This document shows positions 1-64,000 of a stretch of 64,000 nt of DNA, piece by piece (the stretch's first letter is position 1; each line of letters opens with the position of its first letter). This stretch comes from a virus: positions 96,001-160,000 of the IMG/VR virus record IMGVR_UViG_3300036985_009306; one strand, written 5' to 3'. The notes under the pieces were generated by a model, which had not been told where the DNA came from, made no database searches, and worked only from the letters and a program-made list of their open reading frames with translations. A program made the translations under genes and the position numbers.

Positions 1-2
1 TT

Positions 3-3000
3 GTTGTAGGACAATCTTATATTATTACTTTTGTAGGAACTACAGATTTTACTTTGATTGGAGCAAGTTCAAATACAATAGGAGTTGCATTTACTGCAAC
101 AGGAACAGGATCAGGTACTGGAACAGCAATATTTTCAGTAGATTTAAAACCTGTTTATGCTAATCTTTCAAAATTTTTAGGAATAAAATCCTCTTTTTCA
201 GAACAATTGACTCTTCAAGGAACCATAGGCTTCTATTATAGTGTTATAACTCGTATTCCTATAGTAGAAGGTAGTTTAATTGTCACTAAAAATTCAACAC
301 CATTGACATTAAATACCGATTATACATTTGATTCAGCAACAGGAAAAATTAGTTATTTGACATCTGTTTTAATAACTGATGTTCTAGCAACTTCTTATTA
401 TCAAGATGGTGTAAAGTTTGGATTTACGCTTCTAGCAACTCCTGGTCAATTCTTTTTAAATGAAGGCATTCACACTATTTATTCTAAATCATATGATCGT
501 AATTCTGTTCTTTATAGTGATGAGCCTCAAAAATTTGGTACTCAAAGTACTCAGTTCAAACTTGATCGTGTAATACCTGTAACTACAGATAATGTTCTTA
601 ATGTTGGTTGGCAAATATCTCCTGTTACAGTTAGATTATTCCCTTATGATATAGGTTCAGGGATAGATAAAACTTATTATACTACAAATGGTTCTGATCC
701 TACAACTAGTTCTTCAATTTATGATGTTTCAACAGGAATAATTCTTACAGCAACAGGTGTTTACACTATAAAATATTTTTCAACAGATAAAGCAGGAAAT
801 ACAGAAAATATAAAGTCTGCTGCTTATCAGGTTTGGGTTGATGCTTCGTTGCCTGTTTCGAATTATACAATTTCTCCTTCATCTCCCGATGGAAATGATG
901 GATGGTATATAACAGATCCTACAATACATATTACTGCTTCTGATCCTGATTCCGGAATTGCAGCAATTTATTACAGAGTAAATTCTGGACCCCTTTCAAA
1001 CTATGATCCAAGTGGTATCTTAGTACCATTTCAGGGTTTAAATACGATAGAATTCTATAGTGTAGATAACGTAGGAAACATAGAATACCCTCATCATCAA
1101 ATAGACGTTAAATGGGACAATGTTCCACCTTCTACTACAACAGATATTACAAGTAATTATACTTCTAGTTCAATAATACGTTTTATTTCAAATGATGCTT
1201 CATCTGGATATGATACAACTTATTATACTACTGATGGTTCAACTCCTACAACAAGTTCGTCAAATGGTAGTTTTGTATTAACAGGTACATTTCTTCTAAA
1301 ATTCTTTTCTACAGACAAAGCAGGAAATCAAGAAGCAGTTCAATCACATCAATTTTATTTTGATTTTACTCCTCCTCAAATAACTAATTTTCAGCCTATA
1401 GGTTGTATAATTACTGACTCAACAACTGAGATTACTTTTGACATTACTGACGATCTTTCAGGAGTTGACATAGAATCTGTTTATTTGAATGTTGATGGTA
1501 TCATATATTCTACAACAAAAAATTCAAGCAAATTTAGTTATGTAGAACATTCTCCTCTTTCATATTCAATTACTCTTGTATTAGATTCTCAAGATGATCT
1601 AAATTTCCAAAACATCGATATTCTGATAGTAAATGCAAAAGACAATGTAGAAAATGCAACAAGTTTAGAATTTAATTTTGTTCATGAAGATACTATTCCA
1701 CCTTGGGTGTGTCAAGTATGGCCAGCACCAAATGTGCAGGATGTGTCTCTAAATTCAAATATAGCAGCTCTTATTGATGATGATCTATCAGGTGTGGATA
1801 TTAAATCTGTTAGAATATCTGTCAATGCTGTCGATTTTAATCTTAATTATAGAGATGTTCTAAACGTTCAATATACTGGTACTGCAAGTTCAGCAATTCT
1901 TAAAGTTTATAATTATACGTTTACTACTTATATTGATGGTCAAACTGATATTACTTTTAGTTTGTATGAAGGCGGTTATAATACAATTCAAAAGATTTTG
2001 CTTTATTTTAATAGTTTGGCAAATTATTCAGCATCGATTATAGACTCTAAGCTTGCTCAACAACCAAGTATTTTCCTTTTGAATTCTCATAATTTGGACA
2101 TATTACATCAAGATAACATACTTCATCTTTCTATACCTAATGAAAATAGCAATTTTTCTTTTATTGAAAGGGCAAATGGTTATTTAGTTTTTGCAGATCC
2201 TAGTTTTAATTTTCAACATTTGTCACCTGTTAATGTGATCATTAATGCTTCAGATAATTCTGGAAATTCAATGGTCCCTTTTTCATATGTGTTTATACCT
2301 CATGTTTATGCAACACCTTCCATTCAAGACAGAAATTATGTCAATCAAATTGCTTTGCAATATATTCAAAATCTTCAAGCTAATATTGCAAGTAACTATG
2401 TTCATTCTAAATCTACAGAATTCTATGGTCATAATAAAGCAATTTGTCTTGAATTAGGTAGACATCAACAACAAATAGATCTTCTTAATAAAGATAGAAG
2501 CTATTCTACATTAACAGAAGCCTATCTTTACGACAAATTGGGATATTTGCTTTATACAATGCCTACGATTGGAATGTCACATGATGATTATAGAGCATTG
2601 TTACAATCTCTTATATTAATTTTGTTTCAGGGTTCTCTCAAATCTTCTCTTGAACAAGGCATCTCATTATTAACAGATCTGACTGTTAATATTACAGAGT
2701 TAGTTTTTGCTCCTGGTTCTGATATATCAGAACAATTCATGATTTATGTGGATCTTTTATTGGACAGTGCACCATTAGCAGGTGTTGATCTCATTGTACT
2801 TAGTAATAATTTAGCCCATATATTTGAATTAGTGAAACCAGCACATATATTTATAGTCCAACGTTTTGTCTGGACTGAACCTGAAGTATTTCATTTACAA
2901 GATGAATTTTACTCTATAACATTTAGTGGAAGATTTACTGAAGAACAATTAGGAATTTATAAAGATACAGATAATAAAACTGTTGACCATGAATATTCTC

Positions 3001-3440
3001 AATTTTTACATACTATTAGTAGTACTGAAGATTTTAATTTTCATTTTGGGATGCAATTTGATGAAGATGCTCATAGTCAACTTATGCCCAGTCTCTTGAT
3101 TTTGAATGACAGGAATACATATTTAACTGAAAATTATATACTAATACCAAATCGATTTATATCGGACTATGTCAATGTGACATTAACTATTACAACATTT
3201 TCAAGTTCTTCTTTGACGATTAGTTCAGGCATTCAAAATTTGACAGCAATTACAGGTCTTATTCACTTACCCACAGGTTTGGAAATTATTATTAAATATG
3301 ATGACAGTAATTTGATGTCAGGTACTATTATTTCTTATAATTCTAGTACTGGAGATTTAAGCGTAAATATTACAGCAATAGTAGGTTCAGGAACATATAG
3401 TTCTTGGTCAGGAGAAATTTTTTATTTTAATGAAATTTAA
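3..3440 (+). CDS. Large tail/baseplate structural protein with Fn3-associated (chitobiase C-terminal-like) repeats and a baseplate-wedge-like C-terminal region; 5' truncated by the window edge
   Basis: Frame is open from position 3 (VVGQSYIITFVGTTDFTLIGASS...), upstream of the listed TTG at 54. Repeated 'TYYTTNGSDPTTSS...KYFSTDKAGNTE' and 'TYYTTDGSTPTTSS...KFFSTDKAGNQE' units; Thr/Ser-rich beta content; next to another tail-like gene. Confidence 0.65.
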   Translation, partial: VVGQSYIITFVGTTDFTLIGASSNTIGVAFTATGTGSGTGTAIFSVDLKPVYANLSKFLGIKSSFSEQLTLQGTIGFYYSVITRIPIVEGSLIVTKNSTPLTLNTDYTFDSATGKISYLTSVLITDVLATSYYQDGVKFGFTLLATPGQFFLNEGIHTIYSKSYDRNSVLYSDEPQKFGTQSTQFKLDRVIPVTTDNVLNVGWQISPVTVRLFPYDIGSGIDKTYYTTNGSDPTTSSSIYDVSTGIILTATGVYTIKYFSTDKAGNTENIKSAAYQVWVDASLPVSNYTISPSSPDGNDGWYITDPTIHITASDPDSGIAAIYYRVNSGPLSNYDPSGILVPFQGLNTIEFYSVDNVGNIEYPHHQIDVKWDNVPPSTTTDITSNYTSSSIIRFISNDASSGYDTTYYTTDGSTPTTSSSNGSFVLTGTFLLKFFSTDKAGNQEAVQSHQFYFDFTPPQITNFQPIGCIITDSTTEITFDITDDLSGVDIESVYLNVDGIIYSTTKNSSKFSYVEHSPLSYSITLVLDSQDDLNFQNIDILIVNAKDNVENATSLEFNFVHEDTIPPWVCQVWPAPNVQDVSLNSNIAALIDDDLSGVDIKSVRISVNAVDFNLNYRDVLNVQYTGTASSAILKVYNYTFTTYIDGQTDITFSLYEGGYNTIQKILLYFNSLANYSASIIDSKLAQQPSIFLLNSHNLDILHQDNILHLSIPNENSNFSFIERANGYLVFADPSFNFQHLSPVNVIINASDNSGNSMVPFSYVFIPHVYATPSIQDRNYVNQIALQYIQNLQANIASNYVHSKSTEFYGHNKAICLELGRHQQQIDLLNKDRSYSTLTEAYLYDKLGYLLYTMPTIGMSHDDYRALLQSLILILFQGSLKSSLEQGISLLTDLTVNITELVFAPGSDISEQFMIYVDLLLDSAPLAGVDLIVLSNNLAHIFELVKPAHIFIVQRFVWTEPEVFHLQDEFYSITFSGRFTEEQLGIYKDTDNKTVDHEYSQFLHTISSTEDFNFHFGMQFDEDAHSQLMPSLLILNDRNTYLTENYILIPNRFISDYVNVTLTITTFSSSSLTISSGIQNLTAITGLIHLPTGLEIIIKYDDSNLMSGTIISYNSSTGDLSVNITAIVGSGTYSSWSGEIFYFNEI

Positions 3441-3472
3441 GTTGTTCAACTAATATTAAAGGAGAGATATAA

Positions 3473-3604
3473 ATGAATAAACAAGAGACAATAAGTAGAG
3501 TCGAGAAAAAACCTATAGTAGAGAAATTTAAAAAATTGAGAGAAGAATCTGCAAGTGTTATTCTAATAGATAAAGACGGAAAACAAACTAAAATCAAAAT
3601 ATAG
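3473..3604 (+). CDS. Small hypothetical protein (43 aa, MNKQETISRVEKK...)
   Basis: AAAGGAGAG SD upstream of ATG 3473; its TAG overlaps the SD of the next gene. Confidence 0.5.
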   Translation: MNKQETISRVEKKPIVEKFKKLREESASVILIDKDGKQTKIKI

Positions 3605-3613
3605 GAGAAAAGT

Positions 3614-4429
3614 ATGTATCAATTTATTGAACGTGCAAAATTTCAAATTAAGGGTGAAGTATGGATAAAGATTGGAGACAATCTTACTAGAGAACAGATT
3701 TTAACTAAACCAGACAGACATATTGAAAATTTGATTGTTGATGTGGCAAGTGATTTGATTGCTCAATGGGCTCTAGTAAATGTTGATAATGCTGTTTCAG
3801 GTGATGTTTCAGACACTTCTATACACATACCGGGAATCTTAACTTTAGCTGTTGGAACTGGTGGTACAGGTTGGGATATTCAAAATCCACCTGTAGAAAC
3901 AGCTGATCTTACTGTGCTTTTTACAGAACTTGGTAGAAAAGCATTCATAAGTAAAAAGTATGTTGATAGTTATGGTAATGATCTTTCATCACCTTCTAAT
4001 CCGGCAACTGTTAGTACAAGTACAAGTCAATTTACCGTGGGTGTAAATATACCTACAGGGACCCTTATAATGCTTACAGCAACTTCACTCCCTAATCCGC
4101 TTCAAGCAAATTATGTATATTTTGCAATTAATGTAGATGCAACGAATATACGTCTTGCAACATCTTATTCTAATGCATTGTTAGGTGTTTTTATTACTTT
4201 GACTACTGCTGGAACAGGAGTAAATGTAGTTGCTATAACTAACATTATAGATTTATTAACTACGTTTACTAGCAGTGAAGTTGTTGGACCTTTAGTAGAA
4301 ATGGGGTTGTTTGGTGGAGTAGGTGCTTTGAGTGCTAACGGCGGGATACGTGTTAATGCGAAGCATTTTCCAGTAATTAATAAACCACCCTCGTCGCAAA
4401 TGTCAGTTCTCTACCGTCTAATATTTTGA
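3614..4429 (+). CDS. Tail/baseplate-associated virion protein
   Basis: ENLIV..., LAVGTG, ELGRK, EMGLFGG and HFPVINK motifs resemble large-phage tail-fibre/baseplate attachment proteins; follows the baseplate gene. Confidence 0.55.
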   Translation: MYQFIERAKFQIKGEVWIKIGDNLTREQILTKPDRHIENLIVDVASDLIAQWALVNVDNAVSGDVSDTSIHIPGILTLAVGTGGTGWDIQNPPVETADLTVLFTELGRKAFISKKYVDSYGNDLSSPSNPATVSTSTSQFTVGVNIPTGTLIMLTATSLPNPLQANYVYFAINVDATNIRLATSYSNALLGVFITLTTAGTGVNVVAITNIIDLLTTFTSSEVVGPLVEMGLFGGVGALSANGGIRVNAKHFPVINKPPSSQMSVLYRLIF

Positions 4430-4457
4430 TTTTAAACAAATTATACTCTCATTTGTA

Positions 4458-4492
4458 AATTGCCTTTGATGAAAATTAAAGGCAATTTTTGT
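4458..4492 (+). terminator. Rho-independent terminator after the tail module
   Basis: AAATTGCCTTT / AAAGGCAATTT hairpin followed by TTTGTTT. Confidence 0.7.
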
Positions 4493-4553
4493 TTATTAAA
4501 AAAATAGTAAAATATTATTACTTTTTCCTTACTTTTTGTGTATATTATGAAAT

Positions 4554-6383
4554 ATGACAAGAAAATGTAAAGATTGTGGAAGAGATGTTGAAGTACTTTC
4601 TAAATTAGCTACTAAAGTCTTATGCAAAGAATGTAAAAGCAAAAAAAATAATGATTATCCACAAATTCTTAATGTTGATACAGATGATTTCATTTATTGT
4701 AGATTTTGTGGTTTAGTAAGAAAATCATTATCTCATCATATTAAAAAGTTTCATAAAATTACTGAAGAACAATATTTACAGCAGTTTGGTGATGTTCCAA
4801 TACAATCTAAAAATCTTTTTGAAAAAAGAAAGAATCGTTCTCAAGAATCAAGAGATAGAGTAAGTTTAACTTCAAAACAAGCATGGCAAGATTCTGAGTA
4901 TAGAAAAAAACAGATAGAAAGATTAAGAAATCAACATAGAGAACCATGGAAGATGTCAAAAGAAGGTGTTGAGCATATTAAAGAGGGACAGAATAAGTCT
5001 GTTAAAATGCAAGCAAGAAGAGAAAGAAAAAAGCAAAATGAGTTTAAAAGAAAAGAAGAGATAAGAACAGGAAAAGAAAGTTTAAAAGAATTTGTTCTTT
5101 GTCCTTTATGTTTAAGAGAAGGAAAAGATGAGATAGGCTCTAGATTTGAATGTTTAACATTTAAGCATTTAAAAAGTCATAATTATAGTTCAGAACAGTT
5201 TAAGAATGAATTTAAAGATTTTAAGTTTAAGATAGATAGATTGAGAAAAGAACATTCTGAGTGTTTATCTGGTGAGAACCATTTTAATTATGGAAAGAAA
5301 TATAGTGATGAACTTAAGCAAAATATTTCTAAAGGGGTCATAGAAACTTGGGATGAACATAATCCAAAAAAAATTTGTCCTCAGTGTGGAACAAGAATGT
5401 TAGAGAGAAATGAAAAAGAAGTTTGTAAGAATTGTATGTTTAAAATTTATGGTTTTGAAGATACTAATGAATATGTGTATTGTAGAATTTGTTTTAGAAT
5501 AAATGGAAATTTGACACAACATATTGTTAATGATCATCATATAACAACTGAAGCGTACAAAGAAACGTATCAATGTGAGATTTATTCAAAAAACAATAGA
5601 GATGCAATTGGAAAACATTTAATAAGTATTCCAATTACTGAACATCATAGAAATGCAATTAAACAATTTAATATAAGAAAAAATATTGAGAAAATTAGAT
5701 TAGAAGACGACTTTAAAAACGAAAATTATACTTTTTTATTAGAAAGAAAAATTCCATTTGATTTAGAAGATACATATGATTTTGTTTATTGTAGATATTG
5801 TTTAAGACAGATGAAGTTTGTGTCATCAGAACATTTATTTAATCATAATCTTACTGTATGGATGTATCATCAATTATTTCCTGACGTACCTTTATTTGCT
5901 AGATCAGTCATTAATAGAGTAGTAAGTAAAGGAGTAGCAACTAAGATAAGATTAGGTACGTTAAATCTTGGTTGTTATGGATATTCAGGGTATAGAAAAG
6001 ATATTGGACATTTTACAAGAAGTATGGTAGAAGCAAATTTTTGTAGAATTTTGATTTATAATAATGTAAAATATGAATATGAACCCAAAACATTTCCTCT
6101 TGAGCATGAAATTTATTCAAGTTATACACCTGATATATTGTTATTACAAGATTTTTATGCATGGAAAGAAGGAACGTTTTTGGAGTTAAAAAATAGAGGA
6201 ATGGATGAAGATAATGAAAAGAAGATGAATGTGTTTTTTGAAAAGTTTCCTGAGGTTGTATTAGTTGTATTAGATAAGTCATCACAAGAAGTAGTAAATT
6301 TAGAAAGATTGTATAGACATAAGATTGATTTATGGGAGACTAGTGAAAGAAATATCGAGACAACACCTGAGTTATATGTTTAG
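4554..6383 (+). CDS. Multi-zinc-finger protein with C-terminal PD-(D/E)xK nuclease (homing-endonuclease-like)
   Basis: Four CxxC...H...H units (e.g. YCRFCGLVRKSLSHHIKKFH); NUMOD3-like SGENHFNYGKKYSDELKQNIS; C-terminal YEYEPKTF...YTPDILL...FLELK. Confidence 0.6.
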   Translation: MTRKCKDCGRDVEVLSKLATKVLCKECKSKKNNDYPQILNVDTDDFIYCRFCGLVRKSLSHHIKKFHKITEEQYLQQFGDVPIQSKNLFEKRKNRSQESRDRVSLTSKQAWQDSEYRKKQIERLRNQHREPWKMSKEGVEHIKEGQNKSVKMQARRERKKQNEFKRKEEIRTGKESLKEFVLCPLCLREGKDEIGSRFECLTFKHLKSHNYSSEQFKNEFKDFKFKIDRLRKEHSECLSGENHFNYGKKYSDELKQNISKGVIETWDEHNPKKICPQCGTRMLERNEKEVCKNCMFKIYGFEDTNEYVYCRICFRINGNLTQHIVNDHHITTEAYKETYQCEIYSKNNRDAIGKHLISIPITEHHRNAIKQFNIRKNIEKIRLEDDFKNENYTFLLERKIPFDLEDTYDFVYCRYCLRQMKFVSSEHLFNHNLTVWMYHQLFPDVPLFARSVINRVVSKGVATKIRLGTLNLGCYGYSGYRKDIGHFTRSMVEANFCRILIYNNVKYEYEPKTFPLEHEIYSSYTPDILLLQDFYAWKEGTFLELKNRGMDEDNEKKMNVFFEKFPEVVLVVLDKSSQEVVNLERLYRHKIDLWETSERNIETTPELYV

Positions 6384-6418
6384 AAACTATTAAATCAAAC
6401 TTTTTGTTATGATAGATA

Positions 6419-6862
6419 TTAAGCGAGTAATGTTCTTTTAAATTCTCGTAGGCAGACAAAACCATATACATTTGCTTGGGCTTGAGTGTTTCTACCCTCT
6501 ATTTGTCTACTGTGTCGTAAAAAATGATATAATTCATGGCCTAAAAGACAAGTCATGTCTTCTTCGATATTAGCTATTGGTTCTGAGTCAATATTGGTAG
6601 ACATTATTGTGATTCTATTTTTTAATAAAATCAGGTCTAACAAAATCTTTTAGGATTGCTGGGTAAATTCTTACACAACATAAATGACATAGAATTTTAT
6701 AAAATTTTGTTTTTTTGTAGGATAATGACAAATACCACCGTAAGATTTTGTTATTGATAGATGAATGTGGTTAATTTGGGATGTGTCAATTGTTTTTAAT
6801 TTCTCGTTGAAGAAATCTATAGTTTTGGGAAACTTTTCTATCTGACCTGTGAAGTTAATCAT
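6419..6862 (-). pseudogene. Interrupted HExxH (zincin-like) gene
   Basis: ORFs 6862-6671 and 6643-6419 are in the same frame, separated by TAA at 6673-6671 and 6652-6650; downstream part has LLGHELYHFLRH. Confidence 0.45.
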
Positions 6863-6929
6863 GTTTGATTATATCATATTTTTTTGAAGTTCTGCCATTT
6901 TTTAATGTTTTTATGGAGTCTGCTAAATT

Positions 6930-7175
6930 ATGCTTTTAATTCAATATTTCTCTGATGGGACTATGTCTTTCAATTGGGATCAACTTCCTGAGCCATTGAA
7001 GAGTGAGACAGAGATAAGAGACAAAATTTTTAATGAGCTTCAAGAAAAAATGAGAATTAATGAGAATGTAACAACAAGAAAATTGTTTGACCTCAATAGA
7101 TATGCAATAGAGAGAATAAGAACTGAACTTAGGGCTAAAGGCAAAAAAATACAGATTAATAATATTAAAAATTAA
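6930..7175 (+). CDS. Hypothetical protein
   Basis: 81-aa ORF with GGAG SD. Confidence 0.5.
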   Translation: MLLIQYFSDGTMSFNWDQLPEPLKSETEIRDKIFNELQEKMRINENVTTRKLFDLNRYAIERIRTELRAKGKKIQINNIKN

Positions 7176-7192
7176 ATTTATTGGAGATTAAA

Positions 7193-8083
7193 ATGGATTT
7201 ACTTGTGATAGGGGGTAATGGGTTTGTAGGTGCAAATTTTATTCAATATATTTTAGAAAAGTATCATGATTACAATGTTATATGTATAGATAAACATACA
7301 AATGAGAATATAGAAAAAACTGAAAAATTTCATTTTTATCAAGTAGATTTTTGTAATATAGAAGAAGTATTGAAAGTTTTTAAGTTTTGGTATAGTTTTG
7401 ATATAATAGTAAATTTTGCTGAAGAAAATAATGAAAATATTATAGATTCAAATATTTATGGTGTGTACAAGATTTTTGAAATAATTAAGAAATATAAGGT
7501 TAAACATTTTTTACAAGTTTCTACAACAGATGTTTATGATATATTAAATGATGAACAAAGATTTGCCGAAACTTCTAATACAAGTCTTTATTCTGCTTCT
7601 AAAGCTTCAGCTGATTTAATTGCATTATCATATTTTCACAGTTTTAAGATACCTGTAGTAGTTTCAAGATGTTCAAATAATTTTGGGATTTATCAAAATA
7701 CTAATGAATTTATTCCCTCTTTGATAATAAATGCTTTGACTAAGAAGAAGCTTATAGTTTACGAGGATGATATTAGAAATTGGATTAATGTTTTGGATCA
7801 TTGTAGAGCTTTAGATACTTTGATGCATTATGGCAAATTTGGTGAGATTTATAATATAAAAGGAAATCGACATAGTAGTTTAGAAATAGCAAGATTAATA
7901 ATGAATTATTTGAATTTACCTTTAGATATGTTGGAAGTGAGATCTAGAGAATATAGTTTTAAAAGCGAAATAGATTATTCAAAAATAGGTGATGAATTTG
8001 GGTGGAAACCTGTCTTAGATTTCAAAGAGAGTTTGATTGATACAATTGAATCATATAGGACAAATTTTGTAAAGATTTTATAA
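7193..8083 (+). CDS. NAD-dependent epimerase/dehydratase, dTDP-glucose 4,6-dehydratase (RmlB/RfbB)-like, divergent
   Basis: GGNGFVGANF Rossmann motif; YSASK; VVSRCSNNFG; RNWINVLDHCRAL. Confidence 0.8.
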   Translation: MDLLVIGGNGFVGANFIQYILEKYHDYNVICIDKHTNENIEKTEKFHFYQVDFCNIEEVLKVFKFWYSFDIIVNFAEENNENIIDSNIYGVYKIFEIIKKYKVKHFLQVSTTDVYDILNDEQRFAETSNTSLYSASKASADLIALSYFHSFKIPVVVSRCSNNFGIYQNTNEFIPSLIINALTKKKLIVYEDDIRNWINVLDHCRALDTLMHYGKFGEIYNIKGNRHSSLEIARLIMNYLNLPLDMLEVRSREYSFKSEIDYSKIGDEFGWKPVLDFKESLIDTIESYRTNFVKIL

Positions 8084-8132
8084 TATTCAAATACATGCAA
8101 TTTATTCCATTGAAACATTAATAGGAGGTGTT

Positions 8133-8768
8133 ATGCATAAATATTCAGAGAATTGTCAAATTTGTAACATAGTTGGTGATTTTTCAGCTAAAACAAGTTC
8201 TAATATGAGCATTGGGGAAGCTAAGAGGAAAGTTGAAGAGCTTTTAAAAAATCCAGAACTTTTAAAACAAGTAGGAGATGCTCTTAAGAGTGCTTCATTG
8301 AACAAGGAAGCTGCTATTTCTCCTTTAATAAGAACATTTGTTCTTGCTCTAATGACATTAGCCCCTTCTATTTTTGCTGTTCCAAGTATTCAAAGTGATC
8401 TTGAGATGAAGCTTAAACATGGTGATAATATTACAATGGAACAAGTAAATACAATGGAAGATAGAGCCAAGAAAGAAATGCAGACAATGACAGAGACTTC
8501 TGTCAATAAAGTTAATGATGCAATTAAAGATGATAAAGGTAAAGAAAAACAGGTTGATTTTGGAATTCAAGTAGGCAAAGAAAAGTTAATGGCAGCAAAT
8601 GCATATGAGGCCAATATTCTAAAAAATATGGCACAATTGCATAAAATTCTTTTTGCACAGATGAAATCAGGAATTATGGATCAAGCAAGTTATGATAAAG
8701 CTTGTCAAATATTGATAAGTTCTTTTAATAAAGCTATAGCAGGACAGGCTCAAGAGGTTGTTCTTTAG
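8133..8768 (+). CDS. Hypothetical protein (possible virion-internal protein)
   Basis: AGGAGG SD; helical; followed by a terminator. Confidence 0.55.
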   Translation: MHKYSENCQICNIVGDFSAKTSSNMSIGEAKRKVEELLKNPELLKQVGDALKSASLNKEAAISPLIRTFVLALMTLAPSIFAVPSIQSDLEMKLKHGDNITMEQVNTMEDRAKKEMQTMTETSVNKVNDAIKDDKGKEKQVDFGIQVGKEKLMAANAYEANILKNMAQLHKILFAQMKSGIMDQASYDKACQILISSFNKAIAGQAQEVVL

Positions 8769-8805
8769 CAATTTATAAGTTAAAAAAACTGAAAATTATG
8801 ATAGA

Positions 8806-8840
8806 AATGTAACAGGGCGTATGCTCTGTTACATTTTTTG
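8806..8840 (+). terminator. Rho-independent terminator
   Basis: AATGTAACAG / CTGTTACATT hairpin followed by T tract. Confidence 0.7.
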
Positions 8841-8856
8841 TTTTTAGAGAGTAAAG

Positions 8857-10329
8857 ATGTCTGACTTTCGAATTGAAATAGATAATACTTGGACTTATAT
8901 AAAACCTAATGTCGAAGTGAATAAGAGTGTTATTAGACGTATAGAATCAGAGATGTCTTATACTGTTGAAGAATATAATCGTTTTACAAAAAAAACTGTA
9001 GATCATGATATTTCATTGTTTGAGAGAGATCTGCTCCGTTATCCTACAGGGCTTTATTCTGTTCTTGATAGAATTCTTACAGAATGTGGATATACTTTTG
9101 ATGTAATTGACAAAAGAAATATACCTCAAGTCAATCAACCTTTACAATTTTATTCTAAAAAGTTAAGAGATTATCAAGAAGAAGCTACTGAGGCTGCTAT
9201 TAAAGCACAGAGAGGTGTCATTAAAGTAGCAACAGGTGGAGGAAAAACTGTAATTGCTGCAGCTATAGTTGCAAGATTGAATATGAAGACAATTTTTATT
9301 GTTTATTCTATTGATTTGCTTGAGCAAACAGCTGATGAATTTGAGACTATGTTTAGATTGAAAGTAGGAAAAATAGGTGGAGGATATTGTGATATTCAGC
9401 AAATAAATATTTGTACAGTTCAGACTTTACATTGCGCATTTGATCTGAAATATATAGTAGAGAGTGAATTGTTTATTAAAGAAAAAATATCTCAAGAAAT
9501 ACTTAATAGGAAAGAAGAAGTTAGAAAAGTTGTCCAAGAATCAGAAGTTGTGATTGTTGATGAGTGTCATAAACAATCTGCTCAAAGTTATATTGATATT
9601 ATGAGGTCTATGTCTAATTCATTTTTCCGTTTTTCACTTTCTGCGACACCCTACCGTGATGAATCTATAGACAAAGTTCTTGATGCATATTCTGGAAAAT
9701 TGATTTGCAATATTAATGCTTCATATTTGATAGAGAGAGGTTTTTTAGTACCTCCTAAGATATACATGTTGGATCCAAATGAGATTAATTATAAATTTGT
9801 AAGAAAATCATTTAAAAGTGTGTATGATAAATGGATAGTTAATAATGCTGATAGAAATCAGATGATTGTTGATAGTACTCAAAGATTGATAGAATTGAAT
9901 AAGTCTGTGTTAATAACAGTTACTCAGATAGTTCATGGTGAGATTTTGTGTGAACAACTTGATAAAGTTGGAGTTAAATCTGTTGCATTTATACGTGGTG
10001 AAGTAGATAAAATTGAGAGGAAAAGATTACTTAATGAAATAAGAGAAAAGAAACTACAAGTCCTTGTCGGAAGTGTTGTTGCAGATGAAGGGATAAATTT
10101 ACCCGCTTTAGGTTCAGCAATTATGGCAGGTGGTGGAAAATCACTTATAAAATCGCTTCAAAGAGTTGGTAGGACTTTGAGACCTTATCCGTCTGCAGAA
10201 AATAATGAAAAGAAAGAAGCAATAATTGTAGATTTTTATGATAGAATTAGATATTTAACAGGACATTCAAGGAAGAGAATTAAGATTTATGAGTCAGAGC
10301 CGAAATTTCAAATTTTTAAACATTTTTAA
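8857..10329 (+). CDS. SF2 DEAD/DEAH-like helicase (UvsW/XPB-like)
   Basis: ATGGGKT Walker A; IVDECH; LSATP; QRVGRTLR. Confidence 0.9.
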   Translation: MSDFRIEIDNTWTYIKPNVEVNKSVIRRIESEMSYTVEEYNRFTKKTVDHDISLFERDLLRYPTGLYSVLDRILTECGYTFDVIDKRNIPQVNQPLQFYSKKLRDYQEEATEAAIKAQRGVIKVATGGGKTVIAAAIVARLNMKTIFIVYSIDLLEQTADEFETMFRLKVGKIGGGYCDIQQINICTVQTLHCAFDLKYIVESELFIKEKISQEILNRKEEVRKVVQESEVVIVDECHKQSAQSYIDIMRSMSNSFFRFSLSATPYRDESIDKVLDAYSGKLICNINASYLIERGFLVPPKIYMLDPNEINYKFVRKSFKSVYDKWIVNNADRNQMIVDSTQRLIELNKSVLITVTQIVHGEILCEQLDKVGVKSVAFIRGEVDKIERKRLLNEIREKKLQVLVGSVVADEGINLPALGSAIMAGGGKSLIKSLQRVGRTLRPYPSAENNEKKEAIIVDFYDRIRYLTGHSRKRIKIYESEPKFQIFKHF

Positions 10330-10343
10330 AAAAGGAGAAATTT

Positions 10344-10625
10344 ATGCGTTCTTTTATCATTATTTTAGCAGCATTATCATTAGTATGTGCTCAAGGAAGG
10401 ATTTATGATTTGCATATTCGTCCTGCAGGTGTTGTTGAGGAATTAAAAGTATTAAATAGCGGTTGTGAAATTTGGGTTAAAACTTCTATGCATGAATATA
10501 TTTTAAATGGATGTTATGAATTAAATGTTAGTGACACTTTATTTGTTTATTGGGTAAATGGAAAAAGTGAATATGTGGGTAGAAAAATGGATAAAAATTT
10601 ATTTAGAATTTTGTCGTCAAAATGA
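10344..10625 (+). CDS. Small secreted protein
   Basis: Signal peptide MRSFIIILAALSLVCA|Q; AGGAG SD. Confidence 0.55.
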   Translation: MRSFIIILAALSLVCAQGRIYDLHIRPAGVVEELKVLNSGCEIWVKTSMHEYILNGCYELNVSDTLFVYWVNGKSEYVGRKMDKNLFRILSSK

Positions 10626-10797
10626 TTTTTAAAACTCATAAAGAATGGTGTGAATTCTCTCCATGTAGTGTTAGAAGCAAAGAAGTATGTGAAATTTGTT
10701 GTTTATCATGGAAAGTTGCTAAACAAGAAGATAAACGAGATAGAGAAGATTGTGAAAATAAAAAAGCAAAAATCAAATTTATAGTAAGTAATCAAAT

Positions 10798-11082
10798 ATG
10801 ATTTATGTTGATGAACTAACAACATATTTATCATGTCAAGTATCCAGTCAAGCAAAAAAATACGGTTTGCAATGGTGTCACATATTTGCAGATTCTGTAG
10901 ATGAACTTCATAAGATGGCAGATTTGATTGGACTTAAAAGAAAATGGTTTCAAAATAAGAAAAATTTCCCTCATTATGATATAATTGCTTCAAAAAGACA
11001 ACAAGCATTATGGTATGGAGCTCAAGAAGTTAAGTTAAAAGAATTTCTTAAAAAGAAAATGTTGGAAAAAACAAATATATAA
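10798..11082 (+). CDS. DUF4031-family protein
   Basis: YVD...WCHIFADSVDELHKMADLIGLKRKWFQ...PHYDI pattern. Confidence 0.8.
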   Translation: MIYVDELTTYLSCQVSSQAKKYGLQWCHIFADSVDELHKMADLIGLKRKWFQNKKNFPHYDIIASKRQQALWYGAQEVKLKEFLKKKMLEKTNI

Positions 11083-11088
11083 ATTAAT

Positions 11089-11967
11089 ATGCAAACTTTT
11101 GAAGAACTCAAAAAATTTCTTGATGATTATTTAAAATTATTAAGTCCAGATAGTTTTTGTACTCTTCTTCGATTTTTCTTCTTTTATTTAGAAAACAAAG
11201 AAAAAGGCCTTGACATTTCAATTCCTTCATCAGTTTTTCAAAAGCATATTTTAGTATCTGATGATAAAAATAGAGTGGAATTTGCTTGGGGTGAATTAAA
11301 CTATTGGAATTTAGTCAAACGGACATACATTCAGAATGCTTATGAGTTAAATATTGGAAAAATATTGAGCACTAATGACAAATTTAGAGTAACTTTAAAA
11401 GATGATGGGATAAAAATTAGAAGGAAAAGAAGTGTTTCAGATTATCTAGAAAAATATATTGAAAGAGTAGTTTCAGGTTTTTCCACTCAAAGATTGATAG
11501 AAAAGGTGACTGAATTAATTTCAGGTCATATTAAATATTTACTTGCTGAAAAGGGCAAGGTAGAGCTTCAAGATATTAAGAATCTTACAGATCCTTTTTT
11601 TGATGTACCTCAAATAATTGTTGAAAAAACTTGCGACATTTATATAAAGAGTTATTATGCAAAGAAGCCCGCAGTTTATATACATGGTATTTTAAAAAAA
11701 ATAAATGAAGAGAAAGATAGTAATGAGAAAGAAGACGTCAAAACATTAAGTCTTAGGCAATATAGGCAAGAATTTGATGAAAGTAATAAGCAATTAGCAC
11801 TTAAAATAGCATTGGGTCAGGTAGAAGACAACAGAGCATATCTAGCATATATCAAGATTAAAGATTTTAAGGGACTTAATAGACTATATGCTTTTGGGTG
11901 CAAGTTATTACTAGAGCAAAAGCGTGAGAATGAGATAAAAAAAGATTATGATTGGATAACAGTTTGA
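11089..11967 (+). CDS. Hypothetical protein (possible replication initiator, by position)
   Basis: 292-aa ORF upstream of the DnaC-like loader and DnaB. Confidence 0.45.
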   Translation: MQTFEELKKFLDDYLKLLSPDSFCTLLRFFFFYLENKEKGLDISIPSSVFQKHILVSDDKNRVEFAWGELNYWNLVKRTYIQNAYELNIGKILSTNDKFRVTLKDDGIKIRRKRSVSDYLEKYIERVVSGFSTQRLIEKVTELISGHIKYLLAEKGKVELQDIKNLTDPFFDVPQIIVEKTCDIYIKSYYAKKPAVYIHGILKKINEEKDSNEKEDVKTLSLRQYRQEFDESNKQLALKIALGQVEDNRAYLAYIKIKDFKGLNRLYAFGCKLLLEQKRENEIKKDYDWITV

Positions 11968-11981
11968 AAATTGGAGGAATT

Positions 11982-12176
11982 ATGAAGAAATGCATGTTTG
12001 AACTTGGAAGTATTGTAAAATTAAAAAGTGGTGGTCCACAAATGACTGTAACTGAGTTGCCTTATAGTAAAAGTGATACAACTGTTGAATGTCAATGGTT
12101 TTCTGTTAGTAATGATCAAGAATGTTGTAGTGAAACTTTCGAAATTCAAAGTTTAGAATTAGTAAAAGAAAAATGA
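11982..12176 (+). CDS. DUF2158/YodC-family protein
   Basis: FELGSIVKLKSGGPQMTV...CQWF. Confidence 0.8.
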   Translation: MKKCMFELGSIVKLKSGGPQMTVTELPYSKSDTTVECQWFSVSNDQECCSETFEIQSLELVKEK

Positions 12177-12910
12177 TCAGTAAAAAAAATTCATTGAAAC
12201 ATGATTTTTGGTCCCATTTTCATCAAATGCTAGAGATTTCTAGATTTGGTAATGAGAAAATTTTTGAAAGATTGAACAACTATAGTTCAATTGACAACTT
12301 TTTTGAAAAAAACTATCTTCTAGCAAATATTCCAGAAAAGTATTTTGATTTTGAATTAAACTCTATAAGAGACAAAATTGAAACAATAGAGTCTAATGTG
12401 GACCAAATAAAGAGGGTTGAAAAGTATATCAATTCCTTAGAAAGTGCAATGAAAAAGGGAACTGGTCTTTATATTTCAGGTTCTCATGGGGTAGGAAAAA
12501 CTGCAATAGCTATTATTATTTTAAAAACAGCAATACAACATTATTACCCCTCATTTTTTAGTCGTTCTACTGAAATTATTCAATTAGTGAGAGATGGATG
12601 GAAAAATGAAGATAAAAAAGCTTATTTATCTTATGTTGTTAATAATTGTTTGTTTTTTGTGATCGATGATATCGGGAGGTTATTTAGTGAAATAAGCGAA
12701 GCCGAGAGATTCAATATTGATGATATTTTCTTAAAAAGAGATGATGCAAATCTTTGTACAATTATTACTGCAAATCATCCTCTTGATACAAATAAAGATT
12801 TGTTAGGTGATGCTTTATATTCAAATTTTAAGGAAAGATTGATAGAAATTAAGTTATTAGGAGAAGATTATAGAAATATTATTAGTGAAACATTGTTAGA
12901 TAAGTTATAG
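12173..12910 (+). CDS. DnaC/IstB-like ATPase (helicase loader)
   Basis: GSHGVGKT Walker A; FFVIDDIG Walker B; IITAN; next to DnaB. Confidence 0.85.
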   Translation: MISKKNSLKHDFWSHFHQMLEISRFGNEKIFERLNNYSSIDNFFEKNYLLANIPEKYFDFELNSIRDKIETIESNVDQIKRVEKYINSLESAMKKGTGLYISGSHGVGKTAIAIIILKTAIQHYYPSFFSRSTEIIQLVRDGWKNEDKKAYLSYVVNNCLFFVIDDIGRLFSEISEAERFNIDDIFLKRDDANLCTIITANHPLDTNKDLLGDALYSNFKERLIEIKLLGEDYRNIISETLLDKL

Positions 12911-12919
12911 GAGAGAAAT

Positions 12920-13315
12920 ATGATTGAACAAGAATTATTATTTGATTTAGAAAAAAGTTTTAAAGACAAATTTAAAGATGTTCAAGTTATATCTCTTGGA
13001 AGTGCATATTTGTTTGATACTCCTCTTTTTAGATTACATTTAGGTAATGATTTAGATGTCAATGATTCAGATTATTGGGAATATTGTAATAAAAGAAATA
13101 ATTTTTTAAATGTAAAAACTTATGTTACGTGTGATAGAGCTTTTCTCAATATTTATTTCTTGAGTGATAAAACAATAAAAAGAGCAAAACTTCTTATAGA
13201 AAAATTTAATATGATTGATCCCAAGACATCTACGCTTGTAATACCATTTACAATAGGATGTGATCCAATGACTAGTGGCTCATATTCAATAGTTAGTTTT
13301 ATGGTTTGCGAATGA
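12920..13315 (+). CDS. Hypothetical protein
   Basis: AGGAG SD; operonic. Confidence 0.55.
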   Translation: MIEQELLFDLEKSFKDKFKDVQVISLGSAYLFDTPLFRLHLGNDLDVNDSDYWEYCNKRNNFLNVKTYVTCDRAFLNIYFLSDKTIKRAKLLIEKFNMIDPKTSTLVIPFTIGCDPMTSGSYSIVSFMVCE

Positions 13316-14787
13316 TAACCAGAAAAAAAGACATAGATCTAGTAACAACACCTCCAACAGATAATGCTCAAAAACCATTTGTTGATGTAATCTTAGAGTG
13401 TAAAGTTCTAAGACTAATGGTATTCGATAATGAATTTGACAATAAATCAGACACAGATGAGATAACTTCAAATATTTCTTATTTAATTTTTCTTGGTCTA
13501 TCAAGAGAAGTTTTTACATCAGATTTAAAACAATGGATCTTTGAAAAAATAATGGAGAATTTTATTACATTCTCTGAATGTATTTCTAAAAGTTTTTTAT
13601 TTGACGAACTCAAAAGTAAATACAAACAACAAGAAGAATATGAACAAAAGAAAGTTGCACTAGAGAAAATATTTTCTTATAGGTTTGAATCAAAATCATT
13701 CAAACCTATGATGGAGAAACTTAAAGAAAAGTACTTCTATAGAAATATTTTAGATATCAATCTTAAAATAAATGAGCAACTAAAACAAGATTTTGTAGAT
13801 GAAAAACATGATGCTTTAGGTTTAGCACAGAATATACAAGATTCTATAAATAAGGTTCTTATAAATACGGGCAAGTTTAGAGTAATAGAAGAAGATATTA
13901 TACAAGATATTCCCAGAGATATTGCAGCATTAAAAGAAAAACGAGAGAATCCTGCAAAATATCAAGGAATACCTACAGGATATAAGAAAATTGATTTAGC
14001 AACAGGAGGTTGGCAGCCTGGAGAATTTTCTTTAATTTTAGGTAGACCAGGAATGGGAAAATCTATTTTGCTTCTTAATTTTGGATATTATGCATATAAG
14101 TTGAATTATAATGTTGTTTATGTAACAATTGAAATGCCATTAACACAACAACGATCTCGATTCACTTCATTAATAACTAGAGTTTCTTATAATAAGGTTA
14201 AATTGCCTCATTTGATGAGTGATGAAGAATTGATTTTAATAGAAAAAAAGTTGTTGAAATTAAAAGAAGAACACAAGAATTATTATTGGTTGATTGATGC
14301 ACCTCAAAATTGTAGTGCACAGTTTATAGATTCTAGAATTACAGCATTTGAAAATGTGACAAACAAAAAGGCACATCTTTTGATTGTAGATCCAATTTAT
14401 TTAATGACTGCAAGTGATAGAAAAGCTGAGGATCCTGTTGGTGCTATTTCATGGGATCTGAAACTTTTAGCTAGAGGTAGAGATATTCCAATTCTTGCAG
14501 CCAGTCAGTTTAATAGAGAATCACATAAGAGACATCAACATGGAAAAGATGTTGATACAATAGATGCTGCATTTACGGATAAATTAGGGCATAACACAGA
14601 TAATATGATTGGAATTACAGGTGATGATGAAACAGCATGTTTGTATTTTCCAAAAACTAGAGATTCAAAAATATCTAAAATGTTTTTCGTTAAAAAATTT
14701 GACGTAATGAGATTTGAATATGACGAAAGAGTTGATGAAGAAAAAAGACCTGCAACATCTGCAGTAGAGAAGGACAAGGATGAGTAG
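13312..14787 (+). CDS. dnaB: Replicative DnaB-like helicase
   Basis: GIPTGYKKID; GRPGMGKS; LIVDPIYLM; ASQFNRE. Confidence 0.92.
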   Translation: MITRKKDIDLVTTPPTDNAQKPFVDVILECKVLRLMVFDNEFDNKSDTDEITSNISYLIFLGLSREVFTSDLKQWIFEKIMENFITFSECISKSFLFDELKSKYKQQEEYEQKKVALEKIFSYRFESKSFKPMMEKLKEKYFYRNILDINLKINEQLKQDFVDEKHDALGLAQNIQDSINKVLINTGKFRVIEEDIIQDIPRDIAALKEKRENPAKYQGIPTGYKKIDLATGGWQPGEFSLILGRPGMGKSILLLNFGYYAYKLNYNVVYVTIEMPLTQQRSRFTSLITRVSYNKVKLPHLMSDEELILIEKKLLKLKEEHKNYYWLIDAPQNCSAQFIDSRITAFENVTNKKAHLLIVDPIYLMTASDRKAEDPVGAISWDLKLLARGRDIPILAASQFNRESHKRHQHGKDVDTIDAAFTDKLGHNTDNMIGITGDDETACLYFPKTRDSKISKMFFVKKFDVMRFEYDERVDEEKRPATSAVEKDKDE

Positions 14788-15034
14788 GTATATTGTGTTG
14801 CCAATTCCAGTTGATGATAGTGTTCCAGAGGGTTATGAATTAATTCTAGCATATGCAAAAGACGACCATGTTGTGATTCCTATGGACTCTAGAGGTTTGC
14901 CAGAAGATGATCATAATTGTGATTGGGAAGGATGTTGTACATTGAGTCATGTTTTAAGTATTAGTCCTCAACAGAAATATGGGTTAGAAAGAACTATTCA
15001 AAAATTAGAAGAATCGGCAAGAAACAAATTATGA
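14780..15034 (+). CDS. Hypothetical protein
   Basis: Start overlaps the dnaB stop. Confidence 0.5.
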   Translation: MSRYIVLPIPVDDSVPEGYELILAYAKDDHVVIPMDSRGLPEDDHNCDWEGCCTLSHVLSISPQQKYGLERTIQKLEESARNKL

Positions 15035-15369
15035 ATAAGCCAACAAAAAAGATGTTACAAGTTTCCATGAAAAAAGAAATACTATTTCTTATGAAATCAA
15101 CCGAATATGAAAAAATAAATTCTGTTTTGGGATATATATCTTATATAAGAAAAAACGGAAACCCATGTTTTAGACAAGTTTCAGTTTCTCGGTCTATAAA
15201 ACATATGTGTTGTAATGCTAAAGAGTTTTTGGAAAATATTAAAGAACATAAAAAACGAGAAGATTTTAGAAAATGTTGTGATTCTTATAATAGATTATTT
15301 GGATTTGTTTCAAACAAAACATGGTTTTATATACCCGTAACGCAAGCAAAATCTTATTTTGGAATATAA
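15031..15369 (+). CDS. Hypothetical protein
   Basis: Operonic overlap. Confidence 0.5.
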   Translation: MNKPTKKMLQVSMKKEILFLMKSTEYEKINSVLGYISYIRKNGNPCFRQVSVSRSIKHMCCNAKEFLENIKEHKKREDFRKCCDSYNRLFGFVSNKTWFYIPVTQAKSYFGI

Positions 15370-15400
15370 CAAAATCATTCTTTAAGGATAAAGGAGAAAT

Positions 15401-16693
15401 ATGCAAATCAAGACAGAAGTTATGCCAACACCCATTAAGTATGTTATTATACTTGATGAAAATGAAATTACTGAAAAAAAAGAAAAAACTTATGAGAAAA
15501 TTAAACCTTCAATAACTGTCAATGGTTTTCGTAAAGGTACTGTTCCACAAGATGTCGCTGAAGATAGATTGGGTGTCGAAAAACTTTATAAATCAATAAT
15601 TGATGAAGTATATGTAGAAGTTGCTTCTAATGAACCCATTGTGTCTTCAAAAGATTTTAAGTTTTATGGTGACTTAAAAAAGAAAGTACCATTTACTATA
15701 GAGTTCATTGCTGATGTAAAACCTAAAGTTGTTTTAGCTTCTTTTGATAAGATTGATGTCAAAATGCAATCTGTGAATATTACTGAAGAAGATTTGAAAG
15801 ACGAAATAAATGTAGAATTAAAGAAGAAACAGAAAATTGAAGATTCAACAAAAGAAATTTTAGATAATTTGGATGTTGCTATTATTGATTTTGAAGGAAA
15901 ACTTGAAGGGGAATGTGTTGCATTTAAAGGTGGTGTTGCTAAAGATTATCAAATTACTGTTAATGAGATTGTTAATGGTAGAAAGCAATTTGTAGGTAAT
16001 TTTGAAGATCAATTGGTAGGGATGAAAGTTGGTGAGTCTAAAGAAGTGAAAGTAAAGTTCCCAGAAGATTATAAACAAGAACTAGCAAACAAAAATGCAA
16101 TATTTAATGTTACTTTGAAGGCTATAAAATCTAAAATTATACCACTATATAATGAGTATTTTGTTAAAGAAAAGGGATTCAAATCGATCAAAGAATATGA
16201 AGAAAATTTAAAGAAAACTCTTTTAGAAAATGGAAAAAAGAGAGTATTAGATGATTTTAAAAAAGATGTTATTGTGCAAATTGTGAAATCTTCAGAGATT
16301 TCACCTATACCTGAAGAGATGGTAACAAGAGAAAATGAAAAAGAGTGGAATTCGTTTTTAAAAAGAATGAATAAGTCTGAAGAACAGATGTCTAAAGATC
16401 ATAAACTCACTAAACAGCATTTTTTTCATTCTAATACTTCGAGATCTTTAGACGTGATTAAGATGAGTTTAGTTATAGAGTCTATTTCTAATACTTATAA
16501 TATTGAAGCAACCGAACAAGATATGATACAATATGCTATAAAGAACAATATTTTAAGAGGTAAGACTGAAGAAGAGGTTAGAAAAGAACTTAATGAAAGT
16601 AAACAACGATATGATTTAGTTAAAACAGCAACAAAAAATGAAAAAACTCTTGAGTTTGTGTATGAACATTTTTTGGAATTGTATTGCCAATAG
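15401..16693 (+). CDS. tig: Trigger factor (ribosome-associated chaperone/PPIase), full length
   Basis: GFRKGTVP ribosome-binding signature; FKBP-like IIDFEG...FEDQLVGMKVGESKEVKVKFPEDY...AIFNVTLKAIK; helical C domain; 430 aa. Confidence 0.9.
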   Translation: MQIKTEVMPTPIKYVIILDENEITEKKEKTYEKIKPSITVNGFRKGTVPQDVAEDRLGVEKLYKSIIDEVYVEVASNEPIVSSKDFKFYGDLKKKVPFTIEFIADVKPKVVLASFDKIDVKMQSVNITEEDLKDEINVELKKKQKIEDSTKEILDNLDVAIIDFEGKLEGECVAFKGGVAKDYQITVNEIVNGRKQFVGNFEDQLVGMKVGESKEVKVKFPEDYKQELANKNAIFNVTLKAIKSKIIPLYNEYFVKEKGFKSIKEYEENLKKTLLENGKKRVLDDFKKDVIVQIVKSSEISPIPEEMVTRENEKEWNSFLKRMNKSEEQMSKDHKLTKQHFFHSNTSRSLDVIKMSLVIESISNTYNIEATEQDMIQYAIKNNILRGKTEEEVRKELNESKQRYDLVKTATKNEKTLEFVYEHFLELYCQ

Positions 16694-16703
16694 ATGTTGA
16701 AAA

Positions 16704-17483
16704 ATGAGAAATTATCTGACAGTTTCTGCTTCTTCATTATCTACATTTTTTAGATGTTCTCAACAGTATAAGTGGCAATATGTAGATGAACTTGAACCTG
16801 ACGAAGGGGTAATTTCATTACCTACTGTTTTTGGGAAAACTTTTCATAAGGCATTAGAATTACATTTTAAGTTTGGTATCAAATTACCTCAAATTATATC
16901 TTCTTGGAAAATTTTGTTTCTTTCTTTTTGTACGGAAACTGGTTTGATCTTACCTGGCGAATATGAGCTGCAAACATTTATAGATAAAGGATGTAAATAT
17001 CTTGATGATTTTTTTGGAATTGAGAAAAGATGGTCAGACTACAAAATATTAGATATTGAAAAATATTTTAAAATACCTTATAAAAATTCCATTCTTAAAA
17101 ATGTTTTTCTGACAGGAAGAATAGATTTGATTTTGAATAAATTTGTAGAAAAAACTGTTGTATGTCTTGATTGGAAAACTTCAAAATACAAAGAAGCTGA
17201 TGTAGACAAGAACATACAGTTGACTTTTTACATCTATTTTATGCATGAGATATATAGATATAATCTTGATTCTGTTTATGCTGCATTAGTGTACCCTTTT
17301 GATCAAGACATTCTTTTTACTCAACGAACAAAAAAAGATTTGGAAGATTTGTTTGCAAAGATCGATATCATGTTAGAAAGAATAGTGAAATCTGATTTTA
17401 GAAAAGAGCCAAAGCTTAATTTTTCACCTGATGATTGTTTTTTTTGTCAATATCAAAGTACTTGCAAAAAAAGGATGATGTGA
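16704..17483 (+). CDS. PD-(D/E)xK exonuclease (RecB/Cas4-like)
   Basis: SASSLSTFFRC...GKTFHKALE...GRIDLI...DWKT...QL..Y...CFFCQYQSTC. Confidence 0.85.
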   Translation: MRNYLTVSASSLSTFFRCSQQYKWQYVDELEPDEGVISLPTVFGKTFHKALELHFKFGIKLPQIISSWKILFLSFCTETGLILPGEYELQTFIDKGCKYLDDFFGIEKRWSDYKILDIEKYFKIPYKNSILKNVFLTGRIDLILNKFVEKTVVCLDWKTSKYKEADVDKNIQLTFYIYFMHEIYRYNLDSVYAALVYPFDQDILFTQRTKKDLEDLFAKIDIMLERIVKSDFRKEPKLNFSPDDCFFCQYQSTCKKRMM

Positions 17484-17485
17484 CG

Positions 17486-17764
17486 ATGAAAGTTCTTGAT
17501 GTAAAGAAATGTCCTGAGTGTGGAGTTGTTGTGTGCTTAGAAGATGATTATTACTCTTGTGCCAATTGCAATTGGATAGTGCACAAAGATGTTGCAACAA
17601 AAGTGTGTTTTACTAAATTGGACATGCTTAATTTTGCAAAATTCTATGAAGAAAAATGTTATGCAAATAAAAGTAATAGTGTTACTGAAGAGTTTAATAG
17701 TTGGTTAAAGGGAGCTCAGAAGAAGCAAGAACAGTGCGACGACAAACAGGTATCTAAATCATAA
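17486..17764 (+). CDS. Zn-ribbon hypothetical protein
   Basis: CPECG...CANC. Confidence 0.5.
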   Translation: MKVLDVKKCPECGVVVCLEDDYYSCANCNWIVHKDVATKVCFTKLDMLNFAKFYEEKCYANKSNSVTEEFNSWLKGAQKKQEQCDDKQVSKS

Positions 17765-17779
17765 AATAAAGGATAAGAT

Positions 17780-18046
17780 ATGGATGTTACAACAAGGAAC
17801 AGTTTGATTGATGTTGATGGGTTGTGCAGGTATCTAAATGCTGATTTAGAAGAAGGAAAAACAGCGAAATTTATTGATAGACCAGAAAATGGTATGGGAT
17901 TTTGTTGTTGGCCTAGTTTAACATTTTGTATGCATGAGGGAAAATTATATCAATTATACACTATAGGTGGAATAGTTGGGTACGATTCTAGAAGGCCAGC
18001 TAATGAAGATCCAAATAAAATATGGGTTAAGGTAAGAGAGATATGA
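17780..18046 (+). CDS. Hypothetical protein
   Basis: AAGGA SD; operonic. Confidence 0.5.
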   Translation: MDVTTRNSLIDVDGLCRYLNADLEEGKTAKFIDRPENGMGFCCWPSLTFCMHEGKLYQLYTIGGIVGYDSRRPANEDPNKIWVKVREI

Positions 18047-19158
18047 TAGATGATTACAAAAAACTTTATGATCGGATTTATGCTAAAATAAATTTGGAGA
18101 AAGTCCTTCTCCATTATAACATAGATCATAAATCTTACCATGGTAGAAAAGGTAAGGAATATCTATGTGCCTGTCCATTTCATGATGACTCTACCCCCTC
18201 GTTTTCAATTATAGATAACAATGGAGTATTTAACTGTTTTGTTTGTGGAGGAGGAGATTTCATAAAGTTTATTAAGAATCTAGAAAAATTTAGTTCAACA
18301 AAAGAGACTTTAGAATTTTTAAAGAAACAAGTAGGTTTAGAAGAAACTGTAGACATTTTTTCTATAGTTAAAAATTCGACAAATGTATTTGTTCAAAATA
18401 ATAAAGAAGAAGTAAAAAATGAAGACGAAGAATTTAAAGAAATAGCATTGCCAAAGAGTGAACCAGCAGAAAATTACTTTGATATTGTTAAAAAAAGGGT
18501 GACTTTGGAGGATATTAAAAAATATGGAATGAGATATTGTATTGATGATCGTATTTTTCATGATAGATTGATTATTCCTGTTTATATTCATGGAAAGTTA
18601 GTCACATTTGCAGCTCGTGATATGTCAGGAAAGGCTGAAATATGGTCAAAAGTTAAGAACATACTTAAACAAAAGAAGTTATCAAAACTAGATAAACAAA
18701 AGTTTATAGACAAATTTTTGTATAAAAAAATATTATATCCTTATGGTACACCAATGTCAAAATTGTTTTTTAATTGGGATGAAGCTATTAAACAAAAGGA
18801 AGTAGTAATTTGTGAGGGTATTTTTGATGCATTAAGGATAATGCAATTTGGTTATAATGCACTGGCTTTATTAAGTTGTCATTTAAATCTTTATAAATCT
18901 AAAGTCCTTATGCAAAATTTTGAAAAAATATATATAGCTTTGGATAATGATGATAAAATAGATATAGATGGAAAAAGGATAAATCCAGGTCAGGATGCCG
19001 CACAAAAGATCATGAAAGAATTTTTGACAGACATACAGGTTTTTAATCTTGTTTTACCTTTTGGTAACGATCCAGATGATTGCTCTAAAAATGAGTTTGA
19101 TCAAGCATTTAATGATTCAAAAAAAATGCAAAATATATTTACATTAGCATTGCAATGA
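18043..19158 (+). CDS. dnaG: DNA primase (CHC2 zinc finger + TOPRIM)
   Basis: CACPFHDDSTPSF...FNCFVCG; ICEGIFDA; IALDND; DPDD. Confidence 0.92.
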   Translation: MIDDYKKLYDRIYAKINLEKVLLHYNIDHKSYHGRKGKEYLCACPFHDDSTPSFSIIDNNGVFNCFVCGGGDFIKFIKNLEKFSSTKETLEFLKKQVGLEETVDIFSIVKNSTNVFVQNNKEEVKNEDEEFKEIALPKSEPAENYFDIVKKRVTLEDIKKYGMRYCIDDRIFHDRLIIPVYIHGKLVTFAARDMSGKAEIWSKVKNILKQKKLSKLDKQKFIDKFLYKKILYPYGTPMSKLFFNWDEAIKQKEVVICEGIFDALRIMQFGYNALALLSCHLNLYKSKVLMQNFEKIYIALDNDDKIDIDGKRINPGQDAAQKIMKEFLTDIQVFNLVLPFGNDPDDCSKNEFDQAFNDSKKMQNIFTLALQ

Positions 19159-19391
19159 TATATTATTAAATTCATAGTATTTAAAAAACATATGAGAATG
19201 TTATGAAATGGAGCATTGTATGAAACATCAGTATTTCTTTTTTAAAACACATAAGTCCAACATCAATCCTCTATTGTACCATATTTACTATTCCTATATG
19301 ATGTTGTTGTAGTCCTCATTCTTGGTAAAAAATAATTTACTGAGAATTACTAGTTCTGTTTATTTAATCACTAGTTATTTAGGAGGACATT

Positions 19392-20582
19392 ATGAAGCTT
19401 TCGGAAAAATTTTTTTCATTATTACCTTCCAATATATCTCATCAAACAACAAAGTTTTTTACTGTTTTTTCTGATCCTTCAGATAAGAAGGCTTATTTTT
19501 CAGGTAAACGTGTCCAATTACTTGAATATGATGAAGCTTTTGGTGAAGGTTTTATGCGGATAACTGAAGAAGAAGCAAGAAAAAAACATGTCGGTAAAAT
19601 AAGGTGTTTGGGTATAGTATCTGATGAATATAGATTGTTAGTTGCTTTTTCAAAGTATTTTAAGTTTGATACTCCTCTTGCTTATGCACTTCCTCAATCT
19701 ATAAAAGTTAAAAAGAGTAGAATTGTTTTAAAAGTTCATAGATTAGAATTGAAGATAGATCAACAACCTTCTGATAGAGATGAAAAAGATTTGATTATAG
19801 CTTATAGAAAAACTGAAGATCAGAAAGAAAAAAATAGATTGTTTAATGTTATTCTTTTTCAAAGAGGAGTAAATGGAAAAACTTGGCATCAAATAATCAA
19901 AAATTATGTTTCCTATAATAGACATAAATTTGTCAATCTTCTGGATAGAACTGAGGACGATTTTTATCAGGATATAGTGATAGCGGTTCAAAAGCAAATT
20001 GCTAAATGGTTTGATCCTAATAAACATTGTTGTTTTTCTACTTATGCTTGGTATGTTATTAATTGTGCATTTCATAGAGTCTTGCAACAACTTTCTACAC
20101 AAAAACGAAAAGTTTCTTCTAATAATGTTGATTTAGATGACCAAGATTCAACCTGGAATGAAACAATTTCTGCTGAAAAAACTTTAATGCCTCAACAAAC
20201 AAGTTTTGAAAATGAGTTTGAACAAAAGAATTTGTGTTCTCAAATTATGAAAATGTTTGAACTTAAAGAAATCAATGCACCTGACAGTTTAAAACAGGAT
20301 TTGTTGAAGATAATTAAAGAAAAATCTACAATGCAAAATTCTTTATATACTTTAGCCAAAAAATACAACATGGAATCTAATGAGATTTTTAAGATTGAAA
20401 TGACTCTTAGAGAAAATTTGAAAAATGCTATGTATAATGATATAATTTTAAATATGCAATATGATATAAATGCTGATGAAGAAATTGCAAAAAAATATAG
20501 AAGATCAAAAGGTCATGTCATAAAGATGAAGAGACAATTAAGTACTATTGTAAAGAAAAAATTGAAAGGTGTTGAAGCATAA
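19392..20582 (+). CDS. Phage sigma-70-like factor with N-terminal extension
   Basis: Region-2-like DDFYQDIVIAV...FDPNK...FSTYAWYVI; C-terminal HTH-like segments. Confidence 0.65.
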   Translation: MKLSEKFFSLLPSNISHQTTKFFTVFSDPSDKKAYFSGKRVQLLEYDEAFGEGFMRITEEEARKKHVGKIRCLGIVSDEYRLLVAFSKYFKFDTPLAYALPQSIKVKKSRIVLKVHRLELKIDQQPSDRDEKDLIIAYRKTEDQKEKNRLFNVILFQRGVNGKTWHQIIKNYVSYNRHKFVNLLDRTEDDFYQDIVIAVQKQIAKWFDPNKHCCFSTYAWYVINCAFHRVLQQLSTQKRKVSSNNVDLDDQDSTWNETISAEKTLMPQQTSFENEFEQKNLCSQIMKMFELKEINAPDSLKQDLLKIIKEKSTMQNSLYTLAKKYNMESNEIFKIEMTLRENLKNAMYNDIILNMQYDINADEEIAKKYRRSKGHVIKMKRQLSTIVKKKLKGVEA

Positions 20583-21043
20583 TGAAAAGATTAGGTTGGT
20601 ACATTTTATTAGCAAAACAAGGTTTTGAGAATTCAATAAAAGAAGATATTCATATTTGTAAAGAAGAATTTTCAATTGAGGACATTTTAGTTTCTGAAGA
20701 ACTTTCAGGTTATGTTTTTATTCGTTCTATTGAAATTTCTAATGATTGTCTTCATTTTTTATTGAGTATCAATGGTGTTGTAAAATTTCTTGGCAAAAAA
20801 CATGAGAATGGAAAAACTTTACTTCAAAAATTTAGCAATAGTGAAATAGACAAACTAAGACTTCAACCCAAAAAGAATATGAGAGAAGTTTTTCAAATTG
20901 GAGATCAAATAATCATCAAACGAGGAGATTTAGCTGATATTGAAGGCAGGATTATCGAAATAAAAAAGAGAATAGTCAAAATTCAACCTACAATATTTCA
21001 TAAAGTCGTAAGAGCAAGAATCCAAGATATAGAGTTCATATGA
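20582..21043 (+). CDS. nusG: NusG/RfaH-family transcription elongation factor
   Basis: NGN domain WYILLAKQGFE...SGYVFI...INGVVKFLG; KOW domain FQIGDQIIIKRGDLADIEGRIIEI. Confidence 0.8.
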   Translation: MKRLGWYILLAKQGFENSIKEDIHICKEEFSIEDILVSEELSGYVFIRSIEISNDCLHFLLSINGVVKFLGKKHENGKTLLQKFSNSEIDKLRLQPKKNMREVFQIGDQIIIKRGDLADIEGRIIEIKKRIVKIQPTIFHKVVRARIQDIEFI

Positions 21044-22593
21044 ATATTTTGGACGCATTCTTGCATAAATCTTTCAGGCCTTATCAAAAAGAAACAATTC
21101 TAGACATCCAACAGAGTTTTGATAATGGAATAGAAAATGTAGTTCTAGAAAGTCCTACGGGTTCAGGAAAAAGTGCAATTGCTATTTGTTTAGGATTATA
21201 TTATCAATCTTCATTTTTATTGACATCTCAAAAAATACTTCAAGATCAATATATACAAGACTATAGTTCAAATAGAGTATGTGTTCTTAAAGGAAGGAAC
21301 AATTATCCTTGTAAACTTATTCCTGATTTTACTTGTGAAGATTCTTATTGTTCTACAAAACAATGTCCTATTAAACTGGAATGTTGTTATGAAATTGCCA
21401 AACAAAAAGCTGTTGAAGCTTATGTTGCATTAATGAATTATAAATACTTTTTGTGTATTACAAACTATACAGGAACTTTTTCTCCAAGGAAGTTATTAAT
21501 CTGTGATGAAGGACATAGTCTAGATGATGAAATTTTGTCATTTGTCGAGTTTAGTTTTTCTTCTTTTTATTTGTCGAAATTGGGAGTTACATCTAAAATT
21601 CCAGTTTATGAAAAATTAGAGGACTATATAGTTTGGTTAGAAATGCTTTGTCAAAAAATTAAGCATAGAAAACAGATTGTACAAGAAAAATTAAAGAATA
21701 AATTTTTAGATGTAACAGTTATATCAGATTTGCAAAGAGAATTAGAGAGTTTGATAACACAAGAGGAAAGAGTTAAAGAATTTTTACAAAGCAATAAGAG
21801 CGTAGAATGGATTTTTGATATAACTATAAATGAAAAATTGAAGTCAAAGTCCATTATTTTTAAGCCTCTAACAGTAGGTTATTTTGCACAAAAATTGATT
21901 TTCAAACATGCTGAAAATAAACTGTTTATGTCTGCTACTATTCTTGATAATGAAAATTTTTGTAAGAATTTGGGAATAGATCTGACAAAAACAAAGTTCA
22001 TAAGAGTTCCTTCAACTTTTTCTAAAGACATACGTCCTATAATATTGACTCGATCAGGTAATCTTGGAAAGAATGATTTAGATGCAAGTTTACCAAATAT
22101 TGTTAAAGATGTAGGCAGAATATTAGATTTTCATGAAGGACAGAAGGGGCTGATTCATTGTCATACTTACCGAATAGCAAATTATATTCAAGACAACATA
22201 GATCCAAAATTTAAGGATAGAATCCTTCTTCATAATAGTGATACAAGAGAAGAGATTCTTAAGTTATTTATTTCTTCTATAGAACCCAAAGTTTTAGTAA
22301 CACCTTCGATGACAGAGGGAATAGATCTTAAAGATGATTTAGCTCGGTTCGTCGTTATAGTGAAATTGCCATTCTTGTTTTTGGGTGATAAACAAATTAA
22401 GAAAAGAATGGAAATGGACCAAGAATGGTATAGATGGAAAACAGCACTTACATTAGTTCAAGCCGCAGGACGTGGTGTGAGACATGACAAGGATTTTTGT
22501 ACTATTTATGTAATGGACAGCCAATTTAATTTTTTCTTGAAGAATAATATGAAATTTTTTCCTAATTACTTTGTTGATGCGATTAAAAATTAA
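21040..22593 (+). CDS. DinG/Rad3-like helicase
   Basis: SPTGSGKS; ICDEGH; MSATI; EGIDLKDD...KLPF; QAAGRGVRHDKD. Confidence 0.88.
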   Translation: MNILDAFLHKSFRPYQKETILDIQQSFDNGIENVVLESPTGSGKSAIAICLGLYYQSSFLLTSQKILQDQYIQDYSSNRVCVLKGRNNYPCKLIPDFTCEDSYCSTKQCPIKLECCYEIAKQKAVEAYVALMNYKYFLCITNYTGTFSPRKLLICDEGHSLDDEILSFVEFSFSSFYLSKLGVTSKIPVYEKLEDYIVWLEMLCQKIKHRKQIVQEKLKNKFLDVTVISDLQRELESLITQEERVKEFLQSNKSVEWIFDITINEKLKSKSIIFKPLTVGYFAQKLIFKHAENKLFMSATILDNENFCKNLGIDLTKTKFIRVPSTFSKDIRPIILTRSGNLGKNDLDASLPNIVKDVGRILDFHEGQKGLIHCHTYRIANYIQDNIDPKFKDRILLHNSDTREEILKLFISSIEPKVLVTPSMTEGIDLKDDLARFVVIVKLPFLFLGDKQIKKRMEMDQEWYRWKTALTLVQAAGRGVRHDKDFCTIYVMDSQFNFFLKNNMKFFPNYFVDAIKN

Positions 22594-22841
22594 TATAGAA
22601 ATTAGACATGGACATTAAAGAAATAGAAGATCATGAAAACAGAAGAAAACTAGTAAATTAGGATCAGCATTTGAATCCGTAAACCAACCATCCGGTCGGC
22701 GCTCTATGGCAATTATTCATTAATGTGGTTTGCTCTTGGTTTGATGCTTGGTGGAATTTACGAGAAGCGCCGTTGTAAGAAATTCGCCCGTTTTTGGAGA
22801 GAGCACAATACTGAAAAAGGTTTTATGAAAGATTAAGAAAG

Positions 22842-23765
22842 ATGGTAGTAATTATAGATGGAAATCAACTTGCTTGTAGATGTTATTTTTCGATAATTAC
22901 GAAAAATGGTCATAGAAATATTTTAACATCAAAAACAGGGCAAAGAACTGAAACAATTTATAGTTTTTTGGCTTCTTTTAGGAAAATTATTAGAACATAC
23001 AAAGAGCAAGACACTACATTCTTTCTTACTTGGGATGGAGGAAATGATAGAAGAAAATCTATCTATCCTCAATATAAAGCCGGAAGAAAACCATTTGAAG
23101 ATGAGTTTTATGAACAATTAGAACAAATTAGAGGTATAGTAAAACTTCTTGGAATAAAACAGTATCATTTTCTAGCTGTTGAAGCTGACGATCTAATAGG
23201 TACTCTTACATATAAGTCAAGAAAAAAAGGCAAGAAAGTTTTAATAATTAGTTCTGATCATGATTTTGAACAACTTATATCAAGACATGTAAAAGTTCTT
23301 CACCCATTAGCAAATGACTTAATAAAAGATGAAAAATTTGTTTTAGATAATTATGGAGTAAGGCCTGATAGGTTGATAGAGGTGATGGCTCTTACAGGTG
23401 ACACGACAGATAATATTCCAGGAATTGACGGTGTAGGTGATAAAACAGCTTCAAAATTGATTTTAGCAAATGGTTCGCTTGCTTACTTATTAAATAATAC
23501 AGATAATATTTGCATTTTAAATAGAAAAGGACAATCTGTTCTTGTAAAGCCTGAATTACAACAAAAAATAAAGAATAATATAGAAAACATAAAAATTGCG
23601 TATCAATTAGTGAAAATTAATTGTGACTTGGATATAGAGCCAGATTTTTCAAAGCAGCCTGTAGATTTGAATTCAGTATTGGAAAAATTTAAAGAATTAG
23701 ATTTTGAGCAGTTTAAAGATGATTTCAAAAAGTGGGAAGACTGTTTTAGCGATTGCTCAAGATGA
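22842..23765 (+). CDS. 5'-3' exonuclease / flap endonuclease (PolI N-terminal-like)
   Basis: IIDGN; YPQYKAGR; EADDLIG; SSDHDFEQL; GDTTDNIPGIDGVGDKTA. Confidence 0.92.
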   Translation: MVVIIDGNQLACRCYFSIITKNGHRNILTSKTGQRTETIYSFLASFRKIIRTYKEQDTTFFLTWDGGNDRRKSIYPQYKAGRKPFEDEFYEQLEQIRGIVKLLGIKQYHFLAVEADDLIGTLTYKSRKKGKKVLIISSDHDFEQLISRHVKVLHPLANDLIKDEKFVLDNYGVRPDRLIEVMALTGDTTDNIPGIDGVGDKTASKLILANGSLAYLLNNTDNICILNRKGQSVLVKPELQQKIKNNIENIKIAYQLVKINCDLDIEPDFSKQPVDLNSVLEKFKELDFEQFKDDFKKWEDCFSDCSR

Positions 23766-24465
23766 AGCTGTTCTTTTTATGCATGAAAAGACAGGTTTGG
23801 GAAATAGATTTTTACGTTTAATTATTGAGATTTTTATTATTATAATTAAAAGAATTTTAATAGAACAAGGTGAACTTTATATTTTGGGTTTTGGAAAATT
23901 TAGATTAAAGATTTACAGATATAAAGAAAGAATTGATAGTTACAATGTATTTTTTTCAGCTTGTGATGATTTTAAAGAAATAATGAAGGGACAAAGAAAA
24001 ATAAAAATGATACCAAAACAAGCTTTTATTTTGAAAAAAAAATTCATTGAAGTTGCCAGAATGTTGGGTGTCAGTTATGAAGATGTGAAATACTTGTTTT
24101 CTTTATATATTTATTGCATAATAGTTTACTTGCTGAAGTACAATGAATATAAATTACCTAAGTTTGGGTGGTTTAAAATAATTGACAAGCCTTATCTTAA
24201 ACTTTCAGGACTTTCAAAGAAATTTAATAGTGAAGTCAATACAAGGCAAGTTGTTTTTAAATTAACACCTTTGGGTGTTAGAGAAATAAACAGATGGAAA
24301 AGATCTATAAGTGCTTGTAAAAGATTAAAGAGAATGTTTTATTTTTCAAAAATTGATAGAACTATTAAATCTAGACCACGTTTAATAAAAGATAATGATG
24401 TGCCTAAAGCAAAATTTTTTTATGATTATTATTATTCACAAATAAATAAAAATTCGACAATATGA
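23704..24465 (+). CDS. Tandem HU/IHF-like DNA-binding protein (start uncertain)
   Basis: Two HU-like units: ...GELYILGFGKFRLK and ...EYKLPKFGWFKII. Confidence 0.55.
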   Translation: MSSLKMISKSGKTVLAIAQDEAVLFMHEKTGLGNRFLRLIIEIFIIIIKRILIEQGELYILGFGKFRLKIYRYKERIDSYNVFFSACDDFKEIMKGQRKIKMIPKQAFILKKKFIEVARMLGVSYEDVKYLFSLYIYCIIVYLLKYNEYKLPKFGWFKIIDKPYLKLSGLSKKFNSEVNTRQVVFKLTPLGVREINRWKRSISACKRLKRMFYFSKIDRTIKSRPRLIKDNDVPKAKFFYDYYYSQINKNSTI

Positions 24466-25052
24466 TTACAAGAAAACAAAATGATGAAAAAGAGTTTTTC
24501 ATCAAAGTTTCTATAAAGATAGGTGACAAATTAATTGAACAAGATTTAGAAGAATCATTTTCTATACCTACTTCGGACAAATTGACTCTTCCATTAGTTC
24601 TTAAAATGTTAGCAGAGAACCCTGTTCTTCATGCAAGATGGAATATATTGTATAATGAATCTGTGTATGAATTTGATATTCTAAAAACGAGATTTGAAGT
24701 TTGGCTTTCAAAAAAATCAACTGAATATAGAAAGGAGATAGAAAAAGTTTCAAAAGGTAGAGTTACAGATAAAATGGTAGAAGAAATGTTAAAAATGGAT
24801 CCAGAATATGAGAAAATTTCTAATGAGCTTTCTTTAGCAAAGAAAAATATGAAACATATATTTGTTTTATCAAATGGTTTTGGAGAAAAAGGTGATAAAA
24901 TTGTAAATATTGCTTCATTATTAAAGTGGGAAGCTGAAAATCTTGGAGGTAAGGGATTTATTGAAAAGAAACAATATCATCATATTCAAAGAAATTTTGA
25001 AGATAAAAAAACAGCTTCAGATCCAAACGTAAATGATGGGTGGCCATCTTGA
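24462..25052 (+). CDS. UvsY-like recombination mediator
   Basis: Helical; RVTDKMVEEML..DPEY pattern; upstream of SSB and RecA. Confidence 0.5.
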   Translation: MITRKQNDEKEFFIKVSIKIGDKLIEQDLEESFSIPTSDKLTLPLVLKMLAENPVLHARWNILYNESVYEFDILKTRFEVWLSKKSTEYRKEIEKVSKGRVTDKMVEEMLKMDPEYEKISNELSLAKKNMKHIFVLSNGFGEKGDKIVNIASLLKWEAENLGGKGFIEKKQYHHIQRNFEDKKTASDPNVNDGWPS

Positions 25053-25120
25053 TATAAATGACAAGTAAGAAACATTAAAGTATATAAATAAAATAATAGA
25101 TTTACTAAAACTTTAAAAAA

Positions 25121-26293
25121 ATGGAGGATGACATGGCTGACAAGACGAATCCTTGGTTAGATGAAGGTCAAAAATATGATCAGGAGAACAAACAAAAAGA
25201 AGTTAGAGAATTGAAATTTCAAGACAACAAGACACATACAGTTAGAGTTGTACAGAAAAAAGAAGGAGATATTCCATTTTGTGGTTATAAACAACATTGG
25301 ATACCACAAAATGGTTCAACAACTGGTAAACCAATTACACATGGGATTGATGAGAGATGTGGAGTATGCAATTGGGTTTCAACACAATGGGATGAAATCC
25401 ATCGTTTAAAAGAAGAAGAAGATATGACAGATAAAAGTCCTGAGGTAGTTGCTGTTTTTGAAAAACAACAAAAAGTGGCAGCAAAAACAAAATATGATAT
25501 GAATGTTCTCCATCGTGAGGATCTTTATGTTATAAATAAAGAAACAGGGGAAAAGATATTAGCTCCAAAAAGAATGTGTGCAGGATCAACTGTTTATAAA
25601 GAAATATTTGGATATGCAAAAAAATGGGGAAGTCCTTCTAATGCTAAATCAGGTTATGATCTTGAAATAAAAACAACAGGAGCTAAAGAGAGAAGAGAAT
25701 ATAGTGTCATTCCAGATCGTAATGCTTCTCCTTTGACTGAAGAAGAAATTAAATCTTTGGACAAATGCTTTACTTTAGATCAGTATAGAAAAACAACATC
25801 TATATCTGATATTAAAAAGATTTTAGAAAATGCAAAGTCACCTTATAATGAAATTTTGAGTTTTATTAAAGAAGATGGTATAGCTTCTATACAAACAGTT
25901 TCTTCAAAATCTCAAGACAATCCAGTTGAGGTTGAGAAGGAAATTAATCAGGCTATAAAATCTGAGCCAAAAAAAGAAGAGAAAAAGTCAGAACCTGTTA
26001 AAGAAGAACCTAAGAAGGAAGAGCCCAAAAAAGAAGAAGTAAAACCAGCACCTGTTGATGATGAACATAATATTGAAGTTTATGAGTGCAAGGGTGATCA
26101 TGATGAGAATGATCAGATGTGTGTTGATTGTCCTGTAAAAACTGATTGTGAAGAGATTCATCCGATTTATGTGAAGGCAAAACAATTGGGAGTAAATATC
26201 GACCCTCATAGACGAATAGCAGAGATAAAAGAGGATGTCAAAAAATTGGAAGAACCTGCAAAACCTGTAAGAGGTAAAAAGATACCCTTTTAA
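25121..26293 (+). CDS. Single-stranded DNA-binding protein (gp32-like)
   Basis: TVRVV...KQHW...CGVC Zn site; GYDLEIKTTG...YSV; low-complexity EPKKEE tail. Confidence 0.7.
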   Translation: MEDDMADKTNPWLDEGQKYDQENKQKEVRELKFQDNKTHTVRVVQKKEGDIPFCGYKQHWIPQNGSTTGKPITHGIDERCGVCNWVSTQWDEIHRLKEEEDMTDKSPEVVAVFEKQQKVAAKTKYDMNVLHREDLYVINKETGEKILAPKRMCAGSTVYKEIFGYAKKWGSPSNAKSGYDLEIKTTGAKERREYSVIPDRNASPLTEEEIKSLDKCFTLDQYRKTTSISDIKKILENAKSPYNEILSFIKEDGIASIQTVSSKSQDNPVEVEKEINQAIKSEPKKEEKKSEPVKEEPKKEEPKKEEVKPAPVDDEHNIEVYECKGDHDENDQMCVDCPVKTDCEEIHPIYVKAKQLGVNIDPHRRIAEIKEDVKKLEEPAKPVRGKKIPF

Positions 26294-26372
26294 ACAGATA
26301 GGAAACAAAAATGAGGTTGTGATAGTGAGGGAAAATATTTTGAATTAAAGGTTGTTTAAAATTGGAGAAACA

Positions 26373-27635
26373 ATGAACACACTTTCTGCAGCAGAAAGAA
26401 TTGAGAAAAAGTTTGGTGGAAAATGGGAAAAAGCTGGAAGCGGAATTTTGAAGCCTCCAGCTTCTATTTCTACTGGTTCAATCTTAATGGATCAAGCAAT
26501 TGGAGATTGCAAAGGTTATCCTGAAGGAAGTATAATTGAGATTTATGGTCCTCAACATTCAGGTAAGACCTTAATGGGATATCTTGCAATTGCTTCTTCT
26601 CAAAGAAAAAATGCAAAAAAAGATCATCTTATAATTGATGCTGAGAATCAATTTAGATTTCAGTCTAGATGGGCTAAGCAAGTAGGTGTAGATGTACCCA
26701 ATCTTTATGTCAAACCTGTTACTTCAGGAGAAGAAGCTTTTGATATTATTGAAATGGCTATTTTGGGAGACGTAAAAATTAATACAGATGGAGAAGTTGC
26801 TGGAGTGGTCGAACCAGGTAATTTTGGAATTATTATGGTTGATTCTGTTACTCAATTAGTTCCTTTGGAAATGATTCATAAGGGAATGGATGAGTCTCAG
26901 AGAATGGCTTCAGTTGCAGCAATGATGTCAAGAGGTTTGAAGAAAATTTTGTCTGCAATGGTTATCTCTAATTCAAAGACAATAATAATATTTATTAATC
27001 AAGTCAGAATGAATCCTCAACCAAAATATGGGGCAAATCCGGAGAATAGAACAGGAGGAATGGCTCTTCCTTTTTATAATACTATTTCTTTTAGAGTTTC
27101 AAAAGTTAGAAAATCTGAAGAAAGAGATGAAAGAGGAATGATATTTGCTCATCAAGCTAAAGTAAAGTTTGATAAAAATAAAGCAGGTGGTCTACCTGCT
27201 GATCCTATTATAATTAGAATTTGTTATGATGGTACCGGTATAGATCAAGATGCTGAATTAGCATCTGTAGCAGAATTGAATGGAATTATAAAAGAAGTTA
27301 AGAAGGGTAAGTTTAATTTCTTCAAACCTGGTACTGATGATCTTCTTGATAATAATATAGAAAATTTTAAGAGAGATGATTTTAGAATAGTTTTAGATCA
27401 ACATAAAGAGATAAAAGATTTGATTTATAAGTTCATTCAAGAAGGAAAATTTTATTCTACTAGTGAAGTAGAAGAAGATAACCCTGAAGTAGAAGAACTT
27501 TCTGATGCAAAAAAAGTAATGACTGAAACAGTTGGAACAGAAAATTTGAATGAAAAAACAAATAATGAAACTGTATCAGTAAGTGTATCTGAACTTGAAG
27601 AACAAACAACTAGAAAAAGACGAAAAGTTTCATGA
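26373..27635 (+). CDS. recA: RecA/UvsX recombinase
   Basis: ISTGSILMD; EIYGPQHSGKT; IDAE; VDSV; FINQVR; TGGMALPFY. Confidence 0.95.
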   Translation: MNTLSAAERIEKKFGGKWEKAGSGILKPPASISTGSILMDQAIGDCKGYPEGSIIEIYGPQHSGKTLMGYLAIASSQRKNAKKDHLIIDAENQFRFQSRWAKQVGVDVPNLYVKPVTSGEEAFDIIEMAILGDVKINTDGEVAGVVEPGNFGIIMVDSVTQLVPLEMIHKGMDESQRMASVAAMMSRGLKKILSAMVISNSKTIIIFINQVRMNPQPKYGANPENRTGGMALPFYNTISFRVSKVRKSEERDERGMIFAHQAKVKFDKNKAGGLPADPIIIRICYDGTGIDQDAELASVAELNGIIKEVKKGKFNFFKPGTDDLLDNNIENFKRDDFRIVLDQHKEIKDLIYKFIQEGKFYSTSEVEEDNPEVEELSDAKKVMTETVGTENLNEKTNNETVSVSVSELEEQTTRKRRKVS

Positions 27636-28273
27636 AAATACTTGGTTTAGACGTCTCGTCACATTCGACAGGTTGGGGAATAATTGATTCTGACAAAATT
27701 AATACGAAATTGATTGGATATGGTTTGATCAGGAACGACAATTCAATGGGTCAGACTCAAAGACTTTATTTTCAGGGAAATGAACTTAAGAAAATTATAG
27801 AAAAGTTTTGTCCTGATCATATTGGAATTGAAGAAACTATTTTGGTTCGTGGTCCAAAAATAATGAGAACTTTGGCTAGATTTTCAGGTGTTGCTCTTTT
27901 TCAATCATATAGTTATCAAAAGAAAGAAATATTTTGTTTTGAACCATCGGCTTGGAAAAAAACATTAGGAGTTGGAGGTAATGCAACTAAGGCTGAAGTT
28001 CAAACTGAAATATGTTCTAGATTTAATCTATTAACACCCAAACAAATTGACGACTATAAGAAGATTTTCAGTACAATTGAACAAGCAGTTAGTACTATGA
28101 GATTATTATGTAAAGGACAAAAATTAAAGAGAAAAGATGTTAACAAGAAAATTAAAGAAATAGAAAAACAGTATGAAACAGTGAGTACAAACATTTATAG
28201 TGATTGTGGAATAAATAGTGATATTGCAGATTCTATTGCTGTTGCACTTGCAGTGTTAAATGAAATTAGATAG
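27632..28273 (+). CDS. ruvC: RuvC-like Holliday junction resolvase
   Basis: ILGLDVSSHSTGWG; IGIEE; PSAWKK..G.GGNATKAEV; DIADSIAVA. Confidence 0.85.
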   Translation: MKILGLDVSSHSTGWGIIDSDKINTKLIGYGLIRNDNSMGQTQRLYFQGNELKKIIEKFCPDHIGIEETILVRGPKIMRTLARFSGVALFQSYSYQKKEIFCFEPSAWKKTLGVGGNATKAEVQTEICSRFNLLTPKQIDDYKKIFSTIEQAVSTMRLLCKGQKLKRKDVNKKIKEIEKQYETVSTNIYSDCGINSDIADSIAVALAVLNEIR

Positions 28274-28691
28274 AAATTACCATTACGATGAACAACAAGG
28301 TATTTTTGTTTTTGATGATGAATTGTCAATTAATTGGCTTCTTTCACAAGTTCTCAACAAATCTAATCTGCAAATCACAAAAATATCTAATGAGGAACTC
28401 AATCTTTTTCTCACCTTGCTTAATGATTCAGATCTCAGGATGCCAAATGGGCAACATAGTCTTTTTTGGTTGCGTGAACAGTTAAAAGAAAAAATGCAAT
28501 TAGCTGACTCTAAAACAGGAGAGTCATGGCATCATACAACAATAAGATTTAGATTCATAATAGAACAAGTAGACCATATTCTTGCAAGTTCAAAAGATCT
28601 CAAAGAGAAACAAGAAATAAAGAAAGAAGAACAACTTAAACAGATCAAAAGAGATCCCAATAACATGGAGGCTCATTTTGAACCAATCTGA
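28260..28691 (+). CDS. Hypothetical protein
   Basis: Operonic overlap. Confidence 0.5.
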   Translation: MKLDRNYHYDEQQGIFVFDDELSINWLLSQVLNKSNLQITKISNEELNLFLTLLNDSDLRMPNGQHSLFWLREQLKEKMQLADSKTGESWHHTTIRFRFIIEQVDHILASSKDLKEKQEIKKEEQLKQIKRDPNNMEAHFEPI

Positions 28692-28730
28692 TAAAATACA
28701 TGTTCCTTATAACACTAAAGGAGACTCTTT

Positions 28731-29492
28731 ATGAAACACATTCTCTATTCTATCTTCGTTCTATTGTTCTTGCACATAACATTAGCTCAGGAATATGCAC
28801 AAAAAGTTTCTCTCACACCTCTCGTGTCTCTGACATGTCCACAACACGATTTCAACGACAACTACAAAAATGCGTTTGGGTCCGGATTTGAACTCGGTAT
28901 TAACAAAGATTATACAGACATCGGCTTAAATACATTCGTCGCCTGGTATATTGATTATTTCAAAATCTCTGACTATAATAATTACGGCACTATAAACAGT
29001 ATCCACATAGGTTATAACTGGTATGTGTATTTCCTTTCTACAGGCTACAGCGTCGGTTGCTCTCGATTTTATGTTCCTGACAGCATATACCAACACCTTG
29101 GTAATAATACAGGTACAGAACTACTTAGTGAAAATAATTATAACCAACTCTCATTCTCAAACGACATCGGACTACGCTTTCCAATACGTCCATTATCTTC
29201 TTCACTATCATTTTACTATCACTTAGTTACAGTTGAACGTGCTTGGATGTTCTGGCATCAATCACTATCACAAGTAATCTCATCATTTGTCCCAGTATTA
29301 TTCGAAGATTGGGCATTAGATGCTGTAAAACACAATAATATGGCAGGTGCAATTTTTTTCAAATTAGTCAGTTCAGGTATAACATATGTTTGGTATGATT
29401 ACAATTACAAACATCATAATTGGCCCTGGCATGATAGTAAAGCTCTAAATTACCAGAGAGCTGTTTTCAAGATTTCATTTTACCTTAACTAG
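28731..29492 (+). CDS. Secreted protein, putative outer-membrane beta-barrel
   Basis: Signal peptide ending LA|QE; aromatic-rich amphipathic strands; C-terminal FKISFYLN; AAAGGAG SD. Confidence 0.5.
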   Translation: MKHILYSIFVLLFLHITLAQEYAQKVSLTPLVSLTCPQHDFNDNYKNAFGSGFELGINKDYTDIGLNTFVAWYIDYFKISDYNNYGTINSIHIGYNWYVYFLSTGYSVGCSRFYVPDSIYQHLGNNTGTELLSENNYNQLSFSNDIGLRFPIRPLSSSLSFYYHLVTVERAWMFWHQSLSQVISSFVPVLFEDWALDAVKHNNMAGAIFFKLVSSGITYVWYDYNYKHHNWPWHDSKALNYQRAVFKISFYLN

Positions 29493-29529
29493 AAGTGACG
29501 GAGAATAGGCTAGAATTAAAGGAAATACT

Positions 29530-30684
29530 ATGCAAATGGTAATATTATCTGACATACATTTGGGTAGATACAAATACGGTCGAATGAACTCAGATGGATT
29601 TGATTCTAGAACACAAGATATTCTAGATAATGTCCAACAAGCATTCGACTATGCATTAAAAAACAAAATAAACAATGTTCTCATACTTGGTGATTTTTAT
29701 CACACTAAACATCCTGCTCAAATATTTAGAAGATTAATGTCTGTCAAACTTGGTTGGGCTTTATCAAAAGGTATTAATTTATTTCTTTTATTAGGTAACC
29801 ATGATCAAGGAAAAAGTCATGGTCATGATCTAGTAGAAGCTGTAGAATTGAGTCAACAAATAGACAATCTTGGTGTTATAGAGAAACCTACATCCATAGA
29901 ATTAGAAGATTCTATTCTTTGTTTTATGCCTCATGTTAATATATTTGACATGAACATTCCTGTTGATGAATTTTATGGATATGTTATCACGAACATTAAT
30001 GAACTGACAAATATAGCAAGAAAAAGTACTGCCAAGTATAAATATTTTTTTGGACATTATCCTACAGATAAATCAGTTGCAGGAAAAAGTTTTGATATGG
30101 GAACGGATGAAAAAAGTATTAGAGTGATTCCATTAAACATATTTGACTCTACAGTTTGGACAAAAGTCTATTTAGGAGATATTCATAAACCGCAGGAGTT
30201 GAATTCATTTTGTAGACATGTGGGATCTATTGCAAGAGTAGATTTTGGAGAAGAAGGAGAAAGAAAGGGCTTTTATGTTGTTAATAGTGACAGAGATGAA
30301 TTTATAGAGATTAAAGACAGAGAATTTAAAACCTTGTTTGTAGATTTATCAGGTAATGCAAGACAGCAAATGGGTGATTTTTGTGAATGTATTCAAGATA
30401 TTGATTTGAGCAAATCAATAGTAAGATTAAAATCTGTAATTAAAGAATCAGACAAAAAGCTTGTAAGTTTTTCTGGATTAGAAGAATATTTAAAAGAAAC
30501 AAGTTGGAATTACGTAGGCAAAAGTATTGAAGAGGTAAGAGAGAGTAAAGAAGAAATTAGGATTAAGAATGAAGATATGAACTATGTGTCAATGTTCAGA
30601 AATTATCTTGAGCAATCAAATGTAGAATTAAAGGAAGAAGTATTGAAGACTGGTGAAGCCGTTTTGATGGAGATTATGAATTAA
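29530..30684 (+). CDS. sbcD: SbcD/Mre11 (gp47-like) nuclease
   Basis: LSDIHLG; LGDFYH; LGNHD; GH; LGDIHKPQ; VGSI.RVDFGE. Confidence 0.9.
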   Translation: MQMVILSDIHLGRYKYGRMNSDGFDSRTQDILDNVQQAFDYALKNKINNVLILGDFYHTKHPAQIFRRLMSVKLGWALSKGINLFLLLGNHDQGKSHGHDLVEAVELSQQIDNLGVIEKPTSIELEDSILCFMPHVNIFDMNIPVDEFYGYVITNINELTNIARKSTAKYKYFFGHYPTDKSVAGKSFDMGTDEKSIRVIPLNIFDSTVWTKVYLGDIHKPQELNSFCRHVGSIARVDFGEEGERKGFYVVNSDRDEFIEIKDREFKTLFVDLSGNARQQMGDFCECIQDIDLSKSIVRLKSVIKESDKKLVSFSGLEEYLKETSWNYVGKSIEEVRESKEEIRIKNEDMNYVSMFRNYLEQSNVELKEEVLKTGEAVLMEIMN

Positions 30685-30721
30685 TGAAAACTTTTTCATG
30701 TGTTTAGTTAAAGGAGAAAAT

Positions 30722-31027
30722 ATGAAAAAAGAACTTGGAGAAGAGGGGACTGCAATGTTTAGTTCAAGTGTTACTGCTAAAGAAAATCCTCCAGTTATTG
30801 AGCAAATGGTAATGTTGTCATTAAATATTAGTAATTTGATGTCTTTGGTTAATGATTTTTCTATCAGAATAAAATCTGTGCGTTCTTGTGTAAAAAAATC
30901 TGTTGAAAAAGAAGAAAATAAAATGCCAGATGTTTGTGAGCTTGCTCAATCTTTGATAGCATGTAATTGCAAATTGGAAAATTTGATTGAAACAATGCAA
31001 ACTCTTATTAGTTCTTTGGAGATATAA
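30722..31027 (+). CDS. Hypothetical protein
   Basis: AAAGGAG SD before ATG 30722. Confidence 0.5.
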   Translation: MKKELGEEGTAMFSSSVTAKENPPVIEQMVMLSLNISNLMSLVNDFSIRIKSVRSCVKKSVEKEENKMPDVCELAQSLIACNCKLENLIETMQTLISSLEI

Positions 31028-31383
31028 TGTGTAGGATAAATAATAATTGCAAAGTAGATGTAGAATTATTTCAAGAATACCGTACTGAACCTATTGCAAA
31101 ATGGAATAAAATAAAAAATAAAGAAGATATTTTTGTTATGGGTATACATGATGCATTACATAAACTTATGATACAAGCTTTAGAACAATGTGATGAAATT
31201 AGGATTCCTACTATTTTAGTAAATCATGAAACTCCTCAAGATAAATATGCTGATTATGACAACCAAGGAATAGGAATAGGTGAACCAATTGGAACAGTGG
31301 GAGAGTTTAGGTTAGGTTTTTATATGTACACGTTAGGTACAAAGAAAAAGGAGATTGCGAATGAAAAAATCAAAAGCGGCTGA
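31027..31383 (+). CDS. Hypothetical protein
   Basis: TAATG overlap. Confidence 0.5.
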   Translation: MCRINNNCKVDVELFQEYRTEPIAKWNKIKNKEDIFVMGIHDALHKLMIQALEQCDEIRIPTILVNHETPQDKYADYDNQGIGIGEPIGTVGEFRLGFYMYTLGTKKKEIANEKIKSG

Positions 31384-31924
31384 AATGTTAGTTTATGCTT
31401 ATCAAGTGGCTACAATCGAAGATTCTGTTAGTATAGTAAGACATTGTGAGATAAAAGACAAACTTGATACAATAGGTTACTTGATTGTTAATAGTAATAC
31501 TTCAGAAACAAATAAAGATTGTGAATTAATATCTGTAGGTTTTAATGGAGGATTAGATGAGGGTCATGCTTGTGAAGTATGTGACATTACACCCAAAGAA
31601 TATAAAGAAATTTTGAATAAAGAACGCAAACTTCCCAAAGGATGGAAGTTGAAAGAAGTATTGTTTGATGGGACTTTTATTTATGACAAAATGGATGATT
31701 TAGAAAAATCTTTAAAAGATTGGCCTTATTCAGTAGAAATTGACGATCAACCAGAACGTAGACTTTTAGGTTTTAAATGTAAGTCAGGGAGAAAATGGCA
31801 AATTAGTTTTATAAATTTCAAAAAATCTAATCATTCTTTTAAGACGCCCGAAGATAAGCAGTTATTTATTAAGAAAGTAAATACAAAACCTTTTTATAAT
31901 AAAGATGTTGTATATGATTGGTAA
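31361..31924 (+). CDS. Hypothetical protein
   Basis: AAGGAG SD; operonic. Confidence 0.5.
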   Translation: MKKSKAAEMLVYAYQVATIEDSVSIVRHCEIKDKLDTIGYLIVNSNTSETNKDCELISVGFNGGLDEGHACEVCDITPKEYKEILNKERKLPKGWKLKEVLFDGTFIYDKMDDLEKSLKDWPYSVEIDDQPERRLLGFKCKSGRKWQISFINFKKSNHSFKTPEDKQLFIKKVNTKPFYNKDVVYDW

Positions 31925-31982
31925 TGACAACTGATGAACAAGATAGAAGAATTACGTTTTTTATGAGATAAGGCTTGAAACT

Positions 31983-34262
31983 ATGCAAATCGAACAAATT
32001 ACATTAGAGGGTTTTCTAAGTTATAAACAAAAACAAACAATAGATTTATCAAGTGTTTCTATTTGTTTGGTATTGGGTAGAATAAATGGTGATCTTGATT
32101 TATCAAATGGTGCAGGAAAATCTAGTCTTTTTGAATCTATACCTGTAAATTTCTTTGGCAAGGGCTCAGGAAGAGCTGATTTGTTGGACAGTTACATCAA
32201 TGACGACATGTCAAAGATGTATCTTGAAACTATTTTCAGAATAGATAATCAAAGATTCAAAACGGTTAGAACAAAGTTAAGATCATCAGGAACAGTTTTT
32301 GAGATTTTTCAGGATTCTACAAATAAAGAAATAGATAAAGCAACATGGAAGAAAACTGATAGATCTATTGAAGATATTCTTGGTTTAAGTGCAAAAACTT
32401 ATAGTTCGACAATATATTTGAACGAAAGAGAATCACTTCAAGTAATTACAGGAACTAGTTCTGAGAGAAAAGAAATATTAAGAGAATTGTTGAATATAGA
32501 TATTTATGAAAAAGCATCTAAATCATGTAATAGAAAATTTGACGATTTTGATAAAAAGTTTTTTGTTAATCTTGAGTTGATAAAAACACGTCAACAACAA
32601 ATAGAAAACGAATCTTGTCTTAAAGAAGATCTTGTTTCTATAGAGTCCGAATTAAGAAAACTCAAACAGGGTTTAAAATTGTTGGAGAAAACATTAAAAG
32701 ACAAAAATGAAGAAAAGAAGAAGATAGAGATTTTGATTGAGACTCAGAAAACTGTTAAAGATCAAATAGTTCAATCTCAGAAAGTGATAGATGAATTTGA
32801 AAAAGAAAAGAAAAACATACAAATAGATATTAATTCAATTAAAGATGAAATAGAAAAACAAAAGAAATCTTATTCTGCATTTAAGTCTGATATTGAAGCA
32901 AAAATTAAAGAAATACCTGACTTAGAAAAACAAATTAATACACATGAAATAATGTTAAAAGAGTTGGATAAAGTTGACAAAGAGTTCAAAGTAGTTACAG
33001 AAGAGATTAAACAAAAAGTTGACAAAAAAAGCAAATTAATAACTTCAGGTGATGTTGCAGTAGCTGAGGCAAAACCTATTAATCAACTTTTGTCTCGTTT
33101 AGATGAGTTTGGAAATGTTTGTCCAGTAACTGAGTTGGAATGTCCAGTTATAAAAGGCGATTATAAAGATGAATTAAAAAGAACAAAGACAGAAGAACTA
33201 CAGAAGAATATTGAAAAAACAGACAAAATACAAGAACAACTGAAAGTAATTGCTAAAGAATTAAAAGAGCTGCGTCAAAAAGAAAATGATTTAGAGCAAA
33301 AATCAGAAACTAGACAGAATACGAATGAAGCTTTATTGAAGGTAAAACTTTCTCTTCAGACAATAGAAAGCAATAAGACAAAATTAGTTGAGAAAGAGAA
33401 AGAGTTTAAAGAGTATTTAGAACAATGTGAAAAAGATGTAGAGAAATTAAACAAACAAAAATTTGAAAATGAAGAAAAATTAAAAGAATTTAATAAAAAC
33501 AAGAATGATTTAGAAATCAAACTTGATTCTAGTCTTGACAAAAAATTATCTATAGCTTCAAATGAAGTTTTGATTGTTGAGAAAGATATTTCAGAAGAAC
33601 AATTAAAACTTAATTCTAAAAATCAAAAACTTGGAGAAGTCAAAAATTCATTAGAAACTATTGAGAAAATGAAAAAGGATATAGAAGTTTTTATAAAAAA
33701 TAATGAAGAGCTCACAAAACAAAAAAAGATATATCAATCTCTTAGTACTATATTTGGAAAAGATGGAATACAAAAAGCAATTATAAAAGAATCAATTCCT
33801 ATGTTGGAGAAGTATACTTCAGAGTTTTTGAAAATTTTTAATGATGATTCTGAGAAAATAAAAATAAAATTTGATCTAGACCCTCGAACTCAAGATGGTG
33901 AATATAAAAAAGGTGGAGGACTTGATATTCTTGTTTTAGAAGAGGGTAAAGAACCAAAAGATTTGCAAATGTATTCAGGTGGAGAAACTGTAAGAATTGT
34001 TTTTAGCATTGTTCTATCATTAGCAAAGCTTTTATCATTGAGAGCAGGTAAGAAACATGAGTCATTGATTATAGATGAAAAAATTGCAAAGTTAGATTCA
34101 AGAGGAATAGAACAATTTGGAGAAGTGATTAGAGAGATTTCAAAAATATACAAACAGGTTTTCGTTATCACTCATATTGAAAGTTTGAAAAACATGATCA
34201 GTGGAAATGAGATTATCGTAAATAAAGTTGATAATGAGGGTAGTCTTGTCTCTGTTGTTTAA
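31983..34262 (+). CDS. sbcC: SbcC/Rad50 (gp46-like) ATPase
   Basis: NGAGKSS Walker A; coiled coil; CPVTELECP hook-like motif; YSGGE signature; LIIDE; ITH. Confidence 0.92.
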   Translation: MQIEQITLEGFLSYKQKQTIDLSSVSICLVLGRINGDLDLSNGAGKSSLFESIPVNFFGKGSGRADLLDSYINDDMSKMYLETIFRIDNQRFKTVRTKLRSSGTVFEIFQDSTNKEIDKATWKKTDRSIEDILGLSAKTYSSTIYLNERESLQVITGTSSERKEILRELLNIDIYEKASKSCNRKFDDFDKKFFVNLELIKTRQQQIENESCLKEDLVSIESELRKLKQGLKLLEKTLKDKNEEKKKIEILIETQKTVKDQIVQSQKVIDEFEKEKKNIQIDINSIKDEIEKQKKSYSAFKSDIEAKIKEIPDLEKQINTHEIMLKELDKVDKEFKVVTEEIKQKVDKKSKLITSGDVAVAEAKPINQLLSRLDEFGNVCPVTELECPVIKGDYKDELKRTKTEELQKNIEKTDKIQEQLKVIAKELKELRQKENDLEQKSETRQNTNEALLKVKLSLQTIESNKTKLVEKEKEFKEYLEQCEKDVEKLNKQKFENEEKLKEFNKNKNDLEIKLDSSLDKKLSIASNEVLIVEKDISEEQLKLNSKNQKLGEVKNSLETIEKMKKDIEVFIKNNEELTKQKKIYQSLSTIFGKDGIQKAIIKESIPMLEKYTSEFLKIFNDDSEKIKIKFDLDPRTQDGEYKKGGGLDILVLEEGKEPKDLQMYSGGETVRIVFSIVLSLAKLLSLRAGKKHESLIIDEKIAKLDSRGIEQFGEVIREISKIYKQVFVITHIESLKNMISGNEIIVNKVDNEGSLVSVV

Positions 34263-34932
34263 TGAGGAGAAAGATAGCAAAAAAGTTTTTAAAAATAGAA
34301 AATTGAAAGGTGGCTTGATTTTGAAAGAGAGCAAAATAAAAAATTATCAGAAGCTTTTAGAAGCTGTTGATGCTCTGAAAGATGATTTTTTGTTTCAGGT
34401 TCGAGTTGAGAATCGTAATACTCAGGAAGAAAGAGTTGGGATATTTGTAGATATACAGAATGTGTATTATGGAGCAAAAGATAACTTCAAAGGCAAGATA
34501 GATTTTAAGAAATTAACAGAAAGTATGATAAAGGGTCGACACCTTGTAGTGTCAAATGCTTATTTAGTCAATAGTGATAATGATAATTCTAACTTTGTCA
34601 GCTTTATGAAGCAGATAGGTTACAATATTATTTCAAAAGATCTTAGAAAAAGAAGTGATGGAACTGCTAAAGGCAATTTAGATATTGAGATGGTTATTGA
34701 CATAATCACTGAGAAAGACAGATTAGATACTGTGGTTCTTGTTTCTGGTGATGGTGATTTTGTAGCATTAGCAGAATATTTAAAGTTGCAGAATATTCAG
34801 GTAGAGGTTTACTCATTTTCAAATAAGAAAAATATTACTTCACAAGATCTCAAAAATGTAGCTTCTAAATTTTTCGAAATTGATGAAAGTTATGTTTTCG
34901 AAGAATCAAAAAAAGGGAGGGAAAGATGTTAA
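34228..34932 (+). CDS. NYN-domain (LabA/DUF88) protein
   Basis: IFVDIQNVYY; KGNLDIEMVID; LVSGDGDFV; VEVYS. Confidence 0.88.
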   Translation: MIMRVVLSLLFNEEKDSKKVFKNRKLKGGLILKESKIKNYQKLLEAVDALKDDFLFQVRVENRNTQEERVGIFVDIQNVYYGAKDNFKGKIDFKKLTESMIKGRHLVVSNAYLVNSDNDNSNFVSFMKQIGYNIISKDLRKRSDGTAKGNLDIEMVIDIITEKDRLDTVVLVSGDGDFVALAEYLKLQNIQVEVYSFSNKKNITSQDLKNVASKFFEIDESYVFEESKKGRERC

Positions 34933-34968
34933 ATGAATTTTTGAAGTTTCAATGATAAAGATAGTAAA

Positions 34969-35154
34969 ATGATTAAACATTATGAAGAAACAAAAATTGT
35001 AAATACAGCACTTGCAGAAAAAGCAAAAAATGAAGGTTTTAGTTTCTTTGAACAAATTGGTGTTGCTGCTTTTTTAAAAGGCGAAAAACAAACTAAAAGA
35101 CATATTATGACTATACATGAGAAAAAAGATTTTGTAGAAACTGATTCTATGTAA
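34969..35154 (+). CDS. Small hypothetical protein
   Basis: 61-aa ORF within the operon. Confidence 0.4.
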   Translation: MIKHYEETKIVNTALAEKAKNEGFSFFEQIGVAAFLKGEKQTKRHIMTIHEKKDFVETDSM

Positions 35155-35165
35155 CTGGATGTAAT

Positions 35166-36059
35166 ATGATAGAATTTGTTGATTTGATGCAAGCACGAAG
35201 TCTAGTTGTTTTAGAAGAAAAAATGGATGAATATTGGTATTCGGATAACTGGGTTATGGAACCAATTTATCAAGGAATCAGATACCAATGTCTAGTTGAT
35301 GATTCAAGGGAATTGAAATTTTTAGGAAAGAAGAAAGATTGTAAAGAAAATTCAGTATATTTGTTGACAGAACTTATTGAAGAAATCAAAAGTTTTAATC
35401 TTCCTAAAAATTCATTATTTGAAGGATATCTTACATTTAACAATGATCAACAAAAAGCTTATCAGTTTCTAAAAAGCAATACAATTGATGATTTATATAA
35501 AGATTTTGAGTTCTATTTCACTGATGTAATCTACTTGGAAAATAAAGAACTTTTTTTATTGCCTTTATTCGACCGCAGATCTAGATTGACATCTTTAATA
35601 CAAGACAAAAAACTTGTAAAGCTACAAAAGTCTTATACTTCAAATAAAAAAGACAAATTTGAAGAACTAAGAGATAAAATTAAAGTGTTCTTGTTTAAGG
35701 AGTTAGAATCAACATATACTTTCAAACAAAGTATGTCTTGGAGGATTTTTAAACTTCCTAAGTCATTTTTTATGATAGTTACAGGGTTTATAGAGAATGA
35801 TAATGAACAATATAAAGGCATGGTAATGGCTTTAGAAGGTAGTCAGTATAAGGATGGACAAATTACTAAAATTATGAATGTTCCTGTACATAGAAATGAT
35901 AGCAGACATTTTCTTTATAATTCAAGAAAAGAAATTATTGGAAAAGTATTTGAGTTTCTAGCATTGGAAAAAACTAAGAAAGGGAAATTTCAAGAAACCA
36001 GATTTGTAGATATGAGAAATGATTTTAACCCTGAAGAATGTATTTGGGAAGGAAATTAA
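35166..36059 (+). CDS. ATP-dependent DNA ligase homologue lacking the catalytic lysine
   Basis: Ligase motif layout: WVMEPIYQGIRYQ (motif I), LFEGYL, FTDVIYL, LFDRRSRL; OB-like C-terminus ending FQETRFVDMRND. Confidence 0.7.
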   Translation: MIEFVDLMQARSLVVLEEKMDEYWYSDNWVMEPIYQGIRYQCLVDDSRELKFLGKKKDCKENSVYLLTELIEEIKSFNLPKNSLFEGYLTFNNDQQKAYQFLKSNTIDDLYKDFEFYFTDVIYLENKELFLLPLFDRRSRLTSLIQDKKLVKLQKSYTSNKKDKFEELRDKIKVFLFKELESTYTFKQSMSWRIFKLPKSFFMIVTGFIENDNEQYKGMVMALEGSQYKDGQITKIMNVPVHRNDSRHFLYNSRKEIIGKVFEFLALEKTKKGKFQETRFVDMRNDFNPEECIWEGN

Positions 36060-36060
36060 T

Positions 36061-36201
36061 ATGTTTCATAAAAAAGGCACACCTCAGCCTATTCATGTTG
36101 CATCTGGTAAGTGTGAGATTTGTGGCAGTCAACCTGCAACTACTATGTGTGAAGGTAAAATGGTGTGTAGCTCATGTAAAGAAAATATCAATAAAAAATA
36201 A
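36061..36201 (+). CDS. Small Zn-finger protein
   Basis: CEICG...VCSSC. Confidence 0.5.
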   Translation: MFHKKGTPQPIHVASGKCEICGSQPATTMCEGKMVCSSCKENINKK

Positions 36202-36209
36202 TTAATGTT

Positions 36210-36905
36210 ATGTCATCAGAACTGAATAAAACTAGTTTAATAAGACATTTTGATCCCACAGGTGATATAAGCAGCTTTAAACGTGAAGTCAGAATTGACC
36301 AGAATCTATTAGAAATGTTTTTTTCTAATAGTGATGGACTTTATAATTCATCAGACATACAGATTGAACTTGAAAATGGTGAGAAAATTAATGAAATAAA
36401 TTATATAATAGAGCATATGTTGCCAGAAATAGAGAAGCTTGTCATACTTCTTTTATTTTTTTATAAGAAAAAACAAGAAGTAGTCGGTCGAATATTACGT
36501 GTTTCTCAAGAGATGGTTTGTTATTATAAGAAGCGTGCTCTAAAAAGAATAAATTTGCTCTGTTTTTTTAGAAATATAGATATAACAAAGATGGAGCTGT
36601 TTTTACAGCAACATGTTACCAAGAAACAAAAAGTTGCAATGATAGAATATTTTAAAGATCATGATTTAAGAAGGATTGCAAAAAAAATTGGTAAGTCTGA
36701 AGGAAAAGTGAATCTATTGTACGAGTCAATAGGTTCTAGAATAAAGTTGGGTCTTAAAAGACTTGATTATTTAAAGAAGTCATCTAATCCTACCTTAGCT
36801 AGAGAAGCTTCTCTTTATCACAAAGTATTCTCTCTTCTTAAAAAATATAACTCGCTTTATCACACTCAATCGAAGAAAAAAGTTAATAGAGAAATTTCTG
36901 TATAG
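36210..36905 (+). CDS. Sigma-region-4-like HTH regulator
   Basis: LPEIEKLVILLLFFYKKKQEVVGRILRVSQEMVCYYKKRALKRI plus a second HTH-like segment. Confidence 0.6.
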   Translation: MSSELNKTSLIRHFDPTGDISSFKREVRIDQNLLEMFFSNSDGLYNSSDIQIELENGEKINEINYIIEHMLPEIEKLVILLLFFYKKKQEVVGRILRVSQEMVCYYKKRALKRINLLCFFRNIDITKMELFLQQHVTKKQKVAMIEYFKDHDLRRIAKKIGKSEGKVNLLYESIGSRIKLGLKRLDYLKKSSNPTLAREASLYHKVFSLLKKYNSLYHTQSKKKVNREISV

Positions 36906-37045
36906 ATTTCTAATGTATATCTTTTATAAAGTTTTTATTATCTTCACTTAAGCTGTTAAGTTCTTTCTATGAAACAAGAAGACATCATTAAGATGTTATC
37001 ACACATGCAGTCTTAATGTTATCACATTAAAATAAGAGGACAATT

Positions 37046-37729
37046 ATGGACAAAAAAGTTGTTGCTGAAAGGACTAATGTCCTTACTGAAACTGAGAATA
37101 AAAGTTTTATACACGCTGTCATTAATGCTGTGACTAAAGGTTATTCTGACAATACAGTTCTAGAAGATATTCTTGATCTAGTGAGAAGAAAAGAAGTAAG
37201 CAAAGGCGTTATTAAAGCTGCACCGGAGGCATTGAAGACTTATGGAGAATCAATCAAGAATAGTTTGGATTTTCTATCAAGTCAAATTGATGAGTTAGAG
37301 ATTATTGATGAGCCTACAGTTAAGAAAAGAGAGAAACCTAAAGAAGATGATCAACAAAATGTTGTTGAAGAAGAAATGAAAAAAGTAGAAGAACCTGCAG
37401 AGAAAACAGCTTCTTTTGATAAGTTTGCATGTTTAAAAGTTTCTGAAGACTGGGACAAATATTGTTATGATGAGAAAAAGAATTCAATGACAGGTATTTT
37501 GAAGTTGAATTTTGGACAAGATATGTCAAAGTTTATGGTTAAAGCAAAAGTTATTCTTGCAAAACAAGATATAGAAGATGTTCTTTCTAAGATTTATAGT
37601 TATTATGGTTCTGAGTACAAGAATTTAAAAGCTAATTTGTCACCTAATATTTTTAAGACAGAGATTAAATTTAGTAATTTAGAAAAAGGTTTAGCTGAAG
37701 TTCTTTATGAAATCAATGGAGCTTTCTAA
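37046..37729 (+). CDS. Hypothetical protein (possible virion-internal)
   Basis: First gene of a tightly packed block of charged helical ORFs. Confidence 0.55.
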   Translation: MDKKVVAERTNVLTETENKSFIHAVINAVTKGYSDNTVLEDILDLVRRKEVSKGVIKAAPEALKTYGESIKNSLDFLSSQIDELEIIDEPTVKKREKPKEDDQQNVVEEEMKKVEEPAEKTASFDKFACLKVSEDWDKYCYDEKKNSMTGILKLNFGQDMSKFMVKAKVILAKQDIEDVLSKIYSYYGSEYKNLKANLSPNIFKTEIKFSNLEKGLAEVLYEINGAF

Positions 37730-37926
37730 TGTTGAGAAGTGAAGAATCAAATATTCTTGAAAAAGCTTTGGGTAACACTGAGATAAAAAAGAAAAGCTAT
37801 TTTGAAAGAGTCAATTTTTCTTGTAAAAAGAAAGATCCATTTGAAAATAAAGCTGATGGTAATGTTTGGAAAGTTCAAGGAAATAAATTGTTGAGAAAGA
37901 AGACTAAAGAGGAAAACAATGGATAA
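37729..37926 (+). CDS. Small hypothetical protein with ESxxLExA N-terminal motif
   Basis: TAATG overlap; MLRSEESNILEKAL. Confidence 0.5.
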   Translation: MLRSEESNILEKALGNTEIKKKSYFERVNFSCKKKDPFENKADGNVWKVQGNKLLRKKTKEENNG

Positions 37927-38290
37927 AGTTTATGTTGTTTGGGATTTAAAATCAAAGAAACCAATTGAAGAAAAGAAAAATCCTACACAACAAGATTTTA
38001 AGAAATACCAAGCTCAACAATATGTTTGGGTATTAAAAGATGATATGTATGATGCTAGACTATCTAAACATAATTTGAAGGCAACAAAAGTAGGAAGAAT
38101 AGCTCAAGAAATTCTATCTTCAAAAGGTAATTTAATGTTGATAGAGAATTCTGTAAATAAGATAGAAAAATCTATTAAAAGCGTTATTGATTGGGCTAAA
38201 GATATACAAGACAAAAAAATTTCAGAAAAAATAAATTCAAATGCTTTAAGTATCATTAAAGAAATAAAAGAAGTAAAAAAGGAATTTTAA
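37919..38290 (+). CDS. Hypothetical protein
   Basis: Operonic. Confidence 0.55.
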   Translation: MDKVYVVWDLKSKKPIEEKKNPTQQDFKKYQAQQYVWVLKDDMYDARLSKHNLKATKVGRIAQEILSSKGNLMLIENSVNKIEKSIKSVIDWAKDIQDKKISEKINSNALSIIKEIKEVKKEF

Positions 38291-38291
38291 A

Positions 38292-38615
38292 ATGAATACA
38301 AAGAATGTCCTAATGGAGATATTAGCTGCAATACCAGAAGAAGTTGAGAAAAAAGCACCTCCTCTTAAAGAAGAAATTCCAGAAAAAGTAGTAAAACAGC
38401 AACCAAAGACTTCTGTTGATCAAGAATCAATAGATGAAGCACTAGAAATTGCTACTTTTGTAAGAGACAAAGCCAATAGTTTGTTGTCAGAAGCAAATCA
38501 AGCAATCGAAAATCTATCTGGTGATAGCAAGGCAAGTGTATTAGAATCAAAAGACGATTTTCATAGTTTAGTTTTGCGACTAAAACAGATGAAAAGAAGA
38601 TTAAACATAATCTAA
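38292..38615 (+). CDS. Hypothetical protein
   Basis: Operonic. Confidence 0.55.
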   Translation: MNTKNVLMEILAAIPEEVEKKAPPLKEEIPEKVVKQQPKTSVDQESIDEALEIATFVRDKANSLLSEANQAIENLSGDSKASVLESKDDFHSLVLRLKQMKRRLNII

Positions 38616-38624
38616 GGAGAAATT

Positions 38625-39095
38625 ATGCTTAGAGATACACAATCAAAGTTTTTAAATGATATAAGTATTTCAAAAAGAGGTATTGTAAAAGTTGCTTCTT
38701 CACAAGTTCCGAGAGGAAAAGAAGCAACAACTAAACATGAAGTCAAGAAAGTTTTAAAGACTTTTGAAAAAAGTCCTGATGTGACAAAGGATACATTAAA
38801 TAAATATCAACAAAGAGTGGAATTAGATCCAAGTCCAAAAAATGTTGCTAAAGATTTCTTTAATGATCTTGGTGAAGCAAGAAAACATAAAAAACAAATG
38901 CATTTAGTAACTGCTATGTCTTTGAGACAAGCAGGTATCTTTAAGATAGCAGGTAGAAATGTATATGAGGATTTAGAGACAGGTGATTTTTGGAAAATGT
39001 CTGAAGACAAGAAACATGTTTTACGTATGTTCAAAGAAAATAATGGTATTGCTGTAAATTTAAAAGATAAAAAACATGTCGTCAATTGCCATTAA
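38625..39095 (+). CDS. Hypothetical protein whose last codons (VNCH*) come from the IscB element left end
   Basis: AAGGAG SD; GTCAATTGCCATTAA begins in frame at 39081. Confidence 0.6.
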   Translation: MLRDTQSKFLNDISISKRGIVKVASSQVPRGKEATTKHEVKKVLKTFEKSPDVTKDTLNKYQQRVELDPSPKNVAKDFFNDLGEARKHKKQMHLVTAMSLRQAGIFKIAGRNVYEDLETGDFWKMSEDKKHVLRMFKENNGIAVNLKDKKHVVNCH

Positions 39096-39310
39096 TGGTC
39101 TAAGCCGTGAGGTTTAGTGCAAGAGTTGATTAGAGGGCATGAAAATGCAGAAGTTTAAAGCAGAGTTAAAGAACGTACCAAAGAGTGCTCCACAAGCTCT
39201 TTGCTCTACAAGTCCATCTTTAAACAAAGACCAAAGTCTTAGTGAGATGGACAAAGTACTGGCTTTAAACAACCTCGAAGTGGATCCACTCCAACATAGA
39301 GGAGGACAGA
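39081..39310 (+). ncRNA. omegaRNA scaffold (3' boundary approximate)
   Basis: GTCAAT paired with GTTGAT; hairpins CTAAGCC/GGTTTAG and AAAGAG/CTCTTT; directly upstream of the PLMP domain. Confidence 0.7.
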
Positions 39311-40505
39311 AACTCTCTGTCACTATCTATGTATTTAACATACATGGCCAACCTCTAATGCCATGTTCACCAAGAAAAGCTAGAGTTTTATTAAAGAGAG
39401 GAGAAGCAAAAGTCTTAAAAACAAATCCATTCTTTGTCATTCAACTTACTAAAGAAACTAGTAATCATGTACAAGAGTGCTCTTTAGGAATAGACTCTGG
39501 TTACAAGCATATAGGTTTTTCTGTAGTTAGTGACAAGAAAGAAATTGTTTGTGGTGAGTTAGAACTTGATCAAAAAACTTCTGAAAGATTAATTAAACGA
39601 ACAGGATATCGTAGAAATAGAAGAAATAGATTGTGGTATAGAAAGCCAAGATTTAGTAATAGAAAAAAAGATAAAGGATGGTTGCCGCCTTCAACTTTAA
39701 GAAGATTCAACACTCATATCTCTCTTATCAACAAACTCAAATCTTATCTACCAATCAAAGATATCTCTATAGAAGTAGGAAATTTTGATATTCAGAAGAT
39801 AGAGAATCCAGATATTAAGGGAATACAATATCAACAGGGAAGTTTGTATGAATATCAGAATATGAGAAGTTTTTTAATGGATAGAGAACATGGCAAGTGT
39901 CAACTATGTGGAAAAGAATTTAGCAAAGGAAATGACTCACACATCCATCATATTATTCCCAGAGATGATGGAGGGACAGATAGAGAAAAGAATTTAGCTT
40001 TGTTGCATAAAAGTTGTCATAAAAAACTTCACAAACAAAAATTATTTGATAAATTAAAAAAGAACAAGCAGTATAAAGATTCAATATTTATGAATATTAT
40101 TAGATGGAGGTTTAGAGAAATATTTAGAGAATGTAGGTTAGTGTATGGGAATGAGACATTTGTAAAGAGAAATGAGTTAAGATTAGAGAAGAGACATTGT
40201 AATGATGCTTTTGTAATAGCAAGTGGTACAAATCAAATTAAGACAAATCCTATGTTTTTAAAACAGAAACATAAAAATAATAGAGTTTTGCAAGTTAATA
40301 GAAAAGGTTTTAGACCTTCTATCAGAAGAAAAAGATATTCTATTCAACCCTATGATATAGTATTTATAAATAACAAGAAATATATTGCAAAAGGGTGTCA
40401 TTGTTATGGTAAAAGTATTATTTGTAATAATAGAATAAAAACTTTGGATTGTAGTATTAAAAAAGTTGAAAAAGTTTTCTATACAAATTCAATTTTTCAA
40501 AAAAT
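39081..40505 (+). mobile_element. Non-autonomous IS200/IS605-family IscB (OMEGA) element
   Basis: GTCAAT...GTTGATTAGA omegaRNA-type 5' end, intact iscB, no tnpA; removing 39081-40505 restores an open C-terminus for the flanking gene. Confidence 0.8.
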
Positions 40506-40509
40506 ATAA
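39139..40509 (+). CDS. iscB: IscB RNA-guided endonuclease (PLMP, split RuvC, bridge helix, HNH)
   Basis: GQPLMPCSPRKAR; LGIDSGYKHIG; RRNRRNRLWYRKPRF; IEVGNFD; CQLCG...HIHHIIPRDDGGTD...NLALLHKSCH; HCNDAFVIA. Confidence 0.92.
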   Translation: MKMQKFKAELKNVPKSAPQALCSTSPSLNKDQSLSEMDKVLALNNLEVDPLQHRGGQKLSVTIYVFNIHGQPLMPCSPRKARVLLKRGEAKVLKTNPFFVIQLTKETSNHVQECSLGIDSGYKHIGFSVVSDKKEIVCGELELDQKTSERLIKRTGYRRNRRNRLWYRKPRFSNRKKDKGWLPPSTLRRFNTHISLINKLKSYLPIKDISIEVGNFDIQKIENPDIKGIQYQQGSLYEYQNMRSFLMDREHGKCQLCGKEFSKGNDSHIHHIIPRDDGGTDREKNLALLHKSCHKKLHKQKLFDKLKKNKQYKDSIFMNIIRWRFREIFRECRLVYGNETFVKRNELRLEKRHCNDAFVIASGTNQIKTNPMFLKQKHKNNRVLQVNRKGFRPSIRRKRYSIQPYDIVFINNKKYIAKGCHCYGKSIICNNRIKTLDCSIKKVEKVFYTNSIFQKI

Positions 40510-40527
40510 AAAGAAAGTTTTACTAAA

Positions 40528-40884
40528 ATGAAAAACAATAGAGAATCATCTGTTTTAGAAGGTGCTATTTCTGCTATGACTGAAGCAGAGATGGCTGACT
40601 TGATGAAAGAAGCTGAAGAAGAATCTCTTGAAATTTTTAGTAAAGTTTCATTAGACTCACAAAAATTTGATGTACCTAATTTTGAACTTGTCGGTGTGGC
40701 TAAAGGTAAAAATGACAGTTTTGTTGTTACATATGAAAATAAAAATAATAAAGTTCTTAAAGGAACTGTTGATTTTGATAAAGCAAGAGCAGTAGAAAAA
40801 GGTTATGAACCTGTCGATGTTAGTGAGAAAGATGATTTAGTTATAGTGGTTTTTGAAAAAACAGATTGGCATTTAAAAAATTAG
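40528..40884 (+). CDS. Hypothetical protein with RESxVLExAI N-terminal motif
   Basis: MKNNRESSVLEGAISAM. Confidence 0.55.
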   Translation: MKNNRESSVLEGAISAMTEAEMADLMKEAEEESLEIFSKVSLDSQKFDVPNFELVGVAKGKNDSFVVTYENKNNKVLKGTVDFDKARAVEKGYEPVDVSEKDDLVIVVFEKTDWHLKN

Positions 40885-40897
40885 GAGAAGGAGACTT

Positions 40898-41209
40898 ATG
40901 AATTATCATAGAGAATCAACTGTATTAGAAGCAGCAATTGCTTCTTTAGAACCAGAAATACTAGTGGCTAAAATTACTACTGTTCGTCCGCCCCCAATAG
41001 AAAAAGGCATTGAAACACTTATTTTGGATCATCGAGATTTTTCTGAAAAATCTCTCAATGATTTTAAAAAAGCACTTAAGAGTTTTGGTCTACATCTCGG
41101 AAATGCTGATGAAGAATATGGTTCTCCAAGTTCGGATACTTTTGTTTTATATATAGCAAAAAACAAATTGACAAAGTCTGAATTAAAAGATTTACTTCAA
41201 ATAGATTAA
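40898..41209 (+). CDS. Hypothetical protein with RESxVLExAI N-terminal motif
   Basis: MNYHRESTVLEAAIASL; AGGAG SD. Confidence 0.55.
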   Translation: MNYHRESTVLEAAIASLEPEILVAKITTVRPPPIEKGIETLILDHRDFSEKSLNDFKKALKSFGLHLGNADEEYGSPSSDTFVLYIAKNKLTKSELKDLLQID

Positions 41210-41262
41210 ACAGCTTCAACAACTACCCTTGGAAATAAGGGGAGAAGCGAAAGGAAGAAATT

Positions 41263-42915
41263 ATGGAAAAGCTTCAAGGAATTTTTGATCAAGGGTTTTC
41301 AGGTATCTATGAAGATTCATCTCGTAAAACAATGCCTGATTATTTAGACAAACTAGCCGAACAAGAGAAGGACTTCGAGCCTGAACAAATAGAGGCCCCT
41401 AATATAACCTTTGACAAAGATTCGAGTTTATCTAGAGCCAACGAGTTAACTTCAGATGGGTCTAGAGAATCTTCTAAAACAAACAGATTCACTGTTGAAA
41501 AAGAACAAAGAGAAGCACAAGACAATAAATTGAAAGAAATAGACAAAATTGTAACTAGTATGCAGGATGAAGGTTTTGATGAGATTCAATCAAGTTTATT
41601 AAAAAGGTATTCTAGAGATTTAGTAAGTAAATATTTAGAATCAAAAATAAAGTTGATTTTGGACAAATATGCTGTTCTTGGTTTTGAGAATTTGAATGAA
41701 AAACAAGCAAATATTGTAGAACAAGCAAAGATAGATTTTAAGATCAAACGTTCTATGGTTCATGATATTCTAGATAAATTTTCTAAACTTGACTATATTT
41801 CAAATGGTATAGTTAAAGATTATCATGATTTGCTTGGTTCAAAAAGACCTCTTTATATTGTAGCCAAATTTTTGTTTTCATTAAGCTCTATAAAAGATTC
41901 TTATAATAAAAATAAAGAAACTAGAATTGCTTTTCAAAGAGATGAAGATGAGAAAGTTTTAAGTTTAAGAGACATAAACAATAATTTGAAGAGGAATTCA
42001 AATCTACAGAGACAGAATATTTTTACTTTAATGTTGAATGATTATAAGCAAGGTGTATATAATAAGTTGGCAAGATCTCAAATTGATCAAAAGATGGCAA
42101 AAGAATTTGGTATAGAGAAATTACAACAATTTCATTCAAAATTTAAAGACGATATTACTAGAGTTGAACGTTTTTATAATCGTCAGGCTTTTGATACAGA
42201 TTTTTTGAATGCTATGCAACAGGGTGTTGAAGGACAAATAAAGCCAAAAATTTCATCTTTAAATACTAAAGAAATGTCAAATGATGCTTTTGATCTTATG
42301 ACAAGAGGAAGTAATTTAGATGAAATTCATGTATCTTTAAAGAAGAAATATGGATATGTTAATGCAACTCAGTTTTTAGCAGAATATGATGACAGGTTAA
42401 AGAAACATTATGGACAGCTTGGATACTTGTTTATTGATGCCAATATTTATGCAAATTGTAAAGAAATGGTTGATTCATTCTCAAGATTGCAGCATGCAGG
42501 AAGCAAATTGATTTTTAGTTTGAGAGCAAAGAAAGAGTGTGCTGGATGTAGTTGTAATAAAGGGGGAACATGTGAGAAGACAGGATTGTTGATTTCTAAT
42601 AATCCTATATGCAGGTCTTCAAGAGCTGCAAAGAGAGTTTTTGCAAAAGCTTCATCATTTGTACCTAAGACATATATTGATTGTTTCACTTCTCAGATTA
42701 AAGAGAGTAATTTAGAACTTATTTCTAAGTTTGCTTTGGGAATAGAAGCTGCATTGCAGAATGAAAAGAAGAATATTGGGAAGCAAGCATCAAAGGATAG
42801 AACAGAGACAACACATGTGCAGGAAGGTTTTGTAGCAGCAGATAGTTTTAATATTGATGTTTTTGAAGAGAAAGTTAGTTCTAAAATAATAGAGGATGTT
42901 TTAAAAGGATTGTAA
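41263..42915 (+). CDS. Large hypothetical protein (possible virion-internal) with a Cys cluster
   Basis: 550 aa; YGQLGYLFIDANIYANC...CAGCSCNKGGTC. Confidence 0.6.
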   Translation: MEKLQGIFDQGFSGIYEDSSRKTMPDYLDKLAEQEKDFEPEQIEAPNITFDKDSSLSRANELTSDGSRESSKTNRFTVEKEQREAQDNKLKEIDKIVTSMQDEGFDEIQSSLLKRYSRDLVSKYLESKIKLILDKYAVLGFENLNEKQANIVEQAKIDFKIKRSMVHDILDKFSKLDYISNGIVKDYHDLLGSKRPLYIVAKFLFSLSSIKDSYNKNKETRIAFQRDEDEKVLSLRDINNNLKRNSNLQRQNIFTLMLNDYKQGVYNKLARSQIDQKMAKEFGIEKLQQFHSKFKDDITRVERFYNRQAFDTDFLNAMQQGVEGQIKPKISSLNTKEMSNDAFDLMTRGSNLDEIHVSLKKKYGYVNATQFLAEYDDRLKKHYGQLGYLFIDANIYANCKEMVDSFSRLQHAGSKLIFSLRAKKECAGCSCNKGGTCEKTGLLISNNPICRSSRAAKRVFAKASSFVPKTYIDCFTSQIKESNLELISKFALGIEAALQNEKKNIGKQASKDRTETTHVQEGFVAADSFNIDVFEEKVSSKIIEDVLKGL

Positions 42916-42917
42916 AA

Positions 42918-43487
42918 ATGGTTAAAATGCTAGATGCTAATATTACTAAAAGTTTTTCAATTTCTTATCTTGACAAGAATGAAGCCATGTTTTTGTTGGG
43001 TCTTTTGAAGTCTGTTCCTTGTTCTCATTGTACAGATTTTTATAGGGGTTGTCGAGGAGGAATGACATTGCAAGAAACAGCAATGATGTCAGAAAATGAT
43101 TATATAGAAAGACATATTCAGGGGACAGAAGCATATGTTTGTGGGAAATTACGAAACATAATTGTTCTTTCAAAAGCTGAAGAACAAGAATTAGATAATA
43201 ATTTTGAATCTGACTTTAATAGAAGAATTAGTTTGCTTACAAAGAAGAATGATGATAGTTCTAAATTTGTTTTGATCAATGATAAAGACGAATTTAGTTC
43301 GATAATGAGACAGATGGAAAGACAAATGATAGAAAGAGTACAGAAAGATGTTGATAAGATTAATCAACATAATGCATCAATAGTTAGTGGTATGCAAGAC
43401 CAGATAGCTGAACAGGATGACACTATAAAAAAAATGCAATCTGTGATCCAGAAATTAAGAAGAAAAGACAAAGATGACATTTCTTGA
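42918..43487 (+). CDS. Hypothetical protein with Cys motif and coiled-coil C-terminus
   Basis: CSHC...C; operonic. Confidence 0.55.
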   Translation: MVKMLDANITKSFSISYLDKNEAMFLLGLLKSVPCSHCTDFYRGCRGGMTLQETAMMSENDYIERHIQGTEAYVCGKLRNIIVLSKAEEQELDNNFESDFNRRISLLTKKNDDSSKFVLINDKDEFSSIMRQMERQMIERVQKDVDKINQHNASIVSGMQDQIAEQDDTIKKMQSVIQKLRRKDKDDIS

Positions 43488-44037
43488 ACTTACTAAAAAG
43501 ACTTATACATTTAAAGATGTTCCTAAGAAAAGGAATTATCTTTTAAAGAGATTAAAAAAGATTTATTCAACAACAGATGAAAAAGAGATTACTAGAGTTC
43601 TCGATTCAATAAAGATAGAGTTTAGAGAACAAAAAGAAAGAGGAGCTTCTAATCATAAAAAGTTGACCGTTTATTTACCTTTGCATGATTTTGACAAATA
43701 TTCTTTGAAGACAAAAGATGATGTAATCAAATATTTAGAGAATCCTAAGTCTACTGTCACACATGAAACAAATCATATTTTTCAAAATTTAGCAGAATCA
43801 TTTCCAGATGTTCAGTATTTAGAAGAAGATTCAGAAGGTAAATATAAGATAGATTATGATAAGTATTGGGATGATGCAGGAGAAAAACAATCAAGATTAG
43901 AACAAGTTAGAGAATTATTAAGCTGGGGAATGACAAAATCTGAAATTATACAGTTTTTGTACAATAGAAAACATGATGATAGAGAGTTATGGAGTAGAAT
44001 TATAGATAAGGCAATTGAATTGAGAAAGAAAGATTAA
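43474..44037 (+). CDS. HExxH zincin-like protein
   Basis: VTHETNHIFQ followed by YW...EKQSRLEQ. Confidence 0.55.
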   Translation: MTFLELTKKTYTFKDVPKKRNYLLKRLKKIYSTTDEKEITRVLDSIKIEFREQKERGASNHKKLTVYLPLHDFDKYSLKTKDDVIKYLENPKSTVTHETNHIFQNLAESFPDVQYLEEDSEGKYKIDYDKYWDDAGEKQSRLEQVRELLSWGMTKSEIIQFLYNRKHDDRELWSRIIDKAIELRKKD

Positions 44038-44098
44038 GTTATCTAAAGTGTTTATCAAGAGTCTTAATTATGAACAATAAACTTTTAGGAGGTTTATC

Positions 44099-44344
44099 AT
44101 GGGTATTGTAAATATTGCTTTGACAACTGATGCAGGAGTAACAAGGTCTATTATGACAGGTGCTAGTCCGTTGAGAATTAGCGATAATGAAACAAGTGCT
44201 TATCGTAAAAATTCTCTTGCTTCTGAGCCTATTAGTTCTCATGCAGTTAGAACTAAGAACAGAGTAAGTAGTATTGCCGGTGTTTTGAAAGCAAAAGTCG
44301 ATTCGAACAAATCAATTGCCTATGGAGACAGAGCTTTTAGGTAA
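44099..44344 (+). CDS. Small hypothetical protein
   Basis: AGGAGG SD; followed by a terminator. Confidence 0.55.
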   Translation: MGIVNIALTTDAGVTRSIMTGASPLRISDNETSAYRKNSLASEPISSHAVRTKNRVSSIAGVLKAKVDSNKSIAYGDRAFR

Positions 44345-44411
44345 ACTCTAAGTCAAATCATCATAGTGTCTCATGGTCCTTGGTTTAGGTATATTTTAAG
44401 TGACTATGTCT

Positions 44412-44446
44412 AATGGGTAAAAAGAAATTTCTTTTTACCCATTTTT
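44412..44446 (+). terminator. Strong hairpin terminator
   Basis: AATGGGTAAAAAGAA / TTCTTTTTACCCATT inverted repeat plus T tract. Confidence 0.75.
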
Positions 44447-44460
44447 GTATATAAAATTAA

Positions 44461-44961
44461 ATGGCAAAATTAAAGTTAGAATTTGAAGGGTGGCATTGTC
44501 TCCCTAAGAATGAAACTAAAGTAATTTTAGACATGGCTCGTATGAGGTTTGTTAATGCAAATTTCATAGACAATTGTGGTTTGTTAGTCGAAACGACAGA
44601 TGAATTAAAAGCATTTTCTTTTTGTTTAGAAATAATTGCACAATATATAAATATATTAGGTTCTTGGAATGGTTATACTGTGAGAAAAATAAGTAGAAGA
44701 ATTGTGTTTAATTATCAGGATAAAAAAAGAAAACTTTCCTTTGAATATTTCAAGAAACTAATAACTGAGAGTAGATTTGAAGATGCCACAATAATATTGG
44801 CAGGGAAACTTTATTTAGACCCAAATGAAACAAAAATGATGTTAAAAACTATTGAACGAGATTTAGGAAAGTTTCTTGTTGAGATGAAGGATAATCAATT
44901 AAAAATTGCTTATAATCTCTTAATAAAATATGCAAGTACTTCTGTTAGGAAATTTGAATAA
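44461..44961 (+). CDS. Hypothetical protein
   Basis: 166-aa ORF. Confidence 0.5.
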   Translation: MAKLKLEFEGWHCLPKNETKVILDMARMRFVNANFIDNCGLLVETTDELKAFSFCLEIIAQYINILGSWNGYTVRKISRRIVFNYQDKKRKLSFEYFKKLITESRFEDATIILAGKLYLDPNETKMMLKTIERDLGKFLVEMKDNQLKIAYNLLIKYASTSVRKFE

Positions 44962-45405
44962 ATGGACTTTCTGAAATTACCTATGTTTATAGAACGAAAG
45001 AAAAGAGTGATTTATAACACGTAATTTTGGATTAGGATTTAGACAACAATCTGATACAGGTTATTTGCTATGCGATTGTGGTGGGGATCTTTTTATATAA
45101 ACCCTAATGGAAGCAGCAAAGGTGTCACATATCTTTTTGCTGTGCTAAATGTAAAGAGTCCTGTGGAAAGATAGTTATAACTGAGGGCAAACTTGAAATA
45201 GTGTCTACTGATTTCGCAACTCTTAATTCTTTTTCTACAATACTCATTCAATGCCCAGGAGATAAAGAGGATTTATATTAAAATTAAGAAATATCAATGT
45301 GGTGGTTGGTTAGCGCAAAACGAAAGGCACTATGATCACGATCGTAATAATTACAATAGAATTCAAGACTCAGCAAACCTCAAAGTAAAATATCCTGAAT
45401 TTGAG

Positions 45406-45627
45406 ATGGTGATGAACCCAACAATAAATTTAAAAGAGTTGAAAACTGCTATGCAATCTGGTGACATAAAAAATGTAAAAATCATAGAGACAGTCTCTGG
45501 TAAAGTAACAACTGTAGGAGAAGTTTTTAATGGATTGACGGATAATCTGGAAAAAATGGAAATAATTCATAAAAAAAATTCTATTTTGGGAAAAATGTTC
45601 TCAAACCAAACATCAAAAATTATATAA
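45406..45627 (+). CDS. Hypothetical protein
   Basis: 73-aa ORF, start uncertain. Confidence 0.35.
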   Translation: MVMNPTINLKELKTAMQSGDIKNVKIIETVSGKVTTVGEVFNGLTDNLEKMEIIHKKNSILGKMFSNQTSKII

Positions 45628-45721
45628 AGTAAACAAATAAACAAAATGAAAATTATTACAAAGAAATAACATGCTCAAGATGCTATAGTAACATTGCATC
45701 TGAGTGAACAGGAGGACAAAG

Positions 45722-46084
45722 ATGACAACTCAGGTTGTTTTGTTAGGTTTGTGCTGCGTAATTGTGGTATTGGTGATTGTTTTTCGTAAAACTTCTTTTG
45801 TTAAGAAGTATTGGAGATACTCTTTAATTTTAATTCCTGCTATTTTGATTTTAATTTTGGTTATTTTGAAGGGTAATAAGGGCAATACTTCAACAAATTC
45901 TTCTGCATTAAAAGATTCTATTTCAGACATCAAAGGTAAGCTTAATGAGGTGAACACAATAGTACAAATAGAAGCAGCAATAACAAAGACAAATGATGAG
46001 CAAAAGATGCAACAGCTTAAAGAAGTGCAAAAGATACCTGATGATACTGAGAGAAGGAAAAAACTAGCTGAATTGATTGGGTAA
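45722..46084 (+). CDS. Membrane protein with coiled-coil C-terminus (i-spanin-like)
   Basis: Two N-terminal hydrophobic segments then a soluble coiled coil; AGGAGG SD. Confidence 0.45.
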   Translation: MTTQVVLLGLCCVIVVLVIVFRKTSFVKKYWRYSLILIPAILILILVILKGNKGNTSTNSSALKDSISDIKGKLNEVNTIVQIEAAITKTNDEQKMQQLKEVQKIPDDTERRKKLAELIG

Positions 46085-46136
46085 ACAATGAATTCTAAGA
46101 TTAATTATTAGAGTTTATAATTGAAAGGAGCGACAA

Positions 46137-46409
46137 ATGTCAACTTGGGTAGTTCCAATCGTGGTTTGTTTTTTAGTAGGTGCATTTTCTTTCTTCATGG
46201 GGCGGTGGAGTCGCCGTTCTAACACTAAGGCAGGCGCTCCTTCCACATCAACCAACAGTGATTATGCGGCGTTGGCACAGGCGTGGCGCAAACTTGCTGA
46301 TGAGTCAAGTGACGCACGGTATAGTGCTCATCTTTATGGTTGTGCCGAAGATTTGTGCCAACTCAATTCGGCCAAAGCTCCGAACTCGCATTTTGCGGCG
46401 ACTGTATAG
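46137..46409 (+). CDS. Cassette-like small ORF reading through attC-like element A
   Basis: AAAGGAG SD; N-terminal TM; ...STSTNSDYAALA...; stop inside the right arm. Confidence 0.5.
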   Translation: MSTWVVPIVVCFLVGAFSFFMGRWSRRSNTKAGAPSTSTNSDYAALAQAWRKLADESSDARYSAHLYGCAEDLCQLNSAKAPNSHFAATV

Positions 46410-46410
46410 G
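46252..46410. repeat. attC-like imperfect inverted repeat A (degenerate)
   Basis: ACATCAACCAACAG left end; GTTGGCAC / GTGCCAAC arms; ends ACTGTATAGG, 8 nt before the next ATG. Confidence 0.45.
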
Positions 46411-46417
46411 GACACAA

Positions 46418-46630
46418 ATGGATTCTAAATACGTAGTTCATCTTCTAAAACAACTAATTGTGAAGCACGGGCAGGTTCGGCACAACGAAGCATTGGAATC
46501 CATTTGTGCAGAACTGAAGGGGCACTGCAAAACAGTCCGGCGAAACGCCCATACAACAGACAAAGTGCGCCATATAGATGACGTGTTCCTTCGACCGAGA
46601 GCTTCGGGCAACTATCGAAAAATATTCTAA
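46418..46630 (+). CDS. Cassette-like small ORF
   Basis: ATG follows the element A right end; contains an orphan left arm GCCCATACAACAG. Confidence 0.35.
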   Translation: MDSKYVVHLLKQLIVKHGQVRHNEALESICAELKGHCKTVRRNAHTTDKVRHIDDVFLRPRASGNYRKIF

Positions 46631-46871
46631 TGATGGTTTGTTGTCGGCAGGAGAAATTGTTGCCGTATTGGAGGTTGTAAAACATGCTACCATTCACGCT
46701 GCTGAGAATGCGGCGGCTGACACTGAGGTAGACAATTTTACATCCACCAACAGCGCTATGGATGCCATTGCCGAACTCGCCGAAAAGTTCATTGTGTCAA
46801 ATAAATGTGACGAAAGTGTTTCTATAATGCTGCGGTGCTTTGCGGAGTATGTTCGGCAACAGCACCAGTAG
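46578..46871 (+). CDS. Cassette-like small ORF reading through attC-like element B
   Basis: ...FTSTNSAMDAIA...RQQHQ*; stop lies in the right arm. Confidence 0.5.
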   Translation: MTCSFDRELRATIEKYSNDGLLSAGEIVAVLEVVKHATIHAAENAAADTEVDNFTSTNSAMDAIAELAEKFIVSNKCDESVSIMLRCFAEYVRQQHQ

Positions 46872-46885
46872 CGCGAACGTTGGCC
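46745..46885. repeat. attC-like imperfect inverted repeat B
   Basis: CCAAC...GTTGG ends; GCGCTA/TAGCGC and TTGCCGAAC/GTTCGGCAA arms. Confidence 0.7.
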
Positions 46886-46938
46886 AAAATAAACCGCGTT
46901 GGGAACAGATATTATAGCCCGGCGCAGGAGAAAACAAA

Positions 46939-47265
46939 ATGGAATGCAAATTTACCCAGGGCTTTGTGACAGCGTGTGCGGCAACGTTGCGTAATCATGG
47001 TTGTGATACCATTGTCGCGGATACTCTCGTTTGTTGTGGCCCAGTGTCAGTGGATCAGTATCGGAAGTTGGGTGTTGAGGAATACGACATTGATATTTTG
47101 CGACCTGTTATCAAAGAAATACAAAGGAAGAAAAGATGCGCCAGGAGTACACTGCGGAAACGCAGTTTACATCGGCCAACAGCTCAAGCATGGCAATCGG
47201 ACGGTACTGTGGTGCCTGCTGACGGTTACGGCCAGCATAGTCATCCTGATTTTTTCTCAAATTAA
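46939..47265 (+). CDS. Cassette-like small ORF
   Basis: AGGAG SD; GC-rich; runs into element C. Confidence 0.5.
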   Translation: MECKFTQGFVTACAATLRNHGCDTIVADTLVCCGPVSVDQYRKLGVEEYDIDILRPVIKEIQRKKRCARSTLRKRSLHRPTAQAWQSDGTVVPADGYGQHSHPDFFSN

Positions 47266-47296
47266 CGGCGCCACTCTGATATCCAGATGTTGGTGC
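47174..47296. repeat. attC-like element C
   Basis: ACATCGGCCAACAG left end; right arm CACTCTGATATCCAGATGTTGGTGC nearly identical to the right arm of element F at 62757. Confidence 0.55.
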
Positions 47297-47312
47297 AAGA
47301 AAGGAAATACAA

Positions 47313-47564
47313 ATGGTATTAATTGACGGCAAAGAAGTAGATGTTAAAGAAGTCGATGCTGCAAAACATGGATTTATTGGGACGTTTCGTAAACCGTTTG
47401 AACAAATCAAAAGACCACTTTACGACATAATTTTTTGCAGTTGCGGATTGAATGTTTGTGGTGGTCACTATGACCTTTATCAACATTGGCAAATGGGGCA
47501 TTTTGACTTGTTGCAATACAAAACAATAGAAGATGTGCCAACGGAAATTAAGGAAGTGGCATAG
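47313..47564 (+). CDS. Cassette-like small ORF with Cys/His motif
   Basis: AAAGGA SD right after the GTT of element C; CSCG...HWQMGH. Confidence 0.55.
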   Translation: MVLIDGKEVDVKEVDAAKHGFIGTFRKPFEQIKRPLYDIIFCSCGLNVCGGHYDLYQHWQMGHFDLLQYKTIEDVPTEIKEVA

Positions 47565-47569
47565 ACATC

Positions 47570-47659
47570 TTACAACAGCAGCATAAAATAACCGCCGACT
47601 GGTGGAATGATTGGAGTACCATAGATGATGAGCCATTTGACATTTGACAACTGTTAGGA
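47570..47659. repeat. attC-like element E (weak arms)
   Basis: Stop-ACATCTTACAACAG left end; ends CTGTTAGGAG, which also supplies the SD of the next gene. Confidence 0.4.
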
Positions 47660-47665
47660 GATTGT

Positions 47666-48172
47666 ATGAAAAAATTTTTTTCACTAGTTTGTTTGTTAAT
47701 GATATCATGTGCATCTACAAAACCTGCTGTAAACGAACAACATTTGAAATATTCATATTTACCTCCTAAATTAAATATTGATTCATTGATGCCAGTCAAT
47801 AGTGTTGTAGACACAAATCTTCATGATTTTACTTCTGTTGCAATTGATTCTGGAAAACTAGTTACTATTAATAAAGATACTCTTAAACTTCATCCTGGAG
47901 TATTGATAAGTGAAAAAAAAGCAGCTCTATTTATTTATTATAAATCAAGTTATGAATATTTATATAAAAAAGCTATGTTGACAAATATATTGTATTCTGA
48001 TTATTACGACAAATCTGTTGATGCTGAGAAAATTTATCAAAATGATATAATAAATTTGTCTAAAAAAGCTGAAAGAACTTGGTTGGAAAAAAATATGGTT
48101 TATTTTGGGTTTATAGCAGGTATTGCTACATGCATTCTTACTGAATATGCGGTGATTAAAACATCTAAGTAA
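47666..48172 (+). CDS. Lipoprotein with C-terminal hydrophobic segment (spanin-like)
   Basis: Lipobox MKKFFSLVCLLMIS|C; WLEKNMVYFGFIAGIATCIL. Confidence 0.5.
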   Translation: MKKFFSLVCLLMISCASTKPAVNEQHLKYSYLPPKLNIDSLMPVNSVVDTNLHDFTSVAIDSGKLVTINKDTLKLHPGVLISEKKAALFIYYKSSYEYLYKKAMLTNILYSDYYDKSVDAEKIYQNDIINLSKKAERTWLEKNMVYFGFIAGIATCILTEYAVIKTSK

Positions 48173-48181
48173 AGGGAATTT

Positions 48182-48358
48182 ATGATATTGTTCATCATCT
48201 ATTTTTTGATGACAGCTATTTTTTATCTTTTTATGACTTCCAGGGGATTTTGGAGAAGTTCATCGACACTCTATTCAAAAATTTTTCTTTCTTTAATTTT
48301 TCCTGTGACAATTGCAGTAATTTTAGTATTTATAAACAAGAAAGGAGAGATTAAGTAA
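48182..48358 (+). CDS. Small two-TM membrane protein (58 aa)
   Basis: Not in the ORF track; MILFIIYFLMTAIFYLFM...IFLSLIFPVTIAVILVFINKKGEIK. Confidence 0.4.
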   Translation: MILFIIYFLMTAIFYLFMTSRGFWRSSSTLYSKIFLSLIFPVTIAVILVFINKKGEIK

Positions 48359-48502
48359 GACAAATATTAAAGTCTCACTCAGAAGACTAATAAAGATTGA
48401 GTTTAGGTGACAGCAACTGTAAAACCAGGTTGCAAAAATCCGCTACAATTTCTGTAGCAATAAAACCGAACCAATAAAAAGGTTCAACACAAGGAGATTA
48501 AA

Positions 48503-49390
48503 ATGAGTATCGATCTTAAGTCCCGCATTTCATCCGCAGCAGAAGTTCTTGATCTTTTTTTTCAAAAAGCAAAAATTGATGTTGATTCAATCTCATATCT
48601 TAAACAAATTCTTGAGCTTATGGGAATTGATGAAACAAAAACCGGTATTGAAACTTTAGAAGCAGAATCTACTACTTTTGAAGATTTTCAAAAAATAATC
48701 CTTGTAAAAATTCCTTTACCCAGACTCAAACTTGCGTGGTCAATTCTCAAAGGAGTTGAAGAAACAAAAACAAATGTAACCAATGTGATTAATCAGTCTG
48801 CTGATTTGTCTACATTGATTCAGACTATAAGACCGATTGGAACATGGGGTGATCTCGAACTTTTAGAGAAATATGGAAGAGAATGTTCCCCAGAAATTGA
48901 AGAGGAATTGAAGAAAAGGAGTAAGAGTAGAAACTGTATTGTGTTTTTTGAGGATGGAACAGTTGATTCTGAAAAATCTTTGTATGTTTTGAGAAAAGCA
49001 CGGCATCAAGAAACTCCCACAACCTTCATGTTTAAAGACGAAATGAAACAAGTCTTTAAAGTAGGAGAGTTTCCGCTAGACGTCCTTTTTGAATGTCCTA
49101 TCCACAGAAATGTTCTTCTAGTCGATGGATATTGTGAAGAATGTGGTATAACTTGGAATACTGAAAACATGGATCGTCTTGCACTTCTTAGATTAGTAAA
49201 AGAAGGCACTTCATCTGATCCAATAGTTTACAGAACTTTTAATTTCGATAAATTGTGTAAAGAATTTCCCAAAATCTATATACAATTTAAAGAATTAAAA
49301 TCTGAAGACAAGCTTCCAAGTTTAAAGAGAAGAATTTCTAAAGCAAAAGATGGCGACCCTTTCAGGGTTTCTTCTCACAAGACATTCTAA
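48503..49390 (+). CDS. Hypothetical protein with Zn-ribbon
   Basis: AAGGAG SD; ECPIH...GYCEECG. Confidence 0.6.
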   Translation: MSIDLKSRISSAAEVLDLFFQKAKIDVDSISYLKQILELMGIDETKTGIETLEAESTTFEDFQKIILVKIPLPRLKLAWSILKGVEETKTNVTNVINQSADLSTLIQTIRPIGTWGDLELLEKYGRECSPEIEEELKKRSKSRNCIVFFEDGTVDSEKSLYVLRKARHQETPTTFMFKDEMKQVFKVGEFPLDVLFECPIHRNVLLVDGYCEECGITWNTENMDRLALLRLVKEGTSSDPIVYRTFNFDKLCKEFPKIYIQFKELKSEDKLPSLKRRISKAKDGDPFRVSSHKTF

Positions 49391-49400
49391 TTTTTTAACT

Positions 49401-49430
49401 TAGGTAGCACTATTTTCATAGTGCTACCTA
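49401..49430. promoter_or_regulatory. Perfect 13-bp intergenic hairpin
   Basis: TAGGTAGCACTAT-TTTC-ATAGTGCTACCTA; no strong U tract. Confidence 0.6.
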
Positions 49431-49448
49431 TTACTAAAGGGAGTTTTT

Positions 49449-50525
49449 ATGTTTACTATGCAGCACAAAGGATTTAATGCTAAAATAATGAGAGCACAAA
49501 GGTTAACTGGATTAGGAACACATGAATTACCTCTGGGTACTCCTATAGAAACACTTCCGGTTGATGAGTTTAAAGAGCCTCTTTCTCATTGGATAAAGGG
49601 TGCAGGAAATTATGTAGTTCCTGTTGACTCTGATTGGGGGTTATGGTTTGACTTTACATTGAACGATCGAATGAATACAGCAGTTCTTTTGTCAATTAAG
49701 GGAATGAATCCTGTGACAGGACAAAGAACGAACGGGTTAGGATTAGAACGATATGAAGAAAAATGTCCAATCCATGATGTTAAGTTTAAGGATGGATTGT
49801 TTTGTGAGAAGTGTAATTATAAGTGGCCTTATCAAAATTATATTTCTCATCCAAATGTCCTTTGGTGGGATGGTTTTAGATCATCTGATGGAAAAGTAAG
49901 ACAATTCTTCTTTACAGAAGATATGGCAAAATCTGTTCCTGAACTTGTTATTGGGAAGGAAGATACTGTTCCTGCATTTGGATTTGCGTTTTTTAGACCT
50001 AAAGTAACAAGAGGTGCTGTTGGTCAGAAAACTAGGTCTGGTATTATTTCAAGTTATAATGAAATTAAGTATTGTAAGTCATCTGCACCAAGTCATAAAT
50101 TTTTAGGTTCAGGTTCAAATTTAGAATCATTAAATGAGCAAAAAACTTCTGACATTAAAAATATTTCAGATAGTATGATGTCATTGTGTTGTGATTCTCT
50201 TTCTGAACTTCCTCAAGTTGCTTGTGCTGTTGCTTGTGCTGCTGCACCAGTTGAATATGTTGAAACTCTTTCTTTTATTCAAGAAAGATGTGTAGAAAAA
50301 AAGTCGAGATCTAAAAATGCTGAAGTAGGTGTTGGAGCAGGAGCAGAGATAAGTCAAAGTTTGCAGATTGATCCTTTGAAAGTAAACGATTGGGAGAATG
50401 AGCCTGCTTCTGTCATGAGATTGTATTTTGTATTTATAGAACAATTTGAAGAAATAAAATCTAAGGGATTAGTCGATTTAATTGGGCAAAAAGAGGGATA
50501 TTTGTCTGGTTTGCCTGTTGGTTAA
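49449..50525 (+). CDS. Conserved hypothetical protein with inserted Zn ribbon
   Basis: WFDF...GMNPVTG...CPIH...CEKC...LWWDGFRSSDGKVRQFFF...GVGAGAEISQ. Confidence 0.6.
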   Translation: MFTMQHKGFNAKIMRAQRLTGLGTHELPLGTPIETLPVDEFKEPLSHWIKGAGNYVVPVDSDWGLWFDFTLNDRMNTAVLLSIKGMNPVTGQRTNGLGLERYEEKCPIHDVKFKDGLFCEKCNYKWPYQNYISHPNVLWWDGFRSSDGKVRQFFFTEDMAKSVPELVIGKEDTVPAFGFAFFRPKVTRGAVGQKTRSGIISSYNEIKYCKSSAPSHKFLGSGSNLESLNEQKTSDIKNISDSMMSLCCDSLSELPQVACAVACAAAPVEYVETLSFIQERCVEKKSRSKNAEVGVGAGAEISQSLQIDPLKVNDWENEPASVMRLYFVFIEQFEEIKSKGLVDLIGQKEGYLSGLPVG

Positions 50526-50560
50526 AAAGATTGTTAATTTTTTTCTAAAAGATATATAAT

Positions 50561-50590
50561 AAGAGACAGAGGCAGATACTTCTGTCTCTT
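50561..50590. terminator. Hairpin after the two-gene operon
   Basis: AAGAGACAGA / TCTGTCTCTT inverted repeat. Confidence 0.5.
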
Positions 50591-50915
50591 ATGTTAAGAA
50601 CTAACAAATGAAAACAAATCTATTTAATTCTAAAAATATAGAAGATAATAATAGAAAATTTTGTAATACATCTTCTTGTAGATTAAATAGTAATAAAAGA
50701 TGTAGAGCACCATCAGAAGTTCATCGAACTTGTAGAAAAAAGACATGAATCAAAGACAAGAGAAAATTAAAATACTTTGTGATCAACTCCGAAAAATTGC
50801 TAATATAAAATATTTGGGGGGAGAATTTTTTTTGTGTTGATGAACCATTGAGAGTTAGTCAAATATTTATGACTCAAGAGTGTTTTGATGAAATAAAACA
50901 ATGGGCGGATAACTG

Positions 50916-51140
50916 ATGATATTAATTTCAAAAGAAATTTCTAAAAATTTTGTATTTGAAATTTCTTTTTTTCATAAGTTGAGAAATTTTAAAGATGGAA
51001 TCTCATTTTTAGAGTTTGATGTAAATTTAGACTTGTATAAAGGAGATCACAATCCTCAATTTGAGATGTGTTTAGTTATATTGAATTTTAAGATTTTTGA
51101 AACTAATATCTATAATATTAATCATGGTGAGATGATATGA
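50916..51140 (+). CDS. Hypothetical protein
   Basis: Operonic small ORF. Confidence 0.45.
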   Translation: MILISKEISKNFVFEISFFHKLRNFKDGISFLEFDVNLDLYKGDHNPQFEMCLVILNFKIFETNIYNINHGEMI

Positions 51141-51352
51141 AAGTTGAAAAAGCTATAGAAGTCATTCATGAATATTGGCCAGATACTAACCAAATTATGT
51201 GGGGCGAGGCTTTAGAGACGCTCATTCAATGTGTGCTTGACAAAGTTGAAATAATTAATGAATTAAGAGTTTTGAAGCATCTAATAGAGACAGAAAGTAA
51301 GACTACAGCATTGCAAATTATTGATGCAATGATTGAAGATGCCCATTCTTAG
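51137..51352 (+). CDS. Hypothetical protein
   Basis: ATGA overlap. Confidence 0.5.
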   Translation: MKVEKAIEVIHEYWPDTNQIMWGEALETLIQCVLDKVEIINELRVLKHLIETESKTTALQIIDAMIEDAHS

Positions 51353-51369
51353 TCCACCGCAAAGACTGC

Positions 51370-51759
51370 ATGTCTAATAGTAGAAGTAATACTAAAAAAG
51401 TTATTATTTTGATGAAAGGTAAAATGAAAGAAGTAAAAATCTCTAAAAAACTTGCTATTAAAACATCTTATTCAGTTAATTCATGTAGTTGTTCTTTATG
51501 TCAGAGAGAAAGAAAGATAGAAAAATTAATAGAGAGAAAAAATTTTAATGAATTAGCAAATTATACAAGAGAACTTTCTCGTTTGCTTGTAAATGCTGAT
51601 ACATATGCTGAACATGTTGTAAATGTGGTAAAAACATACAAAAAGGAGAAAAACCCTTTTCTATTTATGAGATATTGTTTAAAATGTAGTCCTGAGAGTA
51701 GTTCTGAGATTATAATAAAGCAGACTCAATCAAAAATGAGATTTATATCAAAAGGATAA
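51370..51759 (+). CDS. Hypothetical protein
   Basis: CSCSLC motif. Confidence 0.45.
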   Translation: MSNSRSNTKKVIILMKGKMKEVKISKKLAIKTSYSVNSCSCSLCQRERKIEKLIERKNFNELANYTRELSRLLVNADTYAEHVVNVVKTYKKEKNPFLFMRYCLKCSPESSSEIIIKQTQSKMRFISKG

Positions 51760-51762
51760 AGT

Positions 51763-51972
51763 ATGCAAGATATATCTGACGAAATCAAGATTCAATTACT
51801 AAAAAATAGAATTTATGCTGCAATTGAATGTCTAGAAAAAACAACTACTTCATCAGGGCTTTCTAAGGGCTTTTATGATCCTGATGCAAAAGATGCTCTT
51901 CTTATTCTTAAGGGTATGAAAGATTGCGAACTTAATCTTTCTCCAGATCCGAATGACTTCAGATATGTTTAG
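51763..51972 (+). CDS. Hypothetical protein
   Basis: AAAGGA SD. Confidence 0.5.
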   Translation: MQDISDEIKIQLLKNRIYAAIECLEKTTTSSGLSKGFYDPDAKDALLILKGMKDCELNLSPDPNDFRYV

Positions 51973-52168
51973 ACTTGAAACTTATGAGGTACAAAATGAG
52001 CTTAGAACTATCAGGATCAAGCCCAGTTGTTGTTGCTAAAACAGGACTTACAACAAATGGTGTAAATTTGTTTGATGCTCAATGTCCAATTGTTGGAGAC
52101 ACAATTCTTTGTGTTGAGTTGAATGGCAATATCATATAAATCACACGATATCTCGATTAGGAGAATAT

Positions 52169-52624
52169 ATGATACACCTTTATCTTTTGTCAGGAAAAAA
52201 AGTCCAGCAACATTTAACTGTCGATGGTTGGTTAGAATCTCAATCCCATCCAAATTTGTCAGAACCACAACTAACTGGAACTCATTTACAATACTCATTT
52301 TGTTCTCTATGTCATGGTACAGGTGTTGATCCGGTACAAGAAGGCGAATTGACAAGAATATGTAGACGATGTCAAGGAGCAACATATGAAACAGTGAGTG
52401 TGGCTCCACATATTGGCGGCTATAGAGACGTTGCTACCACATTGGATATAATAGGAAAACCCTGGATTGAATGTTTCAAAATTACACCAGAATATAAAAA
52501 TCTACCTGCTGAAATTCAACATCAAGCATTAGATGGATTGAAACAATGGTGTTACGAAGAAGAACAAAGAATAAATGCAGAAGATCCTGTAAAAACAAAT
52601 AATAAAATAAAGTTCATATGTTAA
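52169..52624 (+). CDS. Hypothetical protein with DnaJ-type CxxCxGxG Zn motifs
   Basis: CSLCHGTG...CRRCQGA; AGGAG SD. Confidence 0.55.
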   Translation: MIHLYLLSGKKVQQHLTVDGWLESQSHPNLSEPQLTGTHLQYSFCSLCHGTGVDPVQEGELTRICRRCQGATYETVSVAPHIGGYRDVATTLDIIGKPWIECFKITPEYKNLPAEIQHQALDGLKQWCYEEEQRINAEDPVKTNNKIKFIC

Positions 52625-53177
52625 AAAAATTCTTTTGCAATTAAAAGAATATGTAGACGATGTCAAGGAGCAACAGTGAGAGTACCTATTATGTCAACTT
52701 TAACAAATAGAAATGGTAGACAATATGATTTAAATGATTTAGAACTGTCAACTTTAACAAATAGAAATGGTAGCCAATATGATTTAAATGATTTACAACC
52801 TGGTAGAGTTGAATTCTTAACAAATGGTACACCTTTACAAGTTACTGGTCCTGGTATCTTACAAGTTCCAACTTCCGAGAATGAAATTACAACCGAATTA
52901 AGAGAAAATATGGATGAAATTCATAAAGACATAGAATTTGTGCATGAAAACAACAAAATGAAGTTTATACTGACTGGGCAAACTGGAACTCATTTACAAT
53001 ACGGTGTTGATCCGCCGGGTCCCTCACTTGCTTTTTGCTCAATGTCCCTGATAAGAAGCAGGTACAATTCGGCCTGTGTGGTACAAGAAGGCGGATTGAC
53101 AAGAATATGTAGACGATGTCAAGGAGCAACTTTAACTAAGAAATGGTAGACAATATGATTAAATGATTTACAACCTG
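52274..53177. repeat. Patchwork of dispersed and tandem direct repeats
   Basis: AACTGGAACTCATTTACAATAC at 52274 and 52981; AAGAATATGTAGACGATGTCAAGGAGCAAC x3; 54-bp tandem at 52692/52746 with a third partial copy near 53127. Confidence 0.85.
52691..53149 (+). CDS. Mosaic hypothetical ORF built partly from repeated segments
   Basis: STLTNRNGxQYDLNDL x2; C-terminus copies the preceding gene. Confidence 0.35.
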   Translation: MSTLTNRNGRQYDLNDLELSTLTNRNGSQYDLNDLQPGRVEFLTNGTPLQVTGPGILQVPTSENEITTELRENMDEIHKDIEFVHENNKMKFILTGQTGTHLQYGVDPPGPSLAFCSMSLIRSRYNSACVVQEGGLTRICRRCQGATLTKKW

Positions 53178-53326
53178 ATGGTAAGTTTAGTTCTAGTATT
53201 AGATTTTGGCTGCACAATTCAAATTGACAAACCACTATCTATAGATTACTCCTCAATATAGAAAACAATTACCAAAAACTCAATATTGAATGCTGAAATT
53301 CCTCTTAAAAAATAAATAAAAAAATA

Positions 53327-53357
53327 ATGTACATTTTAAAAAATAAATGATATATTA
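53327..53357 (+). promoter_or_regulatory. Putative promoter of tRNA array 1
   Basis: TGTACATTT...TATATTA with the same spacing as the copy at 63557. Confidence 0.6.
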
Positions 53358-53381
53358 ATGATATACAATAGGAAAAGGACT

Positions 53382-53519
53382 ATGAGACTTCACCTAACTT
53401 CATCAAAAAAGATATTATGGCAGCAACTGCCTGATATGGGTGTCAATAATAACTCCCATAAAACACTGTCATGTTTGTCGAGTCTCTATTTTAAAGTGAG
53501 ACAAGAAGGTGAAGCTTAA
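53382..53519 (+). CDS. Putative attenuator leader peptide (45 aa) MRLHLTSSKKILWQQLPDMGVNNNSHKTLSCLSSLYFKVRQEGEA
   Basis: GGAAAAGGA SD; the last codons and stop overlap the antiterminator strand; codons match the downstream tRNAs. Confidence 0.7.
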   Translation: MRLHLTSSKKILWQQLPDMGVNNNSHKTLSCLSSLYFKVRQEGEA

Positions 53520-53587
53520 AGTTTAAAAAGAAAATATTTTTAAAAAGGCTCACCTTCAAAAAAAAGAAGATGAGCCTTTTTGATTTT
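53388..53587 (+). promoter_or_regulatory. Transcription attenuator 1 (1:2, 2:3 and 3:4 helices)
   Basis: CTTCACCT(53388)/AGGTGAAG(53507); GAAGGTGA(53505)/TCACCTTC(53550); terminator AAAAAGGCTCACCTTC-A8-GAAGATGAGCCTTTTT. Confidence 0.75.
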
Positions 53588-53599
53588 AGAGATATACTC

Positions 53600-53673
53600 G
53601 CCTCAATAACTCAAATGCTTAGAGTACTTGTTTCTTAAACAAGGAGTTGAAGGTTGAAATCCTTCTTGAGGCA
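53600..53673 (+). tRNA. tRNA-Lys(CTT)
   Basis: GCCTCAA/TTGAGGC acceptor; CTTGT-TTCTTAA-ACAAG. Confidence 0.8.
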
Positions 53674-53690
53674 AAATAAAGGAGAAACAA

Positions 53691-53763
53691 GCCGCTTTAG
53701 CTCAGTTGGTAGAGCAATGGACTGAAAATCCATGTGTCACCCGTTCAATTCGGGTAGGCGGCA
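53691..53763 (+). tRNA. tRNA-Phe(GAA)
   Basis: Canonical cloverleaf; ATGGA-CTGAAAA-TCCAT. Confidence 0.92.
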
Positions 53764-54027
53764 TTTTGACTAGAGAAAAATATGTTTGAATGTGAAACAA
53801 TTTTGAAACAATTGACAAAAAATCCAGATACAGAAATAATTCATAATCATCAACAATGTAATTCATATATAGAAAAGATGTTGACTGAACGAGAATTAAA
53901 ACGTAGATGATCTCGAAGGTGACGAGTTAACTATAAATTTTCGTACATATAAACCATAGGATGAAATTTTGAATAACAAGAAAGGGACCCGAAATGAACG
54001 ACAAAGATGGCAAATCTGACAAACTAA

Positions 54028-54116
54028 GGGTCCGTCACTTAGAGGCCGATAGTACCAAATTTTTAATTTGGAGAGTGACAAAAACTCCATCGCAGGTTCG
54101 AATCCTGCCGGGCCCA
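54028..54116 (+). tRNA. Atypical tRNA, anticodon TTT (Lys), with a long variable arm
   Basis: GGGTCCG/CGGGCCC; CCAAA-TTTTTAA-TTTGG; GAGT-GACAAAA-ACTC extra arm; GCAGG-TTCGAAT-CCTGC. Confidence 0.7.
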
Positions 54117-54136
54117 TTTTAAAAGAGAAAATAATT

Positions 54137-54430
54137 ATGTTTAAAAAATACACTAAAGAAAATTTATCAACAATGGACAATGGTTTCTATATAATGAAAT
54201 CAGATCCTAATTCTGAAACAGTGGCCAAAAATCCTAATGATGAAATTGTTGAACTAATAAATGGTCAAATAATCAATGACATCAAACTTGACATAAGCAA
54301 TGTAAATTATGAATTAATACAATTAAAAGGAGACTTTAAAAAACTTCCACATAATGGTGGAGGACCAATCAAGTTTGAATTAAATGGAAAAATAGTTGAT
54401 ATTGACAATATAAAAAGTTCTTTGAAATAA
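54137..54430 (+). CDS. Hypothetical protein within the tRNA array
   Basis: ATG 54137 directly after the tRNA. Confidence 0.5.
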   Translation: MFKKYTKENLSTMDNGFYIMKSDPNSETVAKNPNDEIVELINGQIINDIKLDISNVNYELIQLKGDFKKLPHNGGGPIKFELNGKIVDIDNIKSSLK

Positions 54431-54432
54431 AT

Positions 54433-54505
54433 AGACCCATAGCTCGTTGGTTCAGAGGCCTTCTTTACAAGTAGAATGTCGGGAGTTCGACTCTCTCTGG
54501 GTCTA
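54433..54505 (+). tRNA. tRNA-Val(TAC), imperfect anticodon stem
   Basis: AGACCCA/TGGGTCT; TTTACAA loop; GGGAG-TTCGACT-CTCTC. Confidence 0.6.
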
Positions 54506-54512
54506 AATTTAT

Positions 54513-54585
54513 ACGGACATAGCTCAATGGCTAGAGCAATGGTCTCCAAAACCATAGGCTGTGGGTTCAAGTCCTACTGTCCGCG
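54513..54585 (+). tRNA. tRNA-Trp(CCA)
   Basis: ATGGT-CTCCAAA-ACCAT; G73. Confidence 0.88.
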
Positions 54586-54593
54586 AAAATTAT

Positions 54594-54605
54594 GTTCTTT
54601 GACAT
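54594..54605 (+). promoter_or_regulatory. boxA-like antitermination site
   Basis: GTTCTTTGACAT just after tRNA-Trp. Confidence 0.5.
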
Positions 54606-54634
54606 ACTTGGTTATTTAGCAAGTTTCTTAATTC

Positions 54635-54726
54635 GGAGATTTGTCCGAGTCTGGCTTAAGGAGCCGCACTGCTAATGCGGTGAAGTTGTTATACAACTTC
54701 CAGTGGTTCAAATCCACTAATCTCCG
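54635..54726 (+). tRNA. tRNA-Ser(GCT)
   Basis: CCGCA-CTGCTAA-TGCGG; long variable arm; G73. Confidence 0.9.
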
Positions 54727-54742
54727 CTTTTTAAAGAGTTAT

Positions 54743-54828
54743 GCCCAAATGGTGGAACGCTAGACACGCTGCGCTTAGAACGCAGTATCCGAAAGGGTGT
54801 GGGAGTTGAAATCTCTCTTTGGGCACCA
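54743..54828 (+). tRNA. tRNA-Leu(TAG)
   Basis: CTGCG-CTTAGAA-CGCAG; variable arm; encoded CCA. Confidence 0.9.
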
Positions 54829-54844
54829 AAAATTAGGAATAAAC

Positions 54845-55597
54845 ATGACAAAAGAACAAATGTATCAAGACCTTTTGTCTGTTGATACATCAAAACTTGG
54901 TTGGATTTCTAAACTTTCAAAAAAATGGCATATGTCACATACATGTGCAACTAAGAAAGTGTGTAAATATTTTCCAGAAATTATTGAAAATAGTTATAAA
55001 AGAAAGTCAAAAAAGAAATATTGTCCCAAATGTAATTCTTATTTTCATAAATCATTTTTTAATAAACATAAATGCAAAAACTATTTAGAAAAATATAGGA
55101 GAAGCAGAAGAAAACTTCATACAAGAAGATCATTAATCGTTGATAAAGACATTCTTGAAAAATCTGTGAGTAAAGCTGAATCATTTAATCAAGTAATAAT
55201 AGATTTAAAACAACAAAATATTTCTATATCATTTAAAAGACTTTTCAAACTGATAAAATTTTATGAACTTTCTACTAAACATTTTCTTGGAAAAAGTTCG
55301 TTAAAAGCAAGAAAAAAACTTGAAAAAGAAGAATTTATTTTAGAATGTTTAACAAACAATTCAAAACATGCAGCTTATAATATAAAATCTAAGATTTTGC
55401 ATTTTGAAATTTTAGAATATATTTGTAATAGCTGTGGACAAAATTCTGAATGGAATAATAAAAAACTTGTATTACATTTACATCATAAAAATGGTAATGA
55501 CAATGACAATAGATTAGATAATCTAGAATTTCTTTGTCCTAATTGTCATTCACAAACAGAAACATATTGTAGGTCGAAATCAAAAAAATTGAAATAA
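54845..55597 (+). CDS. HNH homing endonuclease within the tRNA array
   Basis: CNSCG...LHLHHKNGNDNDNRLDNLEFLCPNCHSQT. Confidence 0.88.
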   Translation: MTKEQMYQDLLSVDTSKLGWISKLSKKWHMSHTCATKKVCKYFPEIIENSYKRKSKKKYCPKCNSYFHKSFFNKHKCKNYLEKYRRSRRKLHTRRSLIVDKDILEKSVSKAESFNQVIIDLKQQNISISFKRLFKLIKFYELSTKHFLGKSSLKARKKLEKEEFILECLTNNSKHAAYNIKSKILHFEILEYICNSCGQNSEWNNKKLVLHLHHKNGNDNDNRLDNLEFLCPNCHSQTETYCRSKSKKLK

Positions 55598-55610
55598 ATA
55601 CTAAATTATT

Positions 55611-55684
55611 GGCCGAGTGATGGAAACGGAATACATGCGATATTCAAAATATCGATTTTAAGAGTTCAAATCTCTTCTCGGCTA
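55611..55684 (+). tRNA. tRNA-Leu(CAA) lacking the long variable arm
   Basis: GGCCGAG/CTCGGCT; CGATA-TTCAAAA-TATCG; 5-nt variable loop. Confidence 0.75.
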
Positions 55685-55688
55685 TTAA

Positions 55689-55773
55689 GCCCAAGTGGTG
55701 CAATTGGTACCCACAACGGTCTTAAGAACCGTCGAAAGAAATTTCATTGCCAGTTCAAATCTGGCCTTGGGCA
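55689..55773 (+). tRNA. tRNA-Leu(TAA)
   Basis: ACGGT-CTTAAGA-ACCGT; variable arm. Confidence 0.85.
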
Positions 55774-55774
55774 A

Positions 55775-55786
55775 GTTCTTTGAAAA
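55775..55786 (+). promoter_or_regulatory. boxA-like antitermination site
   Basis: GTTCTTTGAAAA, matching the rrn boxA form seen in Bacillus and many other bacteria. Confidence 0.55.
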
Positions 55787-55788
55787 TT

Positions 55789-55932
55789 AAGTTGTATCCT
55801 TTAACACTTAATGCTTACATTAAATTTTGTGGTTCGACTCCACATTCCCCCAATTATGGGGGAATAGCCAAATGGTAAAGGCAATAGACTATAGATCTAT
55901 CAAAAACAGCATTATCAACTTGGATACAACTT
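55789..55932 (+). ncRNA. Circularly permuted tRNA-like RNA (T arm and acceptor 3' strand precede the acceptor 5' strand, D arm and anticodon arm; anticodon ATA)
   Basis: TGTGG-TTCGACT-CCACA-TTCCCCC-AATTAT-GGGGGAA-TAGCC...GGC-A-ATAGA-CTATAGA-TCTAT enclosed by TAATGCT/AGCATTA and AAGTTGTATCC/GGATACAACTT. Confidence 0.75.
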
Positions 55933-55939
55933 ATTTTAC

Positions 55940-56012
55940 ACTAATGTAGCTCAATTGGTAGAGTAATGGGATCATACCCCAGAGGTTAAGAGTTCGAATC
56001 TCTTCATTAGTA
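55940..56012 (+). tRNA. tRNA-Met(CAT) with initiator-like three G-C anticodon-stem pairs
   Basis: ACTAATG/CATTAGT; GGG-ATCATAC-CCC. Confidence 0.75.
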
Positions 56013-56230
56013 TTTTAAATTACAAGATTTAGATATATAAACAATCTGAGGAGGATTGTTTATGGATAATCTTGAATTAAGAAGGAATGGTAAATTTACA
56101 TGTTTAGATTGTCAGAATAACAAATCTGAGTTGTGTAAGACATGTAAGAATTGGGACCAATTCGATTTAAATGAAGAAGTCTCAAAATTGCTGTATGAAG
56201 AAAAGAGTTTAAAGAGAGATAAAAAATAAC

Positions 56231-56317
56231 GGTGGGATGGCAGAGTCTGGTTTATCGCACCTCGCTTGAGACGAGGATCTCCGAAAGGGGACGCAAGTTC
56301 GAATCTTGCTCTCACCG
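56231..56317 (+). tRNA. tRNA-Ser(TGA)
   Basis: CCTCG-CTTGAGA-CGAGG; variable arm; G73. Confidence 0.9.
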
Positions 56318-56398
56318 CTTAAAATTATGTTAAAAAAATATTTTTGTTCTATTTGTAATTGGGATTTAACAAATTCTGGTATGAGATATTCAAATTAA

Positions 56399-56493
56399 GG
56401 AAGAGTGTCCGAGTTGATCTAAGGAGCTAGTCTCGAAAACTAGTGAAGGATGAAATAAAGCCTCCGCAGGTTTAAATCCTGTCTCTTCCGCCA
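56399..56493 (+). tRNA. tRNA-Ser(CGA)
   Basis: CTAGT-CTCGAAA-ACTAG; variable arm; G73 CCA. Confidence 0.88.
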
Positions 56494-56500
56494 TTATGAT

Positions 56501-56572
56501 GATCCTGTAGCCAAATGGTAAGGTGCTGGTCTGCAAAACCAGAATAGGTCGGTCCGATTCCGCCCAGGATCT
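56501..56572 (+). tRNA. tRNA-Cys(GCA)
   Basis: CTGGT-CTGCAAA-ACCAG; U73. Confidence 0.88.
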
Positions 56573-56593
56573 TAAAATTAAAAGGGATTAACT

Positions 56594-56824
56594 ATGGAAG
56601 ACAAAGATTATGTTTTGACAATCAGGGTACCTTTCAAAGCAGCTGACGATATAGATGCTAGAGAGTATGCTAAGTCTATATTTTCTATAGATTCTCCTAA
56701 TGGAGTGAACTTAAAATTGCAGGAGATTTTTGTAAATAAAGCACCAAGAGGAGTGAATTTTTTGTCCGATTATGAGATTGCAGGATTGTTAAATACAGAC
56801 AAAGGAAAGAAAACAAGCATGTGA
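56594..56824 (+). CDS. Hypothetical protein
   Basis: AAGGGA SD; 76 aa. Confidence 0.55.
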   Translation: MEDKDYVLTIRVPFKAADDIDAREYAKSIFSIDSPNGVNLKLQEIFVNKAPRGVNFLSDYEIAGLLNTDKGKKTSM

Positions 56825-56927
56825 TAATATTGTTGTTAAAAACAACGTGTCTGCTTGGATGAAGAAGTTTTGGATATTGAATGTGTATATGAGAGAGGAT
56901 TAGACACTTTCTAATGGGAGGCATACT

Positions 56928-57200
56928 ATGTTAGACAAAAGACAAGAAGCCGTTTCTATTGCAGAAGAAGTGTTGAACGTTATTCCTAAGGAAGTTACAT
57001 ATAAAGTGCCTGGTCTGACTATGGAGGATATTAAAATTACATATAAAGTGCCTGGTCTGACTATGGAGGATATTAAAATTACATATAAAGTGCCTGGTCT
57101 GACTATGGAGGATATTAAAATTACATATAAAGTGCCTGGTCTGACTATGGAGGATTTAAGTGTTGTTAAAGTTTATGGTGACTGTAGTTTAGATGGCTAA
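56928..57200 (+). CDS. Hypothetical protein with a 14-aa tandem repeat
   Basis: GGGAGG SD; (I/V)TYKVPGLTMEDIK repeats; 3' end overlaps tRNA-His. Confidence 0.45.
   Translation: MLDKRQEAVSIAEEVLNVIPKEVTYKVPGLTMEDIKITYKVPGLTMEDIKITYKVPGLTMEDIKITYKVPGLTMEDLSVVKVYGDCSLDG
56995..57155. repeat. Perfect 42-bp tandem repeat, about 3.8 copies
   Basis: TTACATATAAAGTGCCTGGTCTGACTATGGAGGATATTAAAA at 56995, 57037, 57079 and partial at 57121. Confidence 0.95.
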
Positions 57201-57251
57201 AACATTGCGTTGTGACCGCAAAAATCGGCAGTTCAAGTCTGCTCAGTCACC
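57177..57251 (+). tRNA. tRNA-His(GTG)
   Basis: G-1/C73 signature; TTGCG-TTGTGAC-CGCAA. Confidence 0.88.
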
Positions 57252-57305
57252 CTCTCATTATGAAAAAATATTATACAGTCTACAAAACTAAGCCGCTAAT
57301 TTTCT

Positions 57306-57395
57306 GGGTCAGAGGCAACTATCGGGTGTGTTGCGCAAGACTGTAGATCTTGTCCCGTAGGGTAAACATTGGAGGTTCAACTCCTTCCTGGCCCA
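57306..57395 (+). tRNA. tRNA-Tyr(GTA)
   Basis: CAAGA-CTGTAGA-TCTTG; variable arm; A73. Confidence 0.85.
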
Positions 57396-57412
57396 TTTTG
57401 GAGAAATTTAAA

Positions 57413-58006
57413 ATGTCATCTGTAATAGTTTTGACCAAAACATATGCATATTGGGGAGAGAGATCTCTTGAAGATGCAATTAGATTGTACTTTCGTGGAA
57501 AAGCTGAGATTTTAAAAGCTGATGAAAGTAGATTGATAAAAGCAGGAATTAATAAAAATGGAATTATATTGAAAATGCCTGCACCTTTAATACTTAGATT
57601 GCTTGAATTTACAGGTATTTATCACACAAAAACAAAAATTAAATATTCAAAAGAAGCAGTTTGGAAGAGAGATGATAATTATTGTCAATTTTGGCATAGA
57701 GATGAAAAAGGAAAAAAGTTTAAATATAAATGCTCACAAGATGATAGAACTATAGACCATTTGATTCCTAAAAGTAGAGGTGGAAAACGTAATGACTTTT
57801 TAAATTGTGTGACTGCTTGTAGACATTGTAATGAAAAGATTAAAGGTAACAAAACTCCTTTAGAAGCAGGTCTTATATTAACTAAACTTCCAGAAATACC
57901 AAAGTTTAGACGGGGGGATATGATTATACTGACTTTTTCATTTAATCCTTCAAATAAAGCTCATCAAGCTCTTAGAGAGTTAATCCCTCAATTAATTAAG
58001 CTGTGA
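57413..58006 (+). CDS. HNH endonuclease (McrA-like)
   Basis: KEAVWKRDDNYCQ...TIDHLIPKSRGG...NCVTACRHCN..KGNKTPLEAG. Confidence 0.88.
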   Translation: MSSVIVLTKTYAYWGERSLEDAIRLYFRGKAEILKADESRLIKAGINKNGIILKMPAPLILRLLEFTGIYHTKTKIKYSKEAVWKRDDNYCQFWHRDEKGKKFKYKCSQDDRTIDHLIPKSRGGKRNDFLNCVTACRHCNEKIKGNKTPLEAGLILTKLPEIPKFRRGDMIILTFSFNPSNKAHQALRELIPQLIKL

Positions 58007-58142
58007 GAAGATGATTACATCTACTGGTGTGATATCGAGTTAACGACTTCCTGTTTCATAGAAAGAGCTTGACTTTGATGATCTAAAAATAATTTATAAA
58101 AACAATTGAAAAGTAGATAGAATATTTTGGCTGTTTTTAGAT

Positions 58143-58361
58143 TTGATGTCGATAGTCTCTAATATGAGAATTCTAGTTTTACATGGAATATGTGGCGACA
58201 GATATTTCTTAATAAAGGATGATGCTCACCTTTTTAGTGTTTGTATAGCTATTATTAAGGAGAGACTTAATGATGGTTATCGGTATGTTGCTGAAGAGCC
58301 TCTTGGATTGACAAAACAACAGATCGATAATCTTCCTTCTGGTAAAAGGGACATACTATGA
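58143..58361 (+). CDS. Hypothetical protein
   Basis: Small ORF. Confidence 0.35.
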   Translation: MMSIVSNMRILVLHGICGDRYFLIKDDAHLFSVCIAIIKERLNDGYRYVAEEPLGLTKQQIDNLPSGKRDIL

Positions 58362-58546
58362 AAGTCTTTCCATTGGGAACTAAAAGAGAAGAAGAAACAC
58401 AAATGATTACTATTCGTTTGAAGTGTAATCACAAAGGTTGCAGAAAAACTATACAAGGAGTTGAAGGATATAACGGTCATTTTTATTATCGTAGAAAATT
58501 TGCAGCTGATCTAAGAAATCAAGTATGGGTTTGTGATGAACATTAA
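58358..58546 (+). CDS. Small Cys/His-motif protein
   Basis: CNHKGC...WVCDEH. Confidence 0.45.
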   Translation: MKVFPLGTKREEETQMITIRLKCNHKGCRKTIQGVEGYNGHFYYRRKFAADLRNQVWVCDEH

Positions 58547-58581
58547 ACAAAGAAGAGTACAATCAATCAGGAGAGTGTAGA

Positions 58582-59358
58582 ATGAAATTCGAGTTTAAAC
58601 CTTCTCAAAAAGTTCGTCAATTCAAATGTTCTGATTTAATAGGTAAAATAGTAACAATTTCTTGTGAACATTTGTCAAGTGACAAGAAAAGTCAATATAT
58701 TCAGGCAAGATCAAAATTACTTTATGATTTTGGAATTTATGGAGTATCAGATTGGGTGCCTGTACTTGGGAAAAAAGATACAGAAGTAAAGAGAAAAATC
58801 ATAGGTTGTTGTTTGAAAGAAGCAATGAATGGTGGGAGATGTGATAATAAAGAATATTCTTCTTATCAGGATTATTTTAACAAAGACAAAAAAGAAGAAG
58901 TCAAAAAGTATTGGATAGGTGGATTGTTGGAAAGAATTGATAGAGGCGGTGGAGATGCCGATAAAACAAGTCTTATTCTTAGGTTTAAAGATTTTTCTTT
59001 AGAGAATAATACTTGGAGTATGACAGCACCTGAAGAATGGTATTCTGAGTTGCACCAACTAGAATTTCCACGTGGTTTTTATGAGACTTCAGAAGAGGCA
59101 ATTAAGTTTTTTGGAGATAAGGCTCATGATGATCTTTTTGGAGAACGGTATTTCCCTGTAATAGTTTTTCCTAAGGATACAGAGGCTAATGTTAGAGAAA
59201 TTGCTGGTATGCCTAAGTCATGTTCTAAAGCTATTATGACAAAAGAATATATTATATTTGGAACTCGTTGCAAATCTTCTGAATATACAGATGTCATTGA
59301 TAAAACTTATAAAGCAGATGGAAAAGTAGCAAAGTCTAAAGAGTGGGATTGGGACTGA
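58582..59358 (+). CDS. Hypothetical protein
   Basis: AGGAG SD; 258 aa. Confidence 0.6.
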   Translation: MKFEFKPSQKVRQFKCSDLIGKIVTISCEHLSSDKKSQYIQARSKLLYDFGIYGVSDWVPVLGKKDTEVKRKIIGCCLKEAMNGGRCDNKEYSSYQDYFNKDKKEEVKKYWIGGLLERIDRGGGDADKTSLILRFKDFSLENNTWSMTAPEEWYSELHQLEFPRGFYETSEEAIKFFGDKAHDDLFGERYFPVIVFPKDTEANVREIAGMPKSCSKAIMTKEYIIFGTRCKSSEYTDVIDKTYKADGKVAKSKEWDWD

Positions 59359-59384
59359 GTCCTTCAGTAAGAAAGTGAGATAAT

Positions 59385-59942
59385 GTGAAAGAACAATTTA
59401 TAGATCCACGAGTGAATATTATCACACATAATTTTATACGAGAAAAAATTAAAGAAATCCCAGAAGATGTAAACAAGATTTCTAATGAACAATGGGATTG
59501 GATTTTAGATTTGACAAAAGATGAAGGTCTTTTAAAACTTGAGTTTCGATGCAAGATTATTAATAAATTAGGTTTTGGTCATTCTCTTATTTTTAATAAA
59601 GAAGCAAATCAACCTATTCTTTGTATAAAGAGAGAGTTTCCAAAATGGGACAAAAGTATAGGTAAAAATGGTGGATGGTTAGTTTCTGATGAAACTCAAA
59701 ACAATCCAGAAAAAATAAAAAAAGGTTTTGAAATTATTAGACAATATTTAAAACCTATTGAAGAAACAAGTATTGTTTTTGAAGTTTGTGATCTTAAAAA
59801 ATGTTCATCTGTTTTATTTGTTAGCAAAAGAAATGTAAAACTTGTAGAAACTGATGAGAAAATTAAAGAATTTAAAAACTTTGGTATATTTATAGATTGG
59901 TTGTTTGATCAATACGCTGAACTCATACAAATGAGTGGATAA
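59385..59942 (+). CDS. Hypothetical protein
   Basis: 185 aa, GTG start. Confidence 0.55.
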   Translation: MKEQFIDPRVNIITHNFIREKIKEIPEDVNKISNEQWDWILDLTKDEGLLKLEFRCKIINKLGFGHSLIFNKEANQPILCIKREFPKWDKSIGKNGGWLVSDETQNNPEKIKKGFEIIRQYLKPIEETSIVFEVCDLKKCSSVLFVSKRNVKLVETDEKIKEFKNFGIFIDWLFDQYAELIQMSG

Positions 59943-60114
59943 AGGAAAGAGAATAATATGACAGATGAACAAAGAGCTTCTTACATTATATCGCAATCAG
60001 TTTGTGCCTTGGCCGAAATAGAATACCCTTTTCGTACTGAATCTGATTTTCAAGGAGTTGACAAACCAGTTGCGCGTTATTGTAGTTCTGCCGCGAGAAA
60101 GGTTAAGGTTCAAA

Positions 60115-60321
60115 ATGAAGTTGACAGAATGTAAGGTTGGTTGTCCTCGGCGCGGCAGAAAGAAAATTGTGGAGTTGCCGCAAACAGGCAAACAACAACG
60201 CAAGGGCGAAATTTGCCGCTGCGGTAGCAAGAAAGATTGGGAACATATTCGTAACTTTGTCGGTTGGTGTAACTTTAATTTTTGTCCCGAATGTGGCGGC
60301 AAACTGTCGCCCGTTGCGTAG
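60115..60321 (+). CDS. Cassette-like ORF whose Zn-finger C-terminus is encoded inside attC-like element H
   Basis: CRCG...FCPECGGKL; stop TAG in the right arm. Confidence 0.5.
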   Translation: MKLTECKVGCPRRGRKKIVELPQTGKQQRKGEICRCGSKKDWEHIRNFVGWCNFNFCPECGGKLSPVA

Positions 60322-60330
60322 ACGTTAGGC
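60190..60330. repeat. attC-like inverted repeat H (clearest example)
   Basis: AAC...GTTAGGC core; ACGCAA/TTGCGT, GGGCGA/TCGCCC and TTTGCCGC/GCGGCAAA arms with unpaired G60313. Confidence 0.75.
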
Positions 60331-60421
60331 ACAATTGTCAACGCTTGAGAGCTATAGTTTTTGGGAGCTAAGATGTCAAAGATGAGTATATGGGCATGTA
60401 ATTGTATTCCTGGTGTGAAAT

Positions 60422-60652
60422 ATGAGATATGATGATGGTGATTTTTTTCCTTATACTTTATTTGAAATTTGTAGGGTAGGAACGAAAGCTAAACACCAGA
60501 TTAATGATGTAAGACATTTCAAAGATGAGAAAAAGTTTGTTAAGGCTGTGCGAGGGGCAAAAATAAAGATAGATCAGAATTATGGGCGTAGAAAAATTAA
60601 AAAGTTATTGCAGGAAATTGAAAGAATAGAATATATGTATCAGTTGAATTAA
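60422..60652 (+). CDS. Hypothetical protein (start uncertain)
   Basis: 76-aa ORF. Confidence 0.4.
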   Translation: MRYDDGDFFPYTLFEICRVGTKAKHQINDVRHFKDEKKFVKAVRGAKIKIDQNYGRRKIKKLLQEIERIEYMYQLN

Positions 60653-60783
60653 TAATATTATAAGTAATTTTACAGAAGAATACGTACAAAAAGAAATGTA
60701 TGATTATTTTGGCATAAAAGAAAATGATAACATATTAAACATAAATGGAAATATAAATACAGATTTCTTTGAAGGGATTAAAA

Positions 60784-61182
60784 ATGAAAAAGATACCAAC
60801 CGTTAGTGGAATTGTATCAAAACCTGCTAATGATGAATATAGAAAAAATTATGACAGGATATTTGGTGAACAACAAGAAATTAAAGAAAAACCAATAATT
60901 AAAGAAAAACCAATAAAAAAAGAATTTATAGATTTAATTCCTATAAGAAATGATCTTGTTAATATAGAACGTAAACTTCGTAGACTATTGCACCCTTTAG
61001 AAAATTGTGGAATACGAGGTTATATAGAATGTAAACTTCGTAGACTATTGCACCCTTTAGAAAATTGTGGAATACGAGGTTACACAAGTAAAGAATTCGA
61101 GGGATTTCAATGTATTGAGATAGCCCAATCAATTAAATTTCTTTTATGTAAAATTGATGAACAAAATCACGAGGCAAAATAA
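60784..61182 (+). CDS. Hypothetical protein with internal duplications
   Basis: IKEKPI x2; 20-aa unit x2. Confidence 0.45.
   Translation: MKKIPTVSGIVSKPANDEYRKNYDRIFGEQQEIKEKPIIKEKPIKKEFIDLIPIRNDLVNIERKLRRLLHPLENCGIRGYIECKLRRLLHPLENCGIRGYTSKEFEGFQCIEIAQSIKFLLCKIDEQNHEAK
60962..61082. repeat. 60-bp near-perfect tandem duplication
   Basis: GTAAACTTCGTAGACTATTGCACCCTTTAGAAAATTGTGGAATACGAGGTTA at 60971 and 61031. Confidence 0.95.
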
Positions 61183-61265
61183 ATCATGGGTAAAAAAGCG
61201 TGCTAAGTTGTGATAGGAAGATGAAAAAGCAATAATAATTGATTTACCAAGTTTAGGAAAATTAT

Positions 61266-62273
61266 ATGCTTAGAAAACTAGCTTCAATTCGAAAAGTAAG
61301 AGACATCAAACCAATAAAAGATGCTGATGCAATTGAACTTGCAATTGTTGATGGATGGCAAGTAGTTGTAAAAAAGGGACAATTTAAACTTGATGAACTT
61401 GTAGTCTATGTAGAAATAGACTCATTTTTGCCAGAACGCTCAGAATTCGAGTTTTTAAGAAAAAGCTCACATCGAACAATGGCGGACGGTTCAACAGGAT
61501 TTAGACTTAAAACTGTTCGTTTGAGAGGACAACTTAGTCAAGGTTTGATTCTTCCTCTCAATGAAGTCAATCTTTCTAATGTCAATCTGGGTGATGAAGT
61601 TACAGAGCAACTGGGAATTAAAAAGTATGAACCACCTATTCCAGCTTGTCTTGCAGGAGAGATGAGAGGAGCTGTTCCAGGAGAAATTCATAAAAGTGAT
61701 CAAGAAAGAATTCACAATTTATTAAACTATTGGACAATCTATAAAGATTTAGAATTTGAAGAAACAGAGAAGCTCAATGGTGCTAGTATGACTGTTTATC
61801 ACAATCAGGGAGATACCGGAGTTTGTGGCCATAAATGGAATATGAAGGAAACTAAGGACAACACCCTTTGGAAGGTCTCTAGAAGGCTCGAATTAACAGA
61901 GAGATTAACTAAATTAGGATTGAATCTAGCACTTCAAGGTGAGATCATTGGAGAAGGTATTCAATCTAATTGGTACAAAATAATTGGACAAACTTTTAAA
62001 ATCTATGATATCTGGGATATTGACAATCAGTACTATTTAACAAACAAAGAACGATTAGATATCATTCAAAAACTTGGATTTGATCTTTCTATTCACGTAC
62101 CTATTCTAAATGCTCATATGAAGATTTTTGATATAATTAAAGATGTTAATGAATTTTTAGAATATTCAACAGGAATTTCAAAATTAGCCAATGTGCAACG
62201 AGAGGGTCTTGTTTATAAATCAACAGAAAGAGTTGGACCTCAAACTATTTCTTTTAAAGTATTAAAAGAGTGA
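61266..62273 (+). CDS. ATP-dependent RNA ligase (DRB0094/Rnl2-like family)
   Basis: RKLASIRKV..IKPI.DADAIE...GWQVVVKKG...EIDSFLP; TEKLNGAS; LQGEIIGEGIQ; REGLVYK; ISFK. Confidence 0.9.
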   Translation: MLRKLASIRKVRDIKPIKDADAIELAIVDGWQVVVKKGQFKLDELVVYVEIDSFLPERSEFEFLRKSSHRTMADGSTGFRLKTVRLRGQLSQGLILPLNEVNLSNVNLGDEVTEQLGIKKYEPPIPACLAGEMRGAVPGEIHKSDQERIHNLLNYWTIYKDLEFEETEKLNGASMTVYHNQGDTGVCGHKWNMKETKDNTLWKVSRRLELTERLTKLGLNLALQGEIIGEGIQSNWYKIIGQTFKIYDIWDIDNQYYLTNKERLDIIQKLGFDLSIHVPILNAHMKIFDIIKDVNEFLEYSTGISKLANVQREGLVYKSTERVGPQTISFKVLKE

Positions 62274-62277
62274 TTAT

Positions 62278-62535
62278 ATGACTAAAGAAGAATTTTGTAA
62301 AGCTCCCAAAAAGGTAACTATAGTTTTTAATCGAGTAACATCAAATGAAGAATTAAAAAGACTTTTAGATATGGCAAGTTTGAATGTCGAAAGTTCTATT
62401 ATGGGTGCTGATTTTAGTACTGTGGAAAATGGTGTTCAAAAGAGTTGCGGAACGCCTTACATCTTACAACAGGTCGAGTATGCCATGCCGGGGAATCCAC
62501 AGACGCGAGCTATCCTTGGCAACAAGGGTAGATGA
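62278..62535 (+). CDS. Hypothetical protein running into element D
   Basis: AT-rich N-terminus, GC-rich C-terminus. Confidence 0.45.
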   Translation: MTKEEFCKAPKKVTIVFNRVTSNEELKRLLDMASLNVESSIMGADFSTVENGVQKSCGTPYILQQVEYAMPGNPQTRAILGNKGR

Positions 62536-62597
62536 AAAAGGTGCAGTCCGGTTACAAGTCGGACGTTCCCCGGCACAGCACACGTCGGCCGTTTTCT
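62464..62597. repeat. attC-like element D
   Basis: ACATCTTACAACAG left end; perfect TGCCGGGGAA/TTCCCCGGCA arms; ends GGCCGTT. Confidence 0.65.
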
Positions 62598-62655
62598 TTT
62601 CTGGTGGAAGGTGTGTGACATTTCCGCTGACATTAGGGAAATTCGCGCAACGGTC

Positions 62656-62781
62656 GTACAACAGGCAAAGGAATGCCATAACCTTGACACTATAGAAGTA
62701 AAAAATAAATAGCGGTTCGGCAAACGGATGCCGTAACCGCTGCAAGAAATTTATGTCACTCTGATATTCAGATGTTGGCGC
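62656..62781. repeat. attC-like element F
   Basis: TACAACAG left end; internal AGCGGTT/AACCGCT hairpin; right arm CACTCTGATATTCAGATGTTGGCGC then AGGAG SD and ATG. Confidence 0.6.
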
Positions 62782-62794
62782 AGGAGAAAACCAA

Positions 62795-63031
62795 ATGCCT
62801 AAATTCAGACTTAGAAATTCAGTAGATTGTGAAGAAGAACAGATAGTCAATCTTATTAAAGGTACTAACGGGGAACGATTTATAGCAGGTTGGAAAGGTT
62901 GCGGTGCTGTAAAATTCAAAGCAAATGATACAGCACTAATTTTTGAAGTTATGTGTGAAAATAAACCCTATGGTGATGTCGGGGTTACTTGGGAAGAAGA
63001 TGCGTCAACGGACACTAAAGAAGTGACCTAA
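62795..63031 (+). CDS. Cassette-like small ORF after element F
   Basis: AGGAG SD directly after GTTGGCGC. Confidence 0.55.
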   Translation: MPKFRLRNSVDCEEEQIVNLIKGTNGERFIAGWKGCGAVKFKANDTALIFEVMCENKPYGDVGVTWEEDASTDTKEVT

Positions 63032-63080
63032 ACATCTTACAATTTGAATAAATAGGTGGGCGCAAAACAAAGGAGTAATT

Positions 63081-63188
63081 ATGTGTATTTTTCACAAGTG
63101 GACTAAATGGGAACAGTATACGTTCAACAAGGCTGATAAAGATAAGCGTATTGTTGAAGTTGAACGTAGACAGCGCAGGCATTGTTAA
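63081..63188 (+). CDS. Small ORF MCIFHKWTKW... (possibly truncated CxxC protein)
   Basis: AAAGGAG SD; TAA falls inside HC*VC. Confidence 0.4.
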   Translation: MCIFHKWTKWEQYTFNKADKDKRIVEVERRQRRHC

Positions 63189-63555
63189 GTCTGCGATAGC
63201 CGAAGGGTTGCCAATGACAAAATTTGAGCTGATTTCACAATTTGGAATGAATATTAAATGATAGATATTCATAGTTTAGTAGAAGTTGTGCCGAGTGATG
63301 ATGTATGTTTGATGATAAGGCTTGGTTGGTTGGCCGAAAGCTGTAAAATCGTTATGAACAGTCGGACGAGAGTAGGGTGTAAGTAACGTGCCTAAGTAAA
63401 AGAATAGCGCTCTGACTATCCCTAAGCCTATTCTTCGCCAAGCCTATATTATACTATTGCGTATAGGTAAGTCTTTTAGAGAAGTTAAAAAGATGAACAA
63501 GTATCGATAAAGATTTTGTGCGATGTCCAGGAATTTGCTGACAAAGTTAAAAAAA

Positions 63556-63586
63556 TTGTACATTTGCAATAAAATGTATTATATTA
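63556..63586 (+). promoter_or_regulatory. Putative promoter of tRNA array 2
   Basis: TTGTACATTT...TATATTA; same motif and spacing as 53327. Confidence 0.6.
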
Positions 63587-63594
63587 GATGCATT

Positions 63595-63660
63595 ATGATA
63601 ACAAAGCTTTTTCAACAGCCGCAACCACAACCCAAACACCTGAGGAGTGAAGCCTGTTGA
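63595..63660 (+). CDS. Putative attenuator leader peptide (21 aa) MITKLFQQPQPQPKHLRSEAC
   Basis: CAA CAG CCG CAA CCA CAA CCC run; stop TGA just past the antiterminator strand; downstream tRNAs are Pro and Gln. Confidence 0.75.
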   Translation: MITKLFQQPQPQPKHLRSEAC

Positions 63661-63720
63661 AATAAGTTGATATAGATTTTTCAAAAGGCCTCACTCGAAA
63701 GTTTGAGGCTTTTTTGTTTT
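63610..63720 (+). promoter_or_regulatory. Transcription attenuator 2 (1:2, 2:3 and 3:4 helices)
   Basis: TTTCAACAG(63610)/CTGTTGAAA(63654); GAGTGAAGCCT(63645)/AGGCCTCACTC(63686); terminator AAAAGGCCTCA...TGAGGCTTTTTTGTTTT. Confidence 0.78.
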
Positions 63721-63723
63721 AAA

Positions 63724-63796
63724 CAGGGCGTATTTCAGCTAGTAGAATTCTTGATTTGGGATCAAGAGGTCGGGAGTGCAAACCTCCCCGCCCTGA
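63724..63796 (+). tRNA. tRNA-Pro(TGG)
   Basis: CAGGGCG/CGCCCTG; CTTGA-TTTGGGA-TCAAG; A73. Confidence 0.85.
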
Positions 63797-63802
63797 AATT
63801 GA

Positions 63803-63851
63803 CAGGTAGTAGCTCAATTGGTAGAGCACCGCATGAGTCTCTCCTGCCTGA
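63803..63851 (+). pseudogene. Internally deleted tRNA (Pro-like acceptor; anticodon arm and most of the T arm missing)
   Basis: CAGGTAG/CTGCCTG acceptor, intact TAGCTCAATTGGTAGAGC D arm, only about 15 nt between the D arm and the 3' strand. Confidence 0.65.
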
Positions 63852-63870
63852 ATTTTATAATACAGTTCTT

Positions 63871-63944
63871 GGGTGTGTCTTCCAGTAGGTTTAGGAAACT
63901 AGATTTTGAATCTAGCAACCAAGGTTCAAATCCTTGCACACTCG
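63871..63944 (+). tRNA. tRNA-Gln(TTG)
   Basis: GGGTGTG/CACACTC; CTAGA-TTTTGAA-TCTAG; G73. Confidence 0.85.
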
Positions 63945-64000
63945 ATTTTAATAGTTATGTCGATACTGTCTAAATTTTTGCCAAAATTCAATGATTTGGT

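Follow-up and report, generated by a model that had tools for sequence, protein, structure and literature searches.

Does a phage that carries tRNA genes tie their expression to the speed at which the corresponding codons are read? This question is raised by a locus near the end of the 64,000-nucleotide stretch of DNA analyzed here (the window), where two tRNA genes, for Pro and Gln, are preceded by a short open reading frame (ORF) with a run of Gln and Pro codons and by a strong intrinsic terminator. Our computational analysis points to a ribosome-mediated (leader-peptide) transcription attenuator that gates this two-gene phage tRNA operon, an interpretation that we regard as likely.

Genomic setting of the Pro/Gln tRNA genes

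The window corresponds to bases 96001 to 160000 of a 192,143-bp IMG/VR phage record, which is estimated to be 97% complete and has a G+C content of 31%. ARAGORN identified 16 tRNA genes in the entire genome, all of them on the plus strand and inside the window. Fourteen are located at 53600-57396, and the final two are the Pro/Gln pair near the window end (Table 1). A preliminary description of this DNA had named tRNA-Pro(TGG) and tRNA-Gln(TTG) correctly as the downstream genes. The segment between them, which it took for a Pro-like remnant, is recognized as a tRNA by neither ARAGORN nor Rfam and is closer to tRNA-Gln(CUG): it agrees with the tRNA-Gln(CUG) of related phages at 48 to 49 of about 73 positions, above any tRNA-Pro, and in one of these relatives (G001, see below) tRNA-Gln(CUG) holds the position of the remnant. 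More Pro/Gln tRNA genes had also been predicted beyond the window edge. ARAGORN found none past 64000 when run on the whole genome, and the next gene downstream of tRNA-Gln(TTG), just past the window end, is a minus-strand ORF of 68 codons, followed by small genes, a thioredoxin gene, and an AAA ATPase gene.

TABLE 1 Features of the Gln/Pro unit and of related elements, in window positions
Feature	Position	Strand	Remarks
Attenuator 1	53327-53590	+	Same promoter motif as the Gln/Pro unit; antiterminator/terminator pair; 14 tRNAs follow
Attenuator 1 ORF	53382-53519		45 codons; led by a Shine-Dalgarno sequence
Rnl-type RNA ligase gene	61266-62273		1.3 kb upstream of the Gln/Pro unit
Putative promoter	63549-63585	+	A-tract; -35-like TTGTAC at 63556-63561; 18-nt spacer; -10 TATATT at 63580-63585; read from the sequence
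Leader ORF	63595-63660	+	ATG at 63595; TGA at 63658-63660; 21 sense codons
Region 1 (protector 5' strand)	63605-63618	+	Overlaps the first Gln codons; from the minimum-free-energy fold
Putative regulatory run QQPQPQP	63613-63633	+	Codons 7-13; CAA, CAG, CCG, CCA, CCC
Region 2 (antiterminator 5' strand)	63644-63663	+	Contains the stop codon; 3' part also pairs with region 1
Region 3	63678-63697	+	Terminator 5' arm plus upstream UUUCAA; pairs with region 2 or region 4
Intrinsic terminator	63683-63720	+	Arms 63683-63693 and 63704-63713; T-tract 63710-63720; from the minimum-free-energy fold
tRNA-Pro(TGG)	63724-63796	+	First gene under the proposed regulation; ARAGORN; Rfam tRNA, 54.3 bits
Decayed tRNA remnant	63797-63869	+	Most like tRNA-Gln(CUG) of relatives
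tRNA-Gln(TTG)	63870-63945	+	Final gene of the unit; ARAGORN, Rfam

At 54433-54505, where ARAGORN makes no call, Rfam also reports a tRNA match with 39 bits, which exceeds the gathering score; it may be a 17th, atypical tRNA just 5' of tRNA-Trp. A block with 50 to 55% G+C at 62440-62780, which partly overlaps an 85-codon ORF (62278-62535), folds with a z score of -4.67 (0 of 100 shuffles equal) and has no Rfam match at an E value of 1 or below; it may be an undescribed structured RNA. Homing endonuclease-type genes (HNH, DUF559) are present in or beside tRNA arrays, both in the window (57350-58006) and in two of the related contigs introduced below (L012, 11317-12063; segment L107 of G001, 6389-7231, minus strand).

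Anatomy of the Gln/Pro leader

The promoter appears to be of the sigma-70-like class, and transcription would start near the ORF. The start codon lies 9 nt past the -10 hexamer without a Shine-Dalgarno sequence, so that a near-leaderless mRNA is predicted. An alternative ORF from an ATG at 63588 (20 codons, in a Thr/Ala-rich frame) has no counterpart in the orthologous units described below and was rejected. As the preliminary description had proposed, the 21-codon leader ORF contains seven consecutive Gln/Pro codons that include both Gln codons and three different Pro codons. The run is free of T and has only two G residues. That the run exceeds chance is supported by the fact that Gln and Pro together account for 6.9% of the proteome of this phage and by the conservation of the unit in three other contigs. 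CCT, which makes up 53% of the Pro codons of the phage, is used for none of the 13 Pro codons across the runs of the four orthologues, whereas CCG and CCC make up 6% each.

Behind the ORF is a U-tailed terminator, calculated at -13.4 kcal/mol, or -15.2 kcal/mol when computed as a duplex. On the plus strand of 52000-64000, strong non-tRNA hairpins with a T-run occur at two sites only, of which this is one. The gene for tRNA-Pro starts 4 nt past the end of the T-tract at 63720, with 3 nt between them. A search for an internal tRNA promoter yielded a single hexamer pair within the unit, with a spacer of 8 nt, and this candidate was rejected.

Three mutually related pairings can be drawn. The protector is a helix of 9 bp (63610-63618 with 63654-63662) that is extended to 63605-63618 with 63652-63668 in the minimum-free-energy fold; its presence, as well as that of the U-tailed terminator, agrees with the preliminary description. 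Of the 11 nt at 63645-63655, 10 are complementary to 63686-63696 of the terminator 5' arm; the stop codon begins 3 nt further on. This arrangement had also been noted, and it proves to be part of a longer duplex: 63644-63663 with 63678-63697 (regions 2 and 3) reaches -21.9 kcal/mol, compared with -11.4 ± 2.9 kcal/mol for dinucleotide shuffles (P = 0.004), and is stronger than the terminator itself (-21.9 versus -15.2 kcal/mol). The duplex of regions 1 and 2 is calculated at -17.1 kcal/mol (P = 0.007 versus shuffles). The sequence UUUCAA opens both region 1 and region 3, and the two copies are rivals for the same CUGUUGAAA in region 2, a competition also known from classical attenuators.

Orthologous units in other phages

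Orthologous units were found in three further phage contigs. L012 is a 19.6-kb JGI contig that was reached via its RNA ligase, 67% identical to that of the window; G001, a 424-kb IMG/VR phage record, was found with a pattern from the Gln/Pro run; and G002, a 194.6-kb IMG/VR record, was reached via a neighboring Ogg-like glycosylase gene. L012 is syntenic with the window, with the minus-strand small gene, the thioredoxin gene, and other neighbors alike. Each unit has a promoter of like type, a short ORF, a strong U-tailed terminator, and then Pro/Gln tRNA genes. The leader ORFs comprise 21 (L012), 24 (G001), and 20 (G002) codons, and the Gln/Pro block covers 7 to 9 codons in all four copies, being broken by one Arg codon in L012. 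The leader of L012 is followed by tRNA-Gln(ttg), an inserted DUF559-type endonuclease gene, tRNA-Pro(tgg), and tRNA-Gln(ctg); that of G001 by Pro(tgg), Gln(ctg), Pro(cgg), Pro(ggg), Arg(cct), and Gln(ttg); and that of G002 by Pro(tgg) and Gln(ttg).

The correspondence is closest in G001. Its nine-codon run is made up of exactly six codons (CAA, CAG, CCG, CCA, CCC, and AGG), which pair one to one, by Watson-Crick rules, with the six anticodons that follow (ttg, ctg, cgg, tgg, ggg, and cct). At the codon level the match is loose elsewhere: CAG is absent from the leader of L012, which has a tRNA-Gln(CUG) gene, and is present in that of G002, which lacks this tRNA.

Two insertions of whole codons and a single synonymous CAG/CAA substitution account for the differences among the runs of the window, L012, and G001. 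Gln and Pro codons are arranged in another order in G002, and the block is still purely Gln/Pro. The C-terminal residues that follow the run are unlike in every copy, and the G002 stop codon is taken from a different frame of the conserved RNA motif. The ATG of G002 is preceded by an untranslated leader of 22 nt, in which an AAGGA Shine-Dalgarno sequence stands 7 nt ahead of the start; in the remaining copies, which have no Shine-Dalgarno sequence, 6 to 10 nt separate the -10 hexamer from the ATG. Because insertions and deletions involve whole codons and neither the C-terminal peptide nor its frame is conserved, comparison of the four copies indicates that selection acts on codon content and RNA pairing and not on a peptide. 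Such evolution, in which the ATG, the approximate ORF length, the run's codon content, and the downstream RNA pairing are kept while the peptide varies, fits a leader peptide rather than a functional peptide.

The other searches delimit how far the unit can be traced. No DNA match to 63400-64000 was found in GenBank phages, and the GenBank phage relatives of the flanking ATPase are all below 30% identity. Of about 117 matches to a 16-mer taken from the Gln/Pro run, most were due to chance, and the one in L107 (G001) was the sole real one. A stricter run pattern identified only G001 in viral contigs and metagenomes, the other metagenome matches being Gln/Pro-rich protein genes. Exact-pattern scans with the anticodon arm and T arm of tRNA-Pro returned nothing, or unrelated GC-rich phages only. 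With a structure-skeleton pattern, all of the matches listed were due to chance and none had a tRNA after it; a single match in genome contigs, within a GC-rich bacterial gene, was also a chance match. Contigs that encode other relatives of the RNA ligase (P0002 and P0004 to P0007) have no Pro/Gln tRNA unit beside the ligase gene. Terminase Pfam searches of the phage's own genome gave no match.

Some further features of these contigs concern tRNAs more broadly. In G001, a tRNA with anticodon CTA, labeled Pyl by ARAGORN, is located on the minus strand at about 1278-1350 of L150 (G001:C1:1-2500). It would be an amber suppressor, and TAG may be recoded. The same genome has an unusual tRNA-Asn(ATT) (L149, 1047-1122) and HNH-like ORFs between the leaders and their arrays. 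A Thg1-like gene lies within the tRNA array of L012 (6260-6949), and in L145 an RtcB gene (8399-9703) lies just upstream of the RNA ligase gene. Neighbors of the Thg1 and RtcB types fit a tRNA maintenance module around the arrays.

Conservation of the pairings and ribosome-masked folding

The 1:2, 2:3, and 3:4 duplexes are significant in all four copies, the 2:3 duplex ranging from -21.4 to -25.5 kcal/mol (P ≤ 0.004 versus shuffles). The RNAalifold consensus of the four-way alignment is the antiterminator 2:3 helix with 15 pairs, in which 95% of cells are paired, compared with 41 to 60% when the partners are slid by 1 to 3 columns. Column-wise covariation in the antiterminator is not significant with these four sequences, as 9 of 15 pairs are invariant and the observed score was equaled by shuffles in 265 of 500 trials. 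Joint differences in the terminator stem and region 2 do exist, with the window and L012 forming one pair and G001 and G002 the other. Cognate energies between regions 2 and 3 are only modestly better than noncognate ones, and region 2 of the window pairs better with region 3 of L012 than with its own.

The effect of a ribosome on these alternatives was modeled by masking a 27-nt footprint and computing partition functions. In the window, the terminator forms with a probability of 0.87 when there is no ribosome, 0.00 when the P site is at any of codons 3 to 12, positions that bring every Gln/Pro codon into the A site, and 0.85 to 0.88 from codon 13 to the stop. The terminators of L012 and G001 stay formed at equilibrium (at least 0.76) even with a stalled ribosome, and therefore a switch in these phages would have to be kinetic. 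As a kinetic measure, we calculated the probability that upstream RNA already occupies the terminator 5' arm at a point when the 3' arm has yet to be transcribed. In the four Gln/Pro units this value is 0.83 to 0.91 with the ribosome at the Gln/Pro codons and 0.24 to 0.40 with the ribosome at the stop, as the attenuation model requires. Across the eight leaders computed, which include those of other tRNA blocks, it is 0.62 to 0.91 at codons of the leader's own set and 0.03 to 0.40 at the stop. In six leaders, which represent three sequence types, pairing of the terminator 5' arm with the RNA that a ribosome at the stop would mask is far better than in shuffles (P = 0.0015 to 0.03 each); Fisher's combined P value is 2e-9, with orthologues among the six that are not independent.

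Leaders of other tRNA blocks

The 14 tRNAs behind attenuator 1 are Lys, Phe, Lys, Trp, Ser, Leu (three genes), Met, Ser (two genes), Cys, His, and Tyr, and codons 26 to 38 of its ORF are nearly all cognate to them. Orthologues of attenuator 1 are present in G001 and in G002, where it is duplicated. One of the G002 paralogues is rich in His and Met and precedes tRNA-His and tRNA-Met; in the other, Tyr, Leu, Ser, Lys, and Cys are abundant, and tRNAs for those amino acids follow. G001 has a third, sequence-unrelated leader of 25 codons, in which 21 codons after Met specify Thr, Ile, Arg, Asn, Glu, Gly, or Asp; it precedes tRNAs for Thr, Glu, Ile, Met, Asp, Asn, Glu, Gly, Arg, Gly, and Arg. The leaders are enriched for the amino acids of their own blocks, and in all three multileader genomes the true assignment of leaders to tRNA blocks outranks every other permutation (1 of 2, 1 of 6, and 1 of 6). 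For the Gln/Pro codons of the Gln/Pro leaders, binomial P values relative to proteome frequencies are 2.6e-4 to 1.8e-6 per genome. A further candidate of like geometry, a 26-codon Leu-rich leader at 1463-1600 of L008, has a stop-proximal strand complementary to the terminator 5' arm and precedes tRNA-Leu(tag), tRNA-Leu(taa), and tRNA-Ser(tga); the RNA ligase of this phage is 68% identical to that of the window.

The Gln/Pro unit had been regarded as an instance independent of attenuator 1. The common promoter and the similar region 2 and region 3 sequences suggest that the two are probably paralogues, and they are therefore not fully independent evidence. Nor do the short motifs said to be shared by them provide a link. 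GTGAAGC occurs 5 times in the window versus 4.3 times expected and is therefore not evidence on its own, and the pattern tried for the second shared motif matched neither attenuator 1 nor the Gln/Pro unit. The real link is the promoter motif [AT]TGTACA[CT]-N12-20-TATA[AT]T, which on the plus strand of the 192-kb genome occurs at these two sites only.

Alternative explanations

The main rival to attenuation by Gln/Pro decoding is a general sensor of translation coupling, which would report any ribosome trailing the polymerase and hence overall translation capacity, with the C/A-rich run acting either to load Rho or, as an unstructured stretch of a leaderless mRNA, to enhance translation. The base composition of the run and the lack of a Shine-Dalgarno sequence in three of four copies would suit such a sensor, as would the imperfect codon-anticodon match in L012 and G002; in addition, CA-rich downstream sequences reportedly stimulate leaderless translation in Escherichia coli. 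We nevertheless consider it unlikely, since in four genomes the in-frame block is purely Gln/Pro, apart from the Arg codon in L012, despite altered order, and always stands ahead of Pro/Gln tRNAs. Moreover, the other leaders, including the His/Met-rich paralogue, are not C/A-rich and yet match their own tRNA sets.

Both a free-standing peptide gene and an untranslated RNA fit the pattern of conservation poorly. That the ORF would be a small gene whose 21-residue product has its own function, with an ordinary terminator, the tRNAs being transcribed by constitutive leak-through or from another promoter and the pairings being incidental, has in its favor that the ORF, its start codon, and its approximate length are kept in four phages and that small genes are abundant in phage genomes. 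What is conserved, however, is the Gln/Pro block only, and in composition only; the C-terminal half is unlike in every copy and the frame is shifted in G002. With tRNA-Pro beginning so close to the T-tract (3 nt intervene) and promoter-like spacing absent from the unit, with 2:3 complementarity that far exceeds that of shuffles in every copy, and with other leaders whose codon composition tracks their tRNA sets, this explanation is very unlikely. We also consider it highly improbable that the transcript of about 125 nt acts without being translated (as a riboswitch, a protein-binding or tRNA-binding T-box-like leader, or a trans-acting small RNA) and that the ORF is incidental. The secondary structure is indeed conserved, and attenuator-derived RNAs can act in trans, as described for rnTrpL (PMC6614838). 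Against this stand the conserved ATG, the frame-preserving insertions and deletions, the synonymous changes, and the Shine-Dalgarno sequence of G002, all of which point to translation, and no Rfam family, T-box included, matches at threshold. A trans role of the terminated RNA, if any, would be additional to attenuation.

Proposed mechanism and its implications

Leader-peptide attenuation therefore remains our preferred reading of the locus. The sequence elements, their conservation, the energetics of pairing, and the correspondence between codons and tRNAs are established; from them we infer transcription start, translation of the ORF, ribosome stalling, termination, and read-through as the steps of the following cycle. 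The sigma-70-like phage promoter would fire, and the leader ORF would supply the first codons of the transcript. When charged tRNA-Gln and tRNA-Pro are ample, the ribosome would clear the seven codons, reach the stop, and mask region 2. Region 3 would then pair with region 4, and RNA polymerase would terminate at the T-tract before tRNA-Pro. When Gln/Pro decoding is slow, as could result from a host tRNA pool that is depleted, cleaved, or ill-matched to the demand of the phage, the ribosome would stall on the run and mask region 1, leaving region 2 free. Free region 2 would take region 3 as it emerges, no terminator would form, and polymerase would read through into tRNA-Pro and tRNA-Gln, which would be released by ordinary tRNA processing. 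The outcome would be an on-demand, self-limiting supply of exactly those tRNAs that the leader tests. With the leader run wired to a switchable terminator ahead of the tRNAs, tRNA synthesis is therefore probably tied to slow Gln/Pro decoding; that is, the phage probably makes Pro/Gln tRNAs only when Gln/Pro codons are read slowly.

The leaders of the other blocks raise the possibility of a broader principle, toward which we lean with somewhat less assurance. In large tRNA-rich phages, each tRNA operon would be under a codon-matched leader-peptide attenuator that meters tRNAs by the real-time speed of decoding, with feedback that could counter host tRNA depletion or cleavage. The Gln/Pro unit would be one conserved module, with separate modules for other blocks. 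If this is true, it would explain how the tRNA arrays carried by giant phages are regulated and would predict which host tRNA shortages a phage expects. It would also tie the arrays to their RNA repair neighbors, namely, the RNA ligase upstream of the unit and the Thg1- and RtcB-family genes near arrays or ligase in related contigs. With a length of about 170 bp, such units would represent compact, portable sensors of decoding speed for chosen codons.

Comparison with known attenuation systems

Leader-peptide attenuation is textbook knowledge for amino acid operons, and the trp, thr, and his type of attenuator geometry that the preliminary description recognized in this locus is supported by conservation, pairing, masked folding, and the match of leaders to blocks. 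As in trpL, hisL, pheL, leuL, thrL, and the ilv leaders, a short ORF that includes a string of test codons is located near the promoter, ahead of the first gene. Also shared with these enterobacterial leaders are four regions that form protector, antiterminator, and terminator helices (the mutual exclusion of antiterminator and terminator being computed here from duplex energies and ribosome-masked folding), a stop codon sited so that a terminating ribosome would mask region 2, and an adjacent U-tailed intrinsic terminator ahead of the regulated genes. The sensing of more than one amino acid, here Gln and Pro, has its parallel in the thr and ilv leaders, and the use of CCG and CCC resembles the preference for rare codons in the leu leader. 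There are also differences. Three of four copies of the Gln/Pro unit have a near-leaderless start, unlike the enterobacterial leaders, and the latter target biosynthetic enzymes, whereas the downstream genes here are tRNAs and the element is viral.

T-box riboswitches also choose between terminator and antiterminator according to tRNA status and have translation-related targets. However, a T-box binds uncharged tRNA via a specifier codon and the T-box motif, without translation, whereas here a predicted translated ORF is conserved. Neither T-box nor the Rfam leader families (Trp, His, Leu, Thr, and Phe) match the unit (cmscan, E ≤ 1, 50000-64000); the sole Rfam match on it, a minus-strand snoRNA with 26 bits versus a gathering score of 90, is spurious.

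To our knowledge, all leader-peptide attenuators regulate amino acid biosynthesis or synthetase genes, and a full-text literature search found no paper on leader-peptide attenuation of tRNA genes, in phages or elsewhere. A functional parallel is the pheM leader of E. coli pheST, by which Phe-tRNA synthetase is attenuated according to the speed at which its own cognate codons are read. In both cases a component of the decoding machinery would be under leader-peptide attenuation. The target of pheM is a protein gene for a synthetase, whereas the target here would be the tRNA itself, and therefore the output would feed back directly on the quantity that is sensed. The novelty of the Gln/Pro unit lies in tRNA genes as the predicted attenuator targets; the mechanism itself, as predicted, matches that of the amino acid operon and pheST leaders.
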